Below, piece after piece: positions 1 through 64,000 of a stretch of 64,000 nucleotides of DNA (position 1 is the first letter of the stretch; the number at the start of each line of letters is the position of its first letter). The notes under the pieces are model-generated. The model saw only the letters and a program-made list of their open reading frames with translations, had not been told where the DNA came from and did no database searches. The stretch comes from a phage. Both the position numbers and the translations under genes were made by a program. The stretch is from assembly GCA_020241125.1 (NCBI GenBank), contig GCA_020241125.1_4708.1. The stretch is one strand, 5' to 3'.

Positions 1-645
1 TGCAAGATAACGATGATCGTCTAATGTAAACCCCTCTTGAGTATAGCCCGTAAACGATGCGGTGGGGGAAATGGGAATATAAGGAGGGTCGCAATAAACG
101 ACGTCACCCGGAACCACCTTTTCAAGATGCTTCTGGAACCCACCACTTACAATTTCTACCCCCCCCCCCTCGACGAAGGCAGCCTGAAGATGGTTCGCTG
201 CCAGACGCAATTCCTGTTTCGGGAAATAGACGGTCTTATACCGCCCATGCGCAACATTAAATAAACCATCACGATTATAACGACATAAGCCATTGAAACC
301 GTAACGGTTTAAATACATGAAGCAAACTGCGCGTTCCCACGGATCTTCAGCGCGGTTAAAACGTTCACGTATCTCGTAGTAGCTTCTGACGTCGGTAGGA
401 TCCGTTTGAAAAAGACGTTCCACTTCTTCGATGAAAGATTCTGGACGCGCTAGCAACGCAGACCATACTGAGAGAATATCCTCATTCGCATCACCTATCG
501 AATACGCTGGGTACTTAAGAGCAAGCGTAACAGCGCCGGAACCAACGAATGGTTCAACAAGACGCTTTCCTTTAGGTAACACTTTTTCAATCTCAGGGAT
601 AAGCCTGGTTTTGTTCCCAAGCCATTTAAGAAATGTTCTGCTCAT
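1..645 (-). CDS. dam: DNA adenine methyltransferase, Dam family (partial; C-terminus lies beyond window start)
   Basis: Own translation of minus strand from ATG at 645: MSRTFLKWLGNKTRLIPEIEKVLPKGKRLVEPFVGSGAVTLA...FNRAEDPWERAVCFMYLNRYGFNGLCRYN...VVYCDPPY; matches E. coli Dam motifs (FxGxG SAM site, LNRYGYNGLCRYN, DPPY). Open to position 1. Absent from ORF track because it runs off the edge. Confidence 0.85.
   Translation of the reverse strand, partial: MSRTFLKWLGNKTRLIPEIEKVLPKGKRLVEPFVGSGAVTLALKYPAYSIGDANEDILSVWSALLARPESFIEEVERLFQTDPTDVRSYYEIRERFNRAEDPWERAVCFMYLNRYGFNGLCRYNRDGLFNVAHGRYKTVYFPKQELRLAANHLQAAFVEGGGVEIVSGGFQKHLEKVVPGDVVYCDPPYIPISPTASFTGYTQEGFTLDDHRYLA
159..169 (-). repeat. homopolymeric C11 (G11 on coding strand) tract inside dam coding sequence
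   Basis: 11 consecutive C on plus strand; encodes E-G-G-G-V in-frame in Dam. Confidence 0.9.
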
Positions 646-1060
646 CGATTGGCGTTCCGATAATGTTGATGACTATTTCCGTTCGAACCGGATTGGTCAG
701 TACGGCCTGCATGCATTCAAGCATTGTTGGGTTATCCGTAACCACCACATCGGCGTAACACAACGGATGGCTTTCGAACGCTTCGGTATCACTTACTAAC
801 AGAACACCCATCACATTTACGTATTGCGGTATGCGACCACGAATGCGTTGCCACATGTCTTGAGTAAGGTCCTCGCTTTCTAATGCAACCACAACAACAG
901 GACTGATATTTACCGGAAAACGCGGATGCACCGTACGACGAAATGTTATCCAGTTTTCGATGTGGGATAATGCAAGTTCGAGAGAACAGCATTTTGGAGA
1001 AATCTGTATGTTTATTTGTTGAATCAATGAAAGGGGGTTTTGTACAGTCGCTTCAGCCAT
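626..1060 (-). CDS. hypothetical protein (144 aa)
   Basis: ORF track; stop/start TAA-ATG junction with upstream gene; overlaps dam start by 20 nt. Confidence 0.5.
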   Translation of the reverse strand: MAEATVQNPLSLIQQINIQISPKCCSLELALSHIENWITFRRTVHPRFPVNISPVVVVALESEDLTQDMWQRIRGRIPQYVNVMGVLLVSDTEAFESHPLCYADVVVTDNPTMLECMQAVLTNPVRTEIVINIIGTPIDEQNIS

Positions 1061-2038
1061 TTACTTTTTCCTGAAAATTAATGTTGGTAAGCCGTTTCTT
1101 ACAGCATAATACAACACTAAGAGGTTAATCTTACCTGCGGATACCGTAAGCATTTTACGACGACGTGGTAAACTAACCGGTACGGTAGATGCCATCGTTG
1201 CGCTGTTCTTGAACGTTTGGGAATAACGTCGCAGCGACGCTTCACCTAACAATGGAAGGAACAGATCCTCAGTAAGAATATCATCGCAGATATACGTAAT
1301 CGCAAGTAACGGTGGATTCCACTCGTTCAGGAACTCGAAAATCTCGTTTGCGATACCCAGCGCGTTATTGGGAAGCGGAACCTCACGAACGTATTTCTGA
1401 TTGCCTTTATCCAGCAGGATTCTTGACATACAGTAATCGTGGATTATACCCGCAACATCATCCGCTGTTTCTGCGTTCTGCATCAACGCCCGTGCTTCTT
1501 CCCAGGTCAGCTGACGTTTTGTTTCGTAGTAGGTTGGTTTCAAAACCGCGTAAAAATCGTGGATTAAGCGACCAACATCCCCACGGGTTTTCTCTGCCAA
1601 CGCGATCGCGTACGCTTTCTTCTCCGCATCCGTTAAGATCTGATTACGCCACAGTTCGTATTCGTCTAACAGCTCGGTGTATTTGGCTGTCCATTCAGAG
1701 GAAAGATAATAACCAATACTGTCAATCAATGCGTGCGTTAAAACACCCAGACGCTCGCGTTTTGGATCGACTGACGGCTCATAGACAAAAGGTAGCTTCG
1801 GTTTTTCAAAGCCGCTGGCTACGACGGTATCTGAAAAAGCGTTAGCGAAAACACCCATCGGTTTCCATGACGTAAGGAGATCCTGATATAGCATCGGATG
1901 AACGTTATTAATCGCTGTGAGTTTATCATCGAAAAGACTCACGCTTGGATGTTCAGCATTCGCAAGCTCAAAATAAATTCTTTCGAGCAACGCCTTTACC
2001 GCATCGCGTGTCTTATCGATTGGGCCAATAGAAGCCAT
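1061..2038 (-). CDS. hypothetical protein (325 aa)
   Basis: Long ORF on dominant strand; no motif recognised. Confidence 0.6.
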   Translation of the reverse strand: MASIGPIDKTRDAVKALLERIYFELANAEHPSVSLFDDKLTAINNVHPMLYQDLLTSWKPMGVFANAFSDTVVASGFEKPKLPFVYEPSVDPKRERLGVLTHALIDSIGYYLSSEWTAKYTELLDEYELWRNQILTDAEKKAYAIALAEKTRGDVGRLIHDFYAVLKPTYYETKRQLTWEEARALMQNAETADDVAGIIHDYCMSRILLDKGNQKYVREVPLPNNALGIANEIFEFLNEWNPPLLAITYICDDILTEDLFLPLLGEASLRRYSQTFKNSATMASTVPVSLPRRRKMLTVSAGKINLLVLYYAVRNGLPTLIFRKK

Positions 2039-2052
2039 GTAAATTATCCTCG

Positions 2053-2319
2053 TTAAAAAGTACCCATGATCGATAGGGCAATATGGTCTTTGTTCACACG
2101 CGCATTTAACGACATATCGAGACCGTTTTTCTTAATATGCCAGCGTGCCACCAGTTCCGGTTGGTCAACGGAATACAGCCCTTCTCGATGTTGATTCAAC
2201 CATTTAGCAATTGGATGCAGTTTATCGGGATTGACCACACCCAATTCCAACCCACCGGGTGTTAATGGTTTAGAATAAAAGTCAAGTGCGTTCCGTAAAA
2301 AGTCATCCTCGATGCTCAT
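2053..2319 (-). CDS. hypothetical protein (88 aa)
   Basis: ORF track; ATGA overlap with upstream small ORF. Confidence 0.5.
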   Translation of the reverse strand: MSIEDDFLRNALDFYSKPLTPGGLELGVVNPDKLHPIAKWLNQHREGLYSVDQPELVARWHIKKNGLDMSLNARVNKDHIALSIMGTF

Positions 2320-2432
2320 CGTAGCATACCTACCATGCCGATTACAGCAAACAGTACGCCGACAGCGCTATACGCAAGCAGCGCTTTAGCAACCCAAGAT
2401 TTTATTTCCGTATACTCTTCATTATTCACCAT
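2316..2432 (-). CDS. small hydrophobic protein (38 aa, single predicted TM helix)
   Basis: Own translation MVNNEEYTEIKSWVAKALLAYSAVGVLFAVIGMVGMLR; below ORF-track size cut-off; stop overlaps next start (ATGA). Confidence 0.35.
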   Translation of the reverse strand: MVNNEEYTEIKSWVAKALLAYSAVGVLFAVIGMVGMLR

Positions 2433-2604
2433 GTCTCACCTCGTTCGGTTATTGTCTGATCTCATACCTTTACTTAAGCGTATCCCCCGTCATTAAGACG
2501 GGGTGTTTATCACCAGAGACGATTACCTTCCTCGTCCCACCAAGCAATCGCTCGTGTCGACTCGAATGTGTTAGGGCGTAACGTCATGCCCTTGCGGTCA
2601 ACGA

Positions 2605-2883
2605 TTAACCGCAACTCAGTACCGAACCACTCAATCGAGATAAACAAACCCTTCCGAATGATTGCTTGATAACCTGATAGCCGCTCAAAGAGTCGTTGAA
2701 AGATCCATCATGCCCACACGACACTAATGCTTCTGAATAGCGTCGCATCGATTTTGCATCGCTAGGTAAACGTGTTTTACAATCCCACCATAACACAGCG
2801 TACATCAGTGCAGCATTACGCAATCGTAACGATTGAACTGGTGTTAGCTGTCGTCCTTCAACATCATCGATAATGACATACAT
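2605..2883 (-). CDS. hypothetical protein (92 aa)
   Basis: ORF track, dominant strand. Confidence 0.4.
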   Translation of the reverse strand: MYVIIDDVEGRQLTPVQSLRLRNAALMYAVLWWDCKTRLPSDAKSMRRYSEALVSCGHDGSFNDSLSGYQVIKQSFGRVCLSRLSGSVLSCG

Positions 2884-2889
2884 CGCATC

Positions 2890-3144
2890 TTATTCCGCGC
2901 TTGTTTCCTTAACATGGACACATTCCGCATCGATAGTCACACCGGTAGAACGATGGGTCTCGTTGGTAGAATCAAATCCGCTGTTGAACAACACTGCGAA
3001 TGTGTTATTATCCATACGAGCAAAGGTCTCCGCAATACGATCGGGATGAAAATCAGTGCGGCTGATGGTCGATTTCACAAAAACTCCTATAAACAATTTA
3101 ATTATTGGTATTAAGATTAAAGCAGGATCTGCGGACAGCAGCAT
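2890..3144 (-). CDS. hypothetical protein (84 aa)
   Basis: ORF track; overlaps next gene by 28 nt. Confidence 0.3.
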   Translation of the reverse strand: MLLSADPALILIPIIKLFIGVFVKSTISRTDFHPDRIAETFARMDNNTFAVLFNSGFDSTNETHRSTGVTIDAECVHVKETSAE

Positions 3145-3602
3145 GATTCGTAACCACCTTCATGTGGTAACGTATTGCTGGTGTCAGGCCAAACGAGCTG
3201 AATACCCGCAACCTTTTTACCATATCGAGCGAAAGCCGCTATCGCATACACTTCGTTGAAGGATTCAATATCCTCTATTTCACGCACGTCAAGACGCAAG
3301 GTTTCACCCGTACCTTTCAGAGTTAGATTGCCATCGAACGCGCCTAACGGGATGGTCTTTGCCTTCACCATGAAGTTACCCAGTTTGTTGATTGCTGAAC
3401 CGAGAGCAGGGCAATAACCGGATACGAAGATTTCCGGCATTCCGTGTTCGGTTAGACCAACAGTATACATAAAGCCAGGCTCGTCGCTTCCCTCATCAGG
3501 AGCGACACTGATAATAGCCCATTGCTTTTTCTCGATATATTCTTCGATAAAATCGTCCAGTTTTGAAAAATTGTTTTCATTAAGTTTAACTGTGTTACTC
3601 AT
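3117..3602 (-). CDS. hypothetical protein (161 aa)
   Basis: ORF track, dominant strand. Confidence 0.55.
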   Translation of the reverse strand: MSNTVKLNENNFSKLDDFIEEYIEKKQWAIISVAPDEGSDEPGFMYTVGLTEHGMPEIFVSGYCPALGSAINKLGNFMVKAKTIPLGAFDGNLTLKGTGETLRLDVREIEDIESFNEVYAIAAFARYGKKVAGIQLVWPDTSNTLPHEGGYESCCCPQILL

Positions 3603-3888
3603 GTTCTTTATCCTTTAATGCGTTTTCTAACCAGCGGACATAACTTTCACGATAAAGGTGAATATGTCTTTTACCGTCGCGAAAGTTAGGGTCAATAAGA
3701 TGAATCGCAGCATGGGTTGAGGTCGTCGCATGCTGTAAATGTTTTCGTGTTAATCGCCCAAGTTTTACCCAACGTTGAATATACCGTGCGTCTGCCGCTA
3801 AACAGGTACGTTCATCGATGAAAGGTACCAATACCTGAACGATACTACCGTAATACACCATCGAACTGTTGAACATCTGCGTCTCCAT
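3595..3888 (-). CDS. hypothetical protein (97 aa)
   Basis: ORF track. Confidence 0.5.
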   Translation of the reverse strand: METQMFNSSMVYYGSIVQVLVPFIDERTCLAADARYIQRWVKLGRLTRKHLQHATTSTHAAIHLIDPNFRDGKRHIHLYRESYVRWLENALKDKEHE

Positions 3889-3906
3889 GCAAATGGATGG
3901 GGCGGA

Positions 3907-4215
3907 TTAGTGAAGAATTACCGTTTGCGATCCGTTCTCGTATTCGGTAAGTAACTCGTCATACCGACGATCGACTACCTTGATTGCATTATCGATCTCT
4001 GTCGTGTCTGATACAACAGATCGTTTCGCTTCCAGTCGATATACTAACGCATCACGCATACCCTCGGCTGCAGCGAGTTCACAGGTTGCTTGATGTTTAT
4101 TATCCGAAAAGACGAAGAATGGTTTGTTCTCTTCATCGGCCAGGAAGTAGTTACGAATCTCAACCAACCTTTCATCTGGAACCAGTTCACATTTGTTTTC
4201 GTTCATTTTCATCAT
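3907..4215 (-). CDS. hypothetical protein (102 aa)
   Basis: ORF track. Confidence 0.5.
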   Translation of the reverse strand: MMKMNENKCELVPDERLVEIRNYFLADEENKPFFVFSDNKHQATCELAAAEGMRDALVYRLEAKRSVVSDTTEIDNAIKVVDRRYDELLTEYENGSQTVILH

Positions 4216-4220
4216 CTCTC

Positions 4221-4553
4221 TTAAAGTTTTAACGTATTGACGCCGCTTATAAAGGCGTTGATTTCATTGTCAATATTACCAGTTTGCTCGATAATCTTCT
4301 CCACGGTCAATCTTGGTTTGTTGTAAGCGATACATACAGCATCGGGACCATTTCCATACATGCTCGCGACGTAAATTCGAAGTTCTTTTAAACGATCAAG
4401 TAACAACTGTGTGATATCCAGAACTTCTTCTGTGGCGGTCTGTGTGTTGCATTCGCGTAACTTGTGTTCTAACAGCGAAGTCGCAGCATCGAGCATGGAT
4501 GTGTATTTACGGTAGTTATAAATATCAATTATAGCTGTCTGATTCATATACAC
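4221..4553 (-). CDS. hypothetical protein (110 aa)
   Basis: ORF track. Confidence 0.5.
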   Translation of the reverse strand: MYMNQTAIIDIYNYRKYTSMLDAATSLLEHKLRECNTQTATEEVLDITQLLLDRLKELRIYVASMYGNGPDAVCIAYNKPRLTVEKIIEQTGNIDNEINAFISGVNTLKL

Positions 4554-4558
4554 GTTAT

Positions 4559-4927
4559 TTATTTATCGGGGTCTGGAAAATAGTAAAATCGCCAATGCAA
4601 CATAGAAATCGCATTTCTTATTCGATTCGCACGAACACGGCGTCCGAGAAAGGACTTGTAGCAAGAATCGCAATCCATAAACAACTCATGGCTCGATTTC
4701 ATCAGAACCACGATATCTCTTATATACGAATTGCAGTACTCGATAAACGGGTCTGTATCGTACGTATATTTCCTCGCACTACCTATCCCCAACCCTCTAT
4801 TTAACTCACGACAATTTATCATGAGCTTCACATAACGGATAAGCCGAACGAAGTCACGTAAATTACGATTAAACCAATATCGATACCAAAATGACTGTAT
4901 ACTCCGAACAGTTCTATTTAACTTCAT
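4559..4927 (-). CDS. hypothetical protein (122 aa)
   Basis: ORF track. Confidence 0.5.
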   Translation of the reverse strand: MKLNRTVRSIQSFWYRYWFNRNLRDFVRLIRYVKLMINCRELNRGLGIGSARKYTYDTDPFIEYCNSYIRDIVVLMKSSHELFMDCDSCYKSFLGRRVRANRIRNAISMLHWRFYYFPDPDK

Positions 4928-5555
4928 TGATACCTTCTATTAGTTGTACAGCAACTTCTTTTTCGGTGCTATAAAAGAACTTGCGATGGAACTGAACAAG
5001 AAGTTTTTCGAATTTACATTGAACGATCTTTTTGCGTTCGATATGACCCAGGGAGAGCAAAGCACCCATGCAACGTACCGCTTGTTCGAGAACTTGTTTC
5101 GCGGTATCGTGATCGTCCGGTAACGGTAAATCTTCCTCATCGTCTTTAGCGATAAGGCGTCTGATGATGTTATCGATACGTATCTCATCACCGTTAATAA
5201 AAGCCCCCTTCTCCCAGTCATCGAATCGTTGATGGATTCGACGTTGTAAGTTGGCCCTGTCTTCCATTAACTCTTTCAACTGGCTTTCTAAATGGGATAC
5301 GGTACGGCGGTCGGTTTCAGTGAAGTTTTCCGATTCTTTGTACCACCAATCATTACGCGATAGTAAATCGTTAACGCGCGAAATCGTCCGACGACACTCA
5401 CTAACAAGCCCGTCACCATTCGGTAGCTCTGTACCAAAATAGCATTTGTATTTATAACGCATAACACGGATTAAACGTTTCGCTAGAAAACCTTGCCTTT
5501 CCAGTTTCTTCTTCAGTTGTGTGTATTTCTCTTCTTTTGTTTCCATTAATTCCAT
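4914..5555 (-). CDS. hypothetical protein (213 aa)
   Basis: ORF track. Confidence 0.55.
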   Translation of the reverse strand: MELMETKEEKYTQLKKKLERQGFLAKRLIRVMRYKYKCYFGTELPNGDGLVSECRRTISRVNDLLSRNDWWYKESENFTETDRRTVSHLESQLKELMEDRANLQRRIHQRFDDWEKGAFINGDEIRIDNIIRRLIAKDDEEDLPLPDDHDTAKQVLEQAVRCMGALLSLGHIERKKIVQCKFEKLLVQFHRKFFYSTEKEVAVQLIEGINEVK

Positions 5556-5944
5556 GATGTTGTACCTCGTTCAGCAATCAGGAGAGTCGTGGTTGTGCTT
5601 TTCACTAATCTATTAAAGTCTTGATATATCCGCCTGAGGGATGATTTCAAATCACAATAACGGCTGAAATAAACCTTCAAGTCATCTTTTGTCACAGTCT
5701 CCGTATTTATTTTCGTAGAAACACCGAGATCGATAAACTCTTTTCTTAATTGGGATAATTCATCAAGAAGTCGATGATGGCTTAGATAAATAACAGATTT
5801 ATCGGATAACAACTCGCCGGTTATCCGGCTCTGGCGTTCATCGAAATATTGGAGCCGCCATTCAATTCGCTTACGTAATTTATCAAGTAAATCAACAAAA
5901 GCGGTATAGCTGTTAACGGCTAGGTTAACTTGACTCGTTATCAT
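5546..5944 (-). CDS. hypothetical protein (132 aa)
   Basis: ORF track. Confidence 0.5.
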   Translation of the reverse strand: MITSQVNLAVNSYTAFVDLLDKLRKRIEWRLQYFDERQSRITGELLSDKSVIYLSHHRLLDELSQLRKEFIDLGVSTKINTETVTKDDLKVYFSRYCDLKSSLRRIYQDFNRLVKSTTTTLLIAERGTTSWN

Positions 5945-6291
5945 TCCACTTTCTCCGTTATATGCTTTAAACTGTTACGTATACTTTTCAATCGATGGTT
6001 AAATCCGGAACGATAACATTTCCGTACATCCCGTGCTGATCGCGCTTTATTCGCCTGATTAAGCTGCTCATTCACCTGCGACGCTATACGTAAACGCTCT
6101 AATAAAGACCTCAACCGAACGACAACCAACGGCTGTTCTTTCACCTTCTCTAGTTTGAGTAAAGAGTCAATATGAAACTTTATTTCGATAATCTGATTCC
6201 TGTTTTTGCGGTACTGATGAATATACCAACATCGACGAAAATAGGCGATGTTTAGCATCGGGTAGATCCTTTTCAACGCTACCTCCAACAA
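5941..6291 (-). CDS. hypothetical protein (116 aa)
   Basis: ORF track; 4-nt overlap with neighbour. Confidence 0.5.
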   Translation of the reverse strand: MLEVALKRIYPMLNIAYFRRCWYIHQYRKNRNQIIEIKFHIDSLLKLEKVKEQPLVVVRLRSLLERLRIASQVNEQLNQANKARSARDVRKCYRSGFNHRLKSIRNSLKHITEKVE

Positions 6292-6476
6292 TACATCGGA
6301 TTAGGCGCTTTATGGTATTTATAGATACCTACTTTCTTCTGTCTGCCTTTACCCGGGCCTCGTTTAATACGTTTGTTATAAACACGATCCAAATATCGAT
6401 CAACGATAAATCGGGATAAATACACCGGATCGATATAAGCCAGGGTACCCGCTTCTGTTTCTTCGAGACATTGCAT
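6279..6476 (-). CDS. hypothetical small protein (65 aa)
   Basis: ORF track. Confidence 0.3.
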   Translation of the reverse strand: MQCLEETEAGTLAYIDPVYLSRFIVDRYLDRVYNKRIKRGPGKGRQKKVGIYKYHKAPNPMYCWR

Positions 6477-6502
6477 GCGTAACCTCTCTTTCCTCTAAAA
6501 AG

Positions 6503-6709
6503 TCAGTCCAACATAAGCCATGGCATCGCTTTCGCGATAGAATCCACCGCAGCATTTGCGATCCTTCGTTCGGTGGTTGGTACCACATGCGCCACGAACC
6601 GTTTTCCTTTATTGCAACCTTTCTTGTGTTTTCCTTTGACTAAACGAACACCAATCATGTCGTTGATAACATGATTTAGTATATGGCGCTGTAGAGAATT
6701 AATCATCAC
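6503..6709 (-). CDS. hypothetical small basic protein (68 aa)
   Basis: ORF track. Confidence 0.3.
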   Translation of the reverse strand: MMINSLQRHILNHVINDMIGVRLVKGKHKKGCNKGKRFVAHVVPTTERRIANAAVDSIAKAMPWLMLD

Positions 6710-6875
6710 TTTTACTCCAGGCCGAGAAGATTCTCGGTTTTAGTTCTATCTGTCCGCATATCCAGGTGTATCTCCATTTACCTTTACGAGGACCTTTCTT
6801 ATTTTTAACACCTATCAGAATACGATAGGGATATGACCAAGCCATTCTAAACTCCTAAAATAAATCTCGATATTC

Positions 6876-7202
6876 TTAATGCAGTTGCTTCTTAAAACCT
6901 AATTTAAGAAGCGTCATTCTCTTGTCGATGGTATCTAATGCTTCCAGCAAGGATTCACGCTGTTCTTTCGTAAGCATATCGACGCGTAGACGTTCGTTAA
7001 TTTCCGCTTTAAGCTGTATAGGAAGGGTTTGTGTAAGTATGCTATCAGCCTCCATCTCGTAACTATTTTTCGGTGTGGGTAATGCTTCAGTAACACCAGT
7101 GAGATAAAAACCGATAGTGGTTACTCGTTCATCCATTGCTTCTAGCAGTTCAGAACTTACCTCATCCACGATAGTTCTCCGTATTAGGGTGGGCGTACCC
7201 AC
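6876..7202 (-). CDS. hypothetical protein (108 aa)
   Basis: ORF track. Confidence 0.5.
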   Translation of the reverse strand: MGTPTLIRRTIVDEVSSELLEAMDERVTTIGFYLTGVTEALPTPKNSYEMEADSILTQTLPIQLKAEINERLRVDMLTKEQRESLLEALDTIDKRMTLLKLGFKKQLH

Positions 7203-7216
7203 CCTCAGTTGTTAAT

Positions 7217-8236
7217 TTACACCGCCACCTTAGCCTTGATAGCGGGGTGTGATTGATATCCGACGAACACAAAGTCTTCGTAACGGTAATCCGTAATACT
7301 TTCTGGTTTACGTACGATTGTTAGCTTCGGTAATGGATACGGCTCACGACTAAGTTGTTCTTTAACCTGTTCGAAATGGTTGTGATAGATATGACAATCT
7401 CCACCTGTCCACACGAACTCACCAACGTCCATATTCAGCTGTTGGGCAAGCATATGTGTTAACAACGAGTATGATGCGACGTTAAAGCTCCAACCCAAGA
7501 GCGTGTCGCACGAACGTTGATAAAGCTGACAGGATAAAGCACGTGTTGGTACGTTATGCGCATTCAACCAGAGTTCTGTTTCACTGTGTCGTACATCATC
7601 CGTAACCCACTGGGTTCTTAGTACGTCATTGCGCTGGACATAATCAACGCGTTCATCGATCGTGAGTTCGTGGGTATAGAACTGATAGAATGAATGGCAC
7701 GGAGCGAGATGCATATCGTCTAAATCACCTACGTTCCACGCGCTAACGATGATTCGTCGAGAATCAGGATCTTCTTTGAGTTGACGCATCATGTTTGCGA
7801 TTTGGTCGTGGTGTTTAACATACAAGAGATGTTTGACCATACCGGCGTCAACAACACCGCAATACTCATAGCCGCGTTGCATCAACTCACGAGTACGTTC
7901 TGTATCATGCGGAACAACCACTTTGTAGTCAATCCATTCTCGCCATTGTCTGCCGTAAATCGGTCCTAGATTCCCTTCCTTATCAGCCCATTCATTCCAA
8001 ATACGAACACCGTTATCTTGAAGATAAGCAACGTTTGTGTCGCCGTTAAGAAACCAGAGCAGTTCGTGGATAACGCTCTTAAGGTGAATCTTCTTGGTGG
8101 TTACCAGCGGAAATCCTTTCTTCAAGTCAAAACGCATCTGACGCCCGAATACCGAACGGGTCCCGGTGCCCGTGCGGTCGGCCTTATCGCGACCGTTATC
8201 CATGATGTCTTGCAAAAGGTCCAAATACTGTTTCAT
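7217..8236 (-). CDS. thyA: thymidylate synthase, ThyA family (339 aa, two insertions relative to E. coli ThyA)
   Basis: [31 protein letters not shown]...[12 protein letters not shown]...[30 protein letters not shown]...[11 protein letters not shown]...SFNVASY...[16 protein letters not shown]; catalytic Cys in the PCH motif and the dUMP-specifying Asn are present. Confidence 0.9.
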
Positions 8237-8445
8237 TTTAATCCTCTAAGTGTTTCGAGTAGTTCCTGAAATTTATAACGATATTTAGGATTGCTTAACG
8301 TGTAACAGCAGCCATGTAACACGTTATACGCGTAATCAACTTGTAAACCATGAACCTTCGGATCCGATGATAGATTCAATGGCACATCATCAAAAATCCA
8401 CGCTTCAATGTTCTTCTTAGATTCCTTCGTTAACATCGTTTTCAC
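8233..8445 (-). CDS. hypothetical protein (70 aa)
   Basis: ORF track; ATGA overlap with thyA. Confidence 0.45.
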
Positions 8446-8509
8446 CTCGTAGTAAAAATAAATAGAGTTTTTGTCGAGACGCCCTAATTACTTACAACGT
8501 AGGTTATCC

Positions 8510-9394
8510 TCAATAACGACCGTAGCGTTCCTCGAGCCGTTTTGGTTTTCTCAGAAGGCTATCTTTAAGTGGTACGACGTCGATATCAACACTCTCTGAG
8601 TAATAGCCGTTAGAACTACCATACCAACGGATAACAACACAACCCTTTGCAGTACGGATATGGTAAAATGTCCATTGTATACGTTCGCTGTAATAACCGT
8701 AGTTATCGGTTCTTTCCTCGGTTCTTTCTTCAGCACTGAGTATCTTTTCACCGATGATATCATTAATATCGCCGTCAATGTCTTCAAGATACACCTCTTC
8801 GCAGCAATCCTGCTGATGACAGAATTCGACAACGTTTCCATCACCACGATAGAAAAGAAGGGCGATACCGTTTCGTAATTGCTCGCTCGTTACATCAGAC
8901 ACACAATGCAAACTTTTATCGTCGGTAATCACCAAGACGTTGTTGATTACATGTCCGGCAAGCGCTCCGATCTTATTTACCGTGATAATCGGACGAACCG
9001 GTTCAGATTGAACGATAGGAATACGGACACAACCAATTAAAGCCATCCGTCCTTTCTTTGGTCTAACCGCAAGATACGGTGATTTTCTTGGGTGGTTATG
9101 TAGTCGTATTTCTACTTCGTTGAATTTAATCCCGTATGAACACAGAAAATAATTGAATAGTTTACGGAATTCCTCGGTTGCTTCTTGCAACGTGATGTTA
9201 TTTACTGTGAGTTTATGTCCCCTGAACACCCGGGTTAGATCGATAACATCCAGCGTTTTGAAATATATTTCCGTAAGGGGATGACCTGTGTATTCCAGGC
9301 AAGTAATTGTTCTTTGAACCACGATTTTAGGTTGTGCACCTTTAAAACGTTTCAGGTATTTAACACGATAGCGTGTATGATCTGATGTTAACAT
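8510..9394 (-). CDS. hypothetical protein (~294 aa; start moved to internal ATG with GGAGAGGAG RBS)
   Basis: ORF track 8510..9493; the longer N-terminus would overlap a terminator hairpin. Confidence 0.5.
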   Translation of the reverse strand: MLTSDHTRYRVKYLKRFKGAQPKIVVQRTITCLEYTGHPLTEIYFKTLDVIDLTRVFRGHKLTVNNITLQEATEEFRKLFNYFLCSYGIKFNEVEIRLHNHPRKSPYLAVRPKKGRMALIGCVRIPIVQSEPVRPIITVNKIGALAGHVINNVLVITDDKSLHCVSDVTSEQLRNGIALLFYRGDGNVVEFCHQQDCCEEVYLEDIDGDINDIIGEKILSAEERTEERTDNYGYYSERIQWTFYHIRTAKGCVVIRWYGSSNGYYSESVDIDVVPLKDSLLRKPKRLEERYGRY

Positions 9395-9467
9395 TTTAAT
9401 CTCCTCTCCCGACTTCAGAGAATTCTTAAAATCCGTTAGTTTTGATAGATAGGGTAAGACGGCATAA

Positions 9468-9490
9468 AAGCATCCCATTACGGGATGCTT
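9468..9490 (-). terminator. hairpin (AAGCATCCC/GGGATGCTT) with UUUUAUGCCG tail in minus sense
   Basis: Inverted repeat directly after stop of 9502..10050. Confidence 0.5.
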
Positions 9491-9501
9491 CATTAATCAG
9501 C

Positions 9502-10050
9502 TTATTTCACAAGAACAGCGAATTCGAGAACATGAATAGCTTCATCGTCCATCGGATTTGTCGCGGTATAACCAACGAAGCAATAGCCCATATCCACGAT
9601 AAACTCGCTAAGTTTATCGATGACTGATACCCCGATACGATCGTCAACAGACAGACGACATTTACGGGTTATGTTTTGCCCGCGAGGAACGCCAGCTAAC
9701 ACGGATAGGAAATGTACGATCCGGTTATTGGTTGCGAACTGCATGTAATCATCGTAGTACTTAAGGTCTTTCATCGCAGACTCTACCGTCATACGACGAC
9801 CAGGTGACACATACTCAGAATAAGAATAAGCTGCGATCGTACGACGATCTTCAGTAAGGTAAGTATTCCCTTCGGGATGATAACTCTCGACTGTTCCGTC
9901 TTCATGGGTGACGGTCACAACAGGTGCGCCGTACTCGTCGCGACCGAATTCAATCTTACATTTATCCGAAAGCGGTAGAATCGTACAAGGCTTTGCGTTG
10001 TTCTCATCAGGGAGATTGTAACCGCTCATCATTTTCAAAAAGATAGACAT
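9502..10050 (-). CDS. hypothetical protein (182 aa), paralog of 10137..10670
   Basis: Shared features with neighbour: NNAKP near N-terminus, IEFxRD, TIAxYxYS. Confidence 0.6.
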   Translation of the reverse strand: MSIFLKMMSGYNLPDENNAKPCTILPLSDKCKIEFGRDEYGAPVVTVTHEDGTVESYHPEGNTYLTEDRRTIAAYSYSEYVSPGRRMTVESAMKDLKYYDDYMQFATNNRIVHFLSVLAGVPRGQNITRKCRLSVDDRIGVSVIDKLSEFIVDMGYCFVGYTATNPMDDEAIHVLEFAVLVK

Positions 10051-10102
10051 AATAGAACCTCATGATAATAGATAATAGAAATGATAGATAGTACAACAAA
10101 TT

Positions 10103-10126
10103 GAGGGGGTATTATCCCACCCCCTC
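10103..10126 (-). terminator. GC hairpin (GAGGGGGT/ACCCCCTC) followed by U-rich tract in minus sense
   Basis: Inverted repeat after stop of 10137..10670. Confidence 0.5.
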
Positions 10127-10136
10127 GTAGGGATTA

Positions 10137-10670
10137 CTACTTAACGACCGCGATGATTTTGCCGCTCGCACCGGCGTAATATGCCGTTAATTCACCAGTA
10201 AACAACTCTTGTAAAAGACGATTTACATGACTAACAAAGTTAGGATTGTCTGATTTTACAAACTCGATATTGCGCGTTTGTTTTATATCACGATCGATTA
10301 AACGTATTTCCAACAACGCACAAATAAGGCGATCGTCGAGTTTACCACTCGTATCCAACACTTCCCCATACGTCGTAGCACGGACGTCCGCATACATACG
10401 GTCAACATCATCCTTCCCAAAACCACAGGAATAGGCGTACGTTGCGATGGTATTACCGTTGTCCATCACGTAAACGTTACCGCCCGGGTAATCGATAAAT
10501 CGTTGATCCTTATCGCCATGAGCGACGAACTCCAGTGTCGGTCTACCCATCGAATCACGGTTGAATTCAATTGTGGTCAAACGGTCAGGCACCACATGCA
10601 ACGTAAACGGTTTCGCGTTGTTACGATCGCTAGTATCGCAGTTACCCATTACTTTTACGATAACACTCAT
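10137..10670 (-). CDS. hypothetical protein (177 aa), paralog of 9502..10050
   Basis: See paralog. Confidence 0.6.
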   Translation of the reverse strand: MSVIVKVMGNCDTSDRNNAKPFTLHVVPDRLTTIEFNRDSMGRPTLEFVAHGDKDQRFIDYPGGNVYVMDNGNTIATYAYSCGFGKDDVDRMYADVRATTYGEVLDTSGKLDDRLICALLEIRLIDRDIKQTRNIEFVKSDNPNFVSHVNRLLQELFTGELTAYYAGASGKIIAVVK

Positions 10671-10747
10671 GTTTTATTCCTTAGTAGTCCTAGTAGTAGT
10701 AGTATTGAGGAATTTCACCTCATTAGATAGTCTATTTTGGTAATGTT

Positions 10748-11047
10748 TTACTGAAACAAGACATTAAATTCGACAAGATACCCATCGGATCTATCACCAC
10801 GATATCTGTTGCAGAAAACACCGAATTTCATCAAGAACGCACATAACTCTTCGGCTTTGTATAACGGAATACGATTTTCGTCGAGCAGAGGGCAACTATG
10901 GCTAACCCGCTCCGACGAATCAACGCAACACAAATAAAGAAGGAACCGAACAATAGCTCGGTTCTTAGTGAAGCTCTCGAATTCACCCGCAGTTCTGAAC
11001 TCATCGAGGAGCTTTGTCGTTTTCTTCAATCGTTCACGATCGAGCAT
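10748..11047 (-). CDS. hypothetical protein (99 aa)
   Basis: ORF track. Confidence 0.45.
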   Translation of the reverse strand: MLDRERLKKTTKLLDEFRTAGEFESFTKNRAIVRFLLYLCCVDSSERVSHSCPLLDENRIPLYKAEELCAFLMKFGVFCNRYRGDRSDGYLVEFNVLFQ

Positions 11048-11110
11048 GTTAACCTCAATACGAACATAACCCTCCTCCTTCCCTGTTGGGTTGGAGGAGG
11101 GAATATGCTG

Positions 11111-11425
11111 TTATTCTGTTTTCGGTGTTGAACCGTTCTTCTTGAAGTCGGATTCGTATTTCACGTTAGAATCGAGAACCTCACGAACGGTTTTATCCGT
11201 ACAACCACGAGCGATGTATGCATTAAGATCATCACGTAATTTACGCATCGTTGTTTTATCCGCATCAGAAACATCTGACTTGGTAAGACGGAATGCGATT
11301 GCATCGCGAATTTTATTCAACGTTGCTGGGTTATTACGCTGTTCTGCAAATACCGCTTTGATGAACTTATCGCTATCTTTCGAAGCAATAGCAGCATCAA
11401 GAATCTCAATATGCTTTTCAGACAT
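11111..11425 (-). CDS. hypothetical protein (104 aa)
   Basis: ORF track. Confidence 0.5.
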   Translation of the reverse strand: MSEKHIEILDAAIASKDSDKFIKAVFAEQRNNPATLNKIRDAIAFRLTKSDVSDADKTTMRKLRDDLNAYIARGCTDKTVREVLDSNVKYESDFKKNGSTPKTE

Positions 11426-11476
11426 CTTCTTTCCTTTAATAAACGATCATCGTCATATTCATTGCGCGTGACGTCG

Positions 11477-12730
11477 TCACTTCAGAAGCTTAGACGCCGC
11501 CATGCTTCGCGCCTTCGCAACGTCATACGCATCCATGATTGCGTCACCGATAGCGGTATGACGGATCAACGGAATACCCATATCTGGATACTCTTTGGTA
11601 CCTAAGATGGATACCGGTTTGTCTTGATATGCGGCAATCATCGAACGGATATCCTGAACCTGGTTATAACGACAAACTGGCTTAAAGCCTGCTTTACGGA
11701 ACCAATGCTCTAATTGAGGCCAATCTGTTTCACCGCGAGCAAGATAATAGAAGGCATCCTTACCGTAATATTCGGTCATTTCATCACGGATATTGTTAAC
11801 AAACGCATTCACTGTGGTAATGGCTTCTTTATAGTCCATCACTCCGTCATGCTGAAAACAATAGTCGCGCGCTTCCTTCGGTGCTTTGGTTTGCCACCAT
11901 TCTACCGTGGACTTACTAATATCACCACCATCAGCGATTTGACCATAAACGTCAGGGAAGATATCTATACGTGGGCCGTTAATAACAGATTCTGGATTAG
12001 CTAGATCAAAGAACAAGATGCCGATTTCCAGCAGTACCCCGTTCTTTTCCAGACTGAGATTCTCCACATCCAGGCAAAACGCAGGTTTCTCTACCGCTGA
12101 AAAATCAAAATATCCTTCGAAACGTGGCGTTGGTTCAGCAGCGAGAAACGTCTCATGGACGAACTGAGAGAATGTCTTATTCTCTGCTACTAAGTCAATG
12201 CCCAATTTACTTAGCAGTGGTATAAGCGCACGGTCGTTCTGCTCGATTATCACCAACTCTTGGTTTTTGATATAACGACCAATTGAGTAAAAAAGATGAA
12301 CGATATCTAACGGTTTATACGGAGCCCCAAATGTTGTTCCCTGGAACGACTGAGCTAGCGCCTTATGCGTTTCTTCGCGATGATTCATCAGTTGGATAAT
12401 AGCGCAGCGCAGATAATACCGTAATGTTATCTCGTGAAGATGCGACGTATCTTCCTGAAATAACGTCATGAAACCGTGATACGTATAATACTCTCCTCTT
12501 TTAATTTCTTCGAGGAGTTCTTTGTCCCCATTTATTTCCTCTGGTGTTATCGGTTCGATTTGATCGTGGATAATGTTGAGCAGGTCACTGCCGTGTACCT
12601 TAAACAGTTTTTCAACGTCAAGATTAGGTAAAGTCGCAATCGCCGCGTACATTAATGTTTCTGCGGGATTAAGTTCTTTATTGTCAATTGTGATGGTTAA
12701 AGCCATTTTGTTATACCTCATCGAAATCAA
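11477..12730 (-). CDS. putative 3'-5' exonuclease, DnaQ-like DEDDh-type C-terminal domain (417 aa)
   Basis: CLDVENLSL (Exo I-like D-x-E) and IRHTAIGDAIMDAYDV (Exo III-like H-x-A-x-x-D...D); N-terminal ~200 aa unassigned. Confidence 0.45.
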   Translation of the reverse strand: MISMRYNKMALTITIDNKELNPAETLMYAAIATLPNLDVEKLFKVHGSDLLNIIHDQIEPITPEEINGDKELLEEIKRGEYYTYHGFMTLFQEDTSHLHEITLRYYLRCAIIQLMNHREETHKALAQSFQGTTFGAPYKPLDIVHLFYSIGRYIKNQELVIIEQNDRALIPLLSKLGIDLVAENKTFSQFVHETFLAAEPTPRFEGYFDFSAVEKPAFCLDVENLSLEKNGVLLEIGILFFDLANPESVINGPRIDIFPDVYGQIADGGDISKSTVEWWQTKAPKEARDYCFQHDGVMDYKEAITTVNAFVNNIRDEMTEYYGKDAFYYLARGETDWPQLEHWFRKAGFKPVCRYNQVQDIRSMIAAYQDKPVSILGTKEYPDMGIPLIRHTAIGDAIMDAYDVAKARSMAASKLLK

Positions 12731-12731
12731 A

Positions 12732-13073
12732 TTAGTTCAGTTCTGGTTTATTAGCAGCCAAACCAAGTCCAGCTAATATCACGTAGTCGTACCAAGCTTT
12801 TACTTTTGCTTTCGCCTCATCTAAACTATCTGCGTTGATGTGCGAAAACTCATCGTTGACTGGGAAAGGTGAATCGCAGTCGTAGCTTGTATAGTCTTTC
12901 CAACCTTTCCATTCGATAGTTAGAGAACCAAAAACGGTCTCAGCAACAACGTGGTTATAGCGACATTCTTCACATGGCGAGCGCTCTTCCGACCAAACAA
13001 GCTCATGCTGCGCTAAAAGTTGTTGTACGACCGATAACGGTTGCTCTTCATTAAGTTCGATGCTGTCTATCAT
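12732..13073 (-). CDS. hypothetical protein (113 aa)
   Basis: ORF track. Confidence 0.5.
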   Translation of the reverse strand: MIDSIELNEEQPLSVVQQLLAQHELVWSEERSPCEECRYNHVVAETVFGSLTIEWKGWKDYTSYDCDSPFPVNDEFSHINADSLDEAKAKVKAWYDYVILAGLGLAANKPELN

Positions 13074-13666
13074 CGTATACCCTCCTTTTCCTTATCGTAA
13101 TCGCTGCAAATATTGACAAACGCAGTATTATCAGACAGCGTGGCGACCATCTGACGGATTGCGGCCAACGGTTCAAGTTTAGGATTGATTGATTCACCGG
13201 TCAACGCGCTTATTGCTCGTGTGATCTCAACCAAATCAACGTTCGGGTCGTTATCATCGATGATGAGCAGACTCTTCGCTGGTTTCTGACGACGTTTGAT
13301 GATCAACAAATACGTGATGAGGTTCTCACGCCAAGCATCAGAATCCAGATTGCGTATCAGGGTTAACGCGCGACGTTCTTCCGCCCACGATGGTTTCTCA
13401 CGGATAACAGGCATGTAAGATAACTGCTCAGCAAGCCCTTTCAAACTGACACGGTTGGTACCACCAGGATGCTCACTAATCCGCAACATCTCGGTTAACA
13501 GACGGACATAGGCGGCTGTTGTCGAAACACCCCTCAACGGCAGGAACACATTATGTCCTGGGACACCATCGTGACTCAGCGGTGCGATATACGCCATGAA
13601 TCGCCGAATATCATCATCGGTCTGTTCCCCAGCAACGAACTTAAACGCTTCACGTAAAACGCTCAC
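13070..13666 (-). CDS. hypothetical protein (198 aa)
   Basis: ORF track. Confidence 0.5.
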   Translation of the reverse strand: MSVLREAFKFVAGEQTDDDIRRFMAYIAPLSHDGVPGHNVFLPLRGVSTTAAYVRLLTEMLRISEHPGGTNRVSLKGLAEQLSYMPVIREKPSWAEERRALTLIRNLDSDAWRENLITYLLIIKRRQKPAKSLLIIDDNDPNVDLVEITRAISALTGESINPKLEPLAAIRQMVATLSDNTAFVNICSDYDKEKEGIR

Positions 13667-13952
13667 TATGAAGTCTCCTTAATGTTTCTTGCATACGTAG
13701 TCTCTTCGGCAGAAATAGACGTTTGTATAGATCAATTAACAGATAACGCATAACAGAAGCGACCGCCAGGTATTCACCTTCAGCTTCCGAATAACGTATC
13801 ATGTTAATTGGGTAATTCAAATAAGAATAAGAAAAGAGATCATCGTTGGTAAGGTGATGATCTTCAAGATACTGACGAAACAATTTTGCTAAGGCATCGT
13901 ACTCCATTCCGTAGTAACACAACGACACCTGTCTTGCAGATAGTCGTTTCAT
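13650..13952 (-). CDS. hypothetical protein (100 aa)
   Basis: ORF track. Confidence 0.45.
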   Translation of the reverse strand: MKRLSARQVSLCYYGMEYDALAKLFRQYLEDHHLTNDDLFSYSYLNYPINMIRYSEAEGEYLAVASVMRYLLIDLYKRLFLPKRLRMQETLRRLHSERFT

Positions 13953-14791
13953 GCTGGGTTACCTTTTAGTTTTCCACGTATCATGTCGACAACGCGTGAG
14001 GGATCAGAAATAACATTGGCGATAAGATGATCGATAGGTAGGTCGAGAATGATATTCTTCAGCTGGAAAGCCGTATCTTTACGACGCACGCCGTAGAACA
14101 CGCCATCTTTAAACACAACCTCGTACGAGATGGGGAGCTGGCTAATAACCGTGTTAGCGTAATCACCCAACCACATCGACCCCGCCATCAGATGCGCACA
14201 AACCGCATGACTAATACGCACATCTTTGTTCTTCCGGTTAACGTCTTTAGTTTTCGACATGGTAACCAGAAGCTCACCGATCTTACTCAGCATATCGTCG
14301 TATACCCCAAAGAACTTAATCAGTTGTCGGGCACCTAACGATATATATGTTTCTCGTGGTAAGACACAACACACCTGCGGTAACGTTCCAACCCCATAGA
14401 CACAACTGTGTGGTGATAATGGAAGCAAATCAGCAACCGCGTTCTTGATGTTGTTATACTCAACGATATCGTTGAACGGTGAAAGACCTTTCGTAATCGG
14501 TTTATCAATCGCCACATCGAACTCCGCGAACGTCCATGCTGCTTTACGTGGTTCCCCTTTCTGGTACGGTGGAGCCAGTACCGCGACAACACGAAGTCGA
14601 TGTTCATGGGTATCACGTAGCTTAAGTTGGATACCCTCACCGTCACCCTCACGCACAAGTGAGTAGCGGCTTGCGCAGTCATCACATACCACCGTTGGTT
14701 CGTGTTGACCGTATGCTGCAAGCATCGGTTTACTAAGATCTTTATCACAGTGTTTACAGCGATGATCCTGTTCCTGATAACTGATTTTCAC
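13949..14791 (-). CDS. hypothetical protein with N-terminal Cys4 zinc-ribbon-like motif (280 aa)
   Basis: CKHCDKD...VVCDDCASRY near N-terminus. Confidence 0.5.
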   Translation of the reverse strand: MKISYQEQDHRCKHCDKDLSKPMLAAYGQHEPTVVCDDCASRYSLVREGDGEGIQLKLRDTHEHRLRVVAVLAPPYQKGEPRKAAWTFAEFDVAIDKPITKGLSPFNDIVEYNNIKNAVADLLPLSPHSCVYGVGTLPQVCCVLPRETYISLGARQLIKFFGVYDDMLSKIGELLVTMSKTKDVNRKNKDVRISHAVCAHLMAGSMWLGDYANTVISQLPISYEVVFKDGVFYGVRRKDTAFQLKNIILDLPIDHLIANVISDPSRVVDMIRGKLKGNPA

Positions 14792-14806
14792 ACCGAGACC
14801 CCTTTG

Positions 14807-15763
14807 TTAATGCAAGACACGATCTGCTGGAATTATCGTGGCATTGCTGTCGGACAGATTCGTCGCTTTACGATCAGGACTGAATCGACGAGCGTTCTCT
14901 TCATGGTAGTTGACGGGGTTATCCTGTTTTAACAGTTCCATTGCCTCATCAAACGTTAGTTCCCGAAATCCTCTTGGATAGAGGAACAGGGGTTCATCAA
15001 CATCCAACCCTTTAACAAACCCGTGCGACAACCAGACGCTGCCATCAGCACTGTAAAGAACCGGCTCAACGTCATAATCCAAGACGTATTGATACCAATA
15101 ATTAAACAGTTGAGCAATCCACCGATTACGTAATAAGTAATCGATCATAACCGCACTGCGCACGCTGTGGCACCAGCCGATCTTACCATCGACTTTCTGC
15201 AACAACGTACCCTCATTTGCTTGATGAATAACCGCATTAAATAACCACGCGAGATCGGTTGCGAAAAGTGCGGCTTCTTGAATATCGCTAATGTAACGCA
15301 CGGGTATCGTCAGATGCGTGCGGTAATGCGACATCGCCTCTTCGTAGTTGTCTCCTTCGATGCAGAGAGTCCCGTTTGGTGACAGATGCCCCTGATTCAA
15401 CGACTGACCAATATAAAGATCAGCGATCGCGTTAATGTATTCGACGGTACCCAAGGTTAACTCAGACATAAAACAATCGACATCAACAGCCATCGATGTA
15501 CTGGAAACAAACGGATTGGTTGGGTGAGTTGTATTAGAGAAAATAATAGACCAAACCGCTTCATGTTTTTCATCCGATGGCAAAAACGAAATATGGCGTT
15601 CTGCGCTATTATCGACAACAAATACCTTTACGGTTTTCAAGCAGTTAGTACAAACATAGCACGTGTTCGGCAACGGCATATCCGAAAACATATCGTAACG
15701 AATCGATGCCAGCGAAATGTCATGTCCGCAATGAGGGCATGTCGTATCAATAAGCGTTTTCAT
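14807..15763 (-). CDS. hypothetical protein with N-terminal CxxC...CxxC motif (318 aa)
   Basis: CPHCGHD...CYVCTNC. Confidence 0.5.
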   Translation of the reverse strand: MKTLIDTTCPHCGHDISLASIRYDMFSDMPLPNTCYVCTNCLKTVKVFVVDNSAERHISFLPSDEKHEAVWSIIFSNTTHPTNPFVSSTSMAVDVDCFMSELTLGTVEYINAIADLYIGQSLNQGHLSPNGTLCIEGDNYEEAMSHYRTHLTIPVRYISDIQEAALFATDLAWLFNAVIHQANEGTLLQKVDGKIGWCHSVRSAVMIDYLLRNRWIAQLFNYWYQYVLDYDVEPVLYSADGSVWLSHGFVKGLDVDEPLFLYPRGFRELTFDEAMELLKQDNPVNYHEENARRFSPDRKATNLSDSNATIIPADRVLH

Positions 15764-16026
15764 TATTGAATTCCTTTTGATAAGAATAACTGAATATCGG
15801 TAAACTGTTCTTCAGGAACATCGTCAGCGGCCGTTAGAACCTTAGGACCGTGTTCATTGAGGTAAGCTTCCCGTAGACAATGATGACGTCGATTGGCTTC
15901 CTGGAACTCAGTGTCCGTCATGTAAACCAGCGTAAACTTCGAACGTTTATTCGGATTATATCTCTTATTACGTTTCTTTGGTTTCTTCGCCATAATAGCC
16001 TCGTGAAGGTGGATGGATACACCCAT
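15763..16026 (-). CDS. hypothetical small basic protein (87 aa)
   Basis: ORF track; Lys/Arg-rich N-terminus. Confidence 0.45.
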   Translation of the reverse strand: MGVSIHLHEAIMAKKPKKRNKRYNPNKRSKFTLVYMTDTEFQEANRRHHCLREAYLNEHGPKVLTAADDVPEEQFTDIQLFLSKGIQ

Positions 16027-16041
16027 CCACCTTCCTCCATG

Positions 16042-16563
16042 TTAAAGTGCGTTCAATTCTTCAGGCGTACGTACAGTACGCGTGTTGGGATCAACCATTG
16101 CTGGCACGCCCGCTGGACATTTACGGACATCGATCCGCATCTCCGGCTCGATCGGACGAACGCGATACGTTTTGCCGTCATCGGTTAACACCGAAATGGT
16201 CAACGCTTGGTTCAATTCACTAACGAAGTTCACCAAACGCTGTTGTCCACCCTTCGACCAGAAGTTAAGATCGGTTTCTCCATTGAAATAACTGATTCCA
16301 TCAGCGGTTCCAATCGTGATTTTAACGATACCCGGATAGTCACGAAGAAGAGGTGCCTGATAACCTTCATCTTCCGTATCCAGTTTTACCCACGCGCCCC
16401 CCGTAGACAAGCAGTTAACTTCCAAGGCGGTTGGTGCGCTGACTTCCGCCGATGACCAGGTATACATCGTGCCTAGTTTAGCGTGTCCGGTTTCCAGCTC
16501 GCTGTAATCCCAAGCATGTGCTGATGCCGTAATAAATAAAGCCGCAAGAAACAACTTTTTCAT
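16042..16563 (-). CDS. predicted secreted/periplasmic protein (173 aa) with Sec-type signal peptide
   Basis: N-terminus MKKLFLAALFITASAHA|WDY: basic n-region, hydrophobic core, AxA cleavage motif. Confidence 0.55.
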   Translation of the reverse strand: MKKLFLAALFITASAHAWDYSELETGHAKLGTMYTWSSAEVSAPTALEVNCLSTGGAWVKLDTEDEGYQAPLLRDYPGIVKITIGTADGISYFNGETDLNFWSKGGQQRLVNFVSELNQALTISVLTDDGKTYRVRPIEPEMRIDVRKCPAGVPAMVDPNTRTVRTPEELNAL

Positions 16564-16618
16564 TCTTTTCGATTCCTATTAAAAGTGACCGATTTCTGTG
16601 GTCGAGATTGCTAATAAA

Positions 16619-17080
16619 TTAATTCCGGTTTTGTTTCCGTATTGCACGGTTACGTTTACGTTCTTGGTCTTTGATGGCACCAAGAAACTTCTTTAATTCT
16701 GACGGTTCGAGCGTACCCTCACATACCACACCGTTTTGTTCGATATGGTACGACCAATAACCAACTTCAGCCGTTAAGGATAACGTTGTCGGCTGCTCAT
16801 CGGGTAACGATCGGGGTGAGAAAATAAAGAGTAATTCAAAAGGCGTTTCTCGGCTGATGATGGGACGGATACTAACATCAAGCCCCTCCCATCGCTGAGG
16901 TTTAAATATTCCTCCAGCCGCGACGATTGTCTCCGAGCGTTGTTCTACAAGCTCGGCTAATTCACGATCGTCATTGAAATAAATATCGTGAAGGATATCC
17001 GTATCGATAAAAAACCCGCGATCCGAATCGTGACGAACAATGGAATTCTTCATTCTAACGCCTTTGTTGTTTGTTTTCAT
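16619..17080 (-). CDS. hypothetical protein (153 aa)
   Basis: ORF track. Confidence 0.5.
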   Translation of the reverse strand: MKTNNKGVRMKNSIVRHDSDRGFFIDTDILHDIYFNDDRELAELVEQRSETIVAAGGIFKPQRWEGLDVSIRPIISRETPFELLFIFSPRSLPDEQPTTLSLTAEVGYWSYHIEQNGVVCEGTLEPSELKKFLGAIKDQERKRNRAIRKQNRN

Positions 17081-17129
17081 GTCCTATACGAACATGAAAA
17101 ACCGTTAATTTTTACCATAGCCGCGTGCG

Positions 17130-17405
17130 TTAAAATTCCACACCGCGACCTGTCATCGACGAAGGAACCGCGCGATAATAGAAGTAGATGTAATGGTCAC
17201 GATGGCTAAAATAGTTTTTGCAAGCATAGAACTCTCCAGATCCAATGAATGATTTAATACGTGTAACTTGAGGGTGTCGTGCGATTAACGCCTGTATGAC
17301 GATTTCCATTTGGTGTGCGCTCAAGCCTGGTCGAGCTGCAACATGATAATGAAGCTCTCTAAGAAATTGTTTCCAGGGGTCGTGGTGTGTCGATGATCGA
17401 GACAT
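17130..17405 (-). CDS. hypothetical protein (91 aa)
   Basis: ORF track; AAGGAGA RBS 5 nt upstream of ATG. Confidence 0.5.
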   Translation of the reverse strand: MSRSSTHHDPWKQFLRELHYHVAARPGLSAHQMEIVIQALIARHPQVTRIKSFIGSGEFYACKNYFSHRDHYIYFYYRAVPSSMTGRGVEF

Positions 17406-17443
17406 CTTTATCTCCTTAACAGGTGCTGGTAACGCAGCATAAA

Positions 17444-17461
17444 CCCTCCCCGAAGGGAGGG
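17444..17461 (-). terminator. hairpin CCCTCCC-CGAA-GGGAGGG with UUUAUGCUG tail in minus sense
   Basis: Perfect 7-bp inverted repeat after stop of 17472..18029. Confidence 0.5.
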
Positions 17462-17471
17462 CGGTTGACGA

Positions 17472-18029
17472 TTACTCCATCCATACTTCTTCGTCGTAAT
17501 GATTTTCTATCGCATTACGCCAAAAACGTACGGTGTCCAAACTAATCGGTGCGTAAAAATGTTGGTCAACGCCGACGTTAAGTCCGTTGGCCTTCGCTAA
17601 CATACAACGATGAATATGCCCGAATAGATTAAAGTAGCCTGGGTTTCTTTCGCTGGGTTTATGGCATAGCCAGTAGGATTCGTCATTGCTAATCGGCAAC
17701 ACCAACGGATGTTCATAAACAGCAGCAAACCCCATACCGAGCAGTTTATCACGCCACGCTTCGAAGCTTAATCCTGTCGCTTTGTATGCGTCTTCGTCCC
17801 AATTCCCCATTACCAATTGAACCTGGATATCAGAACGAATGGCTTCCACGAACTCGAACTTACCCCAATCACCTAAATGCCATAACACACTGTTCTTTGG
17901 AAGATTGTTGATGGCTTTCAGCATATGCTGGTTCATATCGGCGACGCTTGCGAACGGACGGCGTGAATACGTCCATGTACGCTCGCTATCAAAATGGGTA
18001 TCCGACATAAAGAAGATGGGTGGGGTCAT
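17472..18029 (-). CDS. calcineurin-like metallophosphoesterase (185 aa)
   Basis: Ordered motifs FMSDTH (D-x-H), GDWG (GD), GNWD (GNH[DE]-like), GHIH (GHxH). Confidence 0.6.
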   Translation of the reverse strand: MTPPIFFMSDTHFDSERTWTYSRRPFASVADMNQHMLKAINNLPKNSVLWHLGDWGKFEFVEAIRSDIQVQLVMGNWDEDAYKATGLSFEAWRDKLLGMGFAAVYEHPLVLPISNDESYWLCHKPSERNPGYFNLFGHIHRCMLAKANGLNVGVDQHFYAPISLDTVRFWRNAIENHYDEEVWME

Positions 18030-18508
18030 TGATCTAATTGCTCCAGAAATGCACGACCCGATTTACTTGCTTTTAAATGCTGTTCTGCGGAAGTAAGCAG
18101 AAGATCGGTTGGCGTGTATGCAGCGCTACCTTTCCACTCTGTTTTCAGTTTACCCTCTTCGATACTGAACTGAATCAGTTGTTGGGTACCGAAGTTAAGC
18201 GTGTTCGTCGCGGCGCTAAATACGCCACCCATCATGCTGTAACCAAAGACTTTCACGTTTTCCGTGTAGAAGTCATTGTCGATCAATTTGTTCTGGAGCT
18301 CGAGTTGGTCGGACGGCAGCAATCCTCCGTCAAAGACACTTAAAATACCAGCCAGGCGATACATACTCACCTTTCCTGAAACGCCCACCACGTAATTGCC
18401 GTACAGTGTTTCTTCCAGTTTAGCAACAACGGTGCGATCGTCGGAGGTTTTCATCGAAACCTCAATACCATCACCAACTTCTGTTAACGTTAAATCAACG
18501 ATACTCAT
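18026..18508 (-). CDS. hypothetical protein (160 aa)
   Basis: ORF track. Confidence 0.5.
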   Translation of the reverse strand: MSIVDLTLTEVGDGIEVSMKTSDDRTVVAKLEETLYGNYVVGVSGKVSMYRLAGILSVFDGGLLPSDQLELQNKLIDNDFYTENVKVFGYSMMGGVFSAATNTLNFGTQQLIQFSIEEGKLKTEWKGSAAYTPTDLLLTSAEQHLKASKSGRAFLEQLDQ

Positions 18509-18530
18509 TCATTATTCTCCGCTTTCATGT

Positions 18531-19217
18531 TTAACACATGATTTCACCATGTTTCTTTTCAACATACGTATAAACATCATCCAAATAAGCAATGAGTTTA
18601 TCACGATCCGCACAGAGCGATTTAATCATCGCAATCTCTTTCATATAAAGCTGCTGACCTAACGCCGGATAGGTAATCCAAGCGTAGCCGTCAGGCGCAA
18701 ATTTAGAAATAAGATAATCGGCGGTTTCCTGTAATGCGAACTCTTTGCTCATCTGGCCGTAACGATGTTCGATTGCACGGATACCAAAACGTTCGCTATC
18801 GAGACGGCCCATATCCGCCAGACGAAGCACTTGAGAGGCAACCGAACTACGTGGACCAGAATACGAGGCACGATGTTCAGCAATAAGTACGCGTATCTCC
18901 TCGATGTCTTCCGGTGTGAAAATATGCTGCTCGTTACGAAGCAGGATAACCGATGCACGAATACCCCCGATAAGGTGGTGGTATGTTCTGTTTTCGTGGC
19001 AAGCGATATCATGCATAAATGCAGCGGTTAATAGACGACGACGTTCCGTGGGTCTGATGATCCCAACCACATCAGCAAGTTCATTTGCCAGTTCAACAAC
19101 GGCAAGCACATGTTCTTCTTGATGTGCAAGATCGTTCTTCCGAATATTTTCAATTACTTCAGCGCGAGTTTCCCGAGATAAGAAATTTAAACAATCCAAC
19201 GAATATAAAGATTTCAT
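18531..19217 (-). CDS. hypothetical protein (228 aa), possible HD-motif hydrolase
   Basis: AAFMHDIACHENRTYHH contains an HD dyad (weak); AAAGAGG RBS; promoter-like motif 40 nt upstream. Confidence 0.5.
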   Translation of the reverse strand: MKSLYSLDCLNFLSRETRAEVIENIRKNDLAHQEEHVLAVVELANELADVVGIIRPTERRRLLTAAFMHDIACHENRTYHHLIGGIRASVILLRNEQHIFTPEDIEEIRVLIAEHRASYSGPRSSVASQVLRLADMGRLDSERFGIRAIEHRYGQMSKEFALQETADYLISKFAPDGYAWITYPALGQQLYMKEIAMIKSLCADRDKLIAYLDDVYTYVEKKHGEIMC

Positions 19218-19262
19218 TGCACGTACCTCTTTGAATCTATTAATAAATTTTCTTTACTCACG

Positions 19263-19282
19263 TAAGTAATATAGCCGTGAAA
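19263..19282 (-). promoter_or_regulatory. conserved promoter-like motif, copy 1 (minus sense TTTCACGGCTATATTACTTA)
   Basis: One of four near-identical copies; TATATTAC core ~40 nt upstream of ATG at 19217. Confidence 0.5.
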
Positions 19283-19361
19283 GGATTTGTGTTGGTCCGT
19301 TTCGATACCCATCGTATTTTATGGATTGTCGAATGACGTCATTTTAAGGGACATCCCCGGC

Positions 19362-19395
19362 CTCCTCCCCAGGAAAGGTGTGGGGAGGAGTTTTT
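19362..19395 (+). terminator. plus-oriented terminator-like hairpin (CTCCTCCCC/GGGGAGGAG + TTTTT) in a divergent intergenic region
   Basis: 9-bp stem followed by T5, ~30 nt upstream of the SNF2 ATG; function unclear. Confidence 0.35.
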
Positions 19396-19425
19396 ATCAT
19401 ACATTCTATTAAATCGAGCGCGATT

Positions 19426-21507
19426 ATGTTGGATAGAATCAATCGTTTAATGAACCGAATAGCGGTTAAAAATCAGAGTAACAATACCGTGCATATCGGG
19501 GGTATCGATGCCTGGCGTCTTTCAGATGACATTCAGCGAATATGGGGTACCTCCCGATTTATGAAACACATGTTTCGTAATTTCTCTTCCAGTGGTCTCA
19601 GTCTCCACAACTTTTACCTTCCCGATTTCGTTTATATTCTCGAAACGATCATCGAGGCAAAGAATACTCGCAGTAATAAACGCATGCTGAAACACCTTAT
19701 TGAGGTACTGCTGCAGGAAACCTGGTTGCAAAATACCACAATCGAGCAACCTGCAATCCTCGATAAAGCACGCATGAACAAAATGCTAACGCTCTCCCTG
19801 TTCGATTATCAAGATGAGTTTATCGACATCTATAACCGTAACGTACCTAAATATCGACTGAAAGGATACGTGTGTGCGATGGGTGCGGGTGCCGGTAAAA
19901 CAATCACCGCGTTGGCTTTAAGCGCCGCAATGAACGTCGACGTATTTGTGGTCTGCTGTCCTAAGAACACCATGCGTTCAGCATGGCAATCCGATGTAAA
20001 CAAAGCCATCGTTGACCCCGCAACAGAAACCGCATTCTGGTCAGATACAATGCCACCGTCACAGCTGCAGAAAAGCGATAAGTATTATTTTCTGCATTAC
20101 GAGTCGATGGGTTTATTAAACGATGTAATGATCAAGCATAAACGCACCGCGAAGCGCGTGTTGATCGTGGTTGATGAAAGCCATAACTTCAACGACAAGA
20201 ACAGCCAACGTTCCCAACGACTGGTTGATCTCGTACAGACGATGCGTCAGACCATGAATGCGGATGTGCATGTCTTGTTTATGTCGGGTACGCCCGTTAA
20301 ACAGATGGGTTCTGAGATGATCCCCTGTTTAGGTTGTATTGACCCGATGTTCCAAGGACAGGTGGTCGATAGCTTCAAAGCAATTTACGGTTTAACCAGC
20401 AGCCGCGCTAACGATATCCTCAGACATCGTCTTGGGTTCATGATGCATGTTGTACCTAAAGAGGCTTATCGTAAAACCCGGCCGGAAGTTCAGGACGTTT
20501 ACGTGAAGCTCCCTAACGGTAGCGATTATACCATCTCGAGTATCCGCGACGACATGGCGATATTCGTACGCGATCGGGCGAAGTATTACAAGGATAACTG
20601 GGGGCATTACAGAAAGATTTTTGATGACGCCTTGGACTACTATCGTAAGACTATTCGTACCGATGGTGAACGTAAAGAGCTATCTCGATACGAATCGATT
20701 GTTGCTCGTTTCCAGAAAGGTTACGACCCCGTCAGAGACAAAGAAGATGCGATGTTCTGCAACGCGTTTGAAAAACGTTCTATTATGCCGGTTCTTCCTT
20801 CTGATTTAAGGGTTGCTTTCAAAGACGCCAAGAGCGTCATCAAGTACGTTGGGTTGAAAATTCAGGGTGAAGCGTTGGCGCGTGTTCTAGGTGCAGCCCG
20901 CATTCGGTGTCATGTCGACATGGTGGAGTACATCGACTTCGAAGGGTACATCAATAACGCTGAAGCCAAGGTGTTGATCTTCACGTCGTACGTTCAGGTG
21001 GTTGAGCGTGTCGACAACATGCTTCGCGATGCCGGTTTCTTACCGGAACCCATTTACGGGAAGACCAACAAGAACATCAACCAGATACTTGCTCGCTTAC
21101 GCGATGATCCTGACAGCGGTCCCGCTATCGCAACATTTGATAGCTTAGCCGAAGGGGTTCCGATGTTGATGTGTAACGTGGGTCTCTTCTTGAACAACCC
21201 ATGGCGTTCATCCGATGAAATCCAAGCCATCAGCCGTCTCGATCGTGTAGGGCAAACGCAACCTGTTCGGATTTATCGTTTCATGTTAGATACAGGAAGC
21301 GAGGGTAACGTTTCTACACGTAGCCACGAAATCATGGAGTTAAGTCGACAGCTTGTTGAAGAAATCACAGGCGTCAAATACGTGGTGAACAAGCAAGATG
21401 CTGTTAACTTGCAGGAAACGTTGGCGATGGAAGGATACGATCAATACGTTACCGTAAACACCACGGAATACGATATTAAACCACGACCTGCGTTCTTGGA
21501 ATGGTGA
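19426..21507 (+). CDS. SNF2-family helicase/ATPase
   Basis: GAGAGKT (Walker A), VVDESHNF (DExH), SGTPV (motif III), QAISRLDRVGQTQPVRIYRF (SNF2 motif VI). Start placed at first ATG; the track ORF starts at an upstream GTG inside the hairpin. Confidence 0.75.
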   Translation: MLDRINRLMNRIAVKNQSNNTVHIGGIDAWRLSDDIQRIWGTSRFMKHMFRNFSSSGLSLHNFYLPDFVYILETIIEAKNTRSNKRMLKHLIEVLLQETWLQNTTIEQPAILDKARMNKMLTLSLFDYQDEFIDIYNRNVPKYRLKGYVCAMGAGAGKTITALALSAAMNVDVFVVCCPKNTMRSAWQSDVNKAIVDPATETAFWSDTMPPSQLQKSDKYYFLHYESMGLLNDVMIKHKRTAKRVLIVVDESHNFNDKNSQRSQRLVDLVQTMRQTMNADVHVLFMSGTPVKQMGSEMIPCLGCIDPMFQGQVVDSFKAIYGLTSSRANDILRHRLGFMMHVVPKEAYRKTRPEVQDVYVKLPNGSDYTISSIRDDMAIFVRDRAKYYKDNWGHYRKIFDDALDYYRKTIRTDGERKELSRYESIVARFQKGYDPVRDKEDAMFCNAFEKRSIMPVLPSDLRVAFKDAKSVIKYVGLKIQGEALARVLGAARIRCHVDMVEYIDFEGYINNAEAKVLIFTSYVQVVERVDNMLRDAGFLPEPIYGKTNKNINQILARLRDDPDSGPAIATFDSLAEGVPMLMCNVGLFLNNPWRSSDEIQAISRLDRVGQTQPVRIYRFMLDTGSEGNVSTRSHEIMELSRQLVEEITGVKYVVNKQDAVNLQETLAMEGYDQYVTVNTTEYDIKPRPAFLEW

Positions 21508-21513
21508 TTAAGA

Positions 21514-21552
21514 AGCTCTGCCTGATGTCAGGCAGAGCTTTATGCTGTATTT
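21514..21552 (+). terminator. intrinsic terminator (12-bp perfect stem AGCTCTGCCTGA/TCAGGCAGAGCT + TTATGCTGTATTTG)
   Basis: Directly after SNF2 stop. Confidence 0.7.
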
Positions 21553-21607
21553 GTTGCAAGATCGTATGACGTATATGCGTCGTAATTATTAAAATAGGGC
21601 AAAATAC

Positions 21608-23062
21608 ATGAAACTCAAACAAAGCTGGAAAGACGAACTTCTCGCGTTAGTAAACAGCAAAAACAGTTTACAACTGACATTAGACGATGTAAAATTTGAA
21701 CTAACGGCACCGGTAAGCGAAGTGCCTGGAACGGTCGTTGTTACAATCAAACCGAACGATAATAGTCGCTACTTTAACGAGCAGTCTCTGACCTACATCC
21801 GTCGAGACATCGCTAAAAACTTCACCGGGATCCCGTTACGGGTTATCGTTAAGCAAGATACCGCTGTAAGGGATATCATCAATACGATTGCTGAACGTTA
21901 CGGATTGGTATTTGACACAGCCGTCGACTTCCTCGAATCCGAGCTGAATAAACAAATTACGTTCGCAGACACCGGTATTAAAGACATTACGGTTCCGGTT
22001 GCAAACACGTCTTATGTTTGGGCGGGTAATCTTCAGTTCAATATTGCTAACGATACGTTAAGCTTGATTACTATCATCAAGAAAACCGATCTTACGAATC
22101 TGGTTTATCTGGATGGTGTTGAAGCTGACACATCTGGTTCGTTACTATTAGCAACCGCAGCACTTGTTAACGAACACGTAAATGAACCGATGGTTGAAAA
22201 CGAAGATATCGTTAATGAATTTATTAACGTTCTTAATACTCTAGCCAAATATGGTGACATAACCGGCGATGAATTAGATGCCGCCTTACAAGCGTACGAT
22301 GAAGCAGAAAACAGGAATAAAACCACGGTAATAACTCTTGGTGATATCCAGTGTGTTGCAACAGAAAAAGACGATTGGGAAATTGGACGTTTACGCGGTC
22401 AGATGGTTCTCGCGCTCAAATCCGATAAATACCCGGAGCCCGATAACACGTTCAGGTTGTTTACGAATGGTGGTGACGTATCGCTAACGTTAAACACAAT
22501 GAAAGATATAAGTATCGATTGGGGTGATGGGAATAAAGTAACGTTGGATGCTGAAGAAAGATACGCGCACCACACATACGCCGACAATAACCAGTACCAA
22601 ATCGAAATTGTGTCTCGTACGGACCCAGATGTGCTGCGACCAAATTATATTTCTGGGAGTGAGATAACCGAAGTAATTCACTGGGCTACTACTTCAACAA
22701 TAGCTCTGAATTTTGTTGGATGCGATAATTTAGCGACTGTTCCAGATGAGATCCCAACTTCGTGGACAACGTTGGACAGCATGTTTGAAAGTTGTACGAA
22801 TTTGAATGATCCGTCTATCTCTAACTGGAATACAAGTAACATCACATCAATGAATGGTATGTTCGGCGGATGCACTAAATTTAACCAACCTTTAGCTGCC
22901 TGGGATGTCAGCTCAGTAACTGACATTGGTGGTATGTTTAACGGATGCAACAGTTTTAACCAAGATTTAAGTGGGTGGCGATTACCGTCAGGAGTAACCC
23001 ACGACAATTACGATAGTGGTGCTTTCTCGTGGCAGACGGAACATAAACCGACGTTCCAGTAA
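21608..23062 (+). CDS. protein with C-terminal DUF285/BspA-type leucine-rich repeats (484 aa)
   Basis: C-terminal repeats NFVGCDNLATVPDEIPTSWTTLDSMFESCTNLNDPSISNWNTSNITSMNGMFGGCTKFNQPLAAWDVSSVTDIGGMFNGCNSFNQDLSGW match the FxxCxxF-NQDIS-xWDVSxVTxMxxMF pattern. Confidence 0.7.
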   Translation: MKLKQSWKDELLALVNSKNSLQLTLDDVKFELTAPVSEVPGTVVVTIKPNDNSRYFNEQSLTYIRRDIAKNFTGIPLRVIVKQDTAVRDIINTIAERYGLVFDTAVDFLESELNKQITFADTGIKDITVPVANTSYVWAGNLQFNIANDTLSLITIIKKTDLTNLVYLDGVEADTSGSLLLATAALVNEHVNEPMVENEDIVNEFINVLNTLAKYGDITGDELDAALQAYDEAENRNKTTVITLGDIQCVATEKDDWEIGRLRGQMVLALKSDKYPEPDNTFRLFTNGGDVSLTLNTMKDISIDWGDGNKVTLDAEERYAHHTYADNNQYQIEIVSRTDPDVLRPNYISGSEITEVIHWATTSTIALNFVGCDNLATVPDEIPTSWTTLDSMFESCTNLNDPSISNWNTSNITSMNGMFGGCTKFNQPLAAWDVSSVTDIGGMFNGCNSFNQDLSGWRLPSGVTHDNYDSGAFSWQTEHKPTFQ

Positions 23063-23083
23063 AAAAAAAAATAGTTAGCATAT

Positions 23084-23122
23084 CTTCCTCCCTACCCATA
23101 ACGGGCGGGGAGGAAGGTTTTA
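23084..23122 (+). terminator. intrinsic terminator (CTTCCTCCC/GGGGAGGAAG + GTTTTATGG)
   Basis: Follows stop and an A11 run at 23061-23071. Confidence 0.65.
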
Positions 23123-23134
23123 TGGCGTTATGAC

Positions 23135-23473
23135 TTAGAACCAGAGTTCTTTCATGAAGTAGGCTTCCGTATCGTAGATAAGCCACCCATCGGGGATTTC
23201 TAAAGGATCGTCTTCGGTTAAGGTGAGCATGTGCAGGGCGAACGCACGCTTAATATCTTCCAACAGCTTATCATCACCGTAACCTTCGGGTAGTTTACGG
23301 TCAGCCAGCTGAGTTTGTTTATAGACATCGCGGAACGCTTCAGGATTATGTTTATCCATCGGGAATTGTTCAGCAGCCTGAACCATCGAAAGCGTCCAGC
23401 TTACAACATTGTAACGCTCACCGTTAATTTCACTGAACTGATCATCGATTAAACAGATTTGTTGTATATTCAT
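23135..23473 (-). CDS. hypothetical protein (112 aa)
   Basis: ORF track. Confidence 0.5.
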   Translation of the reverse strand: MNIQQICLIDDQFSEINGERYNVVSWTLSMVQAAEQFPMDKHNPEAFRDVYKQTQLADRKLPEGYGDDKLLEDIKRAFALHMLTLTEDDPLEIPDGWLIYDTEAYFMKELWF

Positions 23474-24363
23474 TCATTTTCTCCATTCTTATCTTGGTCG
23501 CAATCACACTCTTCGACGTCTTTCTTACTTAAACGTAAGACACCGAGTGCGGCATGCTTGAGTTCTTGCAACGCGCTTTTCAGCTGACCTTCTTCATCGA
23601 AATCAAAATACTTCTCGTTGTAGCTTAATGCTGGAATCATATTTACGAGAGGCTCGATGGCAGGCATCAACATTTCGATGACGACCTTAGGATCAACAAA
23701 GCGATCGAACCCTTCAGGAAGTTTGCTCGCTACAACCTTATCGTTCTTGATGAAGAATTTGTTCTTGAACAAATCGTCAAGAATAGCGTTCTCTTCATCC
23801 GTACGTTTTGCGTGGGGACGATCGATCATCTGAACGAAAACACCACTCAACGCTTCAGGCAAAGTCGGATTTTCACGAAGAGAAGTTCCAGCCGGAATTT
23901 CAATATCGATCTTTGCCCACTCAACAACCTGGTGATCTCGTGTGTAGATAACGTCTACTTCCCACGCCAGGCCGTCCGGACTTTCCACGGTGTAACGTGT
24001 TTTCGCTTGACCTTCCGGAGCCATACGCTCAATGGCATCAAACATCTCGACTGGAATTTCTACCTCGCTTTCCGTTGCATCACCTGGACCACGATACACC
24101 TTCGTGGTCATGATGTATTTCGGTTCTTCGTTATCGATCTGTATAGCTCGTGCTCGTACTTGACCTTTCACACCACCAACGGCCGTGTTATCAAACAACC
24201 ATTGATGTTGCACCATATGTTCAATTTTTGATGCTACTTGACGAAGACGTTCAACACCATCCTCAGCCAGTTTGCCAAAGAAGACCAACTCACGTTCCTG
24301 CTGTGTCTCACCACTTAACATCATTAAATTGGCGATTTGTTTCACGCCTCTTACTTTTGACAT
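23470..24363 (-). CDS. hypothetical protein (297 aa)
   Basis: ORF track. Confidence 0.55.
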   Translation of the reverse strand: MSKVRGVKQIANLMMLSGETQQERELVFFGKLAEDGVERLRQVASKIEHMVQHQWLFDNTAVGGVKGQVRARAIQIDNEEPKYIMTTKVYRGPGDATESEVEIPVEMFDAIERMAPEGQAKTRYTVESPDGLAWEVDVIYTRDHQVVEWAKIDIEIPAGTSLRENPTLPEALSGVFVQMIDRPHAKRTDEENAILDDLFKNKFFIKNDKVVASKLPEGFDRFVDPKVVIEMLMPAIEPLVNMIPALSYNEKYFDFDEEGQLKSALQELKHAALGVLRLSKKDVEECDCDQDKNGENE

Positions 24364-24431
24364 ACATGCTCCGGTTATAAGGGCCTGCTTCGAGGCCCTT
24401 CATTGATTTTTGATTCCACCAAACGCTATCG

Positions 24432-26006
24432 TTACAATTCAAAATCTTCATCGATAACGCGCTGGGTAAGCACTTTGTCGCTGAAGAACTCCACCTTGCG
24501 CTGATGGTATTTACGATGTGCTTCTATCGAAGTACATACCAGATACCAGAACGTTGGTGTCATTCCTTCAAACTTCCCTTTCAGCTGACGTAGCCGTCCC
24601 AACACCTGAATGTTACCGGTTCGTGACCCCATCGCTAACGTCATGAACGTCATCACCAAGTCAGGAAGGTCGATGCCCGTACCTGCCGATTTCACGGTTG
24701 TAACGCTAATATCGTTATCCAACAAGACCATGAAATCTTCTTCAGCAGTATAAGGACCAATCTCTAACTCAGGAATACGTTCACTGAGATAATGCGACAA
24801 CGACTTACACATATCGACGGTTGCACAATACACCAGCATCTTCATACCTTCCTGATACTGGTTCATGAAACCTTTGATTATAACGGTATAGATGAAGTTA
24901 AAGTACGCGAGTTTGAGTTGCTTGTTCTTCATGATAGACTGTTCGAATATCGTGTGAGAATAAGAACCCCCAAAGCCTTTGTATCTGACTTTATCTGTAC
25001 TGCGTAGTCGATACGTCACGGCATTTACCGCAATGTATTTCTTGTATTCGCATTTCGCATAACGTGCTTCTTTCGGATACATCAAATACAACATCCGCTC
25101 GATGAACGGATCGTCGGACACCGCCGTTGCTGACAGATAGATGATTTCCGGAATATTCGCGTAGCACTTCACTTTGAACAAGAAATGCAAAGCTTCGTGA
25201 CATTCGTCATGGATTAACAACCCAATGCCTGTTTTCTCCCAGAACTCGACTGGATGGAAAACATACGGTGCGACACAGTTGTTCTTTTCATAATCGGTTA
25301 TGTATCTCTGAAACATGTTCAGTGAGAATAACGCAATTTTGAAATCCAGCTCACCTTGTTCCACCAACATCTGGAATTCCAGCATGCTGTAACGAGGAAT
25401 GTCGGGATGCGGTGGGTCAGATTGGGCTGTACCGCGTATCTCGATAACATCACCTGGTTCCATACCGAAGAAACTTAGCAACGAGCTGCGCCATCCAGGC
25501 ATGTATCTCGGTGACAGAATAATGCCCGTCCGTACACCACGTCGGAAAGTGATCTCCTGCGACATGGCTGTTTTACCACTGCCCGTGCCTGCGGTGTTTA
25601 GGCTCATTCTGAAGGGGGTATCCTTACCCCCGTCCATGTACTCCAACCATTCTTGCTGATCTTGACGCCATGGAAACTTCCATTTCTTTACGAACTCCAC
25701 TTCTTTACCTGGTACCGGATCGTGATAGACGATTTCCAACCACTCTTTTCGTATCCCTCGAGAAAAGATAAAATCCAAAAACGATTTCAACTGTTCACGG
25801 AGTAAGTATACCTCGCTATAATCGCTTCTTGCCGCGGCATACGTGTTTATGGTATCGGTAACCATTCTCCGTGTACGAGGATCGCGTCGTTTCCTCAGAT
25901 GCAAACAACGGTCTCGAAGGTAATGGCCGATAAGATGGGCAAATCGAAGTCCGTATCCGCTCAGCCTCATGCCGTGCGAGAAGACGTCGATACGAGCTAA
26001 CTTCAT
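24432..26006 (-). CDS. superfamily-2 DExH-box helicase (524 aa)
   Basis: NTAGTGSGKT (Walker A), LLIHDECHE (DExH), LSATAV (SAT), TVKSAGTGIDLPD (motif V), QVLGRLRQ (motif VI). Confidence 0.75.
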   Translation of the reverse strand: MKLARIDVFSHGMRLSGYGLRFAHLIGHYLRDRCLHLRKRRDPRTRRMVTDTINTYAAARSDYSEVYLLREQLKSFLDFIFSRGIRKEWLEIVYHDPVPGKEVEFVKKWKFPWRQDQQEWLEYMDGGKDTPFRMSLNTAGTGSGKTAMSQEITFRRGVRTGIILSPRYMPGWRSSLLSFFGMEPGDVIEIRGTAQSDPPHPDIPRYSMLEFQMLVEQGELDFKIALFSLNMFQRYITDYEKNNCVAPYVFHPVEFWEKTGIGLLIHDECHEALHFLFKVKCYANIPEIIYLSATAVSDDPFIERMLYLMYPKEARYAKCEYKKYIAVNAVTYRLRSTDKVRYKGFGGSYSHTIFEQSIMKNKQLKLAYFNFIYTVIIKGFMNQYQEGMKMLVYCATVDMCKSLSHYLSERIPELEIGPYTAEEDFMVLLDNDISVTTVKSAGTGIDLPDLVMTFMTLAMGSRTGNIQVLGRLRQLKGKFEGMTPTFWYLVCTSIEAHRKYHQRKVEFFSDKVLTQRVIDEDFEL

Positions 26007-28009
26007 AACGTGATTACATCCTCCGGTTTAGGTTCTTTACGCGGTAAAAGCATGTAGTCGATCGGATGATCTGGCTTCATGGTTGGGATATAACTGTTCG
26101 GGTTTTGGAACGCATCCAGTTGCTCTTGGTGAGCGAACTTCATACTCAAGGAGCGCATGTTCATGTTCTTCTTGAAGGTACTGAAGTATCGTGTTGTTCC
26201 CTGTTTCGGCATGCGATAATCTTTCGTGTGTGGCGAACGAATCATGCTGGCGTAGAGAATAACATCGAGATGCGAAAGGTTCATTCGCAGACGCTGGGCA
26301 CACAGACGATGCCAATAATACAGCACGTTTGCAACTTCTTCCGGCGTTGCTTCGTCTTCCGAAAGGAATCCGGCACTGAAAGAACCTTTCCCGAATTTGA
26401 ACTCACGTTCGATTTCTTTTGCGTATTCCATCATGTTTTTGTGGATTAACGGCATCTGGAATAACGTACGTGAATTGTCCCAATGTTTCAAGTCGAAAAT
26501 CACAATCCCGTCAGACGTCACTTCCCAGCTATGGCGTTTTAGATAACGGATAAACGCTTTACTCGGTACAACAGGACGACCGCAGAAATCGAAATTGACT
26601 TTGAGCTTACGATAGCTTTCATCTTTCCTGTCGTAAATCTCCATATCGCAAAGCGTCATGTTAAACAAACGTTGCGGTATCAGCGAACTAATTTCTTCCG
26701 CTTCGGCTACGTCGTACAACATGTTCGCAAGACCTAACTTCATCTTAATCAGCACGTGTTTACCTTTCAGCTCACGTGCGAGTTTGATGTCGTTCATGTT
26801 CTGGCTGTAGCGAAGGATATGTTGATATTCCGGTGGGATTGGTGCTGTGGATACCGTTGACGAACCATCGTGGTGTTTGGTAGAAAGAATGTTCTGCGTT
26901 ACCTGTTGCGAACAGGTACGCGCTGCGCCATCGCCGACATTATCGGTTAGTGCGAAGTTATGACTTAATTCACCGTAACACGTTGTACATACCCCAGCAG
27001 GATCGGGATGATGGCAATAGTTAACGGAGCGCATGCGTACCGTCGTACCAATCAATTCTTTCATGTGTGGTTGTATCGCTACCAACGAACCGTCATCACG
27101 AATAATGAATCGACCATGGAAGCCACGCAGGTCGGTCTCATCACGGATTGGCATCGGGATGGTCTCTTTACTACCACAATCACCAGGATGAAGTCGTTGT
27201 ACAACCGCTGTCGCTATCTGAAGTTCACGACCGAAATATTCAGACTTTTTAATCTGCTCTTTGTTGAACAGCAACGATTTCGCCGCAGAACGACTTTCTT
27301 TCAAGCTGTCGGGAAGAGAGATCAAACCAGCTGCGTACGACCGCATTACTGGATCACGGAATATCTCGGAGTTAATATCAGTCAAGAATCCACGCATCCC
27401 AATACACTGTAGCACCTGCCCAATCGAAACGTGTTCGGTTCTTACCGCACGTGCAATAGGGTTTGCATGTAACGTTTTATCGGTGCTCAGTACCTTGGTC
27501 AGTTTCTTGTATGCGCTTTCGATACCTTCACGGGTGGGTTCCGCTTCGGCGATGATTTTCTTAACTTCGGGGTGTACAGTAATCTGATAAAAATCATCCG
27601 CGCAAATCGTTGTTACGTATTCCTCCAACGCATACGTAAAGAAGTTATACACATTGTTAAACATATCGAACAATGCTTTCCAGAGAACCTCACGATTCTC
27701 TTGTGGGTAAGCATACATGCATTGACGATACGCGGCGCTTTGCAACGCAACCGATGAACCCGCTGTGAACTTGCGTTTATCAACCAGGTTCTCTTTTGTC
27801 AGTGGTGTCTCAGGATACATGCGATGCACAGACCAGTGCATGTAACTAAAGAAAATGCGTCGCGCACGTAATTCATGAACGCCATCGTCCATCTCGATAT
27901 ATACGCGGTCATTAGGCTGTGCCCACTCGAATACCTCATCAACCGGCCAGTGCATAAGCTCGCGTGCCCTCACACGACGTTTCGTGGTGGTCGTCTGTGT
28001 TGTAGTCAT
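26003..28009 (-). CDS. multisubunit RNA polymerase beta'-like subunit, C-terminal module (668 aa)
   Basis: GVCTTCYGELSHNFALTDNVGDGAARTCSQQVTQNILSTKHH resembles the E. coli beta' trigger-loop region CAHCYGRDL...GEPGTQLTMRTFHIGG. Confidence 0.6.
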   Translation of the reverse strand: MTTTQTTTTKRRVRARELMHWPVDEVFEWAQPNDRVYIEMDDGVHELRARRIFFSYMHWSVHRMYPETPLTKENLVDKRKFTAGSSVALQSAAYRQCMYAYPQENREVLWKALFDMFNNVYNFFTYALEEYVTTICADDFYQITVHPEVKKIIAEAEPTREGIESAYKKLTKVLSTDKTLHANPIARAVRTEHVSIGQVLQCIGMRGFLTDINSEIFRDPVMRSYAAGLISLPDSLKESRSAAKSLLFNKEQIKKSEYFGRELQIATAVVQRLHPGDCGSKETIPMPIRDETDLRGFHGRFIIRDDGSLVAIQPHMKELIGTTVRMRSVNYCHHPDPAGVCTTCYGELSHNFALTDNVGDGAARTCSQQVTQNILSTKHHDGSSTVSTAPIPPEYQHILRYSQNMNDIKLARELKGKHVLIKMKLGLANMLYDVAEAEEISSLIPQRLFNMTLCDMEIYDRKDESYRKLKVNFDFCGRPVVPSKAFIRYLKRHSWEVTSDGIVIFDLKHWDNSRTLFQMPLIHKNMMEYAKEIEREFKFGKGSFSAGFLSEDEATPEEVANVLYYWHRLCAQRLRMNLSHLDVILYASMIRSPHTKDYRMPKQGTTRYFSTFKKNMNMRSLSMKFAHQEQLDAFQNPNSYIPTMKPDHPIDYMLLPRKEPKPEDVITL

Positions 28010-28154
28010 TATTGCTTTCCGATTTAAATGGTTTTATCATACGGTTTACCAAATCCGTTGGACTTTACTATCGTTGTGATAGCATCGGGAATCCCTTCCC
28101 TTAGGTTATGTAGGTGTTAATATATCTCCACTGCTGACCTTTATGTCGGCAGCA

Positions 28155-28640
28155 TTATCCAGCTTTCTGTTGTAAAGCGTATGGATCCATAGCGTCAGAC
28201 ATATCCGCAAAAACGGTGAGAATAAACCCCTTTATCTGTCTCACCTCGGTTACACGAAGCCCTTTATCATTACGATATACGTTTTCTTCACCGACTAACT
28301 TTGGTCGAATAACATAAACCCCATCAACAAACGGGAATGTCGGATACGGATAAATACCAATACGAATGATGTTTGGGTGATCGCCTAGAAGGTCACGCCC
28401 AAACTTATCGACTCGACCATAAATCGTTCCATCCACACCTTCCACTTCAATGAGATCATTTCGAATATCCTGAAATAGCTGCTCTAACGTGTCGGCGGGG
28501 TACGTATATGCGACGCCTAACGCTGGATCCTCAATGGTTTTGACACTGAATCCGTTAAGCCAAACAATCTGTTCATCCGCCCATGTTTCTTCATATACCG
28601 TTAATCCATCGCCGTATATGTTGGCGTGTGCTATCTCCAT
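28155..28640 (-). CDS. hypothetical protein (161 aa)
   Basis: ORF track. Confidence 0.5.
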   Translation of the reverse strand: MEIAHANIYGDGLTVYEETWADEQIVWLNGFSVKTIEDPALGVAYTYPADTLEQLFQDIRNDLIEVEGVDGTIYGRVDKFGRDLLGDHPNIIRIGIYPYPTFPFVDGVYVIRPKLVGEENVYRNDKGLRVTEVRQIKGFILTVFADMSDAMDPYALQQKAG

Positions 28641-28753
28641 AATCTCATTTCCTCTTATACGTTAGGATAGATGACATGTTGGATATACGTTGCCTTTGCA
28701 TATATTGCTTTATTTCCGTCAGAAATAACGGAAAATAAAAACAACGACATAGT

Positions 28754-28784
28754 TCCCTCCCACCTCCACATGGGAGAGGGAGGG
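28754..28784 (-). terminator. hairpin (CCCTCCC...GGGAGGG) followed by U-run in minus sense
   Basis: After stop of 28798..29160. Confidence 0.5.
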
Positions 28785-28797
28785 CTATTCGTGTTTA

Positions 28798-29160
28798 TTA
28801 CTCTATGCTGTCTTCTTCAACACAATCCTCTTCGGAACCGTCGAACGTTTTCTGCACTGCAGTGGTATCCCAGTTGGCAGCGTAATCAGCCATCGCTTCG
28901 CGCAGCGCTTCTTCACCGGCATCACCAGCCAGGTCAAGCACAACCAAACCTTGCGCGACGTTTTGAGCAACTGTATCAATAACGGTTGCATCTTCTTCAA
29001 AACTACGTACCGGTTCAATGGTGCCTACATCAACAGCATAGTTCGTGGTCGCTGTAAGCACGGCGACTTGTAGCGCATCGCTATCTTCATCATGCAATGC
29101 TGCTTCAATACCGATTGGACGGGCAAGTTCTTGCAGTGTTAATTTGCGAATTAAGTTCAT
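28798..29160 (-). CDS. hypothetical acidic protein (120 aa)
   Basis: ORF track. Confidence 0.5.
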   Translation of the reverse strand: MNLIRKLTLQELARPIGIEAALHDEDSDALQVAVLTATTNYAVDVGTIEPVRSFEEDATVIDTVAQNVAQGLVVLDLAGDAGEEALREAMADYAANWDTTAVQKTFDGSEEDCVEEDSIE

Positions 29161-29183
29161 TATGTTTTTTCCTCAGGTGAATG

Positions 29184-29534
29184 TTAGCAATCGTTTAAAA
29201 CTTTTTCGATACGATGGTTGACGAGTTCATTGAACGATTCTTCAACTTGTTCAATAATTTCATCAACGTCGATATCTAATTGTTGGGGTTGGATAACATG
29301 CTCTTTCATAGTTTCTAGCCAGTATTCGGCTTTAACCATAACGTTAGCTACTTGTTCGACCTGGCTGCGTATGTCGACGATCTGGCAGTCAGGATTTTTA
29401 ATATCGATGATGTGTCCGTGGTGGTTGATAAAACCTAGCTTATTTGATGCCCTTACCGCATCGCGGGTAAGTTCTTGCAAGATTAAATTATTAACGTAGT
29501 TCACTGCTACGGAACGATTTTCGTTATCACTCAT
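29184..29534 (-). CDS. hypothetical protein (~116 aa; start moved to internal ATG with AAAGAGGA RBS)
   Basis: Track ORF 29184..29612 would run into the terminator hairpin. Confidence 0.45.
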   Translation of the reverse strand: MSDNENRSVAVNYVNNLILQELTRDAVRASNKLGFINHHGHIIDIKNPDCQIVDIRSQVEQVANVMVKAEYWLETMKEHVIQPQQLDIDVDEIIEQVEESFNELVNHRIEKVLNDC

Positions 29535-29612
29535 ACCAGGGATCCTCTTTAAGTCATCACATTCTAGTGTTAAGCAGTTAAAATAAACCGTTCCTTTTAT
29601 CAGCATAAACAT

Positions 29613-29641
29613 CCTCCTCCCACCACATGGGCAGGAGGAGG
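29613..29641 (-). terminator. hairpin (CCTCCTCCC/GGAGGAGG) with UUUAUGCUG tail in minus sense
   Basis: After stop of 29653..30063. Confidence 0.5.
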
Positions 29642-29652
29642 CGTAATATGCA

Positions 29653-30063
29653 TCAGAAAGGAGGACGATCTTTAAATTCTAGCAACGTGTCTTCGAAGCA
29701 AGCGATAAGTTCAGACCGCAATTCGGTACGGCCTTGTTCACCGAAGAGTTCCAGCAACATTAACCCCCGAGCGGTCTTCGTAGCAACCTCTTCGCAGATG
29801 CGGAGATCGCGAACTTCATCATCGCCGACATCTTTACGTAACTGCGCTGCAATGGGCTTAAGATTACCGTTTTCATCGTGTTCGTCACGAAATGCATCAT
29901 AAGCCGCATCGATGTTCGCGATCCGTGTCAACCCTTCAGAATCCCGCCAGTCTCGATATAATCCAAGCAGACGGTTATGATTCTTCGTTTTGACGTTCGG
30001 TGCTGGAAGGTTGCGCAACAGATGTGGTGTAATCATTGCTATCACGCTATCCGAATGATCCAT
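29653..30063 (-). CDS. hypothetical protein (136 aa)
   Basis: ORF track. Confidence 0.5.
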   Translation of the reverse strand: MDHSDSVIAMITPHLLRNLPAPNVKTKNHNRLLGLYRDWRDSEGLTRIANIDAAYDAFRDEHDENGNLKPIAAQLRKDVGDDEVRDLRICEEVATKTARGLMLLELFGEQGRTELRSELIACFEDTLLEFKDRPPF

Positions 30064-30074
30064 CGTATACCTCG

Positions 30075-32243
30075 TTAGCTTTCACAGTCATCTGCGTCGA
30101 TGATTTGTCCGCCAGCAACGTTCAGTTGATGATACAGAATCCTCAACGCACGGTTACCGCCAATGGGATACTTCTCGAAGTTGGTCGCAATAGGAATCGC
30201 TGATGGCTTATCGGTCGCATAGATACTCTCAGTGATGCTATCCACCTGTTTTGGATTGTTCGCATAGTCCATAAAGACGCTCGCGAACCATCCGCCAGCA
30301 AAGGCGGTAACTTCACGATGTTCAGATTCACCGCAGTAACGAGTCGGTTGCTCTTTACCAGGAGAACTGTATTTATCGCTATTACTGAGTTTCGACGGTA
30401 ATCCATGCGCTTGCAGTTTAGGGATGCCCACCGCTGACCAGTCGTTCGCCGTCTTCTCCAACATCATGATGTACGTGTCACCGATCGCAATATCGTTCTT
30501 GGTTGTCCGCCATTGCCCAGAACGTCCACGATACCGTACAGGACCTTTCTTCAACGGGAACTCACGAATCAGATTCTCCATACGTTCTGAACCTGCTGCG
30601 ATACTGTCCGTCGGGATATAAACTTCCGTACCATGGCGTTGTACGTACCGTAAATGATCCCATTTATCCTCATCCGTGATACAGTATTTTTCAACAACCT
30701 GTTCCACGAATTCAGGACTGACGATATAGTAGTAGCGCATCAGTGTGTTCCAAGCGGTCTCCAGATCGCCTGCATCCATCACCGGTTTCAGTTCACGCAT
30801 GATCTGATCACCAACACCGTTGATGTACGGTGCGTTAACACGACTTAAACTCATCCTTTTGATTACCGTACTATCGTCGAACATGAAGTCCGCAACGTTA
30901 CCCCATTGGTCGACCGGCATTTCATCGTCTTCCATGATGTCGGTTACGACGAATTTATCACCCGCCATACCGGTGAATTTAAACCCGATACCTGGAACAA
31001 CGTCGTACGTGTATGTGATGGTCACACGCCAATCATCGAGATTCTCTTTACGGTAATCGCGGGTCGGTAACACATGACGTAGCTGTCCGTTAGGATTGCG
31101 GATATCAATACCGTGTTCAGCATCAGCCAGGTTCAACCACCACATCACCGTTTGATGATGACGTATCGGCGTACCAACGCGTTCACGTTCGTACTTACGA
31201 ACAGCATCCTGAATTCGGGTGTAAAGCAAACCAATCGCGTTCTCGTATTTCAGGAATTGACGATACGGAGGACGCATCTTCTCTTCCATCATAATCGCAC
31301 GCTCGCGGGCTTGACGTCCAGAACGACGATGTCGGTCGCTGACAACATCGATATCCGTTACACGCGCATTCGGTTCCGCGTAAGTGAGATCATCGTAAAC
31401 ATAATCCACACGCTGAAGGTTACACGTCATCATGTCAACAACGCTGAGGATAGGATCGATTTCGCGTGTTGCTGCAAGTAACCCATCCTTACGAATACGC
31501 TCACCGTTCTCGGGTATTGCTTGATATACCTCATCATCACCGTAGAGATTGATTGGGTATCGTGATTTACCTGATGTGATCGTCCGCTTCTCAATGCCGG
31601 TACTGGTGAAATGCTTCAATACACCACGACGGGCAACACCACCATCCTCGATACACTGATAGAAGCTACCGAAACACACTTTGCAATCGCGACCGTAACC
31701 CCACTCGCGCGTTTCTTGATTGATCGCTGGACTTTCCATCAAACGAGAATATCGCGGTACGATCTGGCCTCGACGAAGGGAATGGAACAAGTTGGTTGGT
31801 CGAAAACGGAAACCGTACTGCTGATGCATGATGTGATGCTCGGGCACTTCAAGCAAGCGTAGCTCGTGACGGTTACCATCCTCTTGGTTTTCATACAGCA
31901 CGTAATGCATCGTGTTTGTTTTGATGCTGTTTGCTGTATGCCCAGGTTGGAAACGTGGGATGATATCTATGATGCGAGATTCAACTGGAAACTCTACTGA
32001 CCAAGTGTTCTGTCCGTACTGGTATTCAATCCCCGTCGTTAGTCGGGACGGTTTCGCATCTTTGATAACCAACGCTTGGCTAAGATGTCCACCAAACATC
32101 GCAGCGCGCTGTGCTGAGTTATAATGCAATAGCCCGTTAAGTCCAGTCCCTACGCCAGTATACTCCTGTTTAATGGGAATGATTTTACCTTCAGCGATTG
32201 CCTGCTTCACAGATTCATAAAGAGGTTTTTCTTTATAATGCAT
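30075..32243 (-). CDS. multisubunit RNA polymerase beta-like subunit, C-terminal module (~722 aa)
   Basis: Ordered matches to bacterial beta: NSAQRAAMFGG (cf NMQRQAVP), YGQNTWSVEF (cf GQNMRVAFMPW), MAGDKFVVTDIMEDDEMPV (cf GDKMAGRHGNKG...EDMPY), GESEHREVTAFAGG (cf GEMEVWALEAYGA). Start moved to internal ATG (MHYKEKP) with AGGAAG RBS. Confidence 0.6.
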   Translation of the reverse strand: MHYKEKPLYESVKQAIAEGKIIPIKQEYTGVGTGLNGLLHYNSAQRAAMFGGHLSQALVIKDAKPSRLTTGIEYQYGQNTWSVEFPVESRIIDIIPRFQPGHTANSIKTNTMHYVLYENQEDGNRHELRLLEVPEHHIMHQQYGFRFRPTNLFHSLRRGQIVPRYSRLMESPAINQETREWGYGRDCKVCFGSFYQCIEDGGVARRGVLKHFTSTGIEKRTITSGKSRYPINLYGDDEVYQAIPENGERIRKDGLLAATREIDPILSVVDMMTCNLQRVDYVYDDLTYAEPNARVTDIDVVSDRHRRSGRQARERAIMMEEKMRPPYRQFLKYENAIGLLYTRIQDAVRKYERERVGTPIRHHQTVMWWLNLADAEHGIDIRNPNGQLRHVLPTRDYRKENLDDWRVTITYTYDVVPGIGFKFTGMAGDKFVVTDIMEDDEMPVDQWGNVADFMFDDSTVIKRMSLSRVNAPYINGVGDQIMRELKPVMDAGDLETAWNTLMRYYYIVSPEFVEQVVEKYCITDEDKWDHLRYVQRHGTEVYIPTDSIAAGSERMENLIREFPLKKGPVRYRGRSGQWRTTKNDIAIGDTYIMMLEKTANDWSAVGIPKLQAHGLPSKLSNSDKYSSPGKEQPTRYCGESEHREVTAFAGGWFASVFMDYANNPKQVDSITESIYATDKPSAIPIATNFEKYPIGGNRALRILYHQLNVAGGQIIDADDCES

Positions 32244-32274
32244 AGGACTTCCTATTATCGAATTGAGGTACGTC

Positions 32275-32628
32275 ATGTCTAACACGCCCCTGAACGACTT
32301 TCTTAAGACAAACCCCGATGACCTCATCCACGATCTTGATTTCAGGAACGTTGTTGAGATGCATCTGGAATATTTCAAAAATGCCGGACTGGTCTCTACG
32401 ATAGACATACCACCCGAACGCGCCTACGAATTCGATGGTAACTTTTATGGATTGTGTCGTGTTCTGCTTGGCGAGGGCAGTGAACCAATGCACTGGATAA
32501 CCATGAGACTCAATGGTTATCGTGACCCTACGGAATACACCGCCGATGTTCTAACCATGAAGATTGTCGATACAAGCGCAATCAACACATTAAAACAACA
32601 GTACCGCACAATCCACTACAGCGCTTAA
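32275..32628 (+). CDS. hypothetical protein (117 aa)
   Basis: Plus-strand ORF with GAGGT RBS and a terminator right after its stop. Confidence 0.45.
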   Translation: MSNTPLNDFLKTNPDDLIHDLDFRNVVEMHLEYFKNAGLVSTIDIPPERAYEFDGNFYGLCRVLLGEGSEPMHWITMRLNGYRDPTEYTADVLTMKIVDTSAINTLKQQYRTIHYSA

Positions 32629-32633
32629 GATAA

Positions 32634-32662
32634 CCCTCCCACAGCGTAAAGCGTAGGGAGGG
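32634..32662. terminator. hairpin CCCTCCC...GGGAGGG between convergent genes
   Basis: Lies between stops of 32275..32628 (+) and 32694..33974 (-). Confidence 0.5.
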
Positions 32663-32693
32663 CATTTATACCGTCGTTCGATGACTTAATACA

Positions 32694-33974
32694 TCAGAAA
32701 CGATTTACAGTACGTCCTGTCCACGCGCTCAGGATGTTGTTACGTTCCATCTCAGCACGACGACGTAAACCGTTTGGCGACTGCGGTGCTGGCGGCATCC
32801 CCCATCCAGCAGGTTGCATGCCCATGCCTGGCCAAGCAGCATTATTGAACATCGTACCGTTACGTTCCGCAACACGGTTCATCAACGCATCAAACGTGCT
32901 ATTACCTGCCGGTTGGTTACCACCACTTTCCCACTGATTAGGTTGGACAGGTGCGGTTTTACCTAACAGGTTATCGATCACACTGCCTGTTGAAGCAGGA
33001 CGCGGTTGCATACCTTCATGTGCAGCTGCTGATGGATTTGGCTTAACCGTCGGCTGCGGACGACTGTTCAGCGTTACACCCATGTTGTATTTCGCTGGCG
33101 GAATCTGACCACGATGTTGATTGATCGGTTCAAAATCCTCAACCCAAGTAACATCACAGTAGCCGTTCTCTTTACCGTCGTACTTATCACCAAACAGTTT
33201 GATGAGATTGTTCAGCGGTTCCATCAGCTTAGCGAAGCTGTGGATAAGACAATCGAAATACGGAGCATGAGGATCGCTTGACCCAGCGTTGTACGTTTCA
33301 CTTACCTCACCCGCGTGCGGGATAACGTACTCAACCAGGTTTCTCAGCATGTTAAGATCTTTCTTGGAAATCTCAACACCACACCAATACGTTTTCTTAT
33401 CTTTCGTGCTGATATGTTCTTCTTCCATGAACGGGAAAGTAACGACCGCAACGCGGGTCATCTTCTTACCCATGTAGGTTGCGCCGGTACGACGAAGATA
33501 AATTTTGGACAGCGTATACGGTGTGTCGCGTTTCAGCCAAACGGTGACCAGTTTACCCAGGGTCGTTAATGTTTTATCGCTGGCGTCCGCAAGGATGTTG
33601 AAGAACTCTTTTTGCTTCGGTCCGAAACGTTTTGCTTCTTTAGGATTGATTGCGGTTTCAACCATCCAAATCAGCATGGAGCATAGCGTGGCGTTAAAAC
33701 GAACAACCATCGCACGACGCAGGAACTGAAGTACTTCCGATTCGCCGTTCATCACGTCTTCACTTAGCGGATGGAACAGCACACGTTCAGCCAGCTGATT
33801 TCCGGTACGAACTTCAGAAACCGGCATCAGCAACGGCATGCTTTCCACGGTAGCGGCAACTGCAACAACTTTACCATCCCCATCCGTAAAACGATATTCT
33901 AATTCGTGGGCGTCATTCTCAAAATAGTTAACGCTCTGTAGTGCTTTGCGATAAGCTTCGATAAGCTTCGACAT
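32694..33974 (-). CDS. hypothetical protein (426 aa) with Gly/Pro/Gln/Met-rich low-complexity C-terminal tail
   Basis: C-terminal ~110 aa: GMQPRPASTG...GMGMQPAGWGMPPAPQSPNG. Confidence 0.55.
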   Translation of the reverse strand: MSKLIEAYRKALQSVNYFENDAHELEYRFTDGDGKVVAVAATVESMPLLMPVSEVRTGNQLAERVLFHPLSEDVMNGESEVLQFLRRAMVVRFNATLCSMLIWMVETAINPKEAKRFGPKQKEFFNILADASDKTLTTLGKLVTVWLKRDTPYTLSKIYLRRTGATYMGKKMTRVAVVTFPFMEEEHISTKDKKTYWCGVEISKKDLNMLRNLVEYVIPHAGEVSETYNAGSSDPHAPYFDCLIHSFAKLMEPLNNLIKLFGDKYDGKENGYCDVTWVEDFEPINQHRGQIPPAKYNMGVTLNSRPQPTVKPNPSAAAHEGMQPRPASTGSVIDNLLGKTAPVQPNQWESGGNQPAGNSTFDALMNRVAERNGTMFNNAAWPGMGMQPAGWGMPPAPQSPNGLRRRAEMERNNILSAWTGRTVNRF

Positions 33975-34029
33975 ATTGTATTTCCTTTTCTTTACGTCAA
34001 CGGTCCCCCTACAACAGGGGACCTATGGA

Positions 34030-35616
34030 TTAGAAGTTGCCTTTGGTAGTTACCGCATCCACCAGGTTAAACAAATCAACGCTCAGCTTATACACCTCCT
34101 GCTGGCTACGGTTGAGCAGCGGGCTGTATGCGGATGGGTTGATGTTCGGCATGGTGTACGGAATCGGTGCAGAGCCGTCAACGCTGATCTTGAACTGGCT
34201 GTCCAGGAACAGGTTAATCGCGCCGCTCACCATAACCGCATTCGGGTTGTTACCCAACATGGAGGGTAGGATATTGGTAATCATGTCAGAACGCATTTGT
34301 TCAGCAGCACGGTTACAATCGTATCCTTTAATGAACGGTACAGCGTCGGTAACCGCAACCGCCCACTGACCAGGCATGATACCGAGTTCTGGGTGACCAT
34401 GGTTGTCAGCAATGAAACGGAACGACTCCAACATGCGATACGTCATCGCAGCAGGCATCATTGCAGCAAGCGATGAGCAATACAGCGTTGGATAATCGAT
34501 CACGTCCCAGCTCTGGCTGTCGGTCGGCATCCAACCAAACTCGGTGGTTGCTGATGTACCACGACGAGCTTCCACATACGGGAATAACGTTAAGACGTCA
34601 CGGATATGTTCACCGAACATCCGTTTCATGTCAGCCCAACTCAGGCTACCGCTGAAAGCGAACCCTTCATCACGCATAATCGCACCGAATACCGGATGTG
34701 CAACCAGCGGTTCTTCACGAACAGCTTGAGCGGCTTCTACGTAAATATCCTCGTTCTCTGCGCTACCTGGATGAGACCCGCTTTCGTACGTCTGACGAAT
34801 AGCGCCAACATTATCGAAGGCTTTTCTCAGATAGATGGTTGGGATGTTCGTATCAGCACTAGCGGGTTTGATTTTCTCTGTTGCGAAACACATTGCTGCT
34901 TCCACACCACGGAAAACCGGTTCCGGTTGCGGTGGGTAGGATGTACGATGAACCACATCAGCGTAGGCTGGATCGAACTGTTGCATCACGTTCTGCATGG
35001 CTGGGTCCATGAACTGGTTATCAAAACCACCATTACCTACCCAACGTGCTGTTGATGCATAGGTCAGCGTATCCTGAACACGAGTACTGAACTGAACATC
35101 ACGATTAACGGGGTCGTATGCGCCGGTCAACAGGTTCGTTGCGTCCATCGGGGTTGCACGAACAATTTGCTTACCGAACATGTCCGTTGTGGTTGTTTCG
35201 GTTACCTGGATTACGTTCGTGAAGAAGAACACCAGTTCGTTCGGCAGATCGATAGCGCGCGTTGTAAACGCATCGAGGCTTACAGAATGGTCGGTGTATC
35301 CAGAAATGTAATGGACACGCTTGGTTCCTGGTGCGAGGGCCAAGGATTCTTCTACCGCCATCATGAAATGGAAACGACGTGTGCCCCAACCATTCGCAAT
35401 CTCCGAAACCCCCTCAGGTTCTGCAGACTGCTGCAACAAACCGGTTGCAAGCTTATTGATTGCTGATGGTGTTGTTGCCGTACCGAACCGCGTCGTGTTA
35501 ATGAAGTCTTCGATGCTACGCATGCTATCTGCGTGGAATCGTAGTGGACGACGTTGTACGTTGTTATACGGTGCGGTTTCAACCATCAGTATTTCACGAA
35601 CATTCATCGGGATCAT
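34030..35616 (-). CDS. hypothetical protein (528 aa)
   Basis: Long ORF; 2-nt gap to upstream gene suggests co-transcription. Confidence 0.55.
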   Translation of the reverse strand: MIPMNVREILMVETAPYNNVQRRPLRFHADSMRSIEDFINTTRFGTATTPSAINKLATGLLQQSAEPEGVSEIANGWGTRRFHFMMAVEESLALAPGTKRVHYISGYTDHSVSLDAFTTRAIDLPNELVFFFTNVIQVTETTTTDMFGKQIVRATPMDATNLLTGAYDPVNRDVQFSTRVQDTLTYASTARWVGNGGFDNQFMDPAMQNVMQQFDPAYADVVHRTSYPPQPEPVFRGVEAAMCFATEKIKPASADTNIPTIYLRKAFDNVGAIRQTYESGSHPGSAENEDIYVEAAQAVREEPLVAHPVFGAIMRDEGFAFSGSLSWADMKRMFGEHIRDVLTLFPYVEARRGTSATTEFGWMPTDSQSWDVIDYPTLYCSSLAAMMPAAMTYRMLESFRFIADNHGHPELGIMPGQWAVAVTDAVPFIKGYDCNRAAEQMRSDMITNILPSMLGNNPNAVMVSGAINLFLDSQFKISVDGSAPIPYTMPNINPSAYSPLLNRSQQEVYKLSVDLFNLVDAVTTKGNF

Positions 35617-35617
35617 T

Positions 35618-37204
35618 TTATTTTTTTCCTCTTAAATTTACTACGTGTTCATTTAATCGAACAACTAATTGCACAAGCTGCTGACGGATATCTGCTGGAC
35701 AAAGCATCAATCCTTTACGGTCAGCTGGGACTTTCTCAAGGATTTCCGGGCCTGCTGCTGAAACATCCCAGTCCCATTCACAAAACGCATCGGCCACCAT
35801 GTTAATACCGACAACCGGTAAAGTTGTACGTTCATCTTCATACATGGCGTGTGGATACAATTTATTGACAGTAATGATCTCCTGTGGTTTTAATTGGTGG
35901 ATAATCTGATAAACATCGTCGCGTTTGACCTGGATACCTACGGTCAGCGCGGCCAGTTGAGGAAAACCCCAATGGTCTAACAAACAAGCTGCGATCGCTA
36001 ACGCTTTTGCCTGATGCACGGCTTCAATCGGTGCCAGACTTCTCGCCGGAAGATGGCTATCAAGCAACCATTGCGCCAGTGCTCGGCATCCGCGGTTAAT
36101 TGGTTTTAACTCAACGGTGTCATCGTGTTTAGCGTACGTGTATCCGTCGTAACGTTTTGCGATACGCGCATACATGTCTTCAACTTTACCGTAAGGTGCC
36201 GTTTCGTCGACGTCGTGCAACACACGTTCCATCTGGGTAAGATACGCAATGTCGAGAATGAGTACACGTGGTGAACGTTTATCTTTCACCATCAACGCAT
36301 CAATCACGCCTTGACTGTCTTCATCTTGCGCATTCCCTCGCGGCGTTTTCTCGCGAATCGGTCCGCTGAAACGTCGTTCCGTACAAAGGTTATTCACATA
36401 GCTGAAGATCAGTGTTACTAGATGCGTACAACTCACTAACACCCCATCTTTAACGACAGGCTGTACAGCTTGGTCCAAGTCGCGTACGGCGAGACGGCGG
36501 ACGATGGCTTGTGAACGCAACCAGCCGGGCACTTTCTCCGTCGACATGTAATCCACGGTCATCGACAGCGTGATCTTTTTATCACCCGTCTGTGCGCGGA
36601 TATAGTCTTCCAGTCGGTCGTAAGCGGCGATATCATGAATGCGTGTTTTATACATCAACGACATAGCCACTTCTTCTTTACGAACCGTTCCGTACGTTTT
36701 CCCTGCGTCAATCAGAAACTCTGCCCAAATCGGCACCATCAGACGGACGTAGATCGCTAACGCCGTTAACTCAACGTAATCATTTCGTAAATAGGTTTTC
36801 TCAGGTATGTCATCCTCACCTAATGTTGTTTTCATGTCCGGTGGTAATTTTACCCAACCTGGGGTATTACACAATGCCAGAATCTCTTCGTACACAACCG
36901 GTTTGTAAATTTCACCAACAGCGCGACTCAACTCCTCCATTTGTTGTTGTGGAGCAATGTAGTTATCCATCGCTTCACGTGCTTTAACGAACCCTTCGAA
37001 GATGTCGTCAATTCGACGTGGGTTCTTTTGTTCTATCCAGGCGAGATACTTGTTAATCTCCCGCATCTGATTGCTAGCCATATCCCCATCAATCTTGATG
37101 TAACCCTGACCTGAAAATTCCACAGTACGTCCATCACGGTGTTTGATGAGATAGTGATCCAGCTTTTCTTTTCCTTGCGTCGTAATGACGGGCACTATGT
37201 GCAT
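35618..37204 (-). CDS. hypothetical protein (~528 aa; start at internal ATG with AAGAGG RBS)
   Basis: Track ORF extends to 37339, but the promoter-like motif and RBS support the ATG at 37204 (MHIVPVITTQ). Confidence 0.55.
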   Translation of the reverse strand: MHIVPVITTQGKEKLDHYLIKHRDGRTVEFSGQGYIKIDGDMASNQMREINKYLAWIEQKNPRRIDDIFEGFVKAREAMDNYIAPQQQMEELSRAVGEIYKPVVYEEILALCNTPGWVKLPPDMKTTLGEDDIPEKTYLRNDYVELTALAIYVRLMVPIWAEFLIDAGKTYGTVRKEEVAMSLMYKTRIHDIAAYDRLEDYIRAQTGDKKITLSMTVDYMSTEKVPGWLRSQAIVRRLAVRDLDQAVQPVVKDGVLVSCTHLVTLIFSYVNNLCTERRFSGPIREKTPRGNAQDEDSQGVIDALMVKDKRSPRVLILDIAYLTQMERVLHDVDETAPYGKVEDMYARIAKRYDGYTYAKHDDTVELKPINRGCRALAQWLLDSHLPARSLAPIEAVHQAKALAIAACLLDHWGFPQLAALTVGIQVKRDDVYQIIHQLKPQEIITVNKLYPHAMYEDERTTLPVVGINMVADAFCEWDWDVSAAGPEILEKVPADRKGLMLCPADIRQQLVQLVVRLNEHVVNLRGKK

Positions 37205-37257
37205 AACAACCTCTTTTCGCGGTTCCCTGTTAAAACGTCTTCTGTGACGTCTACCAC

Positions 37258-37280
37258 AAAGGTAATATAAGCGTGAATAA
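37258..37280 (-). promoter_or_regulatory. conserved promoter-like motif, copy 2 (minus sense TTATTCACGCTTATATTACCTTT)
   Basis: TATATTAC core ~58 nt upstream of ATG 37204. Confidence 0.5.
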
Positions 37281-37408
37281 TTTTGGATTCCGGCTGAGTT
37301 ATCGCTCAGCATGCAAGGCATCCCGCCGAAGCGAGACACCTTGCACTAACGGAAAATATTCGCGTTACCTTCTGAATCGAGGACTCAGAATGCGATGCTA
37401 AAGCATGA

Positions 37409-38200
37409 TTAGAACGCTAAGCCATCAAAGGCTACGGACGGATCATCGTCGTCATTTGCGCTTGGCGCATCCCAACGGGTATCAGGGGCCGCTGAAGCCG
37501 AACTTGATGCGTTAGAGTTACCGTTGTACTGGCCGTTACCAGCATTACGGTTACCGCCGCCGTTGTTATTGTTACGGTTATAGCTATTGTTGCCACCATT
37601 ACTTACGCTACGGCTTTCACCGTCGAAATTGGTTGCGAGGATGCTCGGCAACACTGCGCGATGAATACGTACAAATTCCAACGCACAAAGCGGAGAAACA
37701 ACCCCGATCTGTAAAGGTTGCCCAGACTCATCAACCAGAGCGTGGAAACGCGGTGGCTTGAATACGAATTGGATGTTCGGTTTTTGGTACGCGGTTACAG
37801 CGATATATACCGAACCATCATCGTTCTTACCAACCCATGTTGTACTTTCGGTAATCTGTTTCTTCTTACCTGGATTATTGCGATCGTCGATAACCTTTTC
37901 GTTCTTCATCGCAAAACGTTGGCCTGGCTTACCCTTAGCAACCTGCTCGAGGATCGCAAGCAGGTTATAGAACGCGTATGAACTCATGCGTGCCCAAATG
38001 CTTTCGGCGCGACCCTGCTGGTCTTTACGACCTGTATAAACCGTGATGCGCGGTTGATTCTTAGCAACGCTAATTTTCAATGAGGGGATTGAATTACCGC
38101 CCTCAACCTTTTCGTCCGCCCACAGTTTCCAGTTGTTGTCGTCATACGCTGTAGGAATAATGTTTCCTTGTGGTTTACTGCCCGAATTCCAATTGCTCAT
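37409..38200 (-). CDS. putative single-stranded DNA-binding protein (SSB-like architecture, 263 aa)
   Basis: Folded N-terminal ~200 aa, Gly/Asn-rich linker (SNGGNNSYNRNNNNGGGNRNAGNGQYNGNSN), acidic tip ANDDDDPSVAFDGLAF, as in bacterial SSB (DDDIPF). Confidence 0.4.
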   Translation of the reverse strand: MSNWNSGSKPQGNIIPTAYDDNNWKLWADEKVEGGNSIPSLKISVAKNQPRITVYTGRKDQQGRAESIWARMSSYAFYNLLAILEQVAKGKPGQRFAMKNEKVIDDRNNPGKKKQITESTTWVGKNDDGSVYIAVTAYQKPNIQFVFKPPRFHALVDESGQPLQIGVVSPLCALEFVRIHRAVLPSILATNFDGESRSVSNGGNNSYNRNNNNGGGNRNAGNGQYNGNSNASSSASAAPDTRWDAPSANDDDDPSVAFDGLAF

Positions 38201-38273
38201 TTTCAGCCTCGTTACGTAGTGTGAATCAATTTCTGGTTCAGATGATAGTCAATATTAGTTAAAAATTACAGCC

Positions 38274-39071
38274 TCAGCGGAACATGTCCAACAGAAAACG
38301 TTTTGCGAAGGGGTCACGTAACTGGTTGACACCAAAGCGTGTACGGTCTTCCGTTGTTAATGGATTCCACTGACTCTGTTTCGCAAGATCTAACAGCATC
38401 CTTTTTATTTTCACCGGCCCGCTATTGAACTGTACGGCTTGGTCACCGAACGTTCCCAATGTCATCTTTGTAAATGGAAGGTTCGCAACCTCTGGACGAT
38501 CCCCACCAGTAAGTTTGGTCGACCACTGATGTTTTCGTTTCAAGGTTCCGGTATGGCTCTCCACCAAAATAAGTTCACCAAAACCGGTTCTTGCCAACAA
38601 GTCAGAAACATAGTGCGTGGTGATATACGATGTCTTGGTTATCGTGGGTAATTTACAATCCATCGATTCGATATTAGGGAGTCGATCTACAGACGCCATC
38701 AACCCACGATAAAGTGTAGCGAGTCCTTTTTGTTTTTCGGTGTGTGGCTCCTTATGTATAGCGTGCGGATAAACACGCTTTATTGACGCATAGGTTGGCG
38801 CATATATCCGCAAACGAATATGGGGAATGAGTTCATTCACCAACTGCCTTAGCTGCAGTAACTCGTTTTGAAAATCCCCTGTTATCATCGATAACGGTAA
38901 TTTATGTTGTTCAACGTCTTCAAAGCTTTCAACGAAATTGCGTGCTAAAGTACGCAGGTTGAACAACCAATCCATCGGTGTTTCTGGCTGTTGCTGTACT
39001 GCTGATAGTGTTGCTGACGTCCCTACCGATAAAGGATAATCACCTAACGTGCGGGCGTACATATTGCTCAT
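38274..39071 (-). CDS. hypothetical protein (~265 aa; start at MSNMY with AAGGAG RBS)
   Basis: ORF track 38274..39107; RBS favours internal ATG. Confidence 0.5.
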   Translation of the reverse strand: MSNMYARTLGDYPLSVGTSATLSAVQQQPETPMDWLFNLRTLARNFVESFEDVEQHKLPLSMITGDFQNELLQLRQLVNELIPHIRLRIYAPTYASIKRVYPHAIHKEPHTEKQKGLATLYRGLMASVDRLPNIESMDCKLPTITKTSYITTHYVSDLLARTGFGELILVESHTGTLKRKHQWSTKLTGGDRPEVANLPFTKMTLGTFGDQAVQFNSGPVKIKRMLLDLAKQSQWNPLTTEDRTRFGVNQLRDPFAKRFLLDMFR

Positions 39072-39090
39072 ACCCCACAACTCCTTCTTA

Positions 39091-40233
39091 TCATGGCAAC
39101 GTATCAAGCCAAGCAGAAACCTTTAAGGCATCAACGTTCGGGTATTTATTACGAATGCGTTCGACCAACAAACGCTTAACGTTGTCCTTTGTCAAGTCTC
39201 CACCTTTCTCGATAACGTTATTGACAAAACTGTTCTTTAATAGCGACTGGTTGTTCTTGGCGTCCGTTTTAATTGACCAAACGAAGCCTGGATACAAAGA
39301 AGGGATAGAACGAAACGTTTTCGCCGCATCGTCTTCCTTATCGCAGCGTATTCGGATATGATCACCCTTCTTCAATGGAGCCAATTCCCGTTCCAACACA
39401 CGGACAATTTCATCTCCAACAAGACCATGCAGTTTTATCGTCTTGTAGACATCTGCTTTCTTGTTTTCAACAAATTCCCACTGGTCGTTAAACGTTTCCG
39501 TTAACATATAACGGAGATACCCTTTTGGACCTTCTTCACCGTGCGCCAAGCGACCGAACGAACCGCCAACCATGATACGTCCTTTCTGGGATTGTAAGTG
39601 AATATGTCCGCTCACGATCCATCCCTGGGTCTTCTCCACCATTGCGTTATACGCATCGCTGCTATGAACACATGTCGCTTTTAACGCTTCTGGTGGAAGC
39701 TGATATTCAAACGCACCGTGCATCAGAATGAAGCCCGGCGATCCCTTCTCATCAATAAGTCGGTTCACGGCTGACAACGTCACATCCGGGTCGTGGCTGT
39801 AGTTATCTGGAAGATAAAGTACTTTTAAACCAAAGTCTTCATCAACCATGCAGAGGTCATCGTAATAACGAACTTTCGCTCCTATCTCCATGACCTCGTT
39901 CTGTTCAACGAACCACTGACTTTGCTTCTGGTCGTGTAAGTTGGTACCCTCAAGAAAGATCAACGTAATATCGTGTTTTCTTGCATACCGTAACAACCAG
40001 GTACCCCAGGCACGAACAGCAACCACGTCACTCGTCACAAACGTCGTGATACGATCGAAGACATCACCACTGAACGTAATCACATCAAGCAGCGCAGGAT
40101 CTTCTTTTGTAATGTAATAACGCAGCTGGCTAATCAGGTTTACTGTCGGTGTTTGACGATGGATAAAGTGAATATCCGACAAGTTGATTCCACGTAATAC
40201 CCCAGGCGTTTTATTTCGACTGAAGTCTCGCAT
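39091..40233 (-). CDS. calcineurin-like metallophosphoesterase, possible SbcD/Mre11-type nuclease (380 aa)
   Basis: Ordered motifs INLSDIH (D-x-H), FSGDVFD (GD-x-x-D), GTNLHD (GNHD-like), LMHGAF, SGHIH (GHxH). Confidence 0.5.
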   Translation of the reverse strand: MRDFSRNKTPGVLRGINLSDIHFIHRQTPTVNLISQLRYYITKEDPALLDVITFSGDVFDRITTFVTSDVVAVRAWGTWLLRYARKHDITLIFLEGTNLHDQKQSQWFVEQNEVMEIGAKVRYYDDLCMVDEDFGLKVLYLPDNYSHDPDVTLSAVNRLIDEKGSPGFILMHGAFEYQLPPEALKATCVHSSDAYNAMVEKTQGWIVSGHIHLQSQKGRIMVGGSFGRLAHGEEGPKGYLRYMLTETFNDQWEFVENKKADVYKTIKLHGLVGDEIVRVLERELAPLKKGDHIRIRCDKEDDAAKTFRSIPSLYPGFVWSIKTDAKNNQSLLKNSFVNNVIEKGGDLTKDNVKRLLVERIRNKYPNVDALKVSAWLDTLP

Positions 40234-41015
40234 CAGAATTCCTCTAAGTTGCTGCTGCTAATAGTCCCCGTCGTAGACGGCATGTTTCTACTACCCACCG
40301 ACGCAGTTGTTGAAGAGGTTCTGGCTAGATTCAATCCGTTTAATAACCCACACTCTTTTACCGTACGACGTGAACCATCACGAACGTCATAAAGAGGTAC
40401 GTTATAATGGTCAAAAATCCGAAGCCATTGCACGTAATCAGCAACAACATGGTCTTTGCTTTCATTCGGGGCAAAGCGATCAAGCTGATGGTCGACGTAA
40501 GCTTTAGCGCTTTCAGGATTGAAGTTATACTGTCGACGTGCTTTGTCCACCATCGCGAGGAAACATGTATTGGGGTCACGATTGATGTATGAACGCGTCC
40601 GGATAAAGATAGCCGGTACCGTAAACAGAACCTTGTTGTTATTCCCATCAGCAACGATGTTAACCGCACGATGCGGTTGGCCTGCTATCTTACACCAATC
40701 GTGAACAATGGTGCTATTACTCAGCATCTCCGCGTATTCAGGATCCTGGGAAAACATTCCTGCGAACGGATACAAGAAATGTTTAACGAACAGCGATTCA
40801 GGCAGGATGTTGGGACGCGTCATCTCCTGTAAACCTTTTCGTAGAAGCTCGCTATTGTCTACCAGCTCCTGCCACATGTCCGGTCGTGTTTTCGGGATGG
40901 ACGGATCCTGAGCGCGGCGAATGCGCTCTTCCTCATTTACAACCACTACCCCAGCCGGATACCCCAATAAATCCGTTCCTTCGCTAACGTTGCTGTTAGT
41001 TTGGCGCGCCTTCAT
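40233..41015 (-). CDS. hypothetical protein (260 aa)
   Basis: ORF track. Confidence 0.5.
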   Translation of the reverse strand: MKARQTNSNVSEGTDLLGYPAGVVVVNEEERIRRAQDPSIPKTRPDMWQELVDNSELLRKGLQEMTRPNILPESLFVKHFLYPFAGMFSQDPEYAEMLSNSTIVHDWCKIAGQPHRAVNIVADGNNNKVLFTVPAIFIRTRSYINRDPNTCFLAMVDKARRQYNFNPESAKAYVDHQLDRFAPNESKDHVVADYVQWLRIFDHYNVPLYDVRDGSRRTVKECGLLNGLNLARTSSTTASVGSRNMPSTTGTISSSNLEEF

Positions 41016-41403
41016 TTACTTCCTCCTGCCACTTGATAAAATTACCACGCTCGGATCGCAGAACACCACCCAGATCGTACGATATACCTTTCTCTGTGAC
41101 AATCCCCCCAATCTGGAGATCAACACGTTCCGTCGTCGGATCGATATACTTGACACGGACTTTCAATTCCACGCGATCGTAATAACGCATTAAATAATCA
41201 TACAACATCCGGTACGTCGCATCTTCCAATTTGGGTGCGCTATACTGCGACGTTGCAATGAGGTACGGTAGTGAAACGATGGAACCTTGATAGCAATACG
41301 ACTGGGAATAATTCGATATTGCGAAATTGGTCATTAACCCATCCAGCTTTTTACCCGACGCGGTTAAAAAGCTCGACAGTCCCGGTAACGGATTCGATGC
41401 CAT
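40996..41403 (-). CDS. hypothetical protein (135 aa)
   Basis: ORF track. Confidence 0.45.
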   Translation of the reverse strand: MASNPLPGLSSFLTASGKKLDGLMTNFAISNYSQSYCYQGSIVSLPYLIATSQYSAPKLEDATYRMLYDYLMRYYDRVELKVRVKYIDPTTERVDLQIGGIVTEKGISYDLGGVLRSERGNFIKWQEEVNEGAPN

Positions 41404-41416
41404 GAGGAACTCCTCT

Positions 41417-41866
41417 TTAAGCGTAATTCATTCCAACCAATCTATCGTAGTTAGGCATATGCCCTAACTCCAGTTCGACGGGCATGGATACATTGGTGCG
41501 TGGTGCGTAAAATGTTCGCGTATGCATATCGATATACCCACAGTCCAAATAAACAATATCGGACAACTCCGCTGGATGTTTAGGTGCGGGAATCTTTAAG
41601 CGATTGTAACACTCAAGCTGCCACCAGGCATGAAAAAAGTTATTGTAAGCGTACGATTTACTGTTAGCAACTTTAAGTCCGTAGATCACCCATAACGCCG
41701 CCATGAAGTTGGTCGCGTTAATTCGCATCGGTTGTTCATTATTGAGCATGTACGTGTAGGTAAACAACGGTGTGTTACCATCACCGAAACGTCCGACCAA
41801 GGTATTGTTTGTGCGTTCGACCTCAAAGGAAAAATGCTGGCTGCTATTGCCATCAAAATGGATCAT
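41417..41866 (-). CDS. hypothetical protein (~149 aa; start uncertain)
   Basis: Track ORF starts at a GTG inside a hairpin (41956); in-frame ATGs at 41890 and 41866, the latter with GAGGAG RBS. Confidence 0.4.
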   Translation of the reverse strand: MIHFDGNSSQHFSFEVERTNNTLVGRFGDGNTPLFTYTYMLNNEQPMRINATNFMAALWVIYGLKVANSKSYAYNNFFHAWWQLECYNRLKIPAPKHPAELSDIVYLDCGYIDMHTRTFYAPRTNVSMPVELELGHMPNYDRLVGMNYA

Positions 41867-41985
41867 TCCGTTCTCCTCAAGCTTTTTCATTTCATAGAGT
41901 GGTGGAAATTCGTAGAAAGTTACAAAAATAAAAAAGAATGGGCAGCCCCTCCCCACCCGAAGGTAGGGAGAGACCGCAAATATAC

Positions 41986-42450
41986 TTAAACCAAAGCTGC
42001 GATAACGTCGTTAACATTACGGCCTCGCAACTCTGCCGCTAAACGAATAACTTCATCCAGGGAACGGTTTGTACGAATCTTGGCCACTTTCCAATTTTCA
42101 GGATACTGTTCGAAGTTAAGCAACCAAGTCATTACCTTTGCTTGTTCCATACCGTTGAGTTTGATTGTCGTGCGCGGATTGGCTTTGAACCACTTCTTGC
42201 TCAGCTGCGCCATACGGCGAACAGGGTAAGCGTAAGCGCGAGTCCAGTCTTTGGACAGATTGTCGAGTAATTCACAGTAGCTGTTGTCGTAGTCTTTGTT
42301 GATACGACGTAATAACCAGTTGGCGGTCATCTGATAAAGTTTATCATCTTCACGTAACCGCATACCCGCTACTGCTAAATAAATGATAAGACCTGCGCCC
42401 AGGATGAGAGACAGGATAAACAGAATTTGGGTTTCTTGTGCTAAAGTCAT
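41986..42450 (-). CDS. predicted membrane protein (154 aa, N-terminal TM segment)
   Basis: MTLAQETQILFILSLILGAGLIIYLAVAGMRL; GAGGA RBS; promoter-like motif upstream. Confidence 0.55.
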   Translation of the reverse strand: MTLAQETQILFILSLILGAGLIIYLAVAGMRLREDDKLYQMTANWLLRRINKDYDNSYCELLDNLSKDWTRAYAYPVRRMAQLSKKWFKANPRTTIKLNGMEQAKVMTWLLNFEQYPENWKVAKIRTNRSLDEVIRLAAELRGRNVNDVIAALV

Positions 42451-42540
42451 TTTACTATCCTCGGATTTCGTTAGGATTTAATTTCCAATATAAGGGCAAT
42501 GTGATATGCCTTATACAGTCGATTGATGTTGTACATCACT

Positions 42541-42560
42541 TAAGTAATATAGCCGTGAAA
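42541..42560 (-). promoter_or_regulatory. conserved promoter-like motif, copy 3 (minus sense TTTCACGGCTATATTACTTA)
   Basis: Identical over 20 nt to copy 1; ~85 nt upstream of ATG 42450. Confidence 0.5.
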
Positions 42561-42569
42561 AATGTTGGA

Positions 42570-43367
42570 TTAACGTGTTCTCCTATCACGATGCGTATAC
42601 GACTGAAGACCGATGTCCATATGCGGTAACGTCAGCGTCTGCCAGATCTGTCGTGCGTAGCGATCGAGCGTATGATCGTCAGTAACACAATCGACGGGTT
42701 CGATGAGGTGGGTCGTATACTGGCTTTTCTCAGAGAAAGGTTCGATGTTAGCTGTATCGCCTAATCCGCTTTTCACGGTGAAGACAAGACGTGTGACGAT
42801 CATCGCCTTATGCTGCTGTTCATTATAACGAAGGCTGCGGTATACGGCATAGCTTCCTCCCTTTAAGCTTCGGGTATAACGAAGGTCGGAGGTCGTCTCG
42901 GAAATCTGATACAGCATCCAGTCCAACGTATCACGCCAGTACGCATCATCCACATCAGGAACTGTAATACCATACCGCGTAGGTAGCAGTTCTAAAAGCA
43001 ATTTATAAAGTCCGCGACGCAGACCATGCTCTTCTGTTTCCGATAAACCGTTTCCAACGTAACGTGAAATACGTGTACGTAAATACGTACGGATGAACAT
43101 ATTCGCCATCAGTGTTTTCACTCTGCTACTGGTATCCTCAAAGCGATCAACGCTGAAACTCGTTTCAATCAGCCGTCCATTAAAATACAATGCGGCAACA
43201 TACATCGCGTTATTGCTATCACGTTCAATGTTTAAACGACCGCAGATATTAGCCGCGTCGTTCATGGTAAATTCTAATTTATCGTGTTCGATACGATAGA
43301 TAATATCCTCTTGGGTTGCCAGGCTCGCAATGCGACGGTAGCCCGGAGAAGTACGTTTTACACTCAT
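42570..43367 (-). CDS. hypothetical protein (~265 aa; start at internal ATG with GAGGA RBS)
   Basis: Track ORF starts at 43406 inside the UUUAUGCCG terminator tail; the internal ATG (MSVKRTS) has a proper RBS. Confidence 0.5.
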   Translation of the reverse strand: MSVKRTSPGYRRIASLATQEDIIYRIEHDKLEFTMNDAANICGRLNIERDSNNAMYVAALYFNGRLIETSFSVDRFEDTSSRVKTLMANMFIRTYLRTRISRYVGNGLSETEEHGLRRGLYKLLLELLPTRYGITVPDVDDAYWRDTLDWMLYQISETTSDLRYTRSLKGGSYAVYRSLRYNEQQHKAMIVTRLVFTVKSGLGDTANIEPFSEKSQYTTHLIEPVDCVTDDHTLDRYARQIWQTLTLPHMDIGLQSYTHRDRRTR

Positions 43368-43409
43368 GATTGTCCTCGTTTTCAATTTTAAGATTGCATG
43401 CGGCATAAA

Positions 43410-43434
43410 CCCTCCCCGCCTTATGCGGGGAGGG
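43410..43434 (-). terminator. hairpin (CCCTCCCCGC/GCGGGGAGGG) with GUUUAUGCCG tail in minus sense
   Basis: 10-bp perfect stem after stop of 43450..44088. Confidence 0.55.
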
Positions 43435-43449
43435 CAGCCATTAAATGGA

Positions 43450-44088
43450 TTAACCTAATTTACCACCGGCGATATTGGTGAAATCTTCGCCATCAGGAAC
43501 TTGCAGTAGGATACGTGCCATGTCCCAGTTGGTTAATGTAATTGCTTTATCATCGATACTCAGTTCTGGTAGGTCGAGTTCATGATCATCAAACTCGTAG
43601 GAAATACTCCACGTTTCATCTGTTTTAGGATCGGTTATCAACACACCGTCTGTTACACGCATGTAGTCCGGGTGCAGTTCATTACTGAACGTGCCGAACG
43701 GATCGGTGTAACATTCAGCATACCCCTCGATCTGCTGACGCTGTGCCTTCGTACGTAATTCAGGGCACGCCATGATCAGTTGTCGAGATATGCCGTTTGC
43801 AGCTCGGAAATCCTCCACGGTGTTACATGGCATAACCACATCGTCATGGAAGATGTTCTCCGATTGTCTCAGCAAAGTCTTACGGAGTTCAGCATAGTTT
43901 ATCTGATTGAATGCGTCGAACGTTGCTAACGATTCAGCGTAAAAATGCTTTACGTGTTCGCTTGCGCCGCCGAGGCTATTCATCAGCTTGTGGCCGTACT
44001 CCATAAAGCTTTTATCGAGACCGGAGGACATTTCTCCGAACCTCAGTGCACGATAACTGTCTCGTCCACCTGTAAATATTTGCGCCAT
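43450..44088 (-). CDS. hypothetical protein (212 aa)
   Basis: AGGAGG RBS 9 nt upstream of ATG; follows beta' exon 2. Confidence 0.6.
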   Translation of the reverse strand: MAQIFTGGRDSYRALRFGEMSSGLDKSFMEYGHKLMNSLGGASEHVKHFYAESLATFDAFNQINYAELRKTLLRQSENIFHDDVVMPCNTVEDFRAANGISRQLIMACPELRTKAQRQQIEGYAECYTDPFGTFSNELHPDYMRVTDGVLITDPKTDETWSISYEFDDHELDLPELSIDDKAITLTNWDMARILLQVPDGEDFTNIAGGKLG

Positions 44089-44103
44089 TACAGGCGTCCT
44101 CCT

Positions 44104-44346
44104 TTAGCAATGGTTGTTAGTTGCTTCTATTTCGTCAAGATAAGGTTCTACGTCATCGCCCTCCACGAATTCGTTGAACCAACAGTCAATAGTGGAAATA
44201 ACCGGTGACTGGTGTTCACATTTCTTAGATACCTTAAAAGGTACGTTATTATCCATCATGCCGAGTTCGGGTCGAAAACGCCCGAAATGTTTCGCAGTCC
44301 AAATGTCTGGGACGATATGGTTGTTCATTGCGTCGCCGTCAAAGTC
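44104..44346 (-). CDS. RNA polymerase beta'-like N-terminal subunit, exon 2 (begins at the DFDGD catalytic motif)
   Basis: Reading frame opens 3 codons upstream (UGA) and encodes DFDGDAMNNH...; cf bacterial beta' NADFDGDQMAVH. No RBS; joins exon 1 to give GYNA|DFDGD. Confidence 0.6.
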   Translation of the reverse strand, partial: DFDGDAMNNHIVPDIWTAKHFGRFRPELGMMDNNVPFKVSKKCEHQSPVISTIDCWFNEFVEGDDVEPYLDEIEATNNHC

Positions 44347-44696
44347 CACATATCTTCAGTATGAATCGCTACTTCATACCCGCAGCATTACCTGCAGCTC
44401 CTGGTGTTACCAGGACGGAGAGATCATCTCATCACCCACGAAGGGTGTTCCGCGCTACCCTCAGCGAATTCGAGGGACATGATCGTTGAACCTTCCACCG
44501 ATAATCGGTGGCTAGGCTGCTGATTAAACATTGTACGTTGGGGTGGCATCCTGGTTCAGGACTGTCGTTGAAGCCTCCCAACATCCACTCACTTATTTCC
44601 GCCTTATCGGCTCCCATAAGGGCAGAGTGGCTTTAGCCCGTCTCAGCAATTCACGGAATTCAAGCTCTTCCTTTCAGAAGGCAGGGCCTCATCTGA
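44347..44696 (-). other. putative self-splicing intron (group I-like, 350 nt, no ORF) interrupting the beta' gene
   Basis: Exon 1 frame ends ...KGYNA and exon 2 starts DFDGD, restoring the YNADFDGD motif; 5' exon ends in U and insert ends in G; insert carries GGUUCAACGAUCAUGUC and AAGAUAU near its 3' end (resembling group I R and S elements) and several stem-loops (CCUGGUAACACCAGG). Confidence 0.55.
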
Positions 44697-45947
44697 AGCA
44701 TTGTATCCCTTAAGGATCATCACGCTTAACCCGATGGTATTATCCTGCGGATCGCGTTTAACCTTGGTGATTTCAAGACATTGGTTACTGCTTCGGTCAA
44801 GTGATGGGTTTCGAACAAAACCGCACACAATCCCATCGAACGGTGTATCAGCAATAAGCTCATCGTGCAGCTCACTCATCATCGGATGATAATTACGGAC
44901 ATGTTCCGCAACGAACGCACGTGCTGCTCTCGGTGAATAACCACGATGGAATAACTTGGATTGGATATGTTCTTTATTGGTTAAAGTAAATGGTGCGTAT
45001 GGGAAATGCAGATGATAATAACGATGGTTCGCTGTTATCGAACTGATTACAGTACGCGTGGTGAATGGATGTAATGTACCTAATATGTTTTTACGTGTGA
45101 TACCTTTCTTCTTACCGATGAACTCATCGAAAATCGCCGCATGGTATTGCAGTAGCTTCAATTGCACTTTCGCCATCCAGTTTTCTTTCTTTCTGGCGCT
45201 CAAAGGTGTTGTTGGGTGATAGATACTATTCAACGTACCGATAGCATCGATCGCACCTTCCATTTTGCTATCCGCATAACGACCGGTTGGCGTATTCTCG
45301 ATAACGAACATCATGGCCGCAGGAAAGCTGATATACTGACTGAAGAACTTATCACGATGGATACGGATGAATTCTCGTAGCGTATCAACTTTCTCCGTGT
45401 TCTTCGGTCCGCGTAACGTCGGTCCTTTATACAAGATCTCCATGATGCGATCGAAGTTCTGTATAAAACTATTTACACCGCGACGTATCCCGAATACATC
45501 GAATTGCTGCTCCAGATAGTTCTTGAGTTCGATGGGTCGTTTTACATTTGGACGGTAACTGGCATCAATGAGCCACGTCATCGTTTCAAAGCTTTTGATA
45601 TTCAACTCGCTTGCCAGCACGAGATGGACCAACGGGTTAATGAACGCATCAATTCCTTCAGGAACACGCGCCCAAACCGTCGAACGAATCTCTTGTTCTG
45701 CTGGATAGGTTACAACCGTTTTACAGTTCGGACACACCGTGCCGAGCAGCTCACCACGATTGTAGAAACCACAACCACATTGTGGCGTGATATCCAACGT
45801 ATCGCTGGAGTAAACACGGGTGATAAAACTGTTTAATTTCTTCTTCTCTTCGACGACTTTTGTATCGTAATCATTCAACAAAATCGGCGTGAAAGGAAGT
45901 TCTGCGAGCTGTCTATCGAAACTCACGATATCGAGCATGATGGCCAT
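44697..45947 (-). CDS. RNA polymerase beta'-like N-terminal subunit, exon 1 (417 aa to the GYNA junction)
   Basis: N-terminal zinc finger CGCGFYNRGELLGTVCPNCKTVV (cf beta' CxC...CxxC); TAGGAG RBS; unspliced frame continues 17 codons to a stop. Confidence 0.65.
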
Positions 45948-45989
45948 GGGGTATCTCCTACAAATGAAAAAGAACGTTAGGACGTATAA

Positions 45990-46013
45990 GGGAGGGAGGT
46001 TGCCCTCCCTCCC
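45990..46013 (-). terminator. hairpin GGGAGGGAGG-TTGC-CCTCCCTCCC after the 631-aa gene
   Basis: 10-bp perfect inverted repeat 27 nt after the stop; U-run further downstream. Confidence 0.55.
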
Positions 46014-46039
46014 GTCAGATTACATCGAACGTTCTTCCA

Positions 46040-47935
46040 TTAGAACAGGTTGAATGCCCCACCCATGTTGTTAACGCCAACATTCGGACGATCGCTACGT
46101 GCGTAGATGTTACCGGAGATGTTACCCAGACCACGAGCACGTGCTGCCATGTTACCACGAACAGCGGTACCTGCCAGATGCTGGATGTTCTCAGGACGGA
46201 TGGTGAAGCCAGCATCAGCAGCGGCCTCGATCAGCGCCTGCAGTGCTAACGGATCGAAGTCGTAACGCATTGCCCAGCCGGTTTGTTCCCAGCTACCAGA
46301 CAGAACACGATCAATGATTTCGTGACGAGCGACAACACGCTGAGACATCGTCATATCGGTACGGTCGAAGCTGTCTTCCCAAGCTTCTACGGTATCCGGG
46401 TTAGTGATGTTCATCATGTACAGATCGTCCATATCACGAATATCGTGACGGTGACCATCCTGGTGGTTATAATGACCCAGCGGGATACGGTTACCGGTAG
46501 CGTAGACCAGTGGTGCGCCGTACTGATATTTCTTGCTGAAGCAACCCAGGGTAGTATCATCGAAGGCACGGAAGAGTGCTTTGTAACCTTCGGAGATTTC
46601 CCGGACTTCACCTTCAACTTTGCCCGTATAGATCTTCTCAGCCGCCGGGATCATACGCAGCAGCCAGCTGTATTCGCCTTCTTCCGGTACGTCGATAGAA
46701 ATCAGCAGAGACGGATACAGTACCTGTTGCAGGAACTTGTAAATCTGCTCGTTGGTTTGAGTAGACAGATCCAGCGGTGCGGTAACTTCCGGATCCAGTA
46801 CCATCGCCAGAGCACCCGGGTTATGCGGACCAATACCACGAGCAGCGTTGCTGATTAAAGACTGTGCCCACGCCATACCGCTGTTCAGCGTAGCGATGGT
46901 GCCAATCAGACCCAACACGAAAGTGTTCGGCGTGAACGCATCCAGCTCCAGCGGGTAAGCGCTGGTCATCACGTAACGCGGTTGGTATTGTACAGTCGGC
47001 GGTACCGGATAACCGTTAACCAGAACAGGGCCTTGGTTGAAGGTCGGGTTCTGCGGGCTGTAGGTCAGGTCAATGTAACCGGTGGTTGCGACCAGACGCT
47101 GCTGACTATCGTAATCGCTCATCGCTTGACGGATGCGGTTAGAGATAGTTACAGTGATGTCAGAACGCACAGGGTTACCAACAATATCGCTGTCCTGCAT
47201 ACCGCTGGTGTTGTACTGAACGCTGCTGATTGGCTGATCGCTTGCCATCATGCCCAGGTTGAACTGCGGCAGACCCAGTTTATCGCCGAGACGGATTTCG
47301 ATCGCGGTTTGGATTGCGTTATCTGCAGCAGACAGCAGGGTGGTTGCCAGATGCGCAGATTCAGCGGTGATTTCATTGGTCACCACAGCCAGACCAGCGA
47401 TACGAGCAGTACCATTAGACTTACCACCGATAGCTGCATACATTGCCGCCATGACTTCGTTGATGAACGTACCGTTCAGGTTATCAACCCAGGTACGCGG
47501 CACCAGAATGTTACCATGCGGGCCTTGTTCTTCACGACGCGGCAGCGGAGCCAAACCGGCAACCAGTGGAAGCACATAACCGAAGAAGTGGTTATGGTCA
47601 CCAACTTTTGCACCGCTCATAACAACCAGGGTCGGATACGGTACACTGTATTGGTTAGGATCGACGGTCACCATGATGAAGTCGTCTTTGAATCCTTTAT
47701 CTTCCAGTTCTTTTTCCATCAGACGACGGAGATTCAGTACCTGCTCGGAGCCAGTATTACGGCTAATACGACGGCTCAGTGTACGGTTGATCGTACGCAT
47801 CGTATGAGTTACTTTAGGCTGGCCAGCAAAATCTGCAGCGGTTTCCAGCGCCTCATCAGCACGTTGTGCGGTGCGGGTTTCAGCTGCACGAATTTCTACA
47901 TTATCGTTACCGTTATTACGTACGTCTAAGCCCAT
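46040..47935 (-). CDS. chmA: candidate chimallin / phage-nucleus shell protein (631 aa); major capsid protein not excluded
   Basis: Large ORF with strongly optimal codon usage, AAGAGGAA RBS, promoter-like motif 70 nt upstream, directly upstream of the beta'-N gene (order as recalled for phiKZ gp54-gp55), ~8 kb from PhuZ. No motif confirmation possible by eye. Confidence 0.45.
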   Translation of the reverse strand: MGLDVRNNGNDNVEIRAAETRTAQRADEALETAADFAGQPKVTHTMRTINRTLSRRISRNTGSEQVLNLRRLMEKELEDKGFKDDFIMVTVDPNQYSVPYPTLVVMSGAKVGDHNHFFGYVLPLVAGLAPLPRREEQGPHGNILVPRTWVDNLNGTFINEVMAAMYAAIGGKSNGTARIAGLAVVTNEITAESAHLATTLLSAADNAIQTAIEIRLGDKLGLPQFNLGMMASDQPISSVQYNTSGMQDSDIVGNPVRSDITVTISNRIRQAMSDYDSQQRLVATTGYIDLTYSPQNPTFNQGPVLVNGYPVPPTVQYQPRYVMTSAYPLELDAFTPNTFVLGLIGTIATLNSGMAWAQSLISNAARGIGPHNPGALAMVLDPEVTAPLDLSTQTNEQIYKFLQQVLYPSLLISIDVPEEGEYSWLLRMIPAAEKIYTGKVEGEVREISEGYKALFRAFDDTTLGCFSKKYQYGAPLVYATGNRIPLGHYNHQDGHRHDIRDMDDLYMMNITNPDTVEAWEDSFDRTDMTMSQRVVARHEIIDRVLSGSWEQTGWAMRYDFDPLALQALIEAAADAGFTIRPENIQHLAGTAVRGNMAARARGLGNISGNIYARSDRPNVGVNNMGGAFNLF

Positions 47936-48004
47936 TTGGGATTCCTCTTTTCTTAAACTTTATTAAATGACGTCATTGAATCAGCTTCTACTCGCTCATT
48001 CACC

Positions 48005-48024
48005 TAGGTAATATAACCCTGAAA
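48005..48024 (-). promoter_or_regulatory. conserved promoter-like motif, copy 4 (minus sense TTTCAGGGTTATATTACCTA)
   Basis: TATATTAC core ~73 nt upstream of ATG 47935. Confidence 0.5.
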
Positions 48025-48189
48025 TTTTTTTCAATATTGGTGTAACCACATTGAACGATATAAACCCCTAGGCGAACGCTGCCGAGAAGCAACATTCTTT
48101 CTACATATAATCAGGATATGTCTGTAAACTTTTACTTCTCTTATTGAGAGTAATGTCATATCCGTTTACCATCTTCTTACGGAGTTCGT

Positions 48190-49284
48190 ATGTTTCGTGT
48201 TTTAAATAACCTCCCGCGAACATCATCGGGTGTGCAACCCGTCCCTCAGAAAGACTATCTAATACGCGAAGTTCAAAGAAACCTACAGACAATCCAGAAC
48301 CACTATCAAGGTTTTACCTTCGCGGTTCAGAGCGATCACATCCTTGCGTTGCTGCTCGCACAGCTCCCTATGAGATACGACATCTCAGTACAAACTTACT
48401 ACGACATGATTCTCGATCTTACTCCAGAATTGGGTAATCGTGTTAAGTTGACAACATCAAGATACGCGGGTAAGTTATTCGACGGTGCTTTCTATCCGGG
48501 ATTGCACGAAGCTATTATCGCAACCGGTGAAAGTCGTCTTATTTCACGTGACGTTCTTGACAACTGGCGTAATTGGTCACCGGTTAGAATCGTGACGCAC
48601 CCATACGCAAATCTTCGTTACATTCCTCTTCACCGAAAGCCGGTTGAAGAAGGACGAGGTTTTGCGGTCATTATGGTTGATGTACCTTTATTAGCGCTAC
48701 AGTATCGAATGTGGTCTTTGGTCATGGGTCATAACGTCGACGGCAAATGGGTGGTTAAAGAACCGGTTACAAGCTTCCTTGCGAGTTTTCCGTTGGTTAA
48801 CGCATTATACTCACACAACGATGTTGTTATACGCAATCGTTGTTTGTGGGTATCTCCGGCTAAGAATCCACTCAAATCACCAATTTACGTTAACGACCTT
48901 GATAACGTATTCAGTCAAGTCGTTCTGTCCGTACAGCATCATTTATTACGAAGAAGACGAAGCTACACCGACATGCTTAAACAGATACCGAGTTTATACG
49001 GGGATCAGTACCAAGCAACCCGAATGGGTTACACCGTCGATCTTCGGCAAACGCGATGGGCAAGGGATCTGGGTTGTCTGTCATTATGGCAACAACTCGT
49101 CACGTTGCAAAACGTATCTGAAAGCGTCGGGTTCAGCAGTCAAATCGATAATGACCTGTACCGTGCTGCCGACCGGAGTCTAAAAGAAGGTAACTGGGAG
49201 TCCTCTCCGTTACCTGGCGATTTAAGACGTGAAGTTATCGCACAGGTTGCCGACCTCTTAAAAATTCTTCCCGCTGGTGCATAA
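48190..49284 (+). CDS. hypothetical protein (364 aa)
   Basis: Plus ORF with GGAG RBS; divergent from the 631-aa gene. Confidence 0.55.
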   Translation: MFRVLNNLPRTSSGVQPVPQKDYLIREVQRNLQTIQNHYQGFTFAVQSDHILALLLAQLPMRYDISVQTYYDMILDLTPELGNRVKLTTSRYAGKLFDGAFYPGLHEAIIATGESRLISRDVLDNWRNWSPVRIVTHPYANLRYIPLHRKPVEEGRGFAVIMVDVPLLALQYRMWSLVMGHNVDGKWVVKEPVTSFLASFPLVNALYSHNDVVIRNRCLWVSPAKNPLKSPIYVNDLDNVFSQVVLSVQHHLLRRRRSYTDMLKQIPSLYGDQYQATRMGYTVDLRQTRWARDLGCLSLWQQLVTLQNVSESVGFSSQIDNDLYRAADRSLKEGNWESSPLPGDLRREVIAQVADLLKILPAGA

Positions 49285-49288
49285 TAAC

Positions 49289-49344
49289 CTCCCTCCTCCC
49301 TTGCATCCTCCCAACCCGTAAGGGAAGGGAGGATGGGGTGGTGG
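49289..49344. terminator. compound GC hairpin (TCCTCCC...GGGAGGA) between convergent genes
   Basis: Between stops of 48190..49284 (+) and 49351..51504 (-). Confidence 0.45.
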
Positions 49345-49350
49345 GTTATG

Positions 49351-51504
49351 TTACTCTGCGGTTTCTTGCTTCGGTAAATAACTTGCTGCGATGTCTTGGG
49401 CTAACAATGTATTGTTTTTATTCGAGATGAAAATACCATAACTTTCCATTAACGCGTAATACGAACGCACGAGCGTAGAGATCAATCGACGAATATCCAT
49501 ACCTTGAATAAAGATATCAGGAAGCCCGGAGGCTTCGATCACCGGTAATGGTATCGTTAAGTTGCTTATCGTTTTCTTATCGTTACGTACAATCCAATCA
49601 CGGAAACGTTGTTGTAACCCTTTATCCTCCCAGGAATCAATCCAATCGTTAAGAAGCGTTTTGTTCTTCGTCGCCAACGGCACACGAACCCCAACATAGG
49701 GTGGTTCCTGGCAATGGCCGTACGATTGAGCAAACACCTCTTCCCACATATCGTAAGACTGTTTCGTTACTGCAACATGCGGTTTCACTTTAACACGTGT
49801 TAAGAAATCAGGATCACCACGTTTCATGGACTCAACGATTTCGTTTTCTAACGAGATAATATCGTCAAGAACCAATCGAATGCTGATCTTCTCGTTACGT
49901 AACAGCTTATCCATGATACCACACATCATGCGTTCAACACGTTTGACGATCATTTTTGGTGCTGACGCATCGCGCATAACCGGACCTTTCAATTCCAGCT
50001 TCGGTGGATTGATAGGAACCCCTTCACGCATGGTCATGTAACCGTAATAGTTTTTACCCATCGAGGTTAACGACAGAATCAAGAACATATATTCGTTCTT
50101 CATTTCCATCACGTACATATGCTCTTTCGCCACACCGATATTACCAGAACACATCGCCATCAGATGAACCGTAATCTGCGTAACCAGATAGATAAGCGTG
50201 TTTGCTAAGCGCGTCGAAACTGGATTGATCTCCATATTTCCAAATCGCCACTGAACCCACTCCTGGCAGGTAAACACCGTCGAGTCGGTATCAGACAACA
50301 CACCCACTTCACGGATTGCTGATGGGAAAGCATAAACACCAGCCGGTTGGTTCTCGGTACGCCAGAACGCCATAATCAAATCAGCATAGCTTTGAATACG
50401 CTGTAGCATTAATTTTGTCGTTGCTGCAGTAAGACGATAACCAAGCTCATTTCCTTTTTCTAGCGCTACGTAAATCGCTTCCCCATTCAAGAACTCCGTA
50501 CATTGTGCTGTAATCCAAGCGACCGTGTTGTTATCCATGGAAGCAATAATGGCTTTAGCCTCTTCCATCGTTTCAACAGGTTCGGATGCCAGCTCGCATA
50601 ACGAATCAAGAAAATCTCGAACAAATTCAGGATTAAGCTCACGTAACGAGTACAGGTTATTGCTATACATGTAGCAGGCGCGTTCCAGTGGGGTTAAACC
50701 GGTAATTAACTCCCGGATAGTCAGTTCTTTCTCTGGGTCGAAAGTATATCGATGCAAGCATTTCGATACGTTAGCCCAAACCTCTTCCGGCGTAGGGTAA
50801 TGTAGTTTGTATTTTACCATTACCTGTTCAATGGCTTTACGATCGCTGTTGCGGACAATACTCACGATGTTTTCAATTGCGATATCACAATCGTAATAAT
50901 GGAAATTGCCCGCAAGGAAGCGTTCGTTGTTCGCATTGGCTGAACCTGAAGCACAGCGACACGTTGTCGTTAAACTTGGATGCGCAATTGGATTATAAAA
51001 AGGGTTAAACTTGGACGCCTGGGTTCCTGACAAACTGTTGTTATCTAACTTGGTGTTGGTTTGTCGTTTATCGTGTAACTCAGCTTCATCTTTACGTCCG
51101 TGTGCTTGCGCTATCGACATTTGTTTCTTTTGTTTCTTACGCAACTTACCGTTTTCAACCGCAAAGTCGCTTAGCACACTGGAACGTGTTTCACGTGGAT
51201 AACAGTTAGCCCACACCGGCGTGATAATTAAATTATTTTCTTTAATATCATTGAAGTATTGGCTGAACTTGATGACTTCTTTTTCTCGATTTCCTTCGGT
51301 GCGCTGTGTTAATACAAGGCAGTCGGGATCAACCATCCCGTATTTTCCACCAGGACGAACCGTATCAAGGACAAACTGCAACGCTTCCTGCTGTGATATC
51401 CCACGCATGCGCATTAAGAACAGGGTATAATCCTGTACCGCTTCTTTGGTCATATCCAACGTACGGCCATATCCGTTTTCATCGTAAAAGAACGGATTTT
51501 CCAT
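49351..51504 (-). CDS. hypothetical protein (717 aa); candidate divergent family-B-like DNA polymerase catalytic module
   Basis: VGVLSDTDSTVF resembles polymerase motif C (YGDTDS); downstream GKNYYGYM resembles the KxY motif; motifs A and B not convincingly found. Confidence 0.55.
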   Translation of the reverse strand: MENPFFYDENGYGRTLDMTKEAVQDYTLFLMRMRGISQQEALQFVLDTVRPGGKYGMVDPDCLVLTQRTEGNREKEVIKFSQYFNDIKENNLIITPVWANCYPRETRSSVLSDFAVENGKLRKKQKKQMSIAQAHGRKDEAELHDKRQTNTKLDNNSLSGTQASKFNPFYNPIAHPSLTTTCRCASGSANANNERFLAGNFHYYDCDIAIENIVSIVRNSDRKAIEQVMVKYKLHYPTPEEVWANVSKCLHRYTFDPEKELTIRELITGLTPLERACYMYSNNLYSLRELNPEFVRDFLDSLCELASEPVETMEEAKAIIASMDNNTVAWITAQCTEFLNGEAIYVALEKGNELGYRLTAATTKLMLQRIQSYADLIMAFWRTENQPAGVYAFPSAIREVGVLSDTDSTVFTCQEWVQWRFGNMEINPVSTRLANTLIYLVTQITVHLMAMCSGNIGVAKEHMYVMEMKNEYMFLILSLTSMGKNYYGYMTMREGVPINPPKLELKGPVMRDASAPKMIVKRVERMMCGIMDKLLRNEKISIRLVLDDIISLENEIVESMKRGDPDFLTRVKVKPHVAVTKQSYDMWEEVFAQSYGHCQEPPYVGVRVPLATKNKTLLNDWIDSWEDKGLQQRFRDWIVRNDKKTISNLTIPLPVIEASGLPDIFIQGMDIRRLISTLVRSYYALMESYGIFISNKNNTLLAQDIAASYLPKQETAE

Positions 51505-51579
51505 AAATCCTCCAAAAGTTATTTAGTCTGTCTACATCATCTCGTATATCTGTTAAAAAAGAAGGACGGCATAAAAAAG

Positions 51580-51607
51580 AACCGATCCAGCCGAAGCCAG
51601 ATCGGTT
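51580..51607 (-). terminator. hairpin AACCGATC...GATCGGTT flanked by A/T runs (bidirectional), CUUUUUUAUGCCG tail in minus sense
   Basis: In the 300-bp intergenic region after stop of 51804..52217. Confidence 0.55.
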
Positions 51608-51803
51608 AAAAAGGATAATAACTGACAGAAAGATATCGATGATGTTCGTGAAACAAGATCTTCTCTCGTGTACAATGATGCTAGATCAGAGGGAGGTTGT
51701 AACACGAGAGGTGGTCCGCCAAAGAAGGAATAAAAAACACGAACCTATCTTATTTCACTGATGGCACTAACCACTCAAAATATATAGTACCGTATGTAAA
51801 AGT

Positions 51804-52217
51804 TTACTGATTAATCAAGTCGTTAGCAACAATCTTGGTGTAACCCGCCTGATTAAGAATTTGATTAATTTTCGTCACGTCGGTCGCATCCTCAATAACG
51901 ATGCTGGGTTTATAGATCAGCGTCTTGGTAACGACGATTGTACTCTCCTTAATCCAAGGAATCCCTAGAATCACATACTCACCATCGGCTGTAATGACCT
52001 CGACGTAATTGTATTTCGTCGGATCGTTCGGTACACTAGACGGGAGCCGGGAATAAATCTGTTGGTGAATGGCGTCTACATCACGACCGTTACGTACAGC
52101 TGTGCGATAATTGTACACAGCGCTAATTTCTACTCCGTTGAAGTTAACCCCAAGTTCTGGGGCGTACACATCAAAACTCACAACAGAGCCAATCTTTTCT
52201 AAATCAGAAGCTGGCAT
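51804..52217 (-). CDS. hypothetical protein (137 aa)
   Basis: ORF track. Confidence 0.5.
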   Translation of the reverse strand: MPASDLEKIGSVVSFDVYAPELGVNFNGVEISAVYNYRTAVRNGRDVDAIHQQIYSRLPSSVPNDPTKYNYVEVITADGEYVILGIPWIKESTIVVTKTLIYKPSIVIEDATDVTKINQILNQAGYTKIVANDLINQ

Positions 52218-52626
52218 AATAGCATCCTTTATTTAAAATGTATTCATATCCGAAAGTCGTCGCTGACCAGACCCGGATAGATGATAGTGTTCCGCCACGA
52301 TAAAACGTTTTTGTGAATTCCATATCCTGGACAACACGATAATAAACACGTCCGATAATACGCACGATAAGGTTTCGTGATAACGATCTCTCCTCGCAGT
52401 ATTCATCGATAAAGTCATCGTCGATATCCGATAAGACAACATCCGCAATTTCTTGCAGTAGATTCCTCATCAGCATCTGCCTTCCTTCGGTACCCCACCC
52501 AGACAAACAGTAATCGTCTTCTGCCTGACTATAGATGTCGTTAACCGCCTGTTCGAGCAGTTGCTCAAGATAGTAGTCATCGCGTTTTATAACGTGGCGA
52601 CGGCGCTCAGTGGCGTATTTTTCCAT
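52204..52626 (-). CDS. hypothetical protein (~140 aa; start uncertain)
   Basis: Track ORF 52204..52749 overlaps the upstream gene by 160 nt; internal ATG (MEKYATERR) chosen. Confidence 0.4.
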   Translation of the reverse strand: MEKYATERRRHVIKRDDYYLEQLLEQAVNDIYSQAEDDYCLSGWGTEGRQMLMRNLLQEIADVVLSDIDDDFIDEYCEERSLSRNLIVRIIGRVYYRVVQDMEFTKTFYRGGTLSSIRVWSATTFGYEYILNKGCYYASF

Positions 52627-53075
52627 CCTGTGTTTCTCTTGTTCGGCGTATGTATTAACGACGCCACAGTCTTTTCTGGATCGTCCCACAATGCGCGACG
52701 AAAACTGGATACTACCATAACGGTAGGATAGATTTGTACAACCTCCCATCCGTAACGATGTGCGTTAGTCGTACGTCCGACATTGAACAGACATAACTGA
52801 TTTAAGAAACAGAGCTGCATCTTCGTAAACAACACCATATCTTCACGTTTAACGTATCCGAGGATATATGCATTCTCGAACGCCTCGCGTGACAAGACGG
52901 GACGATTAAGATACCGTAACGCTAATACCAACAACGTTGTTATGCGCAACGGATCTTCTGGGTCATTCATGGTGCTCAGCTCTGCTTGTAACCAGTCAGG
53001 GATAGTAACCGTCAGACGATAGGTATCTGTTCCACGATCAACCACATTCAATGTTGAAAAAGGCAACATATCCAT
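52587..53075 (-). CDS. hypothetical protein (162 aa)
   Basis: ORF track. Confidence 0.45.
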   Translation of the reverse strand: MDMLPFSTLNVVDRGTDTYRLTVTIPDWLQAELSTMNDPEDPLRITTLLVLALRYLNRPVLSREAFENAYILGYVKREDMVLFTKMQLCFLNQLCLFNVGRTTNAHRYGWEVVQIYPTVMVVSSFRRALWDDPEKTVASLIHTPNKRNTGWKNTPLSAVATL

Positions 53076-53613
53076 GAATTCCTTCTAGCTCGAGGTTGTT
53101 CTCGCCGGTCTTCGGTAATAACCCACTGGCCGTTAACATCTGTGTCATCGAGTAGTCAAAGCACGGGAATATCAGGTTAACGGTTTCCTGGATCGCGTCA
53201 ACATAACTATAAATGGCTTCATAATACTCACCGTCATGATCTACGCTAACCAGTTCCTGACACAGTTCTTCGCTTATCATTTCATATACCGGCGGATACC
53301 ACGATTGAAATGGTCGCTGCATACGTAACGACCAATACTCGTACGTCGTATACTGAAGCACGTCGTAAGCCGATACGTTAATGCGGTCGAAGAAAGCATA
53401 CTTGTCCATATGCTGATACAACATCGCCAGCACGGTTTCCAAGCACACCGATATCCGCACGCCGTCATCTTTCCCGTTAAGAAAATTAGGTTTCTGCCGA
53501 TAACGCACAAATGCCGACGGCTTTGATTGCATTATTCCACCACCAACCATAACGTCATACTCGTATCTAACGTAAAATTGAAATGCCACCAATCTTCTAC
53601 ACGTGGAATCCAC
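53038..53613 (-). CDS. hypothetical protein (191 aa)
   Basis: ORF track. Confidence 0.45.
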   Translation of the reverse strand: MDSTCRRLVAFQFYVRYEYDVMVGGGIMQSKPSAFVRYRQKPNFLNGKDDGVRISVCLETVLAMLYQHMDKYAFFDRINVSAYDVLQYTTYEYWSLRMQRPFQSWYPPVYEMISEELCQELVSVDHDGEYYEAIYSYVDAIQETVNLIFPCFDYSMTQMLTASGLLPKTGENNLELEGIHGYVAFFNIECG

Positions 53614-54215
53614 GTACGAAGGATTTGGTTAACTTCGCTTCGCATCACCGATAAACGACAACGAAAATCGAACTTCTCATCGTGGCCGTAGTCTTCATGC
53701 ATGAAAACTTCATCCAAAACGAACTCAAGTTGCATGTCGACATCACGGCCAGAGATATTCCGTTTGTACAGATACAGTTCAATCGTGTCGTAAAGCAACG
53801 TGTGAATATCATAATTTCCGTTCGGTGAGAAATAAGGTAATCGCTCATCGAGCATCGTAAACAGATATTCGCTGTAGTTTAATAACGGGATGATGTACCG
53901 ACGCCCTGTCTGTGGTGTGCGAATATGTATCGAAACCTGACTTGGGCGCGGAATAACCGACGGCTTAGAATCGTCTCTCTGAAATTGCTCTAAAGATCGC
54001 AACAAAGGTGGCCGCATTGTAACTCTCCAACGCCCAATTGTAAGGCCCTTCCAACATGTGTTCCCATACGTGAATAAACTCACTACCGAAGACAGGCTCC
54101 AGCGCCATGGTGAGATTCGTAAGTTCTGACGCAGCCGCATGGTAAGCATCAACATGTCTTTCCATTGACGGATCGTCTTCATTGAAAATACGTTCTGTGT
54201 CGCCAGCCCGCTCAA
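53532..54215 (-). CDS. hypothetical protein (227 aa; boundaries uncertain, overlapping frames)
   Basis: Protein-like composition only in the C-terminal two-thirds; a second frame (53965..54594) overlaps. Confidence 0.35.
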   Translation of the reverse strand: MSGLATQNVFSMKTIRQWKDMLMLTMRLRQNLRISPWRWSLSSVVSLFTYGNTCWKGLTIGRWRVTMRPPLLRSLEQFQRDDSKPSVIPRPSQVSIHIRTPQTGRRYIIPLLNYSEYLFTMLDERLPYFSPNGNYDIHTLLYDTIELYLYKRNISGRDVDMQLEFVLDEVFMHEDYGHDEKFDFRCRLSVMRSEVNQILRTWIPRVEDWWHFNFTLDTSMTLWLVVE

Positions 54216-55189
54216 TAAGTTCGGTAATGAGATCTGTCCATGTCTCGTGACACGTCATCATTTCCTGTTCTCGACTTAGTATGCCGATGTCTGCGTGGAC
54301 GCTGGACTCGAACCGGTCTAAAAGGACCCGAAGAACGTGCACCTTGTCGATGTATTTCACCGTTATCCAGGAAAGCGGTTGCCACCGACTCAGCATCCAT
54401 CCGGTACTCGGGAACCCCAAACTCATATAGTACGGGTTGCACCGGACCGAAGACGGAGCGACGTTGTTTAAATCGCTCCTTAAGGGCAAGGCCTTGTTTA
54501 ATATAAACGGGTTCATTGGCGAGTTGTTCCGCTTTTCGTTTTGCGTGAGCCAATCGAAGTTCTTCCAATTGCCCAAGCCATTCAAATTGTTCATCTGTTA
54601 GCTCCTGGGGACGTTCAACAATCGCGCCAGACGGGCAGATATTGATCGTAATGTTAATTGACGGCATCGCCATCACTCGAGGATTACTATTACGTACGCG
54701 GACAACATGTTCGGTTGCTGATTTACGATCGACGCAATACTCTGTTTCTTGGAACTCAAATGCTTTTAACGGTGTTGGTTTTATTTGACGTTTAGGAACG
54801 CGGCCAAGATCAACAATATAGGCATAATCGCACACACGTTCTATTCCGTAAATACGGTTATCCGACCAGTTCTTACCAAACAGCTTATTGTGGTGATAAG
54901 ACAGATATTCGGTTACCATACCCTGGACAACATCGAAGTCTTCTCGAAATTCAGGTTGGTACCAAATCGGACCGAGAATATCTGCGAACGATTCATGACG
55001 ATATCGAGGATCATGTCGAGTCCAGGTCATTCTCTGATTAAGATCGAAATCCACCAACAACTCGGTTAATTGCAATTTTTCCTTCGGAGAAAGCTGGCGT
55101 TGATGATGCAAACTCAGGCAATCGATAAGCGGTAATGAAACCCACGATGCTAATGTGTACAAATCGATCCTGGCTAATCTCTTGGTCAT
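54212..55189 (-). CDS. hypothetical protein (325 aa; C-terminal Arg-rich stretch may be out of frame)
   Basis: ORF track; overlaps frame 53965..54594. Confidence 0.45.
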   Translation of the reverse strand: MTKRLARIDLYTLASWVSLPLIDCLSLHHQRQLSPKEKLQLTELLVDFDLNQRMTWTRHDPRYRHESFADILGPIWYQPEFREDFDVVQGMVTEYLSYHHNKLFGKNWSDNRIYGIERVCDYAYIVDLGRVPKRQIKPTPLKAFEFQETEYCVDRKSATEHVVRVRNSNPRVMAMPSINITINICPSGAIVERPQELTDEQFEWLGQLEELRLAHAKRKAEQLANEPVYIKQGLALKERFKQRRSVFGPVQPVLYEFGVPEYRMDAESVATAFLDNGEIHRQGARSSGPFRPVRVQRPRRHRHTKSRTGNDDVSRDMDRSHYRTY

Positions 55190-55280
55190 ACTCTTTTCCT
55201 AAGTCCCCATTGTTTATACACACGATATCTGGGAATAGTTAAAATATACGGCGTAAAACGAAGCAGGAGAGTTTCTGACG

Positions 55281-55601
55281 TCATTTTCTCCCTCTTCGAA
55301 TACTACCGATACCTCTTTCGTCTAAGACGTCCCAGGCACGCTTTATTTCATCCTCCGTTGCTCTGGTATCTGGAGGGACAACCATAACACAGTCGTGGAA
55401 CGGCCAATGTGTAGGTCTGGGGTTAGCGAACAAATCATCCCATTCAAATGTCCATTCTTTCTTTGAGCGATTGTAGTAGAGCGTAAGGTACGTGTTGGTA
55501 TACGCCGGATAACCGCGCATAACTTCAATATCCTTACGATCTTGCCGTTCCTGATTCCAATCGTTAAACCGCTTTCTTATTTTCTCCCACCACTTTCCCA
55601 T
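55281..55601 (-). CDS. hypothetical protein (106 aa)
   Basis: ORF track. Confidence 0.5.
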   Translation of the reverse strand: MGKWWEKIRKRFNDWNQERQDRKDIEVMRGYPAYTNTYLTLYYNRSKKEWTFEWDDLFANPRPTHWPFHDCVMVVPPDTRATEDEIKRAWDVLDERGIGSIRRGRK

Positions 55602-55623
55602 GCTTTCTCCTACACGGCATAAA

Positions 55624-55645
55624 AGCCTGCCCCGAAGGACAGGCT
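55624..55645 (-). terminator. hairpin AGCCTG-CCCCGAAGGA-CAGGCT with CUUUUAUGCCG tail in minus sense
   Basis: After stop of 55655..55855. Confidence 0.45.
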
Positions 55646-55654
55646 CGATAGAAC

Positions 55655-55855
55655 TTAACGACCATCCAATTTCAATGAAGGATGGTTGACGATATGTGCG
55701 TGTTTTGCTGGGTCATATAGCTGATATGGAAAATAGCCATGCCATTGACGGCCTTGGCATTTCGTACACAGGAACTGACCAACACCTTGTCGATTCTCGT
55801 AAGCGAGTTCGGTACTATCAACATGACCGCAACGTTCGCAGATAAACAGCGACAT
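55655..55855 (-). CDS. small zinc-ribbon protein (66 aa)
   Basis: CERCGH...CTKCQG (two CxxC pairs). Confidence 0.45.
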   Translation of the reverse strand: MSLFICERCGHVDSTELAYENRQGVGQFLCTKCQGRQWHGYFPYQLYDPAKHAHIVNHPSLKLDGR

Positions 55856-55892
55856 AGCGCATCCCCATTCACTTGAACCTTTTGGTTCGGCA

Positions 55893-56873
55893 TTAGAAAA
55901 GCAAGAAACCGCTATTCTTCGCTTCCGCTACAGTTTCGTCACCAACTTTCGGCGCTTGTTGACGTGCGTTACGATGTTCGATGTAACGTTTCGCTTCGTC
56001 CGCGATCTGTTTGATAATACCCCCTAAACGATCGGTACTTAAAACAAACGACGTCGCTTCACGAATTGGGCTGCTTTCAGGCACAAAACCATCGCAGCTG
56101 TAAATAGCGCTAACGCCCATGACTTTTGTCGCGTCTTTCGGATAAAGCGTACAGAAAGCAATCGGGCTATCGTTCTCTTTCGTCCAATCGTATCCCATGA
56201 ACGTATTCAGTTCGGTGATCGTTGGTTCCAAACCGGTAACACGTGGATGGTTTAAGAAGTTTTCCAGGTCGGCGCTGTCAAGACGACGGTTCTCGCCAGA
56301 AAACAGAACACAAAGCTGGCTAATAACAACCTGCACGTCCAGGTTGACATCCTGCTCCGATTTCCCATTTTCGCCATTCATGTGATAGCTAACAATCACT
56401 GGACGTTTCAACCCTTCTGCAGCCGCCATCAGTCCTTTGAAGGTGCGATCGGCGTTGATCGTTTGACGCTCGTCATCGAACGAGGCAACGATGCAACACA
56501 CCACACGTTCACCACGTTCCAGCAGGTTAGCAACCAACGCAGGACCTGCAACAGAACCTGAACCACCGCTCAGACTAAAGACCACGATATTAAATTTACC
56601 TGGCGTATGCTTATTCAGAATACCCGGGATTTGTGAACAGATCAGTTCAGCGTTCTCATCACGCTTCTTACCAGAACCGTCTAACTCACGACCGGCTACA
56701 TCTTTAAAGATGTAAATATGATCGTCACCCAGTGTGCTATCGCGTAGGTTAGCGCGGCTGGTATCGACATACGTCATGCTGTGTAATCCTTTCGCGACTT
56801 CGCCTTCAAATGCTGAGCCGATTTCGCCACCACAACCACCGACAGCCCAAATATGTACTTGGTTCTCTTGCAT
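55893..56873 (-). CDS. phuZ: phage tubulin PhuZ-like (tubulin/FtsZ-fold GTPase, 326 aa)
   Basis: N-terminal VHIWAVGGCGGEIGSAF (cf tubulin IHIQAGQCGNQIG) and VVFSLSGGSGSVAGP (tubulin signature GGGTGSG); size matches PhuZ. Confidence 0.8.
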   Translation of the reverse strand: MQENQVHIWAVGGCGGEIGSAFEGEVAKGLHSMTYVDTSRANLRDSTLGDDHIYIFKDVAGRELDGSGKKRDENAELICSQIPGILNKHTPGKFNIVVFSLSGGSGSVAGPALVANLLERGERVVCCIVASFDDERQTINADRTFKGLMAAAEGLKRPVIVSYHMNGENGKSEQDVNLDVQVVISQLCVLFSGENRRLDSADLENFLNHPRVTGLEPTITELNTFMGYDWTKENDSPIAFCTLYPKDATKVMGVSAIYSCDGFVPESSPIREATSFVLSTDRLGGIIKQIADEAKRYIEHRNARQQAPKVGDETVAEAKNSGFLLF

Positions 56874-56937
56874 GTGAACTCCTAACTTAATATGTATTTA
56901 ACGTACAATGAATCTTTCTTTGCTAAAGGGGTGACCC

Positions 56938-57780
56938 ATGGGTGCTATTGACTACAGTGTAGATCGTATCTGTCGTACAATACCGGCAGATATCCTACAG
57001 TATTGCTATATCGATCGTTACGACTGGCGTAATCGCTATCCTCGTTCCGTAGAAGACATCATTACCGATTGGGTAATCCGTAAACGGGTTATCGGCGACA
57101 TCGATATCTACGGGGGACTACAAACCGTTATTCCCCTTGATGATGCAGGTGTCACAATCGAAGAAGTCACCATTAACTGTTATGTTTTCCACATTCCGTT
57201 GGAAGCCACACAGGGACGTTATATCACGTCCGCATTATCCATTATTTCAGGGAGCGTGAACAACTACGGAATAAACTATAACGGGCAATGGGGCGCTTTC
57301 AACCAAACCCAATTTCAACGTCAGCTTTGTGGGTGGAACCCCGCAAGCAACACGTTACAGCAAGGGATGAACGCGTTCGGTCCCATGAACGTTCTTAGTA
57401 CAGCCAACGTTGATATCATCGCCCCTAACACCATCATGGTGAACAACGTCACGCCTGTACAATTTCCCCTGAGCCTACGCTGTTTCCTTGCCCACGATCC
57501 GGAACTTACCAACCTCAGCATGGAGGTTTGGAACGACTTCTACAAACTCTGTTTATACGCCACGCAAAGTGACATCTACAACAGAACCGTTATCCGTCTC
57601 GATAGAGGTGTTACAGCACAAGGACAAGAAGTCGGTGCATTCAAGGAATACATCGATCGCTTTGCTGATGCTGAAAACACATATCAGGAATTCCTGAACG
57701 AAACGTGGGCTGGCGTTGCTGCCTGGAACGATCCACAAACTAAACGTCGCGCCATTCGACTACAAACCGGTTACTTCTGA
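56938..57780 (+). CDS. hypothetical protein (280 aa)
   Basis: Plus ORF with AAAGGGG RBS; terminator follows. Confidence 0.55.
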   Translation: MGAIDYSVDRICRTIPADILQYCYIDRYDWRNRYPRSVEDIITDWVIRKRVIGDIDIYGGLQTVIPLDDAGVTIEEVTINCYVFHIPLEATQGRYITSALSIISGSVNNYGINYNGQWGAFNQTQFQRQLCGWNPASNTLQQGMNAFGPMNVLSTANVDIIAPNTIMVNNVTPVQFPLSLRCFLAHDPELTNLSMEVWNDFYKLCLYATQSDIYNRTVIRLDRGVTAQGQEVGAFKEYIDRFADAENTYQEFLNETWAGVAAWNDPQTKRRAIRLQTGYF

Positions 57781-58307
57781 TTAACGACAGCTTCCTCCCT
57801 CGGTGTTTTCGAGGGAGGTATTTGCCGTTTAAACACTTTCAGCACGTTCGCAAATTCAGCGGCAATAATACAGGCCGAGGTTGATAGCTTATTACTGAAA
57901 ATGAGATCGTCCGGTAAACAATCGAACTGAATACCGTATTGCGTCTTTGTCTCATCAACGATCAATGACGGTGTCGATCTTGTCTTCGCGATGTCGGTGA
58001 TATACAAACGTAGAAATAATTCACCGTCTTCGCTATCCATAAAACGATAGGCGTTACCAGAAAACGCAACACATGGCGTAACGATAAATTGAACACGATC
58101 GTCGGTCGGATGGATATTTAACCAACGTTCGATATCATTACTACTCACATTTCGCATATTTACTACGGTAAAAGCAAATAGCGTATCGTGATGTTTGGAA
58201 TAATGCAGCACGTACGCCGCACCTTTCTTTCTGTGAATCCCTTCAATGTATTCTATTGTCGTATAGCCGGATTTATATAGCTTTACTTGCGGTTTATCAC
58301 TCATCAT
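57771..58307 (-). CDS. hypothetical protein (~178 aa; start at ATGATG with GGGAAGGG RBS)
   Basis: Track ORF 57771..58388 overlaps the upstream gene; internal start chosen. Confidence 0.4.
   Translation of the reverse strand: MMSDKPQVKLYKSGYTTIEYIEGIHRKKGAAYVLHYSKHHDTLFAFTVVNMRNVSSNDIERWLNIHPTDDRVQFIVTPCVAFSGNAYRFMDSEDGELFLRLYITDIAKTRSTPSLIVDETKTQYGIQFDCLPDDLIFSNKLSTSACIIAAEFANVLKVFKRQIPPSKTPREEAVVNQK
57794..57830 (+). terminator. intrinsic terminator (CCTCCCTCG/CGAGGGAGG + TATTTGCCGTTT)
   Basis: 14 nt after stop of 56938..57780; overlaps the 3' end of convergent minus ORF. Confidence 0.6.
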
Positions 58308-58603
58308 AACAACCCTTCCCGTTTCATCGCAGCACGCATACTTGCGTAAAGCGCATTCTTCATCGCACCTGGACGCAACGGATAACAAATCTCATATCGA
58401 CGTCCTTGTTTTACAGCAATTTTCCTTCCATTCAGAAACAACGTGCCATTATCCAGCAACAACTCACCTTGTAGTACCATGAGTCCTGCTTTAACATGAC
58501 GTCCTTCTTCTTTCGTTAAGACCTTATAGCCGTGTTTATCCAATAACCACAATTCGTAGATACCATGCGCAGCCTTCGGCATTACTTTCTTCTTCGTCGT
58601 CAT
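58304..58603 (-). CDS. hypothetical protein (99 aa)
   Basis: ORF track. Confidence 0.45.
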   Translation of the reverse strand: MTTKKKVMPKAAHGIYELWLLDKHGYKVLTKEEGRHVKAGLMVLQGELLLDNGTLFLNGRKIAVKQGRRYEICYPLRPGAMKNALYASMRAAMKREGLL

Positions 58604-58615
58604 GGAAGATCCTCC

Positions 58616-58990
58616 TTAAACTCCTTGTCGGATCATCACCAACCGGAGCATGTTGTATTCCAATGTAGCGCTTTCTAATTCGAATTCATATCGATACCAG
58701 AAATTCGGCTCTAATTGACCTACAACACATTTACGAACATCTGTCTGCACCTTCCTCGACAACACCTGTAACAGTTGTGTTATCTCCGGCTTGAAGTAAT
58801 GCGCCAAACCTAACTGATCAGAATAAAACAGGCCACAATCAAAGATGGCCTGTAAAATAACATATTCAACCATCAGGTGACGCGCATCGGGGTCAGGGAA
58901 TGGCGAACGTAAAGCGAGATCTAACACATCGACGATTGGGCCGACATAAATGGCGGCACGGTACTCACGAATAACACTGATGTTATCCAT
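58616..58990 (-). CDS. hypothetical protein (124 aa)
   Basis: ORF track. Confidence 0.5.
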   Translation of the reverse strand: MDNISVIREYRAAIYVGPIVDVLDLALRSPFPDPDARHLMVEYVILQAIFDCGLFYSDQLGLAHYFKPEITQLLQVLSRKVQTDVRKCVVGQLEPNFWYRYEFELESATLEYNMLRLVMIRQGV

Positions 58991-59003
58991 GATAACCTAT
59001 TCG

Positions 59004-59828
59004 TTAACTATCGCTTTCTGACGTATCGACGTAGTTGAAAATACGATCCCGTAAACACTCGTAACGAGGCAACGCGCTAAGAATGATCATCTTCAACTGC
59101 ATCGCGATCGATACACGTTCTTCATTCGATGCATCGTCTCCCCATTTACCCGGCTTAACCTGAATGGGTTCGTGCGGATCCTGCGGGAATATAAAACTTA
59201 ACAACAGATAATCTGTGCGGAACTCCCACACTTCTCGACCGTCGTTATCGGTTTCCTTACGCAACGTGAAGAGTTGACGTTCGGTGGTTGGATCCAACAT
59301 CAGCGGTCGGCCACGAACAATCTCCAGTTTACGTGGGCTGACGAACGTCGTACGTTCAGGAAGGTATTTTTCAACATCATCCGTATCCAACAAGAACAAA
59401 ATGATGTCGTCGAAATACTTCGGTGCGTACGTGTGTATCGGTTCACCGTCGCTATACGAAGAGATCTCTTGAAGTATTGGTGTCTTACACGAAAAGTTCT
59501 GGCATGAGCCGCGGGTGATCGGTAAGGTGGTCCATTGATGTTCTGTAGACAATTCAACAGGCACTAACGGATAGTCATCAATGAAAACCACACACGTTGT
59601 ACTAATGGGTATTCTTCCATCATTACCGGGTTCAAAAACCAAACGTATCTTACCGGTAATCAACGCCATCTCATCTGGCATTAAATGGCTTGCTGAACGG
59701 GCAAGTCTGAAACCGCTCGCCTGTTTATAAGGTTCGGGTTTATAGCCACGGACAATAAGAGACACATCCGCAAGTTCAACGCTCACGAATGCATCTTTGA
59801 TGTCTTCATTGTTCGTCGTTAACGTCAT
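59004..59828 (-). CDS. hypothetical protein (274 aa)
   Basis: ORF track. Confidence 0.55.
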   Translation of the reverse strand: MTLTTNNEDIKDAFVSVELADVSLIVRGYKPEPYKQASGFRLARSASHLMPDEMALITGKIRLVFEPGNDGRIPISTTCVVFIDDYPLVPVELSTEHQWTTLPITRGSCQNFSCKTPILQEISSYSDGEPIHTYAPKYFDDIILFLLDTDDVEKYLPERTTFVSPRKLEIVRGRPLMLDPTTERQLFTLRKETDNDGREVWEFRTDYLLLSFIFPQDPHEPIQVKPGKWGDDASNEERVSIAMQLKMIILSALPRYECLRDRIFNYVDTSESDS

Positions 59829-60843
59829 TGTTCATTTTCTCCATTGCAACGAATCGTTCAAGCTCGCGTAATAAACGCTCTTTTAACGCAGGATCAACTT
59901 CCGGAGCATGTTTATCACGATACCACTCTGTCCCGTTGTATTGCAGGCTAACATGCCATGTTCCTAACGGGCTTTCCTCTGCAGCGGCGATGAAATTCTT
60001 AACGCCGGTTTTGGTAGGATACTCCATGATAGGAATAGCCTGCTTCAGATCCATTACGGTAAGATCCTGGAAGTTATAATCCAGGAGCGTTAATGCACGT
60101 TTGTCGCGTAACAGTAACCCGCAATCCAAGATAGTGAAATCGATACCCCAAAATTGTAGCTTACCGCCCGTACTGATAGGAATATGACCGCGATAAACCG
60201 CGAGATAAATCTCACCTTTATCGGTTTCTTTATTGTATCCTGCGATGAATGCTGCGGTAATTAACGGCTGATCGCCTTTCGCAAAGAAAACAGGATGCGT
60301 ACGATAAAGCCAATCATTACGGATTAAATCGGATACCTGACCTAAACGTGCCGTGGGCACCATTGTCGATCCTAAGTCACTATTACTAACTTCGAATTGG
60401 TAATATTCAAACAGAACACCGTCGACTTCTTCTTTAGCGTATGGTTCACGATCCGGATTAGCGAGTATATAACGCAACTTATTATCGATTTCGGCTACGC
60501 GTTCCTCATGGGTATCCATAAGGCTAGTGACGACGAAAGCAGCCAGATTACGTACGCTAAGGAACACGTCGTCTTTCTCCTGGTCGCTTAGTCCTTCTTC
60601 ATCTGCTAGCGTTGTCCAATGCAGTGGTCCCTCCACCATTTTCAACCATTTGTCTTCACGCTCTGGGTAAACAAAGGGCTTGTGTACAGGAACGCTGGTA
60701 TGCTGCACACGCAATAGTAACGAACAAGGGGATTGCATTATCGACTCCCATGGCACTATACCACTCGTGACAGCGATGACGTGACGATTAAGAACAAGAG
60801 AAGCTGAATAAGTAATGTTATCTAATCCTGGTAATTGATCCAT
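59806..60843 (-). CDS. hypothetical protein (345 aa)
   Basis: ORF track; AT-rich 300-bp region upstream. Confidence 0.55.
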   Translation of the reverse strand: MDQLPGLDNITYSASLVLNRHVIAVTSGIVPWESIMQSPCSLLLRVQHTSVPVHKPFVYPEREDKWLKMVEGPLHWTTLADEEGLSDQEKDDVFLSVRNLAAFVVTSLMDTHEERVAEIDNKLRYILANPDREPYAKEEVDGVLFEYYQFEVSNSDLGSTMVPTARLGQVSDLIRNDWLYRTHPVFFAKGDQPLITAAFIAGYNKETDKGEIYLAVYRGHIPISTGGKLQFWGIDFTILDCGLLLRDKRALTLLDYNFQDLTVMDLKQAIPIMEYPTKTGVKNFIAAAEESPLGTWHVSLQYNGTEWYRDKHAPEVDPALKERLLRELERFVAMEKMNNDVNDEQ

Positions 60844-61098
60844 GATAGAAATCCTTAGTATGTTTGATATGTTGTTTAATTAACATATTAAGTTTAAAAG
60901 AGGTTATGTTTTACGTATTGTTAATAACGTATTCTTATCTCTATTAAGTTATGTTCTATCTAAAGATAGTAAACAGATATAATGCTCCCCACCTCCCCAT
61001 TCTCCCAAGTAATACTGGCCTACCGGCCCTCTCCTTTTTAAGGGAGAGAGTAAGCATTCAGTATTGCTCAAATGAATAAGCAAAACAGTATAAACTTA

Positions 61099-61122
61099 CC
61101 GTCTCGAGATAACTCGAGACGG
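61099..61122 (-). terminator. perfect palindromic hairpin CCGTCTCGAG-ATAA-CTCGAGACGG with U-rich tail in minus sense
   Basis: 30 nt after stop of 61152..61505. Confidence 0.6.
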
Positions 61123-61151
61123 CGTAGTAGTATCTGTTTATCTCTTTTATG

Positions 61152-61505
61152 CTAACAGCCTATTTCTGCATGAACCTTTAACGATTCGAATACATCTTGC
61201 TTCTTTATCATCGTCTTGTATAAACGTGATTGAGCAATGATCTTTATCCATTGTTGTGGATCGCGTAAATTCACATTTTCAAAACGGGGTGGGGTATTAT
61301 CTCCGTCGAGTCGGATATACCCTAAGAGCAATCCTTCATGGTCTCCTCGACGGATTTCGATATGCGGTTTGAGGAAGACATGATTGTCTGGTGGATACCA
61401 GCTTACGGTGTAGTAATGGTTTCCTGAAACAACGAATTCGTGAACGGCTTTTGTCTCATCGTCAATGACCGCATTTACGCTGGGAATCATTAATTTTTGA
61501 AGCAT
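61152..61505 (-). CDS. hypothetical protein (117 aa)
   Basis: ORF track. Confidence 0.5.
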   Translation of the reverse strand: MLQKLMIPSVNAVIDDETKAVHEFVVSGNHYYTVSWYPPDNHVFLKPHIEIRRGDHEGLLLGYIRLDGDNTPPRFENVNLRDPQQWIKIIAQSRLYKTMIKKQDVFESLKVHAEIGC

Positions 61506-62089
61506 GGGACATAAACCTCCATCAACATCGCATAAAGCGCACCAAGCCCATGCAGGACTTGGTTAGGTGCAAAGGTCGGAGTGTAGCATACTTGTTCGGT
61601 TGGTGCTTGTTGACGTAAGTCTAACGGATCTCCGTTGATAAGCATCTGCAGGAGATCAGCATCATCTTGCAATGTGTCTTCATCGATATACGCATCAACA
61701 CAAAGCAGTCGGTGTAACTGTTCTGGTTTAATTGAAATACCTACAACCATGCAGTTGTTGTAGGTGGCGTTGTCCAGAAAGAAGTGAATGACGCCCGCTT
61801 GAGGATCGCCACCGTAGTGGAGCCAACGCGTAAAACCAGCCGACATCATCCATAGCGGGTTGTGTTGTAACGCACTGACGACGCGGGTCTCGAAATCCAA
61901 ACCAAACTTCTGGAAGATTGCGCCCATCTGGAAACGATCTTCATCGAGACGGTAACGGAATATACAGGCATCCGATCCCGTTGAGTTATCATACACCGAA
62001 AGATACCCACGATGGATTTCCACGGTAACATTGTTGTCGTCAAGCGTGGCGCTCGCAACGCCGTTAGAAAAGGTTGGAACAAAGCTCAT
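61490..62089 (-). CDS. hypothetical protein (199 aa)
   Basis: ORF track. Confidence 0.5.
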   Translation of the reverse strand: MSFVPTFSNGVASATLDDNNVTVEIHRGYLSVYDNSTGSDACIFRYRLDEDRFQMGAIFQKFGLDFETRVVSALQHNPLWMMSAGFTRWLHYGGDPQAGVIHFFLDNATYNNCMVVGISIKPEQLHRLLCVDAYIDEDTLQDDADLLQMLINGDPLDLRQQAPTEQVCYTPTFAPNQVLHGLGALYAMLMEVYVPCFKN

Positions 62090-62637
62090 CTTGTAATCCT
62101 TAATTTACCTGAATGAATTATCGTTGATGGGTCCACGACGCGACCGTATTTCGCGTTACGTAATACACGATGCCCAAAGAAGTCAGCGGTTTCCAAAACA
62201 ACCGTGTAACAACCCAGCTGATGTTGATGTCCCCAAAACCGTTCAATGGGAATCCAGCAGGGCGACATGCCTTTGTGTCGCCAATCCGTAACACAGCCGA
62301 ATTCAGCAAACTGTTCAGTAAACCACTCGTCAATGTCGGTATCCGTAAAGAGAAACACGTGGTTTTTAACCAGATAAGCGAACCCAGGATAAAAAAGCTG
62401 AGGGTCATCTGGGTCACGGAGATAAACACGAAGTTTGTCTAGCGTACCCTCGACAACGATTGTATCGGGTAATCCTGGCGGCGTGAACCGAAGTTGGAAG
62501 TTATCCTCGTTTGCCGAGGCGTTAACCAAATACCCCAGTTGAAGGGGTCGATGCAATTCGAAAAGGTTAAACGTTAATGCATATTCGATATACTCTAATC
62601 CTATATTCATGTCTGACCTATGTGGTATGGACGGCAT
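62086..62637 (-). CDS. hypothetical protein (183 aa)
   Basis: ORF track; ATGA overlap with downstream gene. Confidence 0.5.
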   Translation of the reverse strand: MPSIPHRSDMNIGLEYIEYALTFNLFELHRPLQLGYLVNASANEDNFQLRFTPPGLPDTIVVEGTLDKLRVYLRDPDDPQLFYPGFAYLVKNHVFLFTDTDIDEWFTEQFAEFGCVTDWRHKGMSPCWIPIERFWGHQHQLGCYTVVLETADFFGHRVLRNAKYGRVVDPSTIIHSGKLRITR

Positions 62638-62742
62638 TGCATTGCCTTCCGCGAGTGTAATCAGGAAGGTAATGTAGGTTTATTTTAATCTCCATTTCGC
62701 GATGATATGACAGTCTTTATTACGTTTACCATCTGAGGGAGC

Positions 62743-63987
62743 ATGCTCATGTCTTCTATTTTACAGGTGTTTAATGCGCATGCGGAAGGCATTGACATCG
62801 ACGAGTATTTTGTTAATCAGGTTATCCGTTACGCGACACGCTTCCGTACGCAAGACCAAGAACACATGCGTTTTTTCGGTGGGGTTCTGTTAGGTGTACA
62901 GAAAATCCGATTCACAACAAGACATAACGATACATGGTTTTCCGACGTCTTGATGATGGATGAAGAAAGCTTACGGCGCGATTTGAGTAAACTACCCTTC
63001 TACAATACGCAGACCAACCGTGTTGCCTCAAACGCCTTTAACCTAAGTTGCTGTTGGTTGCTTTATGCGATCTTCCACAGCAAACAAATCAAAAAAGAAA
63101 AGGTTCGTGAAGCCGGGATGCTTGCAGCAATGCAAGTCCTCCATTATAAATTCATTTGCGGTCTGGTAGCACGACGTTATCCTTATAACGCCGATCCGGC
63201 TATCGCCATTAAGGCGTACGATGAGTTAACCCTCAAATCAGGCATCAAGCGCATGAATAGCTGGAATGAGTACATCGACGAACGCTGTAACGCCATCATT
63301 GCGCGCAATAGCACGCATCTCAGTCGCTGGTCAACCCTGGAACCAGATAGTGTCGCCGAACGTTTTGTGCGTGATGTGAATACCGGAATCCGTAAGGTTA
63401 TCAACCGTATCACCGATACGTACTATGCGATGTATGAAGAGGGTAAGAAGATAGGCACGTCCTCTCAAACTGTAGAATTAGACGACGGCCTCGCTGTTCG
63501 CGATATCAAACGCAACGAAACCACTTATCGTCAATATCTGTTCGAAATCGCTTATGACCGAACAAGTTTCGTTAAACGTGAACTCATGGTCGTCATCCTC
63601 GACGTGCATCATACTACCAATCTTTTATCCCTTGAGCGAGCGTTAAGCTATATCAGCGCTAACGTAGAACGACCGACAAGAGACGGAAAACAGGTCTCTC
63701 AGATGTTGCGGCTTGTAATGGAGCATGCTATCGAGTATATCATCTTGAATAAGGTCGATATGCGCGATCTTACGTTCTTATTCTACATGCGTAACGTGTA
63801 CACGTCCAACCGTACCAGCAACCCGAAACTGTTAGAACTGCGTAAACTTGGCTCTGAAGTCATTAAGAAAGCAACCAACGCGAGAAACGACGCTGAAGCT
63901 GCAGCGACACGTACCGGTGTCTTTCTGTATATCCTGCTTCGTGTGTTTAGCCGTAACTATTACGTTCGACGTGCGATGTCACGTTAA
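62743..63987 (+). CDS. hypothetical protein (414 aa)
   Basis: Plus ORF with GAGGGA RBS. Confidence 0.55.
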   Translation: MLMSSILQVFNAHAEGIDIDEYFVNQVIRYATRFRTQDQEHMRFFGGVLLGVQKIRFTTRHNDTWFSDVLMMDEESLRRDLSKLPFYNTQTNRVASNAFNLSCCWLLYAIFHSKQIKKEKVREAGMLAAMQVLHYKFICGLVARRYPYNADPAIAIKAYDELTLKSGIKRMNSWNEYIDERCNAIIARNSTHLSRWSTLEPDSVAERFVRDVNTGIRKVINRITDTYYAMYEEGKKIGTSSQTVELDDGLAVRDIKRNETTYRQYLFEIAYDRTSFVKRELMVVILDVHHTTNLLSLERALSYISANVERPTRDGKQVSQMLRLVMEHAIEYIILNKVDMRDLTFLFYMRNVYTSNRTSNPKLLELRKLGSEVIKKATNARNDAEAAATRTGVFLYILLRVFSRNYYVRRAMSR

Positions 63988-64000
63988 CAATGTAACGGTA

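Follow-up and report, generated by a model that had tools for sequence, protein, structure and literature searches.

In connection with the passage of proteins and mRNA across the closed chimallin shell of nucleus-forming phages, PicA/Imp1 and further Imp proteins are known as importers and ChmC as an RNA-binding factor. Conserved shell-associated proteins without an assigned function are few, and one family of them is encoded directly beside the importer. A member of this family is present in the 64,000-nucleotide stretch of phage DNA analyzed here (GCA_020241125.1, contig GCA_020241125.1_4708.1; referred to as the window). A preliminary description of the gene, in view of its position near RNA polymerase (RNAP) genes, considered a scaffold or condensate-forming role linked to transcription plausible for its product. 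The questions raised by this locus are what the protein is and what its tail does.

Identification of the gene

The window belongs to a Goslar-like Escherichia coli jumbo phage. The coding sequence at 32694..33974 on the minus strand starts with ATG and encodes 426 residues followed by a stop codon. The gene product is 99.8% identical to its Goslar counterpart (tblastn), which is annotated in RefSeq as HOV27_gp173, and the window copy differs from the reference at 34 of 1,281 nucleotides and at one residue. A BLASTP comparison with phiKZ gp70, which likewise carries an M/Q/P-rich tail, gave E = 4e-24, and residues 1-386 matched PHROG 3520 with E = 1.5e-63. These sequence comparisons securely identify the gene as Goslar gp173, the ortholog of phiKZ gp70 and PhiPA3 gp64. 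The protein is a member of an already known family, of which PhiPA3 gp64 is a published nuclear-shell-associated protein. The family belongs to the core proteins of nucleus-forming jumbo phages and is not part of the virion. It is matched by 1,423 cluster representatives at E <= 1e-3, and tblastn retrieved 163 phage records with a domain coverage of at least 80% in every case.

Direct reading of the sequence revealed a ribosome-binding site, AAGGA (33983..33987, minus strand), that precedes the ATG by 8 nt. The stop codon of the PicA/Imp1 gene is separated from the gp173 start by 55 nt, which contain a hairpin, GGTCCCCT-gttgt-AGGGGGACC (34002..34023, minus strand), which is not followed by a T-run and was not called by the terminator scan. 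On the other side, the 65-nt gap separating the convergent genes gp173 and gp172 contains an inverted repeat, CCCTCCC...GGGAGGG (32634..32662, no strand assigned), which may be a bidirectional terminator and escaped the consensus scan because its loop is 15 nt long. Scanning for consensus promoters and terminators in the region of the gene yielded no signal exceeding the shuffled expectation.

Genomic neighborhood

Upstream on the same strand lies gp174 (34030..35616, minus strand; 528 aa), an ortholog of phiKZ gp69 (Imp1/PicA) as judged from a full-length BLASTP match (E = 2e-14) and synteny; Imp1/PicA is described in the literature as a protein importer of the phage nucleus. It is preceded by gp175 (35618..37204, minus strand), an ortholog of phiKZ gp68, the fifth subunit of the non-virion RNAP (nvRNAP), with a BLASTP E value of 4e-34 and a match to PDB 7OGP chain B (PHIKZ068; E = 6e-28). 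This protein has 528 residues only when counted from the ATG at 37204, the mechanical ORF being 573 aa. Next comes gp176 (37409..38200, minus strand; BLASTP to phiKZ gp67, E = 1e-19), which is ChmC/Imp6, a shell-associated RNA-binding protein with a Whirly fold and an N/G-rich disordered tail; Goslar gp176 was named ChmC in PMC11077065. Downstream, gp171 (30075..32243, minus strand) encodes the nvRNAP beta subunit (PHROG 3295, E = 2e-180; RefSeq annotation). The window also encodes chimallin (ChmA), the major nuclear-shell protein (46040..47935, minus strand), which matches PDB 7SQT over its full length with E = 0. The preliminary description had thus placed the gene correctly, between a downstream RNAP beta gene and two upstream ORFs of 528 aa. 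These two ORFs were considered as a related pair and this was rejected, since the PicA/Imp1 ortholog and the gp68-like nvRNAP subunit are mutually unrelated.

The order of the block is ChmC, the gp68-like gene, PicA, the gp173-family gene, a small reverse gene, nvRNAP beta, beta' and a helicase. It is kept in 15 cultured phages (Goslar, phiKZ and 13 more) and in both long metagenomic contigs covering it (L016 and L019); on a short contig (L018) the PicA-like neighbor alone is visible. The gp173-family gene lies immediately downstream of PicA/Imp1, which it adjoins in every genome inspected, and upstream of the small reverse gene and the nvRNAP beta gene. Its position follows from a conserved block in which genes of the shell, of transport and of the nvRNAP are intermingled, and is no evidence of membership in the polymerase.

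Folded domain

AlphaFold2 (AF2), run with a 148-sequence alignment, predicted residues 1-300 (33075..33974, minus strand) to form a family-specific alpha/beta domain with pLDDT values above 90. Conserved columns in this alignment are F67-H68-P69, E72, E78-S79, R174, F180-P181, Y228, P238, N255 and W277, among which E72 is invariant. Structural relatives of the domain outside its own family were not detected in the PDB or BFVD. A Pfam search with gp173 and 10 diverse homologs gave zero families, and PDB sequence searches, whether run with gp173 alone or with the profile of its family, gave zero matches; with neither a Pfam RNAP domain nor a PDB sequence match, gp173 showed no homology to an nvRNAP subunit in these searches. 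Paralogy with PicA/Imp1 was also considered and rejected, as hhalign of the 148-sequence alignment against 17 PicA sequences gave a probability of 0.1% and E = 0.47.

Disordered tail of the Goslar-type protein

In the AF2 model, the confident region of residues 1-300 is followed by disorder from about residue 310 to the C-terminus at 426, with pLDDT below 50 at 328-358, 373-396 and 398-426. The expected layout of a folded region of about 300 residues and a disordered, biased tail is therefore borne out by the disorder prediction. The residues G/P/Q/M/N/S/T/A make up 72% of positions 301-405 compared with 39% of positions 1-300 (Fisher p = 5e-9), while charged residues fall from 25% in the domain to 12% and I/L/V/F/C from 27% to 11%. 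The tail contains the 105-aa stretch with the highest fraction of these residues (0.74) in any of the 54 window ORFs that reach 150 aa; ChmA and ChmC come next (0.62). The label "Gly/Pro/Gln/Met-rich" is right about the bias but not about Met, the enrichment of which is not significant (6% vs 4%, p = 0.59); the commonest residues are P, A, G and N. Similarly, "low complexity" holds only in part, as the entropy is just moderately low (3.05-3.65 bits per 25-aa window) and the last 25 residues (GLRRRAEMERNNILSAWTGRTVNRF) are not of low complexity. The tail is compositionally biased, not repetitive.

Four segments can be distinguished. Residues 301-357 (32904..33074, minus strand) form a P/A/S/T/Q-rich disordered linker, assigned from composition and entropy and from the decrease in pLDDT from 77 to about 40, which holds a short SVIDNLLGK element. 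It is followed at residues 358-372 (32859..32903, minus strand) by a copy of the tail motif of the family, STFDALMNRVAERNG, within which a helix is predicted at 360-371 (pLDDT about 68 vs about 40 on either side). The motif helix probably folds upon binding. The Goslar-type copy of the motif is weak, with 8.0 bits when scored in the tail and 5.7 bits when scored in the full-length protein. Residues 373-401 (32772..32858, minus strand) constitute a G/M/P/W-rich segment, TMFNNAAWPGMGMQPAGWGMPPAPQSPN, with pLDDT below 50, the lowest complexity in the tail (3.05-3.08 bits) and a G/P/Q/M/N/S/T/A content of 80-84%. The remainder, residues 402-426 (32697..32771, minus strand; LRRRAEMERNNILSAW), is a basic predicted helix (403-418, low confidence in AF2) with the C-terminal sequence ...VNRF and thus a final Phe; its RRR...AWTG segment is kept in the closest homologs (P0002 and P0003). 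The Goslar-type tail is among the shorter ones (126 aa vs a family median of 159) and contains no FG/GF, one GW/WG and four GM/MG dipeptides. Between the window copy and reference Goslar, it has acquired five synonymous changes and one non-synonymous change.

Conservation of the tail in the family

A tail of 83-297 aa follows the domain in all 152 full-length homologs examined, and its biased composition is conserved; the preliminary description had named a lack of such conservation as a refutation, which is not what the homologs show. Compared with the domain, enrichment in the tails is highest for Q (4.7x) and P (3.3x), followed by G and W (1.8x each), A (1.6x) and M (1.4x), and K, L, I, D and E are depleted. 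The median charged fraction is 0.096, the aromatic content is steady at 7.3% (interquartile range 6.4-8.6%), and Gly-aromatic dipeptides occur 2.1-3.4x above expectation. The motif, with the consensus (R/K)T..G[LV][DS][FW].[SD][VIL][MLV]R.NP.LA, was found as a regular expression in 68 of 152 tails (2.5 expected from shuffles), and a motif HMM with a cutoff of 8 bits recognized 88 of the 152 and not one of the shuffled tails. The motif is weak or absent in some cultured phages. It was absent from ChmA, PicA, ChmC and gp68 of 15 phages (all <=1.2 bits) and from the 111 other ORFs of the window. The final residue is I/L/V/F/W/Y/M in 118 homologs (78%), although such residues account for 23% of the tails overall; Ile alone is final in 51 of the 152 and makes up 2% of tail residues.

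The chemistry of the tail varies among lineages. The tails of phiKZ and PhiPA3-like phages are strikingly Met-rich, whereas the Goslar-type tail is shorter and richer in P/A/G/N. The Phabio tail has GLFG-like repeats (QGLFGAQPT...PTLFGNTNTSF...SLFGGPSP...GFTNNGFGN), and a few lineages (P0030, P0072, P0136, Xoo-sp14 and FBKp24) have R/D/E-rich tails instead of the Q/P chemistry; charged-tail lineages such as L019 retain RFG repeats. A disordered, biased tail is a constant feature of the family and has a recognizable build, namely a low-charge Q/P/G/A spacer, aromatic and Met residues preferentially beside Gly, an amphipathic-helix motif and a hydrophobic end.

Co-variation with the chimallin and PicA tails

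The tails were compared with those of chimallin and PicA from the same phage in a sample of 15 phages, which are not independent of each other. Within a phage, the gp173-family protein and PicA are similar in their last five residues (mean BLOSUM62 score of 1.2 vs -3.6 +/- 1.4 for permuted pairs, p about 9e-4), with matched ends such as DLGLV/GLGLV, DLGLL/GLGLI and EDLF/GDLF. The composition of the tail also correlates with that of the C-terminal tail of the chimallin of the same phage (r = 0.41 vs 0.01, p = 2e-4); it correlates with the chimallin core as well (r = 0.33), so part of this correlation reflects lineage-wide composition. In Xoo-sp14 all three tails jointly switch to R/D-rich sequences, and the three of SPN3US share an abundance of Leu-Gly repeats. 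In its chemistry, the tail of the gp173 family seems to follow the chimallin and PicA tails. Mimicry of the C-terminal docking segments of chimallin was rejected at the sequence level, since Smith-Waterman alignments of the tails with the last 60 aa of chimallin showed no excess over composition-matched shuffles (z from -1.0 to 2.2, all <2.3).

Published data on orthologs

Localization, timing and partners have been measured solely for the proteins of Pseudomonas phages. PhiPA3 gp64 and phiKZ gp70 (Chimalliviridae, PHROG 3520) share with gp173 the gene order and the arrangement of a domain of about 300 residues followed by a disordered tail, but only about 26% identity. PhiPA3 gp64 is on the nuclear shell, is expressed early, is absent from virions, is biotinylated in proximity labeling and was pulled down by GFP-ChmB along with gp63/PicA (PMC10643120). 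The same study lists Goslar YP_009820858.1 by name as a gp64 homolog and reports no recognizable Goslar homolog of ChmB (PMC10643120). For phiKZ, a preprint reported that gp70 and Imp1 co-expressed in E. coli did not co-purify, and classed gp70 as a nuclear rather than a shell protein. The described composition of the phiKZ nvRNAP is gp55, gp68, gp71-73, gp74 and gp123, and gp70 is not included.

Genetic data are available for phiKZ. One qualifying transposon insertion site was found in the 1,302 bp of orf70, compared with a genome average of one per 42 bp (PMC12676376); polar effects on the RNAP genes downstream, which are essential, could account for this depletion. In an antisense-oligomer screen, two oligomers directed against PHIKZ070 are listed without a phenotype mark (PMC12571901). 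The gp173 family is not mentioned in the main text of the nvRNAP-import preprint, the antisense-oligomer screen, a review or the transposon study, and a literature search for Goslar gp173, PHIKZ070 or gp64 after 2024 found no functional study.

Comparison with other proteins with disordered tails

ChmC/Imp6 (Goslar gp176, PhiPA3 gp61), encoded three genes upstream, resembles gp173 in being a shell-associated core protein of the same block with a folded domain and a C-terminal disordered tail. The disordered tail of ChmC drives RNA condensates and is needed for phage titer (PMC11077065). The two proteins are unrelated in sequence. The Whirly RNA-binding fold of ChmC contrasts with a gp173 domain for which no relative in fold is known. 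The tails differ as well, being N/G-rich and acidic at the end in ChmC but Q/P/G/A-rich, with aromatic and Met residues, and hydrophobic at the end in gp173.

The bacterial proteins FtsZ and SSB also combine a globular domain, a variable low-complexity linker and conserved short docking elements, a layout that recruits partners to a polymer or surface. The likeness to gp173 is architectural alone, and the motifs differ. Similarly, FG-nucleoporins (GLFG in Nup98/Nup100; FxFG with charged spacers) have disordered domains tethered at the boundary of a genome compartment, which makes them a functional analogy alone. Common to FG-nucleoporins and the gp173 family are intrinsic disorder (low pLDDT and a low-charge polar composition in the gp173 tail), low-charge polar spacers and aromatic residues beside Gly; Phabio has literal LFG/GFG repeats, and members with charged spacers keep RFG repeats. 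There is no homology between them, however, and the sticky residues of the gp173 family are mostly Tyr or Met, not Phe; the multiple FG repeats of nucleoporins have no counterpart in the Goslar-type tail.

Proposed role of gp173

On balance, we moderately favor the view that gp173 is a shell-anchored protein, not a stable nvRNAP subunit, whose flexible tail provides multivalent docking and cohesion next to the import machinery. The mechanistic part of this view is inferred from the features described above. The folded domain would anchor gp173 at the shell, beside the co-encoded import machinery (PicA/Imp1 and ChmC/Imp6), and the tail would extend from it as a flexible arm capable of multivalent contacts. 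Docking on one or more conserved phage partners would be the task of the helix motif and the C-terminal residue, and the segment studded with aromatic and Met residues would engage in weak cohesive interactions, for which the C-terminal tails of chimallin and PicA, being similar in composition, are plausible counterparts. Together, these contacts would help organize transport or docking sites on the shell.

The part of the original proposal that concerned a scaffold or a cohesive, condensate-like role fits the low-charge polar stretches of the tail with their aromatic and Met residues. Its link to transcription is not supported, given that PhiPA3 gp64 is found at the shell, that the nvRNAP has been described without gp70 and that the 528-aa neighbors are not a pair; nor is a direct role of gp173 in transcription. 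In a broader form of this idea, gp173 would be an accessory factor for transcription or mRNA handling in the phage nucleus that binds the nvRNAP or nascent RNA, the Q/P-rich tail being akin to an activation or hub domain, and this appears rather unlikely. Another explanation, which we consider unlikely, is that the shell-anchored tails form a nucleoporin-like cohesive selective phase at transport sites beside PicA/Imp1 and contribute to the selective passage of proteins and mRNA. The disorder, low charge, steady aromatic content and enriched Gly-aromatic dipeptides of the tails, the FG-containing repeats of Phabio and of the charged-tail L019, the adjacency to the PicA/Imp1 gene in every genome inspected and the co-variation with the chimallin and PicA tails would all fit such a phase. 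However, a wide pore needing a plug has not been described in the chimallin lattice, the sticky segment of the Goslar-type tail is short and lacks FG dipeptides, phiKZ gp70 did not bind Imp1 in the pull-down, and homology to nucleoporins is lacking. If this explanation were true, the tails would be the counterpart, evolved convergently in a protein shell, of the FG-repeat barrier in the eukaryotic nuclear pore, with a sticky chemistry (F, Y, W, M, or R/D with FG) that co-evolves with the chimallin and PicA tails in each lineage.

It is also conceivable, but in our judgment quite improbable, that the tail is a passive spacer or evolutionary filler without a sequence-specific job and that all function resides in the folded domain. 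The wide variation in tail length and sequence, the R/D/E-rich replacements in a few lineages and the weak or missing motif in some cultured phages are what a spacer would lead one to expect. On the other hand, none of the 152 full-length representatives is tail-less, the motif and the hydrophobic C-terminus far exceed the shuffled expectation, the aromatic content is tightly held, and synonymous changes outnumber the non-synonymous one in the tails of the two Goslar-type strains. Were the tail inert, a function would have to be sought more narrowly, in the folded orphan domain with its invariant loop H68/E72/E78/S79. With the tail regarded as a docking and cohesive arm, as we favor, a conserved module that is structured by its composition leads to a concrete hypothesis, namely that multivalent tail contacts operate at transport sites, and the tail of the gp173 family may bear on how molecules are sorted across the shell of the phage nucleus.

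Gene identity and conserved gene block

The gene gp173 is located at 32694..33974 on the (-) strand, in agreement with the preliminary description, and encodes 426 aa from an ATG start with an AAGGA ribosome-binding site 8 nt upstream. Its product is 99.8% identical to the hypothetical protein HOV27_gp173 (YP_009820858.1) of Escherichia phage Goslar. Compared with positions 156216-157496 of the Goslar reference NC_048170, the window copy differs at 34 of 1,281 nt (97.3% identity) and at one residue (S328A, in the tail), and these nucleotide differences indicate that the window is from a close relative of Goslar and a different isolate from the reference. The protein adds a near-identical member to a family that has appeared in print as shell-associated, and its identity is to that extent already explained. 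The homolog P0001, a cluster representative, differs at another tail residue (M386V).

The genes around gp173 were identified by comparison with phiKZ. Goslar gp176 (37409-38200 (-)) corresponds to phiKZ gp67, the RNA-binding shell-associated protein ChmC/Imp6 (E = 1e-19); gp175 (35618-37204 (-)) to gp68, the fifth subunit of the non-virion RNA polymerase (nvRNAP) (E = 4e-34; PDB 7OGP chain B); gp174 (34030-35616 (-)) to gp69, the importer Imp1/PicA (E = 2e-14, full length); gp173 to gp70 (E = 4e-24); and gp171 to gp71-73, nvRNAP beta (PHROG 3295). Chimallin, the major protein of the phage-nucleus shell, is encoded 12 kb from gp173 (46040-47935) and matches PDB 7SQT. The order ChmC, gp68-like, PicA, gp70-like, small reverse gene, nvRNAP beta, beta' and helicase is kept in 15/15 cultured phages, whose hosts are Escherichia, Pseudomonas, Proteus, Erwinia, Xanthomonas, Klebsiella, Kosakonia, Burkholderia and Salmonella, with one phage from a sea-squirt sample, and also in both long metagenomic contigs. 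PicA/Imp1 and the gp68-like nvRNAP subunit are the two 528-aa neighbors pointed out in the preliminary description; they are indeed adjacent and equal in length, but the length match is coincidental and the two sequences show no relationship (best BLASTP E = 0.078).

The mechanical ORF of gp175 begins at a GTG upstream of the annotated ATG (37204) and spans 573 aa. An opposite-strand gene, gp172 (32275-32628 (+), 117 aa, PHROG 3455), separates the gp70-like gene from nvRNAP beta in an otherwise unidirectional block; a reverse gene of ~95-122 aa occupies this position in contigs L016 and L019 as well as in 15/15 cultured phages. The mechanical ORF of nvRNAP beta (30075-32408 (-)) is 777 aa, and the RefSeq protein is 722 aa with its start at window position 32243. 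Given this shorter start and a PHROG match to the long ORF that starts at residue 79, its first ~55 residues are probably untranslated. GC-rich hairpins flank gp173, one without a T-run in the gap from the PicA stop codon to the start of gp173 (34002-34023) and the other between the convergent gp173 and gp172 (32634-32662); a consensus terminator scan called neither.

Folded domain

AlphaFold2, using a 148-sequence alignment, predicted residues 1-300 with pLDDT >90. Pfam contained no family for gp173 or ten diverse homologs, PDB sequence searches with gp173 and with the family profile gave no match, and a Foldseek search of the PDB with the domain returned nothing with E <0.69. BFVD returned solely 13 uncharacterised proteins from the gp70-like family, and the folded domain is therefore an orphan. 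Distant paralogy with PicA was excluded by hhalign. The alignment contains a strongly conserved loop, FHPLSE..(R)GES (F67, H68, P69, invariant E72, E78, and S79), together with conserved R174, Y228, N255, and W277, and this pattern looks like a putative binding or catalytic site.

Disordered tail of gp173

The tail was previously described as likely disordered, Gly/Pro/Gln/Met-rich and of low complexity up to the C-terminus. Very low pLDDT serves well as an indicator of disorder, with isolated bumps corresponding to segments that fold on binding. The AlphaFold2 pLDDT is <50 over nearly all of residues 328-426, in line with the predicted disorder, with the exception of a helix at 360-371 (pLDDT ~68). 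The residues G/P/Q/M/N/S/T/A make up 72% of residues 301-405 vs 39% of residues 1-300 (Fisher p = 5e-9), with charged and aliphatic residues depleted. Among the 54 window ORFs of at least 150 aa, gp173 has the most extreme 105-aa stretch for this residue set (0.74), followed by chimallin and ChmC (0.62). The compositional bias therefore stands, with two corrections. P, A, G, and N are the most frequent tail residues in this copy, with no enrichment of Met on its own (p = 0.59), and low complexity does not reach the C-terminus, where the final 25 residues are predicted to form a basic helix with a terminal Phe.

The ratio of synonymous to non-synonymous changes between the window and Goslar copies is 33:1 overall and 5:1 in the tail. 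With non-synonymous changes taken as about three quarters of all random ones, a rough calculation gives a probability of ~0.005 for at most one non-synonymous change among six, which suggests purifying selection on the tail sequence between the two Goslar-type strains.

Conservation of the tail in the family

An exhaustive HMMER search with residues 1-310 of gp173 yielded 1,423 cluster representatives at E <= 1e-3. The best 150 of these, the first homology-search matches and the window copy formed a set of 152 full-length proteins, and all 152 have a tail past the domain (83-297 aa, median 159). Tail composition is conserved in the family, as the preliminary description required. Compared with the domain, Q (4.7x), P (3.3x), G (1.8x), W (1.8x), A (1.6x), and M (1.4x) are overrepresented in the tails, and K, L, I, D, E, and C are underrepresented; charged residues account for a median fraction of 0.096. 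The aromatic content varies little (7.3%, interquartile range 6.4-8.6%). Which sticky residue dominates depends on the lineage (Y in 57 tails, M in 51, F in 29, and W in 15). Gly-aromatic dipeptides occur at 2.1-3.4x the composition expectation.

Two ordered features lie within the disordered tails. The first, present in many of them, is a motif with the consensus (R/K)T..G[LV][DS][FW].[SD][VIL][MLV]R.NP.LA. A strict regular expression matched 68/152 tails vs 2.5 expected from shuffles, and an HMM of the motif scored at least 8 bits in 88/152 tails and in 0 shuffled tails. The Goslar copy, STFDALMNRVAERNG, is weak (8.0 bits in the tail and 5.7 bits in the whole protein) and coincides with the AlphaFold2 helix. 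The motif is absent from ChmA, PicA, ChmC, gp68 and all other window ORFs, and by these comparisons it is unique to the gp70-like family. The second ordered feature is the last residue, which is I/L/V/F/W/Y/M in 118/152 proteins; Ile, only 2% of tail residues, is last in 51/152. As far as we could find, the tail has not been described before as a conserved module.

R/D/E-rich tails are found instead in Xoo-sp14, FBKp24, and the cluster representatives P0030, P0072, and P0136, at least one of which keeps RFG repeats. The contrast in tail chemistry between lineages is marked: the tail in Phabio (L005 20001-21335) is like nucleoporin GLFG repeats, that in SPN3US (L014) has Leu-Gly repeats, those in Xoo-sp14 (L006) and FBKp24 are R/D-rich, and that in metagenomic contig L019 has RFG repeats with charged spacers. 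The homolog in Pseudomonas phage Churi (OM718002.1, hit H67) is annotated as "Med15 subunit of mediator complex protein", a label that almost certainly stems from spurious low-complexity similarity of its Q-rich tail.

Resemblance to the tails of other shell proteins

During chimallin assembly, flexible N- and C-terminal segments dock on neighboring protomers (PMC9365700), and the gp70-like tails were therefore checked for mimicry. Sequence mimicry of these segments was rejected (Smith-Waterman z of -1.0 to 2.2 vs shuffles). Within 15 phages, which are not independent, the composition of the gp70-like tail correlated with that of the last 40 aa of chimallin (mean r = 0.41 vs 0.01 ± 0.09 for permuted pairs, p = 2e-4) and the last 30 aa of PicA (r = 0.18, p = 0.01), and not significantly with that of the gp68 C-terminus (r = 0.01). 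The chimallin core, used as a control, was also positive (r = 0.33), and the signal is therefore partly lineage-wide composition. By eye, several phages share tail chemistry among the three proteins: all three tails are R/D-rich in Xoo-sp14, and Leu-Gly repeats are abundant in all three in SPN3US. In Phabio, with its GLFG-like gp70-like tail, the chimallin tail ends in GNGFQNTFGQQGPGSFY. That gp70-like tail chemistry tracks the chimallin and PicA tails, new as far as we found, is suggestive only.

The last five residues of PicA and the gp70-like protein from the same phage are also similar (BLOSUM62 mean 1.2 vs -3.6 ± 1.4 permuted, p ~9e-4), as in DLGLV/GLGLV, DLGLL/GLGLI, EDLF/GDLF, and Goslar KGNF/VNRF; one metagenomic contig adds ESII/NSVI. 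This resemblance fits the published co-recovery of PhiPA3 gp63 and gp64 with ChmB and suggests that the C-termini of the two proteins may act at a shared site.

The N/G-rich tails of ChmC/Imp6, in the window and in homologs from L002-L014 and L019, end in acidic and then hydrophobic residues (for example DFDDDIPF, DFADDLPF, AFDTDIPF, SEDLPF, FDNDVPW; Goslar DDDDPSVAFDGLAF), resembling the C-terminal tip of bacterial SSB (DDDIPF). The ChmC paper described an S/D/E-rich end and did not mention SSB (PMC11077065). The tip might recruit host or phage proteins that bind the SSB tip.

Possible role of gp173

Our literature search found no paper studying Goslar gp173 or the tail of its family. PhiPA3 gp64, for which the Goslar (YP_009820858.1) and phiKZ (NP_803636) homologs were given, was detected by proximity labelling, imaged on the nuclear shell and recovered together with gp63/PicA in GFP-ChmB pull-downs; it is expressed early and absent from virions, and the study assigned it no function and did not discuss disorder (Enustun et al., 2023; PMC10643120). 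Transposon sequencing of phiKZ left orf70 with one qualifying insertion site in its 1,302 bp vs a genome average of 1/42 bp, and the neighboring orf68, 69, and 71 with none; the authors caution about polar effects (PMC12676376). In an antisense-oligomer screen, two PHIKZ070 oligomers had no phenotype mark, while the PicA and ChmC oligomers did (PMC12571901). A preprint on phiKZ import placed gp70 among nuclear proteins and found that gp67, but not gp70, co-purified with Imp1 in E. coli (10.1101/2024.03.27.586873).

Shell association, early expression and likely importance thus come from the orthologs, and the identity, architecture and disorder of gp173 and the family-wide conservation of tail composition, motif and terminal residue are established here. 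The folded domain would anchor the protein at the shell, and the tail would serve as an arm that is both flexible and multivalent. The helix motif and the C-terminal residue of the tail may dock on conserved phage partners, and the segment studded with aromatic residues and Met may cohere weakly with other shell tails and so organise sites for transport or docking. We give this composite, a shell-anchored domain with a docking and cohesive arm, slightly better than an even chance.

That gp173 is an intranuclear transcription or mRNA factor seems unlikely to us. A true nucleoporin-like selective phase formed by gp70-like tails is quite improbable, and an inert spacer, set against the conserved motif and terminal residue, is the least probable reading. 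Both the conserved tail module and the suggested sharing of tail chemistry with chimallin and PicA are testable with existing Goslar genetics.

Follow-up and report, generated by a model that had tools for sequence, protein, structure and literature searches.

What is a GC-rich hairpin followed by a short conserved tail doing between the genes gp184 and gp183 of a nucleus-forming jumbo phage? In the window, by which we mean the whole 64,000-nucleotide stretch of phage DNA analyzed here, this hairpin lies on the minus strand at 43410-43434, about 40 nt ahead of the likely gp183 start (43369). A preliminary description of this DNA had assigned it to a family of gene-end hairpins, many sharing a UUUAUGC(C/U)G tail, and had proposed that the tail is either a terminator element or an overlapping UAUG-type promoter for the next gene. 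The feature is genuine and departs strongly from randomness, and the results presented here support the terminator half of that proposal, whereas the promoter half is unsupported as the reason for the tail.

A few indels aside, the entire window is colinear with 123-189 kb of Escherichia phage vB_EcoM_Goslar, with 96.1% identity between window positions 40000-48000 and Goslar. Goslar is a nucleus-forming jumbo phage of E. coli belonging to the Chimalliviridae, and the phage of the window is itself a chimallivirus; its genes, which mostly lie on the minus strand, include those for the nuclear shell protein, PhuZ, the DNA polymerase, and several RNA polymerase subunits.

Hairpins and tails in the window

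The sites that combine a hairpin with a tail in the window are listed here with their strand and surroundings.

43401-43435, minus strand: the flagged site, hairpin 43410-43434 (CCCTCCCCGC-ATAAG-GCGGGGAGGG) and tail TTTATGCCG at 43409-43401; the sense RNA reads gp184 stop codon, 15 nt, CCCTCCCCGC-AUAAG-GCGGGGAGGG, then UUUAUGCCG; MFE -28.7, z -4.5
9459-9491, minus strand: hairpin 9467-9491 and tail TTTATGCCGT, 10 nt past the gp143 stop codon
17435-17462, minus strand: hairpin GCCCTCCC-UUCG-GGGAGGGU and tail TTTATGCTG, 9 nt past the gp157 stop codon
21513-21548, plus strand: 13-bp hairpin and tail (TT)TATGCTGT, between the helicase gene gp160 and gp161; Goslar has TTCATG
29601-29641, minus strand: hairpin CCTCCTCCTGCC...GGTGGGAGGAGG, spacer AUG, and tail TTTATGCTG, 11 nt past the gp170 stop codon
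51566-51607, minus strand: 12-bp hairpin with UUCG loop, spacer CUUU, and tail TTTATGCCGT, 75 nt upstream of the DNA polymerase gene
55614-55646, minus strand: 10-bp hairpin with UUCG loop and tail TTTATGCCGT, between gp235 and gp236
11060-11111, both strands: double hairpin 11070-11101 at the convergent gp145/gp146 junction, tails aaTATGCTGT (plus) and tTATGTTCGT (minus); MFE -27, z -4.7
23074-23127, both strands: hairpin 23084-23116 at the convergent gp161/gp162 junction, tails GTTTTATGGCG (plus) and aTATGCTAAC (minus)
32634-32674, plus strand: CCCTCCC...GGGAGGG hairpin and tail CATTTATACCGT (TATGCCGT in Goslar) at the convergent gp172/gp173 junction; minus-strand tail TTATCTTAAG
45980-46013, minus strand: reversed-arm hairpin GGGAGGGAGG-GCAA-CCTCCCTCCC and tail TTATACGTCC, between chmA and the nvRNAP beta' gene
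49283-49355, both strands: large hairpin at the convergent gp245/DNA polymerase junction, tails tTATGTTACT (plus) and ttatTATGCACC (minus)
28745-28784, minus strand: hairpin CCCTCCCTCTCC...GGTGGGAGGG and aacTATGTCG, the tail ATG doubling as start codon of the tiny gp167 ORF
61085-61123, minus strand: 11-bp hairpin (61098-61123, TTTATACTGT) and aagTTTATACTGT, a TATA variant of the tail, 28 nt past the gp227 stop codon
57794-57828, plus strand: hairpin CCTCCCTCG...CGAGGGAGG and degenerate tail TATTTGCCGT, 13 nt past the gp233 stop codon and within the 3' end of the converging gp232

A stable hairpin was found at every one of the 13 coordinates named in the preliminary description, which had overlooked two further members, 11070-11101 (bidirectional) and 61098-61123. 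Arms of the CCCTCCC/GGGAGGG type, taken there as the mark of the family, are present at about 9 of the 13, while 9468, 21514, 51580, and 55624 are GC hairpins of other sequence. The 12 sites that were folded (9 of them among those 13) gave RNA MFE values of -15.7 to -28.7 kcal/mol, with z between -2.5 and -5.5. The Goslar record annotates as putative terminators four of the seven sites with an exact tail (9459-9491, 21513-21548, 51566-51607, and 55614-55646) and leaves 43410 unannotated; the TATAC variant seen at 61085-61123 also occurs in a validated terminator of phage 201phi2-1 (TTS 230027). An Rfam search of the window returned no family, and gene-end hairpins at 10103, 7186, 34002, 24379, and 41942 lack a TATG tail.

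Where at least seven tails had been claimed, exactly seven sense-strand copies of TTTATGCYG are present in the whole window (minus strand at 9468, 17443, 29609, 43409, 51575, and 55623, plus strand at 21539), against 1.13 expected, and none of 100 shuffles reaches that number. All seven sit immediately 3' of a stable hairpin when read in the sense of the upstream gene, and four continue with T. In intergenic DNA the count is six, the seventh copy being masked by a mis-called ORF; since only 0.088 copies are expected there and 0 of 2000 dinucleotide shuffles reach six, the tail is enriched relative to shuffled intergenic sequence. By themselves, neither TATG in intergenic DNA (66 vs 56) nor the degenerate tail TTATKYYGT (10 vs 7.1) is enriched in the window.

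Although the 9-mer of the preliminary description does recur, the invariant core is TATG(C)YG(T), and the U run is not part of it. Members in both Goslar and the window have AA, CT, or TC ahead of TATG and no U tract, and in the full Goslar genome, which we assembled from six pieces, many gene-end hairpins lead through AA, CT, or TC into TATGCYGT. What is fixed is the distance to the stem: when Goslar, 50 kb of phiKZ, and 72 loci on jumbo-sized metagenome contigs (among the matches listed) are pooled, 96 of the 384 hairpin-strand records have TATG starting 1-2 nt past the last G:C pair, with mostly 0-5 records at each of the other offsets, and the bases 3' of TATG are Y Y G T. The tails of the window and Goslar differ at three sites (G to A, T to C, and one indel), and the tail is therefore not strictly required; these three changes are close to the intergenic average and, at 96% identity, uninformative about tail conservation beyond background.

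The signal extends well beyond Goslar. An IMG/VR scan for CCCTCCC-loop-GGGAGGG-N0-3-TTTATG recovered at least 120 loci; among the matches listed, at least 74 lie in at least 27 contigs of 180 kb or more, with at least 8 loci from a single contig, and several of these contigs encode homologues of the Goslar RNA polymerase, DNA polymerase, or PhuZ at 23-35% identity. Of 239 records for jumbo-contig hairpins outside the search pattern (again among the matches listed), 108 have TATG no more than 8 nt from the stem, compared with 17 that have TTTT there.

Gene-end placement and the chimallivirus terminator class

The elements begin 5-31 nt past co-directional stop codons, in sense orientation. Using the deposited Goslar annotation, we scanned 20 convergent and 20 divergent junctions of equal total length for a hairpin with dG of -14 or lower and TATG within 6 nt. 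This combination occurs at 16 of the 20 convergent junctions but at 0 of the 20 divergent ones (Fisher p=1.5e-7), and 11 of the 16 positive junctions carry it on both strands. Hairpin and TATG therefore mark gene ends, and the tail is present even where it has no gene to promote.

Comparison of the stems and loops is consistent with an element that works as RNA. At 9468, an A-U pair in the window is C-G in Goslar, both sides having changed in compensatory fashion, and one stem pair at 43410 varies from C-G in the window through U.G in Goslar to U-A in a metagenome locus (L041). Among hairpins with TATG on a single strand, the UUCG or GNRA loop falls on that strand in 16 cases and on the opposite strand in 5 (p=0.027). 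G.U oppositions in the stems number four and A.C oppositions one, a comparison that is underpowered because the stems are almost perfect.

Such elements have counterparts in Pseudomonas relatives. Transcript ends of phiKZ were mapped by ONT-cappable-seq, and the motif BCCYCCCCHWWDGGGRRGGBYTTATKYYGT was found at 61 mapped terminators (Putzeys et al. 2024, PMC10914365). In 201phi2-1, an equivalent motif A (n=59) has been described, and eight terminators were validated in reporter constructs, where they halted transcription between two reporters by the host polymerase with phage proteins absent (PMC11512511). The phiKZ sequence, which we inspected directly, has the same architecture of hairpin and tail as Goslar, and phiKZ, 201phi2-1, and the Goslar clade are all chimalliviruses with two multisubunit RNA polymerases. 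Like the published motif, the Goslar-clade element is a GC stem-loop, commonly CCYCCCC/GGGRRGG, followed at once by (Y)TTAT-K-YY-G-T, and it likewise sits after genes and is bidirectional at convergent pairs. The literal 30-nt phiKZ consensus has no match in the window at up to 3 mismatches, and GGBYTTATKYYGT has none either, because the Goslar-clade spacer is 1 nt shorter and the loops vary, the tail itself being no different. Unlike in the phiKZ motif, the Goslar-clade tail thus lies 1 nt nearer the stem, its K is nearly always G with C as the next base (TATGCYG), many of its stems are not of the CCCTCCC type, and a long double-hairpin subfamily dominates convergent junctions. The combination of hairpin and TATG is best explained as the Goslar-clade member of a known chimallivirus terminator class, the motif of which has already been published for relatives.

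To locate the RNA end within the motif, we fetched the sequence at the printed coordinates of the eight validated 201phi2-1 termination sites (PMC11512511). All eight consist of a hairpin followed by a TTTATG, TTATATG, TTTATAC, or AATATG tail, and in seven of them the RNA was mapped to end on the Y that immediately precedes the conserved G, 8 nt past the last G:C pair, as in GGCTGGGC-TTTATGC[C]G, with the mapped end bracketed. The tail is therefore the last RNA made in 201phi2-1, and the G is the next base, an arrangement typical of intrinsic termination. By homology, RNA 3' ends in the window are predicted at 43402 (C), 9461, 17436, 21546, 29602, 51568, and 55616. Together with the position past stop codons, the restriction to convergent as opposed to divergent junctions, and the compensatory changes in the stems, the presence of the motif at mapped 3' ends of relatives supports the terminator reading of the preliminary description.

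These elements share with canonical Rho-independent terminators a GC-rich hairpin and A/U-rich first tail positions and, to judge from 201phi2-1, release about 8 nt past the stem and activity with the host polymerase in reporters. They differ in having no U tract (at least 5 U within 8 nt); instead, there are about 4 U in 8 nt, some members have AA-UAUG, and a specific, conserved UAUGYY↓G stands in for the tract. A canonical terminator scan of the window, in which 5 T in 8 nt were required, found 21 candidates where 19.1 are expected, with no enrichment, and missed both 43410 and 55624. Standard finders that look for a U tract will accordingly under-call terminators in Goslar-like genomes.

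How release might come about is suggested by the geometry of the tail. The consensus elemental pause of bacterial and other multisubunit RNA polymerases is G(-10) Y(-1) G(+1), and for the bacterial enzyme it reportedly comes from NET-seq studies of 2014. When the RNA ends on the Y that precedes the conserved G, position -10 of the element is a G of the purine-rich 3' arm, as in that consensus, which was defined on cellular polymerases and not on phage enzymes. We propose that the nascent RNA would fold into the GC-rich hairpin, in which pyrimidines often dominate the 5' arm and purines the 3' arm and the loop is often UUCG or GNRA, and that the polymerase would then make the conserved tail of 7-9 nt, N1-2-UAUG-Y-Y, with release of the RNA at the second Y and the conserved G as the next, unincorporated base. 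In place of a U tract, the tail would offer an A/U-rich proximal hybrid together with a Y(-1)/G(+1) step and a G at -10, a geometry that fits the elemental pause.

We consider it likely that the elements are factor-independent (intrinsic-type) terminators of a Goslar-like chimallivirus, of the same class as those of phiKZ and 201phi2-1. This reading supplies predicted transcript ends for a Goslar-like phage, Goslar being a main phage-nucleus model. A hairpin-phased UAUGYY↓G replaces the U tract from Pseudomonas to E. coli chimalliviruses, and its conservation despite only about 25-35% identity between their proteins points to a property of their shared, unusual RNA polymerases.

Alternative readings of the tail

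The tail also contains the four bases of a promoter. In phiKZ, the beta-like subunit gp123 has a pocket that binds the late promoter core, 5'-TATG-3' with G as +1, in its non-template strand, and the polymerases concerned are homologous. Because TATG is this core, a secondary restart at co-oriented junctions can be envisaged, in which the hairpin would end upstream transcription and the tail TATG would act as nvRNAP promoter core with its G as +1; we regard this as unlikely, and we hold the same doubt about the companion proposal that the next co-directional gene is re-initiated 17-80 nt upstream of its start codon. Goslar gp039, which is encoded outside the window, is 29% identical to phiKZ gp123 and keeps 7 of 14 pocket residues (S144, F151, K158, K190, H331, S334, and Q466), with 2 conservative changes and 5 differences, and the gaps between genes leave no room for another promoter (53 nt at 55624). 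TATGCYG is also found at 17 of 23 co-oriented but only 7 of 26 convergent junctions (p=0.0016), and a Goslar RNA-seq study (10.1101/2023.09.20.558163) marks the nvRNAP beta' transcription start within about 91 nt of the start codon, an interval that corresponds to roughly the whole chmA-beta' intergenic region and contains hairpin 45990. However, hairpin and TATG are present just as much where no gene lies ahead in the same direction, and at convergent junctions often on both strands, and are missing from all 20 divergent junctions, where promoters must lie, while TATG alone is unenriched in intergenic DNA as noted above. Unlike a phiKZ late promoter, the tail TATG is fixed 1-2 nt past a hairpin, continues with YYGT, and marks gene ends, whereas P119L, the model late promoter, is not preceded by a hairpin. 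Transcripts of 201phi2-1, moreover, extend 2 nt past the putative start G before ending, and in their searched text the phiKZ and 201phi2-1 transcriptome papers (PMC10914365, PMC11512511) contain no occurrence of TATG, report no starts at terminator tails, and leave the overlap of the tail with the TATG promoter core unremarked. That overlap is directly testable, as the enzymes have already been purified, and it invites a further, rather unlikely idea, namely that TATG serves the phage polymerase at both transcript ends, the promoter pocket of gp123 or gp039 also capturing TATG 1-2 nt past a hairpin. Capture could lead to a stall with release 2 nt later at Y↓G, or to re-initiation without leaving the DNA. 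If this were so, the presence or absence of a hairpin would decide whether TATG is a stop or a start, which could help explain the specificity of a promoter core of only 4 bases; against it, the structure paper calls the pocket incomplete in the transcribing complex.

Termination also has to be weighed against readings in which the polymerase does not respond to the element at all. One is that the hairpin and tail form an RNA 3'-end tag for stability, processing, or nuclear export, read post-transcriptionally by a nuclease or a phage RNA-binding or export factor and not as a release signal. The arm sequence itself (CCYCCC/GGGRGG), beyond mere pairing, recurs across phages whose proteins are just 23-35% identical, and GG↓UUU resembles an RNase E-type site. 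mRNA also has to exit the phage nucleus (PMC11077065), yet eCLIP of ChmC gave binding near start codons and no motif (PMC11077065), the 201phi2-1 ends lie 8 nt past the stem and not at its base, which fits release and not exonucleolytic trimming, and the terminators worked in two-reporter constructs lacking phage proteins (PMC11512511), so we find a tag improbable. A DNA-level palindromic repeat, whether a protein-binding site, a cruciform, or a REP-like mobile element accumulating between genes, would account for stems that are nearly perfect palindromes and for a double-hairpin subfamily of about 32 nt, the copies of which, at 12 or more Goslar loci, are highly similar in sequence. It is nonetheless very improbable given that the asymmetric tail tracks the direction of transcription, that the U.G intermediate and the UUCG/GNRA loops make sense solely in sense-strand RNA, and that divergent intergenic regions of similar total length have no such repeats. 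Finally, the GGAGG of the 3' arm and an AUG 3-4 nt on could be read as a Shine-Dalgarno sequence and start codon for short ORFs or N-terminal extensions. The GGGAGGG-UUU-AUG spacing is Shine-Dalgarno-like, and at two of the seven sites, 43406 and 29606, the AUG shares the reading frame of the following gene; the Goslar RefSeq annotation in fact starts gp183 at the tail AUG (43406). The other five tail AUGs open ORFs of merely 9-18 codons, the putative Shine-Dalgarno sequence is buried in a stable stem (about -16 to -29 kcal/mol), conservation after the AUG is at the nucleotide level (YYGT) and on both strands at convergent junctions, and gp183 has a better start, with GAGGA, at 43369. This reading is scarcely credible, and we reject the tail AUG as a conserved start codon. 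The preliminary description had instead seen it as a false start that misleads ORF finding, and this is right for 43406 and extends to another lured start (29612/29606), but not for 9493, which is an ATG 5' of the hairpin overlapping the upstream stop codon, with the tail AUG of that site (9465) out of frame. At least one annotated start codon, that of gp183, is corrected by these results.

Related signals and neighboring features

Most Goslar convergent junctions share a double hairpin of about 32 nt, CCCTCYTCC-WW-CCC-GTAA-GGG-WW-GGARGAGGG, with high sequence similarity among copies, as at Goslar 27746-27777, 71990-72021, and 93445-93476 (L003-L006) and window 11070-11101. We class it as a repeat family of its own inside the terminator class.

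Two further patterns were seen among the metagenomic matches. In phiKZ-like contigs (IMG/VR L009, L017, L024-L026, L045, L084, L086, L088-L090, and others), the hairpin is often preceded on its 5' side by ACATAGGC or CATAAAGC, which complements the tail GCTTTATG with two G.U pairs, so that TATG is equally distant on both strands; this flank is not included in the published terminator consensus. Another set of loci (IMG/VR L007, L008, L023, L030, L038, L050, L069, L092, L101, L102, L115, and L123) has CCCTCCC...GGGAGGG with U-rich ...TTTTATG tails followed by TCG(T/A) or TTG. Their contigs come from human-gut and other metagenomes and measure 6-65 kb, plus one of 200 kb; four encode a weak homologue of Goslar gp178 (23-24% identity), and these contigs may represent a separate phage lineage with a related signal.

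Strong hairpins with ordinary U-tract tails and no TATG tail also exist in the window, at 19362-19390 (plus strand, UUUUUAUC) and 41942-41977 (minus strand, CCAUUCUUUUUUAUU). The former lies in a divergent region, 35 nt upstream of the helicase gene, and because a terminator is unexpected there, it may be a leader attenuator.

Differences in gene content between the window and Goslar were also noted. Positions 8510-9404 are an insertion missing from Goslar and encode a protein of 294 aa that contains a DUF7448 domain (E=1.9e-23). Translation of it probably begins at 9394, and the ORF-finder start at 9493 would read through the terminator hairpin. Conversely, comparison of window 44643-44700 with positions 11195-12660 of Goslar L002 shows that the HNH endonuclease gene and the group I intron of the Goslar nvRNAP beta' gene are missing in the window, which has one unbroken ORF of 434 codons. 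On the 3' side of the beta' gene, a non-coding stretch of 299 nt (44344-44642, minus strand) is kept in Goslar and folds at -106.9 kcal/mol (z -2.37). Rfam held no family for this structured gap at 44.3-44.6 kb, which could be a small RNA or an intron remnant.

Finally, CACGGYTATATTAC occurs in four copies in the window where 0.62 are expected, all on the minus strand, at 19266-19279, 37262-37275, 42544-42557, and 48008-48021. Each copy lies upstream of a minus-strand gene, chmA (nuclear shell) among them, and the copies share the longer context TTCACGGCTATATTACTTAnGTGA; by analogy, they look like AT-rich promoters of the early (virion polymerase) class known from phiKZ.

Follow-up and report, generated by a model that had tools for sequence, protein, structure and literature searches.

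Group I introns are already known in the polymerase genes of nucleus-forming phages, including PhiPA3 gp210, PhiPA3 gp65-66, 201phi2-1 gp273/274, and an annotated intron of Escherichia phage vB_EcoM_Goslar. Subgroup IA introns of phages include those in the T4 genes td, nrdB, and sunY and in Twort orf142. A single jumbo-phage genome can contain many introns. Goslar is a cultivable, nucleus-forming jumbo phage of E. coli. The introns of PhiPA3 (gp210, in gene gp211/209) and of 201phi2-1 (gp273/274) are group I elements at conserved catalytic residues of RNA polymerase subunits. The gp210 intron encodes an HNH nicking endonuclease, and this enzyme has been shown to serve PhiPA3 as a weapon against PhiKZ (Birkholz et al. 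2024, PMC11620839). Introns can also be helped in their spread by breaks made by the endonucleases of other introns, which is termed collaborative homing (PMC3984707).

We describe an insert in a further jumbo-phage polymerase gene and compare it with these systems. It lies in the window, by which we mean the whole 64,000-nt stretch of phage DNA that was analyzed, and it is exactly 350 nt long (minus strand, 44696..44347). Comparison of sequences and of their predicted folds leads us to view it as a group I intron removed by splicing, with a probability of about 0.9; we call it intron A. Like the PhiPA3 and 201phi2-1 introns, it sits at conserved catalytic residues of an RNA polymerase subunit of a jumbo phage, and it has the P9.1-P9.2-tail module in common with the 201phi2-1 intron. 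Unlike them, it has no open reading frame (ORF), and those introns interrupt virion polymerase genes. Intron A is unannotated. The more unusual features lie mostly outside the window: a hotspot of insertion sites with 13-nt exons, and a pair of related introns, A and B. We found no published description of the four-site hotspot or of the A/B pair in the literature.

Among the nearest known counterparts are 2 introns of Goslar. Intron B (NC_048170, about 167846-168200; L001 5763-6117) interrupts the same gene and has the same fold, including a large P5 extension. It is likewise ORF-less, and its 5' exon ends in GCU paired to the same guide, GGC. It differs from A in lying 18 nt (6 codons) downstream, after DFDGDA, and is a paralogue rather than an orthologue. 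Intron C is the annotated Goslar element (Intron_gpI, with the HNH/NUMOD1 endonuclease gp186), and it too is a group I intron in the codons of the catalytic motif. Unlike A, it lies 5 nt downstream of site A (GACUU/UGAC; here and below, a slash in RNA marks a splice site), is unrelated in sequence, and has a 14-bp P9 stem that encloses the ORF of a 336-aa HNH_3+NUMOD1 endonuclease. It scores 46.9 bits with the Rfam group I model RF00028 and is absent from the window. The Goslar records do not annotate intron B, and they predict a 79-aa “hypothetical protein” that starts at an AUG within this intron; the Goslar genome paper makes no mention of introns.

The gene belongs to a Goslar-like jumbo phage of E. 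coli that forms a nucleus; the region is 97.4% identical to Goslar over 25 kb. The alignment falls into just 2 pieces, and the break is the intron site, where Goslar has about 1.8 kb instead of 350 nt. The upstream neighbor (46040-47935, minus strand) corresponds to the Goslar nuclear shell protein. Exon 1 is 97.7-98.1% identical to Goslar gp247 in nucleotides and 100% in amino acids, and exon 2 is 97.8% identical in nucleotides over the part after DFDGDA. In the protein, residues 1-419 are 100% conserved with Goslar. No second copy of the intron and no tRNA gene was found in the window.

A reading made from the sequence alone had proposed that the insert splits the polymerase gene exactly in front of the DFDGD codons, and this holds to the base. 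The upstream frame, a 434-aa ORF (45947..44643), reads ...MILKGYNA and then runs through 17 junk codons (SDEALPSERKSLNSVNC) before it stops. Downstream, the next frame opens behind a UGA, only 3 codons (AGA UAU GUG) ahead of the GAC at 44346, and translates as DFDGDAMNNH... to a stop at 44104. Both frames are as that reading had described them, as are the flanks: the alanine codon GCU that closes exon 1 (44699-44697) puts U44697 before the insert, which itself ends in G44347. At 51.7% G+C, the insert is GC-rich compared with the exons and the window (44-45%), and its 3 frames contain 6, 6, and 10 stop codons. Intron A thus encodes no homing endonuclease, and conservation between the intron paralogues does not extend to its small internal ORFs (61 and 41 aa).

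Joining 44697 to 44346 yields a 497-aa protein with the junction at residues 417/418. The join had been predicted to restore the motif YNADFDGD, and 2 comparisons run straight through it. The alignment of the joined protein with phiKZ gp55 (PDB 7OGP_A; residues 21-476, E=1e-74) is unbroken, with ...lkgyNADFDGDa... opposite ...lkapNADFDGDq... at the junction. PhiKZ gp55 (PDB 7OGP chain A) belongs to the non-virion polymerase (nvRNAP), whose structure has been solved; it is the beta'-N-like subunit of this enzyme, which is not packaged in the virion. The Pfam domain RNA_pol_Rpb1_2 covers residues 371-428, across the junction. A tblastn search of 50,697 phage records finds homologues in 307, and 260 of these have a single place covering at least 80% of the query; among the matches listed, homologues cross the intron site as single pieces. 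The DFDGD codons, directly 3' of the insert, encode the magnesium-binding catalytic loop. The beta'-N subunit of the early (non-virion) polymerase is most probably a single chain of 497 aa rather than a truncated 434-aa product and an orphan. Table 1 lists the parts of the gene and of the intron.

Table 1. Exons and structural elements of intron A, in window coordinates
Feature	Window coordinates	Strand	Description
Exon 1, nvRNAP beta'-N subunit gene	44697..45947	-	417 codons; ends ...LKGYNA; from ORF list and sequence
ORF-less putative group I intron A	44347..44696	-	350 nt; intron position p = 44697 - window coordinate
Exon 2	44104..44346	-	80 codons + stop; begins GAC UUU GAC GGC GAC = DFDGD
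P1	44686..44699	-	Exon GCU + intron UC (1-2) paired with guide GAGGC (7-11); loop AGAU
P2 hairpin	44667..44680	-	CUUCU-GAAA-GGAAG; intron 17-21/26-30; GNRA loop; 2/5 pairs compensatory
P3 5' strand	44652..44658	-	UUCCGUG, then J3/4 AAU; intron 39-45; invariant in 11/11 copies
P4 5' strand	44643..44648	-	UGCUGA; intron 49-54; partner UCAGCA 44518-44523 (174-179)
P5 + extension	44526..44639	-	GGGC/GUUU; intron 58-61/168-171; about 106-nt branched extension, five helices
P6 + P6a	44490..44517	-	P6 GCC...GGU, intron 180-182/205-207; P6a CCACCGA-UUA-UCGGUGG, 186-192/196-202
R element	44480..44491	-	GUUCAACGAUCA; intron 206-217; P6'/J6/7/P7 5' strand
P7 5' strand	44480-44484	-	GAUCA; intron 213-217, pairs with 271-275; crosses P3 (pseudoknot)
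Extra hairpin between P7 and P3' (P7.1/P7.2-type)	44458..44476	-	CCCUC-GAAUUCGCU-GAGGG; intron 221-225/235-239
P3 3' strand	44448..44454	-	CGCGGAA; intron 243-249; closes P3/P7 pseudoknot
P8 hairpin	44433..44447	-	CACCC-UUCGU-GGGUG; intron 250-254/260-264
J8/7 + P7 3' strand (true S element)	44422..44432	-	AUGAGA (265-270) + UGAUC (271-275)
P9 hairpin	44399..44415	-	UCCUGG-UAACA-CCAGGA; intron 282-287/293-298
P9.1 + P9.2	44360..44397	-	CUGCAG-GUAAUG-CUGCGG, intron 300-305/312-317; UAUGAA-GUAGCGA-UUCAUA, 319-324/332-337
3' tail	44347..44359	-	CUGAAGAUAUGUG; intron 338-350, 13 nt; ends in omega-G G350 (44347)

The sequence-only reading had left the intron class unestablished and had found no convincing P1. 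The intron reading is supported, P1 is now located (GCU/UC-AGAU-GAGGC), and the class is assigned as group I. Helices P3-P8 of the core follow the canonical order, include the P3/P7 pseudoknot, and have comparative support. P1 is formed by an internal guide with a U.G at the last exon base, and the 5' splice site lies directly after U44697, the U of this wobble. The wobble is found in 10 of 11 intron copies, with C-G in the B copy of the allele L008. Pair 2-7 of P1 is C-G in the A copies and A-U in 6 of the 7 B copies; it is G-A (unpaired) in L008 B, where pair 1-8 has switched to A-U. At the other end, the 3' splice site falls between 44347 and 44346, the intron ends ...AUGUG, and the terminal G is present in all copies of introns A, B, C, and D. 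A P10 pairing was looked for in intron A and none was convincing; intron B has a plausible one, AUGA with UCAU.

Both the R and the S elements of a group I core are present, joined by a conserved G-C pair. The R element GUUCAACGAUCA, correctly picked out from the sequence alone, aligns to the consensus GUUCAaAGACUA. Within P7, the pair G213-C275 is invariant and corresponds to the G-binding site, and complementary strands are kept across copies as GAUCA with UGAUC, GAAUA with UAUUC, and GAGUA with UACUC. The S element had been placed at AAGAUAU, and this assignment is rejected. AAGAUAU lies in a conserved 3' tail (CUGAAGAUAU...G), which follows P9.2 in many phage introns of this type; AAGAUAU is missing from Goslar B, whereas the internal GAUGAGAUGAUC (intron 265-275) covaries with the R element. 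It is GAUGAGAUGAUC that forms the true J8/7-P7' and aligns to the consensus UgAAGAUAUAGUC: both Rfam, through the L008 copy, and a blastn alignment to an intron of Vibrio phage D181 place the internal element on the consensus. The J8/7 of intron A is 2 nt shorter than that consensus. The sequences GGUUCAACGAUCAUGUC and CCUGGUAACACCAGG pointed out earlier are present in the insert, as is AAGAUAU, and CCUGGUAACACCAGG is P9.

Comparative support comes from counts over 18 helices and 91 pairs in 11 different intron copies (4 of A and 7 of its paralogue B). Standard pairs fill 98.9% of cells and 31 of the 91 pairs are changed on both sides, in a structure that was derived from the same sequences and omits a few pairs where MAFFT had moved one strand by one column; the covariation is mostly a single A-versus-B split and thus represents few independent events. 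When the 3' partners were slid by 1-3 columns as a control, pairing was 36-45% with 1-4 two-sided changes, and 0 of 500 shuffles reached the observed values. Compensatory changes occur in each helix of the P5 extension, P6 shows a change from C-G to G-C, P6a has 2 covarying pairs, and all 5 pairs of the extra hairpin between P7 and P3' are changed on both sides between A and B. In addition, the insert folds better than its shuffles (z = -3.1), and its centroid fold contains P3 and P4.

Rfam searches gave a divided answer: negative for the window copy, positive below threshold for a copy 97% identical to it. RF00028 gave no match in the window at its gathering threshold (50 bits), at E<=10 on 651 nt (44200-44850), or at E<=5 on the 64 kb, and formal Rfam membership does not extend to the window copy; the Rfam group II intron models gave no match in the same searches. 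Over its whole length (positions 1-253), the RF00028 model matches the 97%-identical L008 copy with 26.4 bits (E=0.004) and assigns P1, P2, P3, P4, P6, R, P8, J8/7-P7', and P9 as in our structure. The copies in L133 and L134, which are 99% identical, are not reported by the model, and every intron at the hotspot scores below 50 bits. Because the L008 copy aligns over its full length, we read the missing match as an effect of model and filter sensitivity. Homology also reaches beyond this family: in blastn comparisons, intron positions 263-350 (P7', P9, P9.1, P9.2, and the tail) match further introns, among them that of Vibrio phage D181 (RF00028, 102.5 bits) and the one in the 201phi2-1 vRNAP gene gp273/274 (87.4 bits), which is annotated as an interruption by a mobile element. 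Introns that split an nrdA gene and a tape-measure gene match as well. A 16-mer, ATTCCGTGAATTGCTG, has more than 120 matches in viral contigs; those introns have only short core segments in common with A.

Intron A has in common with RF00028 and with the subgroup IA introns of phages the P1-P9 core, the P3/P7 pseudoknot, an additional helix between P7 and P3', the R and S elements, the U.G wobble, and the omega-G. It differs in its Rfam score, which is below or outside the threshold, and in its large P5 insertion. It also has a single helix (intron 221-239) between P7 and P3', vs P7.1 and P7.2 in subgroup IA. With this one extra helix and with P9.1 and P9.2, intron A resembles subgroup IA.

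The gene can be compared across 12 Goslar-like alleles, namely the window and 11 others from IMG/VR and metagenome scans, whose exons are 96-98% identical to those of the window. In these alleles, 4 insertion sites (D, A, C, and B) lie within the approximately 30 nt that encode G-Y-N-A-D-F-D-G-D-A. Site D (GGG U/AU) is inside the Tyr codon; site A is GCU/GAC; site C (GAYUU/YGAC) is inside the Phe codon (GACUU/C in Goslar, GAUUU/C in L009); and site B (GCU/AUG) follows DGDA. The sites are occupied in 5 combinations. Intron A stands alone in the window, L133, and L134, and also in L135, which is incomplete upstream and has A present with C and B absent. L008 has A, an 18-nt exon, and B. Goslar has C (with its 336-aa HNH_3/NUMOD1 ORF), a 13-nt exon, and B. 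Five alleles (L009, L130, L131, L136, and L137) have D, a 13-nt exon, C without an ORF, another 13-nt exon, and B. In L132, D is the sole intron, and its P1 loop holds an HNH-like ORF of 323 aa. Where sister alleles interrupt the motif within codons and leave exons of 13 nt, RNA splicing is the only way to restore it.

Copies of intron A that are 97-99.7% identical occupy the same site in L008, L133, and L134, and L135 has the 3' end. Where site A is empty, its codons are contiguous: AAT GCC GAC TT in Goslar, AAT GCA GAT TT in L009, and AAT GCT GAT TTC GAC in L132. Occupied and empty alleles together confirm the intron boundaries, and precise excision restores the frame. No fully intron-free allele is found among the 11 in which the hotspot is readable in full (L135 excluded). 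Intron A occurs together with C in no allele, and with D in none where site D is readable. A distant orthologue in KpGz_1 (35% aa identity) has a group I intron (RF00028, 40.2 bits) at AAU/GCU, 3 nt upstream of site A, which makes a fifth site in this motif.

Among the alternatives, the one that survives best accepts the class and questions the activity: intron A would be a decayed group I intron that needs a phage or host protein, or whose inefficient splicing would slow synthesis of the polymerase. Its sub-threshold or absent Rfam score, its shortened J8/7, its lack of a clear P10, and its lack of an endonuclease or maturase ORF would all suit decay. However, all core helices are intact and are kept by compensatory changes, which argues for ongoing selection on the fold. 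In addition, the gene is essential and its product is unchanged from Goslar over its first 419 residues, and 3 full-length copies of the intron, with the 3' end of another, are closely conserved. We regard decay as unlikely.

A second alternative is that the gene is truly split in protein, into a 434-aa N-terminal part and an 81-aa piece translated from GUG-DFDGD, with the 350 nt as a spacer. The RNA polymerases of jumbo phages do consist of split beta and beta' fragments, a GUG lies directly before the GAC, and in the Goslar records the downstream piece appears as a hypothetical protein of its own. Yet the break would sit inside the catalytic loop, and the supposed spacer has a conserved RNA structure with the 31 compensated pairs described above. 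No Shine-Dalgarno sequence precedes the GUG when the sequence is read directly, in agreement with the initial view that the downstream piece lacks a ribosome-binding site, and the Goslar hypothetical protein starts at an AUG that belongs to intron B. Alleles with an empty site A are contiguous. In sister phages, the motif is cut elsewhere, within codons, and the resulting 13-nt pieces cannot be genes, which rules out a protein-level split there. For the window, this alternative is very improbable. Finally, group II introns, inteins, and translational bypasses such as that of T4 gene 60 can interrupt phage genes at conserved sites, but any of these is scarcely credible here: for a group II intron, the insert lacks an Rfam match and a domain V, starts with UCAGAU rather than GUGYG, does not end in AY, and has 350 nt against at least 600 nt; an intein would need in-frame translation through 6-10 stops; and a bypass would have no matching take-off and landing codons (GCU vs GUG) and would require a 350-nt hop, for which we know of no precedent.

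Within the preferred reading, that of a spliced group I intron, the relation between A and B deserves separate attention. A and B are distinct paralogous elements at 2 sites. They are about 71% identical in nucleotides, vs 97-98% for the flanking exons, and have every helix in common, the P5 extension included. A search of IMG/VR for the P5-extension pattern found only Goslar-like contigs and one chance match (L138). Both introns follow GCU and pair it to the guide GGC. Codons at occupied sites end in U (C in L008 B), while the empty site B reads GCA or GCG and the empty site A reads GCC, GCA, or GCU. Between the window and Goslar, 5 of the last 18 bases of exon 1 differ, vs about 2% across exon 1, and these synonymous differences are concentrated beside the hotspot; the pile-up fits co-conversion tracts or co-adaptation of exon and guide. 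We also considered A as an orthologue of the second Goslar intron, displaced by “intron sliding”; this was rejected on the evidence of L008, which has both in tandem.

We put forward, tentatively and as less probable than not, a 2-part scenario for this pair. One of A and B would have arisen from the other by an 18-nt move to a second GCU site that matches the same 3-nt guide, and the ORF-less introns would act as “squatters” that shield the catalytic codons from the HNH endonucleases of C and D in competing Goslar-like phages. The move, as we infer it, fits reverse splicing or microhomology-mediated transposition. To our knowledge, such transposition has not been reported for a protein-coding gene of a phage. 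A parallel exists in rDNA, where related group I introns occupy neighboring sites and, as with A and B, the upstream bases match the same guide; unlike them, A and B lie in a protein-coding phage gene, at sites 18 nt apart, and the mechanism is suggested by analogy. The rDNA introns are circumstantial evidence for transposition by reverse splicing, a form of mobility that is without direct experimental evidence and rests on such related rDNA introns at different sites (PMC3984707). If true, squatting would break up the 30-nt target and would explain both the lack of an intron-free allele among the 11 that are fully readable and the fact that A is never found with C or D.

Splicing of group I introns follows an established pathway of 2 transesterifications. 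From the anatomy, covariation, homology, and occupied and empty alleles of site A, we infer how intron A would follow it and how it may have spread. Transcription of the gene would run through the intron, and the guide GAGGC would pair with the exon end GCU and the first 2 intron bases, holding U44697 in the U.G wobble. A free guanosine bound at the conserved P7 pair G213-C275 would then attack after U44697. The terminal G350 (44347) would take the same site, and the 3'-OH of the exon would attack between 44347 and 44346. The exons would thereby be joined as GCU/GAC, with the predicted junction ...AAUGCU/GACUUUGAC. The mRNA would then encode the catalytic loop ...GYNA-DFDGDA..., and the predicted peptide spanning the junction is GYNADFDGDAMNNH. 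As intron A has no homing endonuclease, its spread must be passive; it may proceed by recombination or co-conversion when phages infect the same cell, and the HNH enzymes that introns C and D encode in sister phages may drive it. The intron would be retained because only its exact removal leaves the essential active site intact, an argument also set out in the review literature.

These findings bear on annotation as well as on the biology of Goslar-like phages. The Goslar reference records carry the same annotation problem as the window, and screening by Rfam alone misses the A/B intron family. The catalytic-loop codons of the Goslar-type polymerase gene form a compact natural experiment, in which 2 introns (C and D) carry HNH endonucleases in some alleles, and A and B never do. 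Intron competition, protection from intron endonucleases as in the case of PhiPA3 and PhiKZ, and ectopic transposition could here be tested by co-infection in E. coli.

Goslar carries a second group I intron, B, which is unannotated in both MK327938 and NC_048170 and is preceded by a 13-nt exon, CGACGGTGACGCT. For the Goslar beta' gene, the annotation gives a truncated protein whose reading frame extends 16 nt into intron C, and the annotated start of the 79-aa "hypothetical protein" gp185 is an AUG within intron B. Other Goslar-like alleles (L009, IMGVR_UViG_3300045988_173921; likewise L130, L131, L136, and L137) hold three group I introns in one stretch: D, C, and B, with two 13-nt exons between them, AUAAUGCAGAUUU and CGACGGUGACGCU. 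These micro-exons must each do double duty, as 3' exon for the ribozyme before it and, within P1, as 5' exon for the ribozyme after it. In the allele L008, intron B is preceded by GCC, not GCU. A U.G wobble at the splice-site pair in P1 is nearly universal; because the L008 exon ends in GCC, its predicted pair would be C-G in place of the wobble.

Coordinates of introns, exons, and open reading frames (L001, reverse complement of Goslar NC_048170; L003-L006, intron loci of other phages; L139, KpGz_1; remaining L numbers, Goslar-like alleles)
Feature	Record	Coordinates	Detail
Intron A	window	44347-44696	
13-nt exon and intron B	L001	5750-6117	intron B 5763-6117, 355 nt
gp185	L001	6103-6342	
HNH ORF and stem, intron C	L001	4680-5749	
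Compared stretch of ORF-less intron C	L009	5985-5997	
Introns D, C, B	L009	5244-6365	D 365 nt, C 376 nt, B 355 nt
Region of GCC before intron B	L008	5617-5631	
323-aa ORF of intron D	L132, NFYZ01000026.1	6995-7966	minus strand of locus
Six codons before hotspot	window	44700-44717	CTT AAG GGA TAC AAT GCT
Six codons before hotspot	L001	4286-4303	CTC AAA GGT TAT AAT GCC
Six codons before hotspot	L009		TTG AAA GGG TAT AAT GCA
3' tail	window	44347-44359	
3' tail	L003	~2540-2552	
3' tail	L004, L005, L006		
P9.1/P9.2/tail module, intron D	L009	5559-5604	also L132, L130
P9.1/P9.2/tail module, intron A	window	44352-44399	
Chimallin counterpart	window	46040-47935	minus strand
KpGz_1 intron	L139, MN871444	3710-4191	RF00028, 40.2 bits
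Tandem RF00028 array	L006, Vibrio phage vB_CoeS_P1, PV206818	1591-2777	four above-threshold matches, 50-74 bits

The module comprising P9.1, P9.2, and the 3' tail is common to introns D and A at 87-100% identity, and 31 nt of the D module are identical to the L008 copy of A; the remainder of D is unrelated to A. This sharing suggests that neighboring introns swap modules. The tail after P9.2, (C/U)UGAAGAUAU...G, is common to many phage group I introns and repeats the J8/7 consensus, UGAAGAUAU. In introns A, B, and D, the UGAA of the tail and the conserved UUCA of the P5 extension form a candidate pairing. Rfam reports the L008 copy of A at 26.4 bits, and leaves the copies in the window, L133, and L134 unreported even in small searches, at 97-99% identity to the L008 copy; this erratic reporting is probably an edge effect of the speed filter.

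The exon beside the hotspot also differs among alleles. The six codons just upstream of the hotspot carry clustered synonymous differences that track intron content: 5 of 18 bases differ between the window and Goslar, versus ~2% over exon 1.

Open reading frames occupy different positions in introns C and D. In Goslar intron C, an HNH ORF with the ribosome-binding site AAGGAGG and a TTG start is enclosed by a perfect 14-bp stem, UUACGUGCACCGAC / GUCGGUGCACGUAA, 3' of P7'. C introns without the ORF also lack the entire stem, as if stem and ORF were a single cassette. The D intron of L132, an allele with no intron at site A, C, or B, encodes a 323-aa ORF with an I-HmuI-like NUMOD match (26.7 bits) and an HNH_3 match under the cut-off (19.5 bits); the ORF is placed in the P1 loop, with the 5' splice site on one side and the guide GCCC on the other.

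Immediately upstream of the split polymerase gene, the window encodes a 631-aa counterpart of the Goslar nuclear shell protein (chimallin, gp246), which marks the window as part of the conserved block of early genes in a nucleus-forming phage.

Introns also occur in more distant phages. In Vibrio phage vB_CoeS_P1, RF00028 matches lie head to tail between two tape-measure gene pieces, separated by only ~25-55 nt; here too, introns stand in tandem around very short exons. Serratia/Klebsiella phage KpGz_1, whose polymerase gene is a distant orthologue (35% amino acid identity), contains a group I intron of its own, and in its close relative KpHz_2 the gene is unsplit. The KpGz_1 intron splits N|ADFDGD between AAU and GCU, 3 nt from site A; the catalytic motif is therefore targeted by introns repeatedly in different lineages of chimalliviruses.

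Follow-up and report, generated by a model that had tools for sequence, protein, structure and literature searches.

A chimallin gene and its flanking elements on a Goslar-like jumbo phage contig from a bacterial isolate assembly

Chimallins and the phage nucleus

The closest described relative of the protein considered here is the chimallin (ChmA) of phage Goslar, gp189 (YP_009820873.1; RefSeq HOV27_gp246; PDB 7SQT, 7SQU and 7SQV), a 631-aa protein whose protomer structure has been solved at 2.3 Å (PMC9365700). Protomers of chimallin, about 70 kDa each, associate into a square lattice by means of an N-terminal segment and two C-terminal segments (NTS, CTS1 and CTS2), and Goslar ChmA has been seen to form the same lattice in situ and cubes of about 22 nm in vitro (PMC9365700). 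The 201phi2-1 chimallin, gp105, is likewise 631 aa long and can be superposed on the Goslar protomer with an r.m.s.d. of 1.8 Å; removal of its segments, located at residues 48-61, 590-611 and 622-631, abolishes assembly (PMC9365700). The second C-terminal segment, CTS2, differs between the two types, being shorter in the Goslar type and making other contacts than in the 201phi2-1/phiPA3 type (PMC9365700). When ChmA is knocked down, the plaquing of Goslar drops by a factor of at least 10,000 and infection stalls at the stage of the early vesicle, showing that ChmA is essential; in the vesicle stage of such knockdown infections the virion RNA polymerase (RNAP) still makes chmA mRNA (PMC10541120). 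Goslar chmA transcripts belong to the early program expressed from the vesicle, and the chmA start site has been mapped from RNA-seq at 5 min and drawn in a panel that begins 91 nt upstream of the ATG (PMC10541120).

Genomic accounts complement this picture. A core genome has been proposed for the Chimalliviridae (10.1101/2023.02.24.529968), and the Goslar-like phages are known almost exclusively from bacterial assemblies, with 59 of 60 encoding a chimallin more than 90% similar to that of Goslar (10.1101/2024.12.31.630880). In phiKZ, the gp54/gp55/gp56 region shows the order shell protein followed by a beta'-like subunit of the non-virion RNAP (nvRNAP), and the beta' gene is broken at its NADFDGD motif by an element that carries an HNH gene.

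Identity, setting and evolution of chmA

We identify the gene at 46040..47935 on the minus strand of the window (the whole 64,000-nt stretch of phage contig GCA_020241125.1_4708.1, assembly GCA_020241125.1, that was analyzed) as chmA, encoding the nucleus-like shell protein of a Goslar-like jumbo phage (genus Goslarvirus, Chimalliviridae; Enterobacteriaceae hosts), and regard this identification as close to certain. The coding sequence runs from an ATG start to a TAA stop and specifies 631 aa, equal in length to Goslar ChmA and 201phi2-1 gp105, so that the initial annotation, which had considered the size to lie in the chimallin range, was right on this point. A phmmer search of PDB sequences aligned residues 1-631 with residues 4-634 of Goslar chimallin (7SQT_A) at 1413 bits, with 623 of the 631 residues the same (98.7%), and further recovered phiPA3 PhuN (8FNE; E = 6.5e-21), 201phi2-1 chimallin (7SQQ; E = 2.6e-10) and 8IGG. 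The protein also matched the Pfam family PF25677 (Chimallin_Phikzvirus) at 92.3 bits (gathering cutoff 27), with the match spanning profile positions 12-591 of 627, as well as PHROG 4795, "nuclear shell protein" (E = 4.9e-52). What had been offered as a candidate phage-nucleus shell protein is hence borne out as the major shell protein, chimallin, and nothing speaks against this identification.

Beyond these matches, megablast returned Escherichia phage Goslar only (97.7% over 2.3 kb), and tblastn recovered homologues from 102 jumbo-phage records, among them phiKZ gp54, phiPA3 gp53 and RAY, with identities of 98.7% to Goslar and 22-31% to the chimallins of 100 other jumbo-phage records. The relationship to 201phi2-1 gp105 and phiPA3 gp53 is one of family, with residues 62-596/622 of ChmA aligned at approximately 19-23% identity, whereas phiKZ gp54 shows 24.9% identity over 60% of the protein. 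Neither the family nor its structure is new, and a protein 98.7% identical to this one has already been described. With Goslar it shares its length, genomic position, promoter-like element, ribosome-binding site and hairpin-bearing spacer; it differs by eight substitutions, and in its source, a bacterial isolate assembly whose phage contig lists the protein as hypothetical. The substitutions fall in two patches (Y76E, T80K, R81G, F88M and A90T; Y455F, V461T and L474A), while residues 1-75 and 475-631 are unchanged, and the ends of the protein that hold NTS, CTS1 and CTS2 are the same as in Goslar ChmA, in which these docking segments have been resolved. Given its 98.7% identity to the 2.3-Å structure, the protein is predicted to adopt the two-domain protomer fold, with an N-terminal domain and an acetyltransferase-like C-terminal domain; a full-length match of this kind to a solved structure is stronger evidence of fold than a fold search on a predicted model.

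The window is collinear with positions 125,464-188,963 of the Goslar genome at 93-98% DNA identity with a few indels, and 6,896 bp of it match, at 100% identity, the 238-kb contig ABDDKD010000007.1 from an NCBI isolate assembly (GCA_020395325.1), in which the protein is likewise labeled "hypothetical". The exact ChmA protein occurs on 25 contigs of up to 241 kb and belongs to a 249-member cluster whose named members come from assemblies of E. coli or Salmonella and are each called "hypothetical protein", in keeping with what has been reported of the Goslar-like phages (10.1101/2024.12.31.630880); a megablast search against complete E. coli genomes gave no match. Around chmA lie split multisubunit RNAPs, a PhuZ tubulin and a divergent DNA polymerase, that is, the setting of the Chimalliviridae core genome. 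Immediately downstream, after 92 nt, is an ORF at 44643..45947 (minus strand) that is homologous to phiKZ gp55 (7OGP_A; E = 1.3e-60), the N-terminal part of nvRNAP beta' (beta'-N). The phiKZ arrangement of shell gp54 followed by gp55, to which the initial annotation had referred, does exist in that phage, and the adjoining gene is the expected homologue; the ORF itself, as discussed below, is best read as exon 1 of an intron-split gene and not as a complete gene. On the other side are a divergently transcribed gene of unknown function (48190..49284, plus strand) and a divergent family-B DNA polymerase recognized by Pfam search (49351..51504, minus strand). The PhuZ gene (55893..56873, minus strand; 9PM9_C, E = 1.6e-219; phiKZ gp39, E = 8.7e-29) is 7,958 bp from the chmA start, in agreement with the distance of about 8 kb noted earlier; its match to the Pfam Tubulin family is weak and below the gathering score, and its Goslar counterpart is annotated 'tubulin PhuZ'.

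Comparison with Goslar reveals that chmA is under purifying selection. The gene is 97.3% identical at the DNA level and has 45 changed codons, 37 of them synonymous and 8 non-synonymous, giving a pN/pS of 0.10. Two long antisense ORFs within the gene (46283..46858 and 46982..47929, plus strand) were rejected as non-coding, with pN/pS values of 2.1 and 1.2, respectively. A set of 16 Goslar-like ChmA sequences shows termini that hardly vary, and replacements are gathered in patches at residues 38-40, 76-90, 167-177, 436-447 and 455-474; within the 76-90 patch five residues are linked in one haplotype, and four different residues occur at position 474. The pN of ChmA (0.0087) is also the highest of the four genes compared with Goslar, the others ranging from 0 to 0.0024. 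These patches might reflect diversifying selection on exposed shell surfaces, imposed either by host immunity directed against the nucleus or by co-evolution with phage proteins that dock on the shell, a reading that we consider doubtful; alternatively, alleles may have recombined neutrally into mosaics.

The composition of chmA sets it apart from its surroundings. Among the 49 ORFs of at least 150 aa it has the highest GC content (0.525; mean 0.459, sd 0.021; whole window 0.455) and the lowest effective number of codons (34.9, the next being 43.4). Its codon adaptation index (CAI), computed with E. coli highly expressed genes as reference, is 0.609 against 0.286 +/- 0.052 in the other ORFs of the window; absolute CAI values, which depend on the Sharp & Li 1987 w-table, are approximate, while the effective number of codons is independent of that table. 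Goslar ChmA has a CAI of 0.61, lower than that of the major capsid protein (0.74) and higher than that of the tail sheath (0.46). Such codon usage is the signature of a very abundant protein. A Shine-Dalgarno sequence, AGAGGA (47943..47948, minus strand), can be read from the sequence with a 7-nt spacer to the ATG. The optimal codon usage, the elevated GC content and the strong ribosome-binding site to which the initial annotation had pointed are thus all present, and its description of the gene as early and highly expressed agrees with the published Goslar data, namely the early chmA transcripts and the 5-min start site (PMC10541120).

Both the size and the codon bias of this ORF could also be accounted for by an HK97-fold major capsid protein, which had been named earlier as the alternative to chimallin. 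The high codon adaptation, a feature shared with the Goslar capsid gene, is the single point in favor of a capsid; on the other hand, the full-length match is to chimallin, searches of PDB, Pfam and PHROGs returned neither an HK97-fold capsid protein nor any other family, and the Goslar major head protein, gp041, is encoded elsewhere, at 43439-45661, some 80 kb from the part of that genome with which the window is collinear. We therefore reject the capsid alternative, the probability of which is negligible. A second possibility is that the protein is a chimallin homologue without being the principal shell protein, whether as a paralogue that has diverged, as a minor constituent of the shell or as the product of a gene copy decaying in a defective phage, as might be entertained for a gene from a phage contig in a bacterial isolate assembly, rather than a plaque-purified phage, and with amino-acid changes clustered in patches. 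Against this, the gene occupies the orthologous position in a fully collinear genome, is of equal length with no frameshift or stop and with the low pN/pS given above, and has kept its codon bias, ribosome-binding site and flanking regulatory DNA; moreover, the exact protein recurs on the 25 contigs mentioned above, and no second chimallin-like ORF was seen among the scanned proteins of the window. We accordingly hold this possibility to be very remote, and favor the principal shell protein as the product of the gene.

Flanking elements and expression of chmA

The spacers on either side of chmA are strongly conserved. The 254-nt upstream spacer has 2 differences relative to Goslar, against approximately 9% at synonymous sites nearby, and the 92-nt spacer that follows the gene has none. 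Within the upstream spacer is a promoter-like element of about 40 nt (47996..48039, minus strand), comprising an A-rich tract, TTCAGGGT, a TATATTAC core at 48015..48008 and CTAGGTGA, and the chmA copy of this element is the same in Goslar. The initial annotation had noted a promoter-like motif about 70 nt upstream of the gene; the core is indeed there, ending 73 nt before the ATG (positions -80 to -73), but the 8-mer by itself is not enriched in the window (4 found against 2.9 expected). Enrichment emerges with the extended element: the 16-mer TTCACGGCTATATTAC, allowing up to 3 mismatches, has 5 matches against 0.52 expected, a count that none of 100 shuffled sequences reached. The four TATATTAC sites of the window share about 40 nt, consisting of the A-rich tract, TTCAC/GGnY, TATATTAC and CTnnGTGA, and all four lie in intergenic spacers, in the same orientation as the downstream gene and 48-93 nt before its start codon. 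A weight-matrix scan of the whole Goslar genome recovered 12 copies with TATATTAC/TACATTAC cores, all on the minus strand and scoring 29-60 bits, with none between 14 and 29 bits and a maximum of 11.5 in shuffled sequence. A scan for generic sigma-70 promoter and terminator patterns gave background levels only.

Jumbo phages that encode their own RNAPs are each known to possess a distinct AT-rich early-promoter motif of about 10 nt near -10 (reviewed in PMC7598289), and the core described here falls within the 91-nt upstream stretch of the published Goslar chmA start-site panel (PMC10541120). In light of these precedents, and of the enrichment, the upstream co-oriented positions and the conservation of the extended element, we propose that the injected virion RNAP probably uses it as an early promoter. 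It could instead be a different cis element, such as a middle-class promoter of the nvRNAP, a regulator-binding site or a transcript-processing signal. This reading draws on the scarcity of the element, of which there are 12 copies in the 237-kb Goslar genome as against 175 genes detected at 5 min (PMC10541120), and on its architecture, in that it includes TTCACGG upstream of the core and, 4-5 nt downstream of it, a conserved GTGA, and is much longer than the motif of about 10 nt seen in other jumbo phages (PMC7598289). Yet the uniformly intergenic, co-oriented placement of the window copies upstream of start codons, the AT-richness of the core, as in the early promoters of RNAP-encoding phages, and the early expression of chmA from a start-site region that includes the core all make it the less likely of the two, though a possible one. 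If the element is an early promoter, its copies may represent one subclass of such promoters or head long operons. No promoter consensus for Goslar was found in the RNA-seq paper, in related papers or in a full-text search for the motif string, nor did we find a description of this sharply defined element with 12 copies per genome, which should be of modest interest to specialists.

Just past the chmA stop codon is an extended hairpin (45967..46037, minus strand), with the core GGGAGGGAGG-GCAA-CCUCCCUCCC, an outer stem formed by AGAACGUU/AACGUUCU and a following U-run. Its folding energy is -42.1 kcal/mol (z = -5.45), and none of 200 shuffled sequences folds as well. Its U-tract is interrupted, and it is absent from the calls of a simple terminator pattern scan. 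The structure looks like a terminator or an mRNA-stabilizing or processing structure, and would terminate or stabilize the chmA transcript. As a separate start site has been reported for the beta' gene downstream (PMC10541120), it could instead be a processing site or a 5'-UTR element.

By analogy with the characterized chimallins, the virion RNAP, injected with the genome, would transcribe chmA and other early genes while the genome is held in the early-infection vesicle, and the resulting mRNA would be translated in bulk by host ribosomes, with which the host-adapted codon usage and the strong ribosome-binding site are consistent. The protomers of approximately 70 kDa would then self-assemble into a square lattice one protein thick, the N-terminal and the two C-terminal segments docking on neighbors, and the resulting shell would surround the replicating phage DNA and keep out host nucleases, while being positioned and rotated by PhuZ filaments. 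The experiments behind this scheme were carried out with Goslar ChmA, 98.7% identical to the present protein, and with 201phi2-1 gp105, and lattice assembly and essentiality are taken from the literature. Early abundant expression and shell assembly, which experiments have established for Goslar ChmA, are represented here by proxies, namely the codon bias, the ribosome-binding site and the promoter-like element, and may be expected of this protein by analogy.

The interrupted beta' gene and the wider significance of the locus

The catalytic DxDGD motif was not found in the beta'-N ORF at 44643..45947, and the similarity of this ORF to phiKZ gp55 exon 1 ends at ...LKGYNA417. The sequence DFDGD is encoded 350 nt beyond, in a separate ORF at 44104..44349 (minus strand). 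These features led us to reject the view that the beta'-N ORF is an intron-less allele relative to Goslar, and suggest that it is exon 1 of an intron-split gene. Exon 1 would occupy 44697..45947 (minus strand) and end at ...LKGYNA, the ORF running 17 codons into the intron; the intervening sequence, a 350-nt, ORF-less, group I-like intron that we term 'B', would extend over 44347..44696 (minus strand), between NA and DFDGD; and exon 2, at 44104..44346 (minus strand), would contribute DFDGDAMNN..., 80 aa and a stop. The boundaries read ...AAUGCU / ...GUG / GACUUUGAC, with the 5' exon ending in U and the intron in G. Joining 44697 to 44346 restores the frame as GYNA-DFDGD, and the 497-aa product predicted from this join can be aligned with spliced phiKZ gp55 (7OGP_A) through NADFDGD, raising the score from 208.8 to 255.3 bits.

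Folding of five intron-B copies from related contigs with RNAalifold yielded 93 consensus pairs, of which 27 show compensatory double changes; the consensus contains long-range P3/P4-like helices. There are also sequence elements that may resemble the P, Q, R and S elements of group I introns. No Rfam family matched anywhere in the window at gathering thresholds, and a search of 44000-44850 at E <= 10 returned noise only, with no match to the group I family (RF00028), whereas the neighboring intron A of Goslar scores 46.9 bits with the Rfam group I model.

The target of about 30 nt at NADFDGD differs among related phages with identical ChmA. The window and the related contig L010 have intron B between NA and DFDGD; L013 has this insertion too, and a further B-like copy behind DFDGDA sets off a mini-exon of 18 nt. 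In Goslar the F codon is split by a 1,440-nt group I intron that Rfam recognizes and that includes an HNH gene, and B follows DFDGDA; L009, L011 and L012 have the Goslar arrangement without the HNH gene (379 nt). In L014 another insertion follows ...LKG and encodes a 323-aa ORF with a faint NUMOD-like Pfam match. The site of interruption is thus shared with phiKZ, but the HNH endonuclease gene found at this spot in phiKZ is replaced in the window by the 350-nt ORF-less intron.

The identification of chmA adds no new chimallin biology; it does provide a confident function for a protein that is publicly listed as "hypothetical protein [Escherichia coli O157]" or as its Salmonella equivalent. The hot-spot for introns at the catalytic NADFDGD of the nvRNAP beta' gene, which includes a type missed by Rfam, is of modest specialist interest and bears on the competition between introns and homing endonucleases of co-infecting jumbo phages. 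Finally, the identity of ChmA marks the source of this DNA as a nucleus-forming Goslar-like jumbo phage residing in a bacterial isolate assembly, a class lately reported as "persistent virulent phages".

Organization of the split beta'-N gene and its insertion hot-spot

The gene for the beta'-like subunit of the non-virion RNA polymerase (beta'-N; window 44104..45947, minus strand), which follows chmA on the same strand, consists of two exons and an intervening sequence. Exon 1 (45947..44697) ends in ...GYNA, exon 2 (44346..44104) starts with DFDGD, and between them lies a structured 350-nt intervening sequence (44696..44347), here termed B; the listed 434-aa ORF is exon 1 plus 17 read-through codons. 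Alignment of the predicted spliced product with its phiKZ homologue gp55 runs through the NADFDGD motif. An Rfam search of the 350-nt intervening sequence returned no detection. Covariation analysis revealed 27 compensatory pairs in it, which supports a conserved structure for this group I-like element.

Comparison of this locus in the related contigs with identical ChmA (L009-L014, around 5700-6650) and in Goslar (NC_048170.1, 167847-169660) indicates that the approximately 30 nt coding for NADFDGD are a hot-spot for putative introns: in these Goslar-like phages, no fewer than four sites of insertion and three types of element can be distinguished. B itself interrupts the motif as NA|DFDGD, and a B-like element is found at DFDGDA|MNN. 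Inside the F codon sits an RF00028-type intron that carries an HNH gene in some cases and lacks it in others; another element follows ...LKG| and carries an ORF with a faint NUMOD-like match in Pfam. In one contig (L013), two B-type copies are separated by a mini-exon of 18 nt. The metagenome contig L009 has about 155 bp extra shortly before beta' exon 1 ends (about 5723-5893), in which some 70 nt of exon sequence recur (window-segment positions 5669-5738 correspond to L009 5824-5893); this may represent a further insertion or a duplication at the hot-spot. The RefSeq record of Goslar gives separate gene entries to exon 1 of beta' (gp247) and to the final exon (gp185, named 'hypothetical protein').

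Promoter-like elements and other comparisons with Goslar

Further copies of the approximately 40-nt promoter-like element seen upstream of chmA occur in the window at 19266-19273, 37262-37269 and 42544-42551, and in Goslar at 2567, 15067, 43266, 49732, 86705, 113797, 142800, 160791, 166069, 172978, 201944 and 226695. Every copy lies on the minus strand, and those in the window are intergenic and upstream of genes. The core is TATATTAC, replaced by TACATTAC in four Goslar copies, and the upstream half comes in two sub-types, TAATCCAACATTTTTCACGGC and TATTGAAAAAAA...AGG. The GTG-start ORF listed at 35618..37339 (minus strand, 573 aa) is probably over-extended at its start: given that its Goslar orthologue, gp175, has 528 aa, we place the start at the ATG at ~37204, which is preceded by AAGAGG. 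The copy at 37262-37269 would then fall in a spacer.

Window segments 1-660, 5545-5940, 8510-9404 and 22156-23029 have no collinear Goslar counterpart. These include an insertion of about 895 bp that takes in the greater part of an ORF (8510..9493, minus strand; 327 aa) matching DUF7448 (E = 1.4e-23), and the divergent C-terminal part of a DUF285/DUF7941 repeat protein (21608..23062).

Conservation and variation at chmA

The naming of the Goslar chimallin is a trap: the protein called 'gp189' in papers (YP_009820873.1) bears the RefSeq locus tag HOV27_gp246, and HOV27_gp189 is a small unrelated gene (NC_048170.1, 234664-235215).

Both spacers flanking chmA are much better conserved relative to Goslar (0/92 nt differing in 45948..46039 and 2/254 nt in 47936..48189) than the synonymous sites of the adjoining genes (pS 0.07-0.11). 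This implies that, besides the promoter core and the hairpin just 3' of the chmA stop, they contain additional non-coding sequence with a putative function.

Variable positions in ChmA, compared across 16 Goslar-like sequences, are clustered in patches (residues 38-40, 76-90, 167-177, 436-447 and 455-474), with a linked block of changes at residues 76/80/81/88/90 and A, L, S or Q at position 474. Synonymous changes, too, are concentrated there, at codons 74-97 and 453-475, which suggests mosaicism of chmA alleles arising through recombination.
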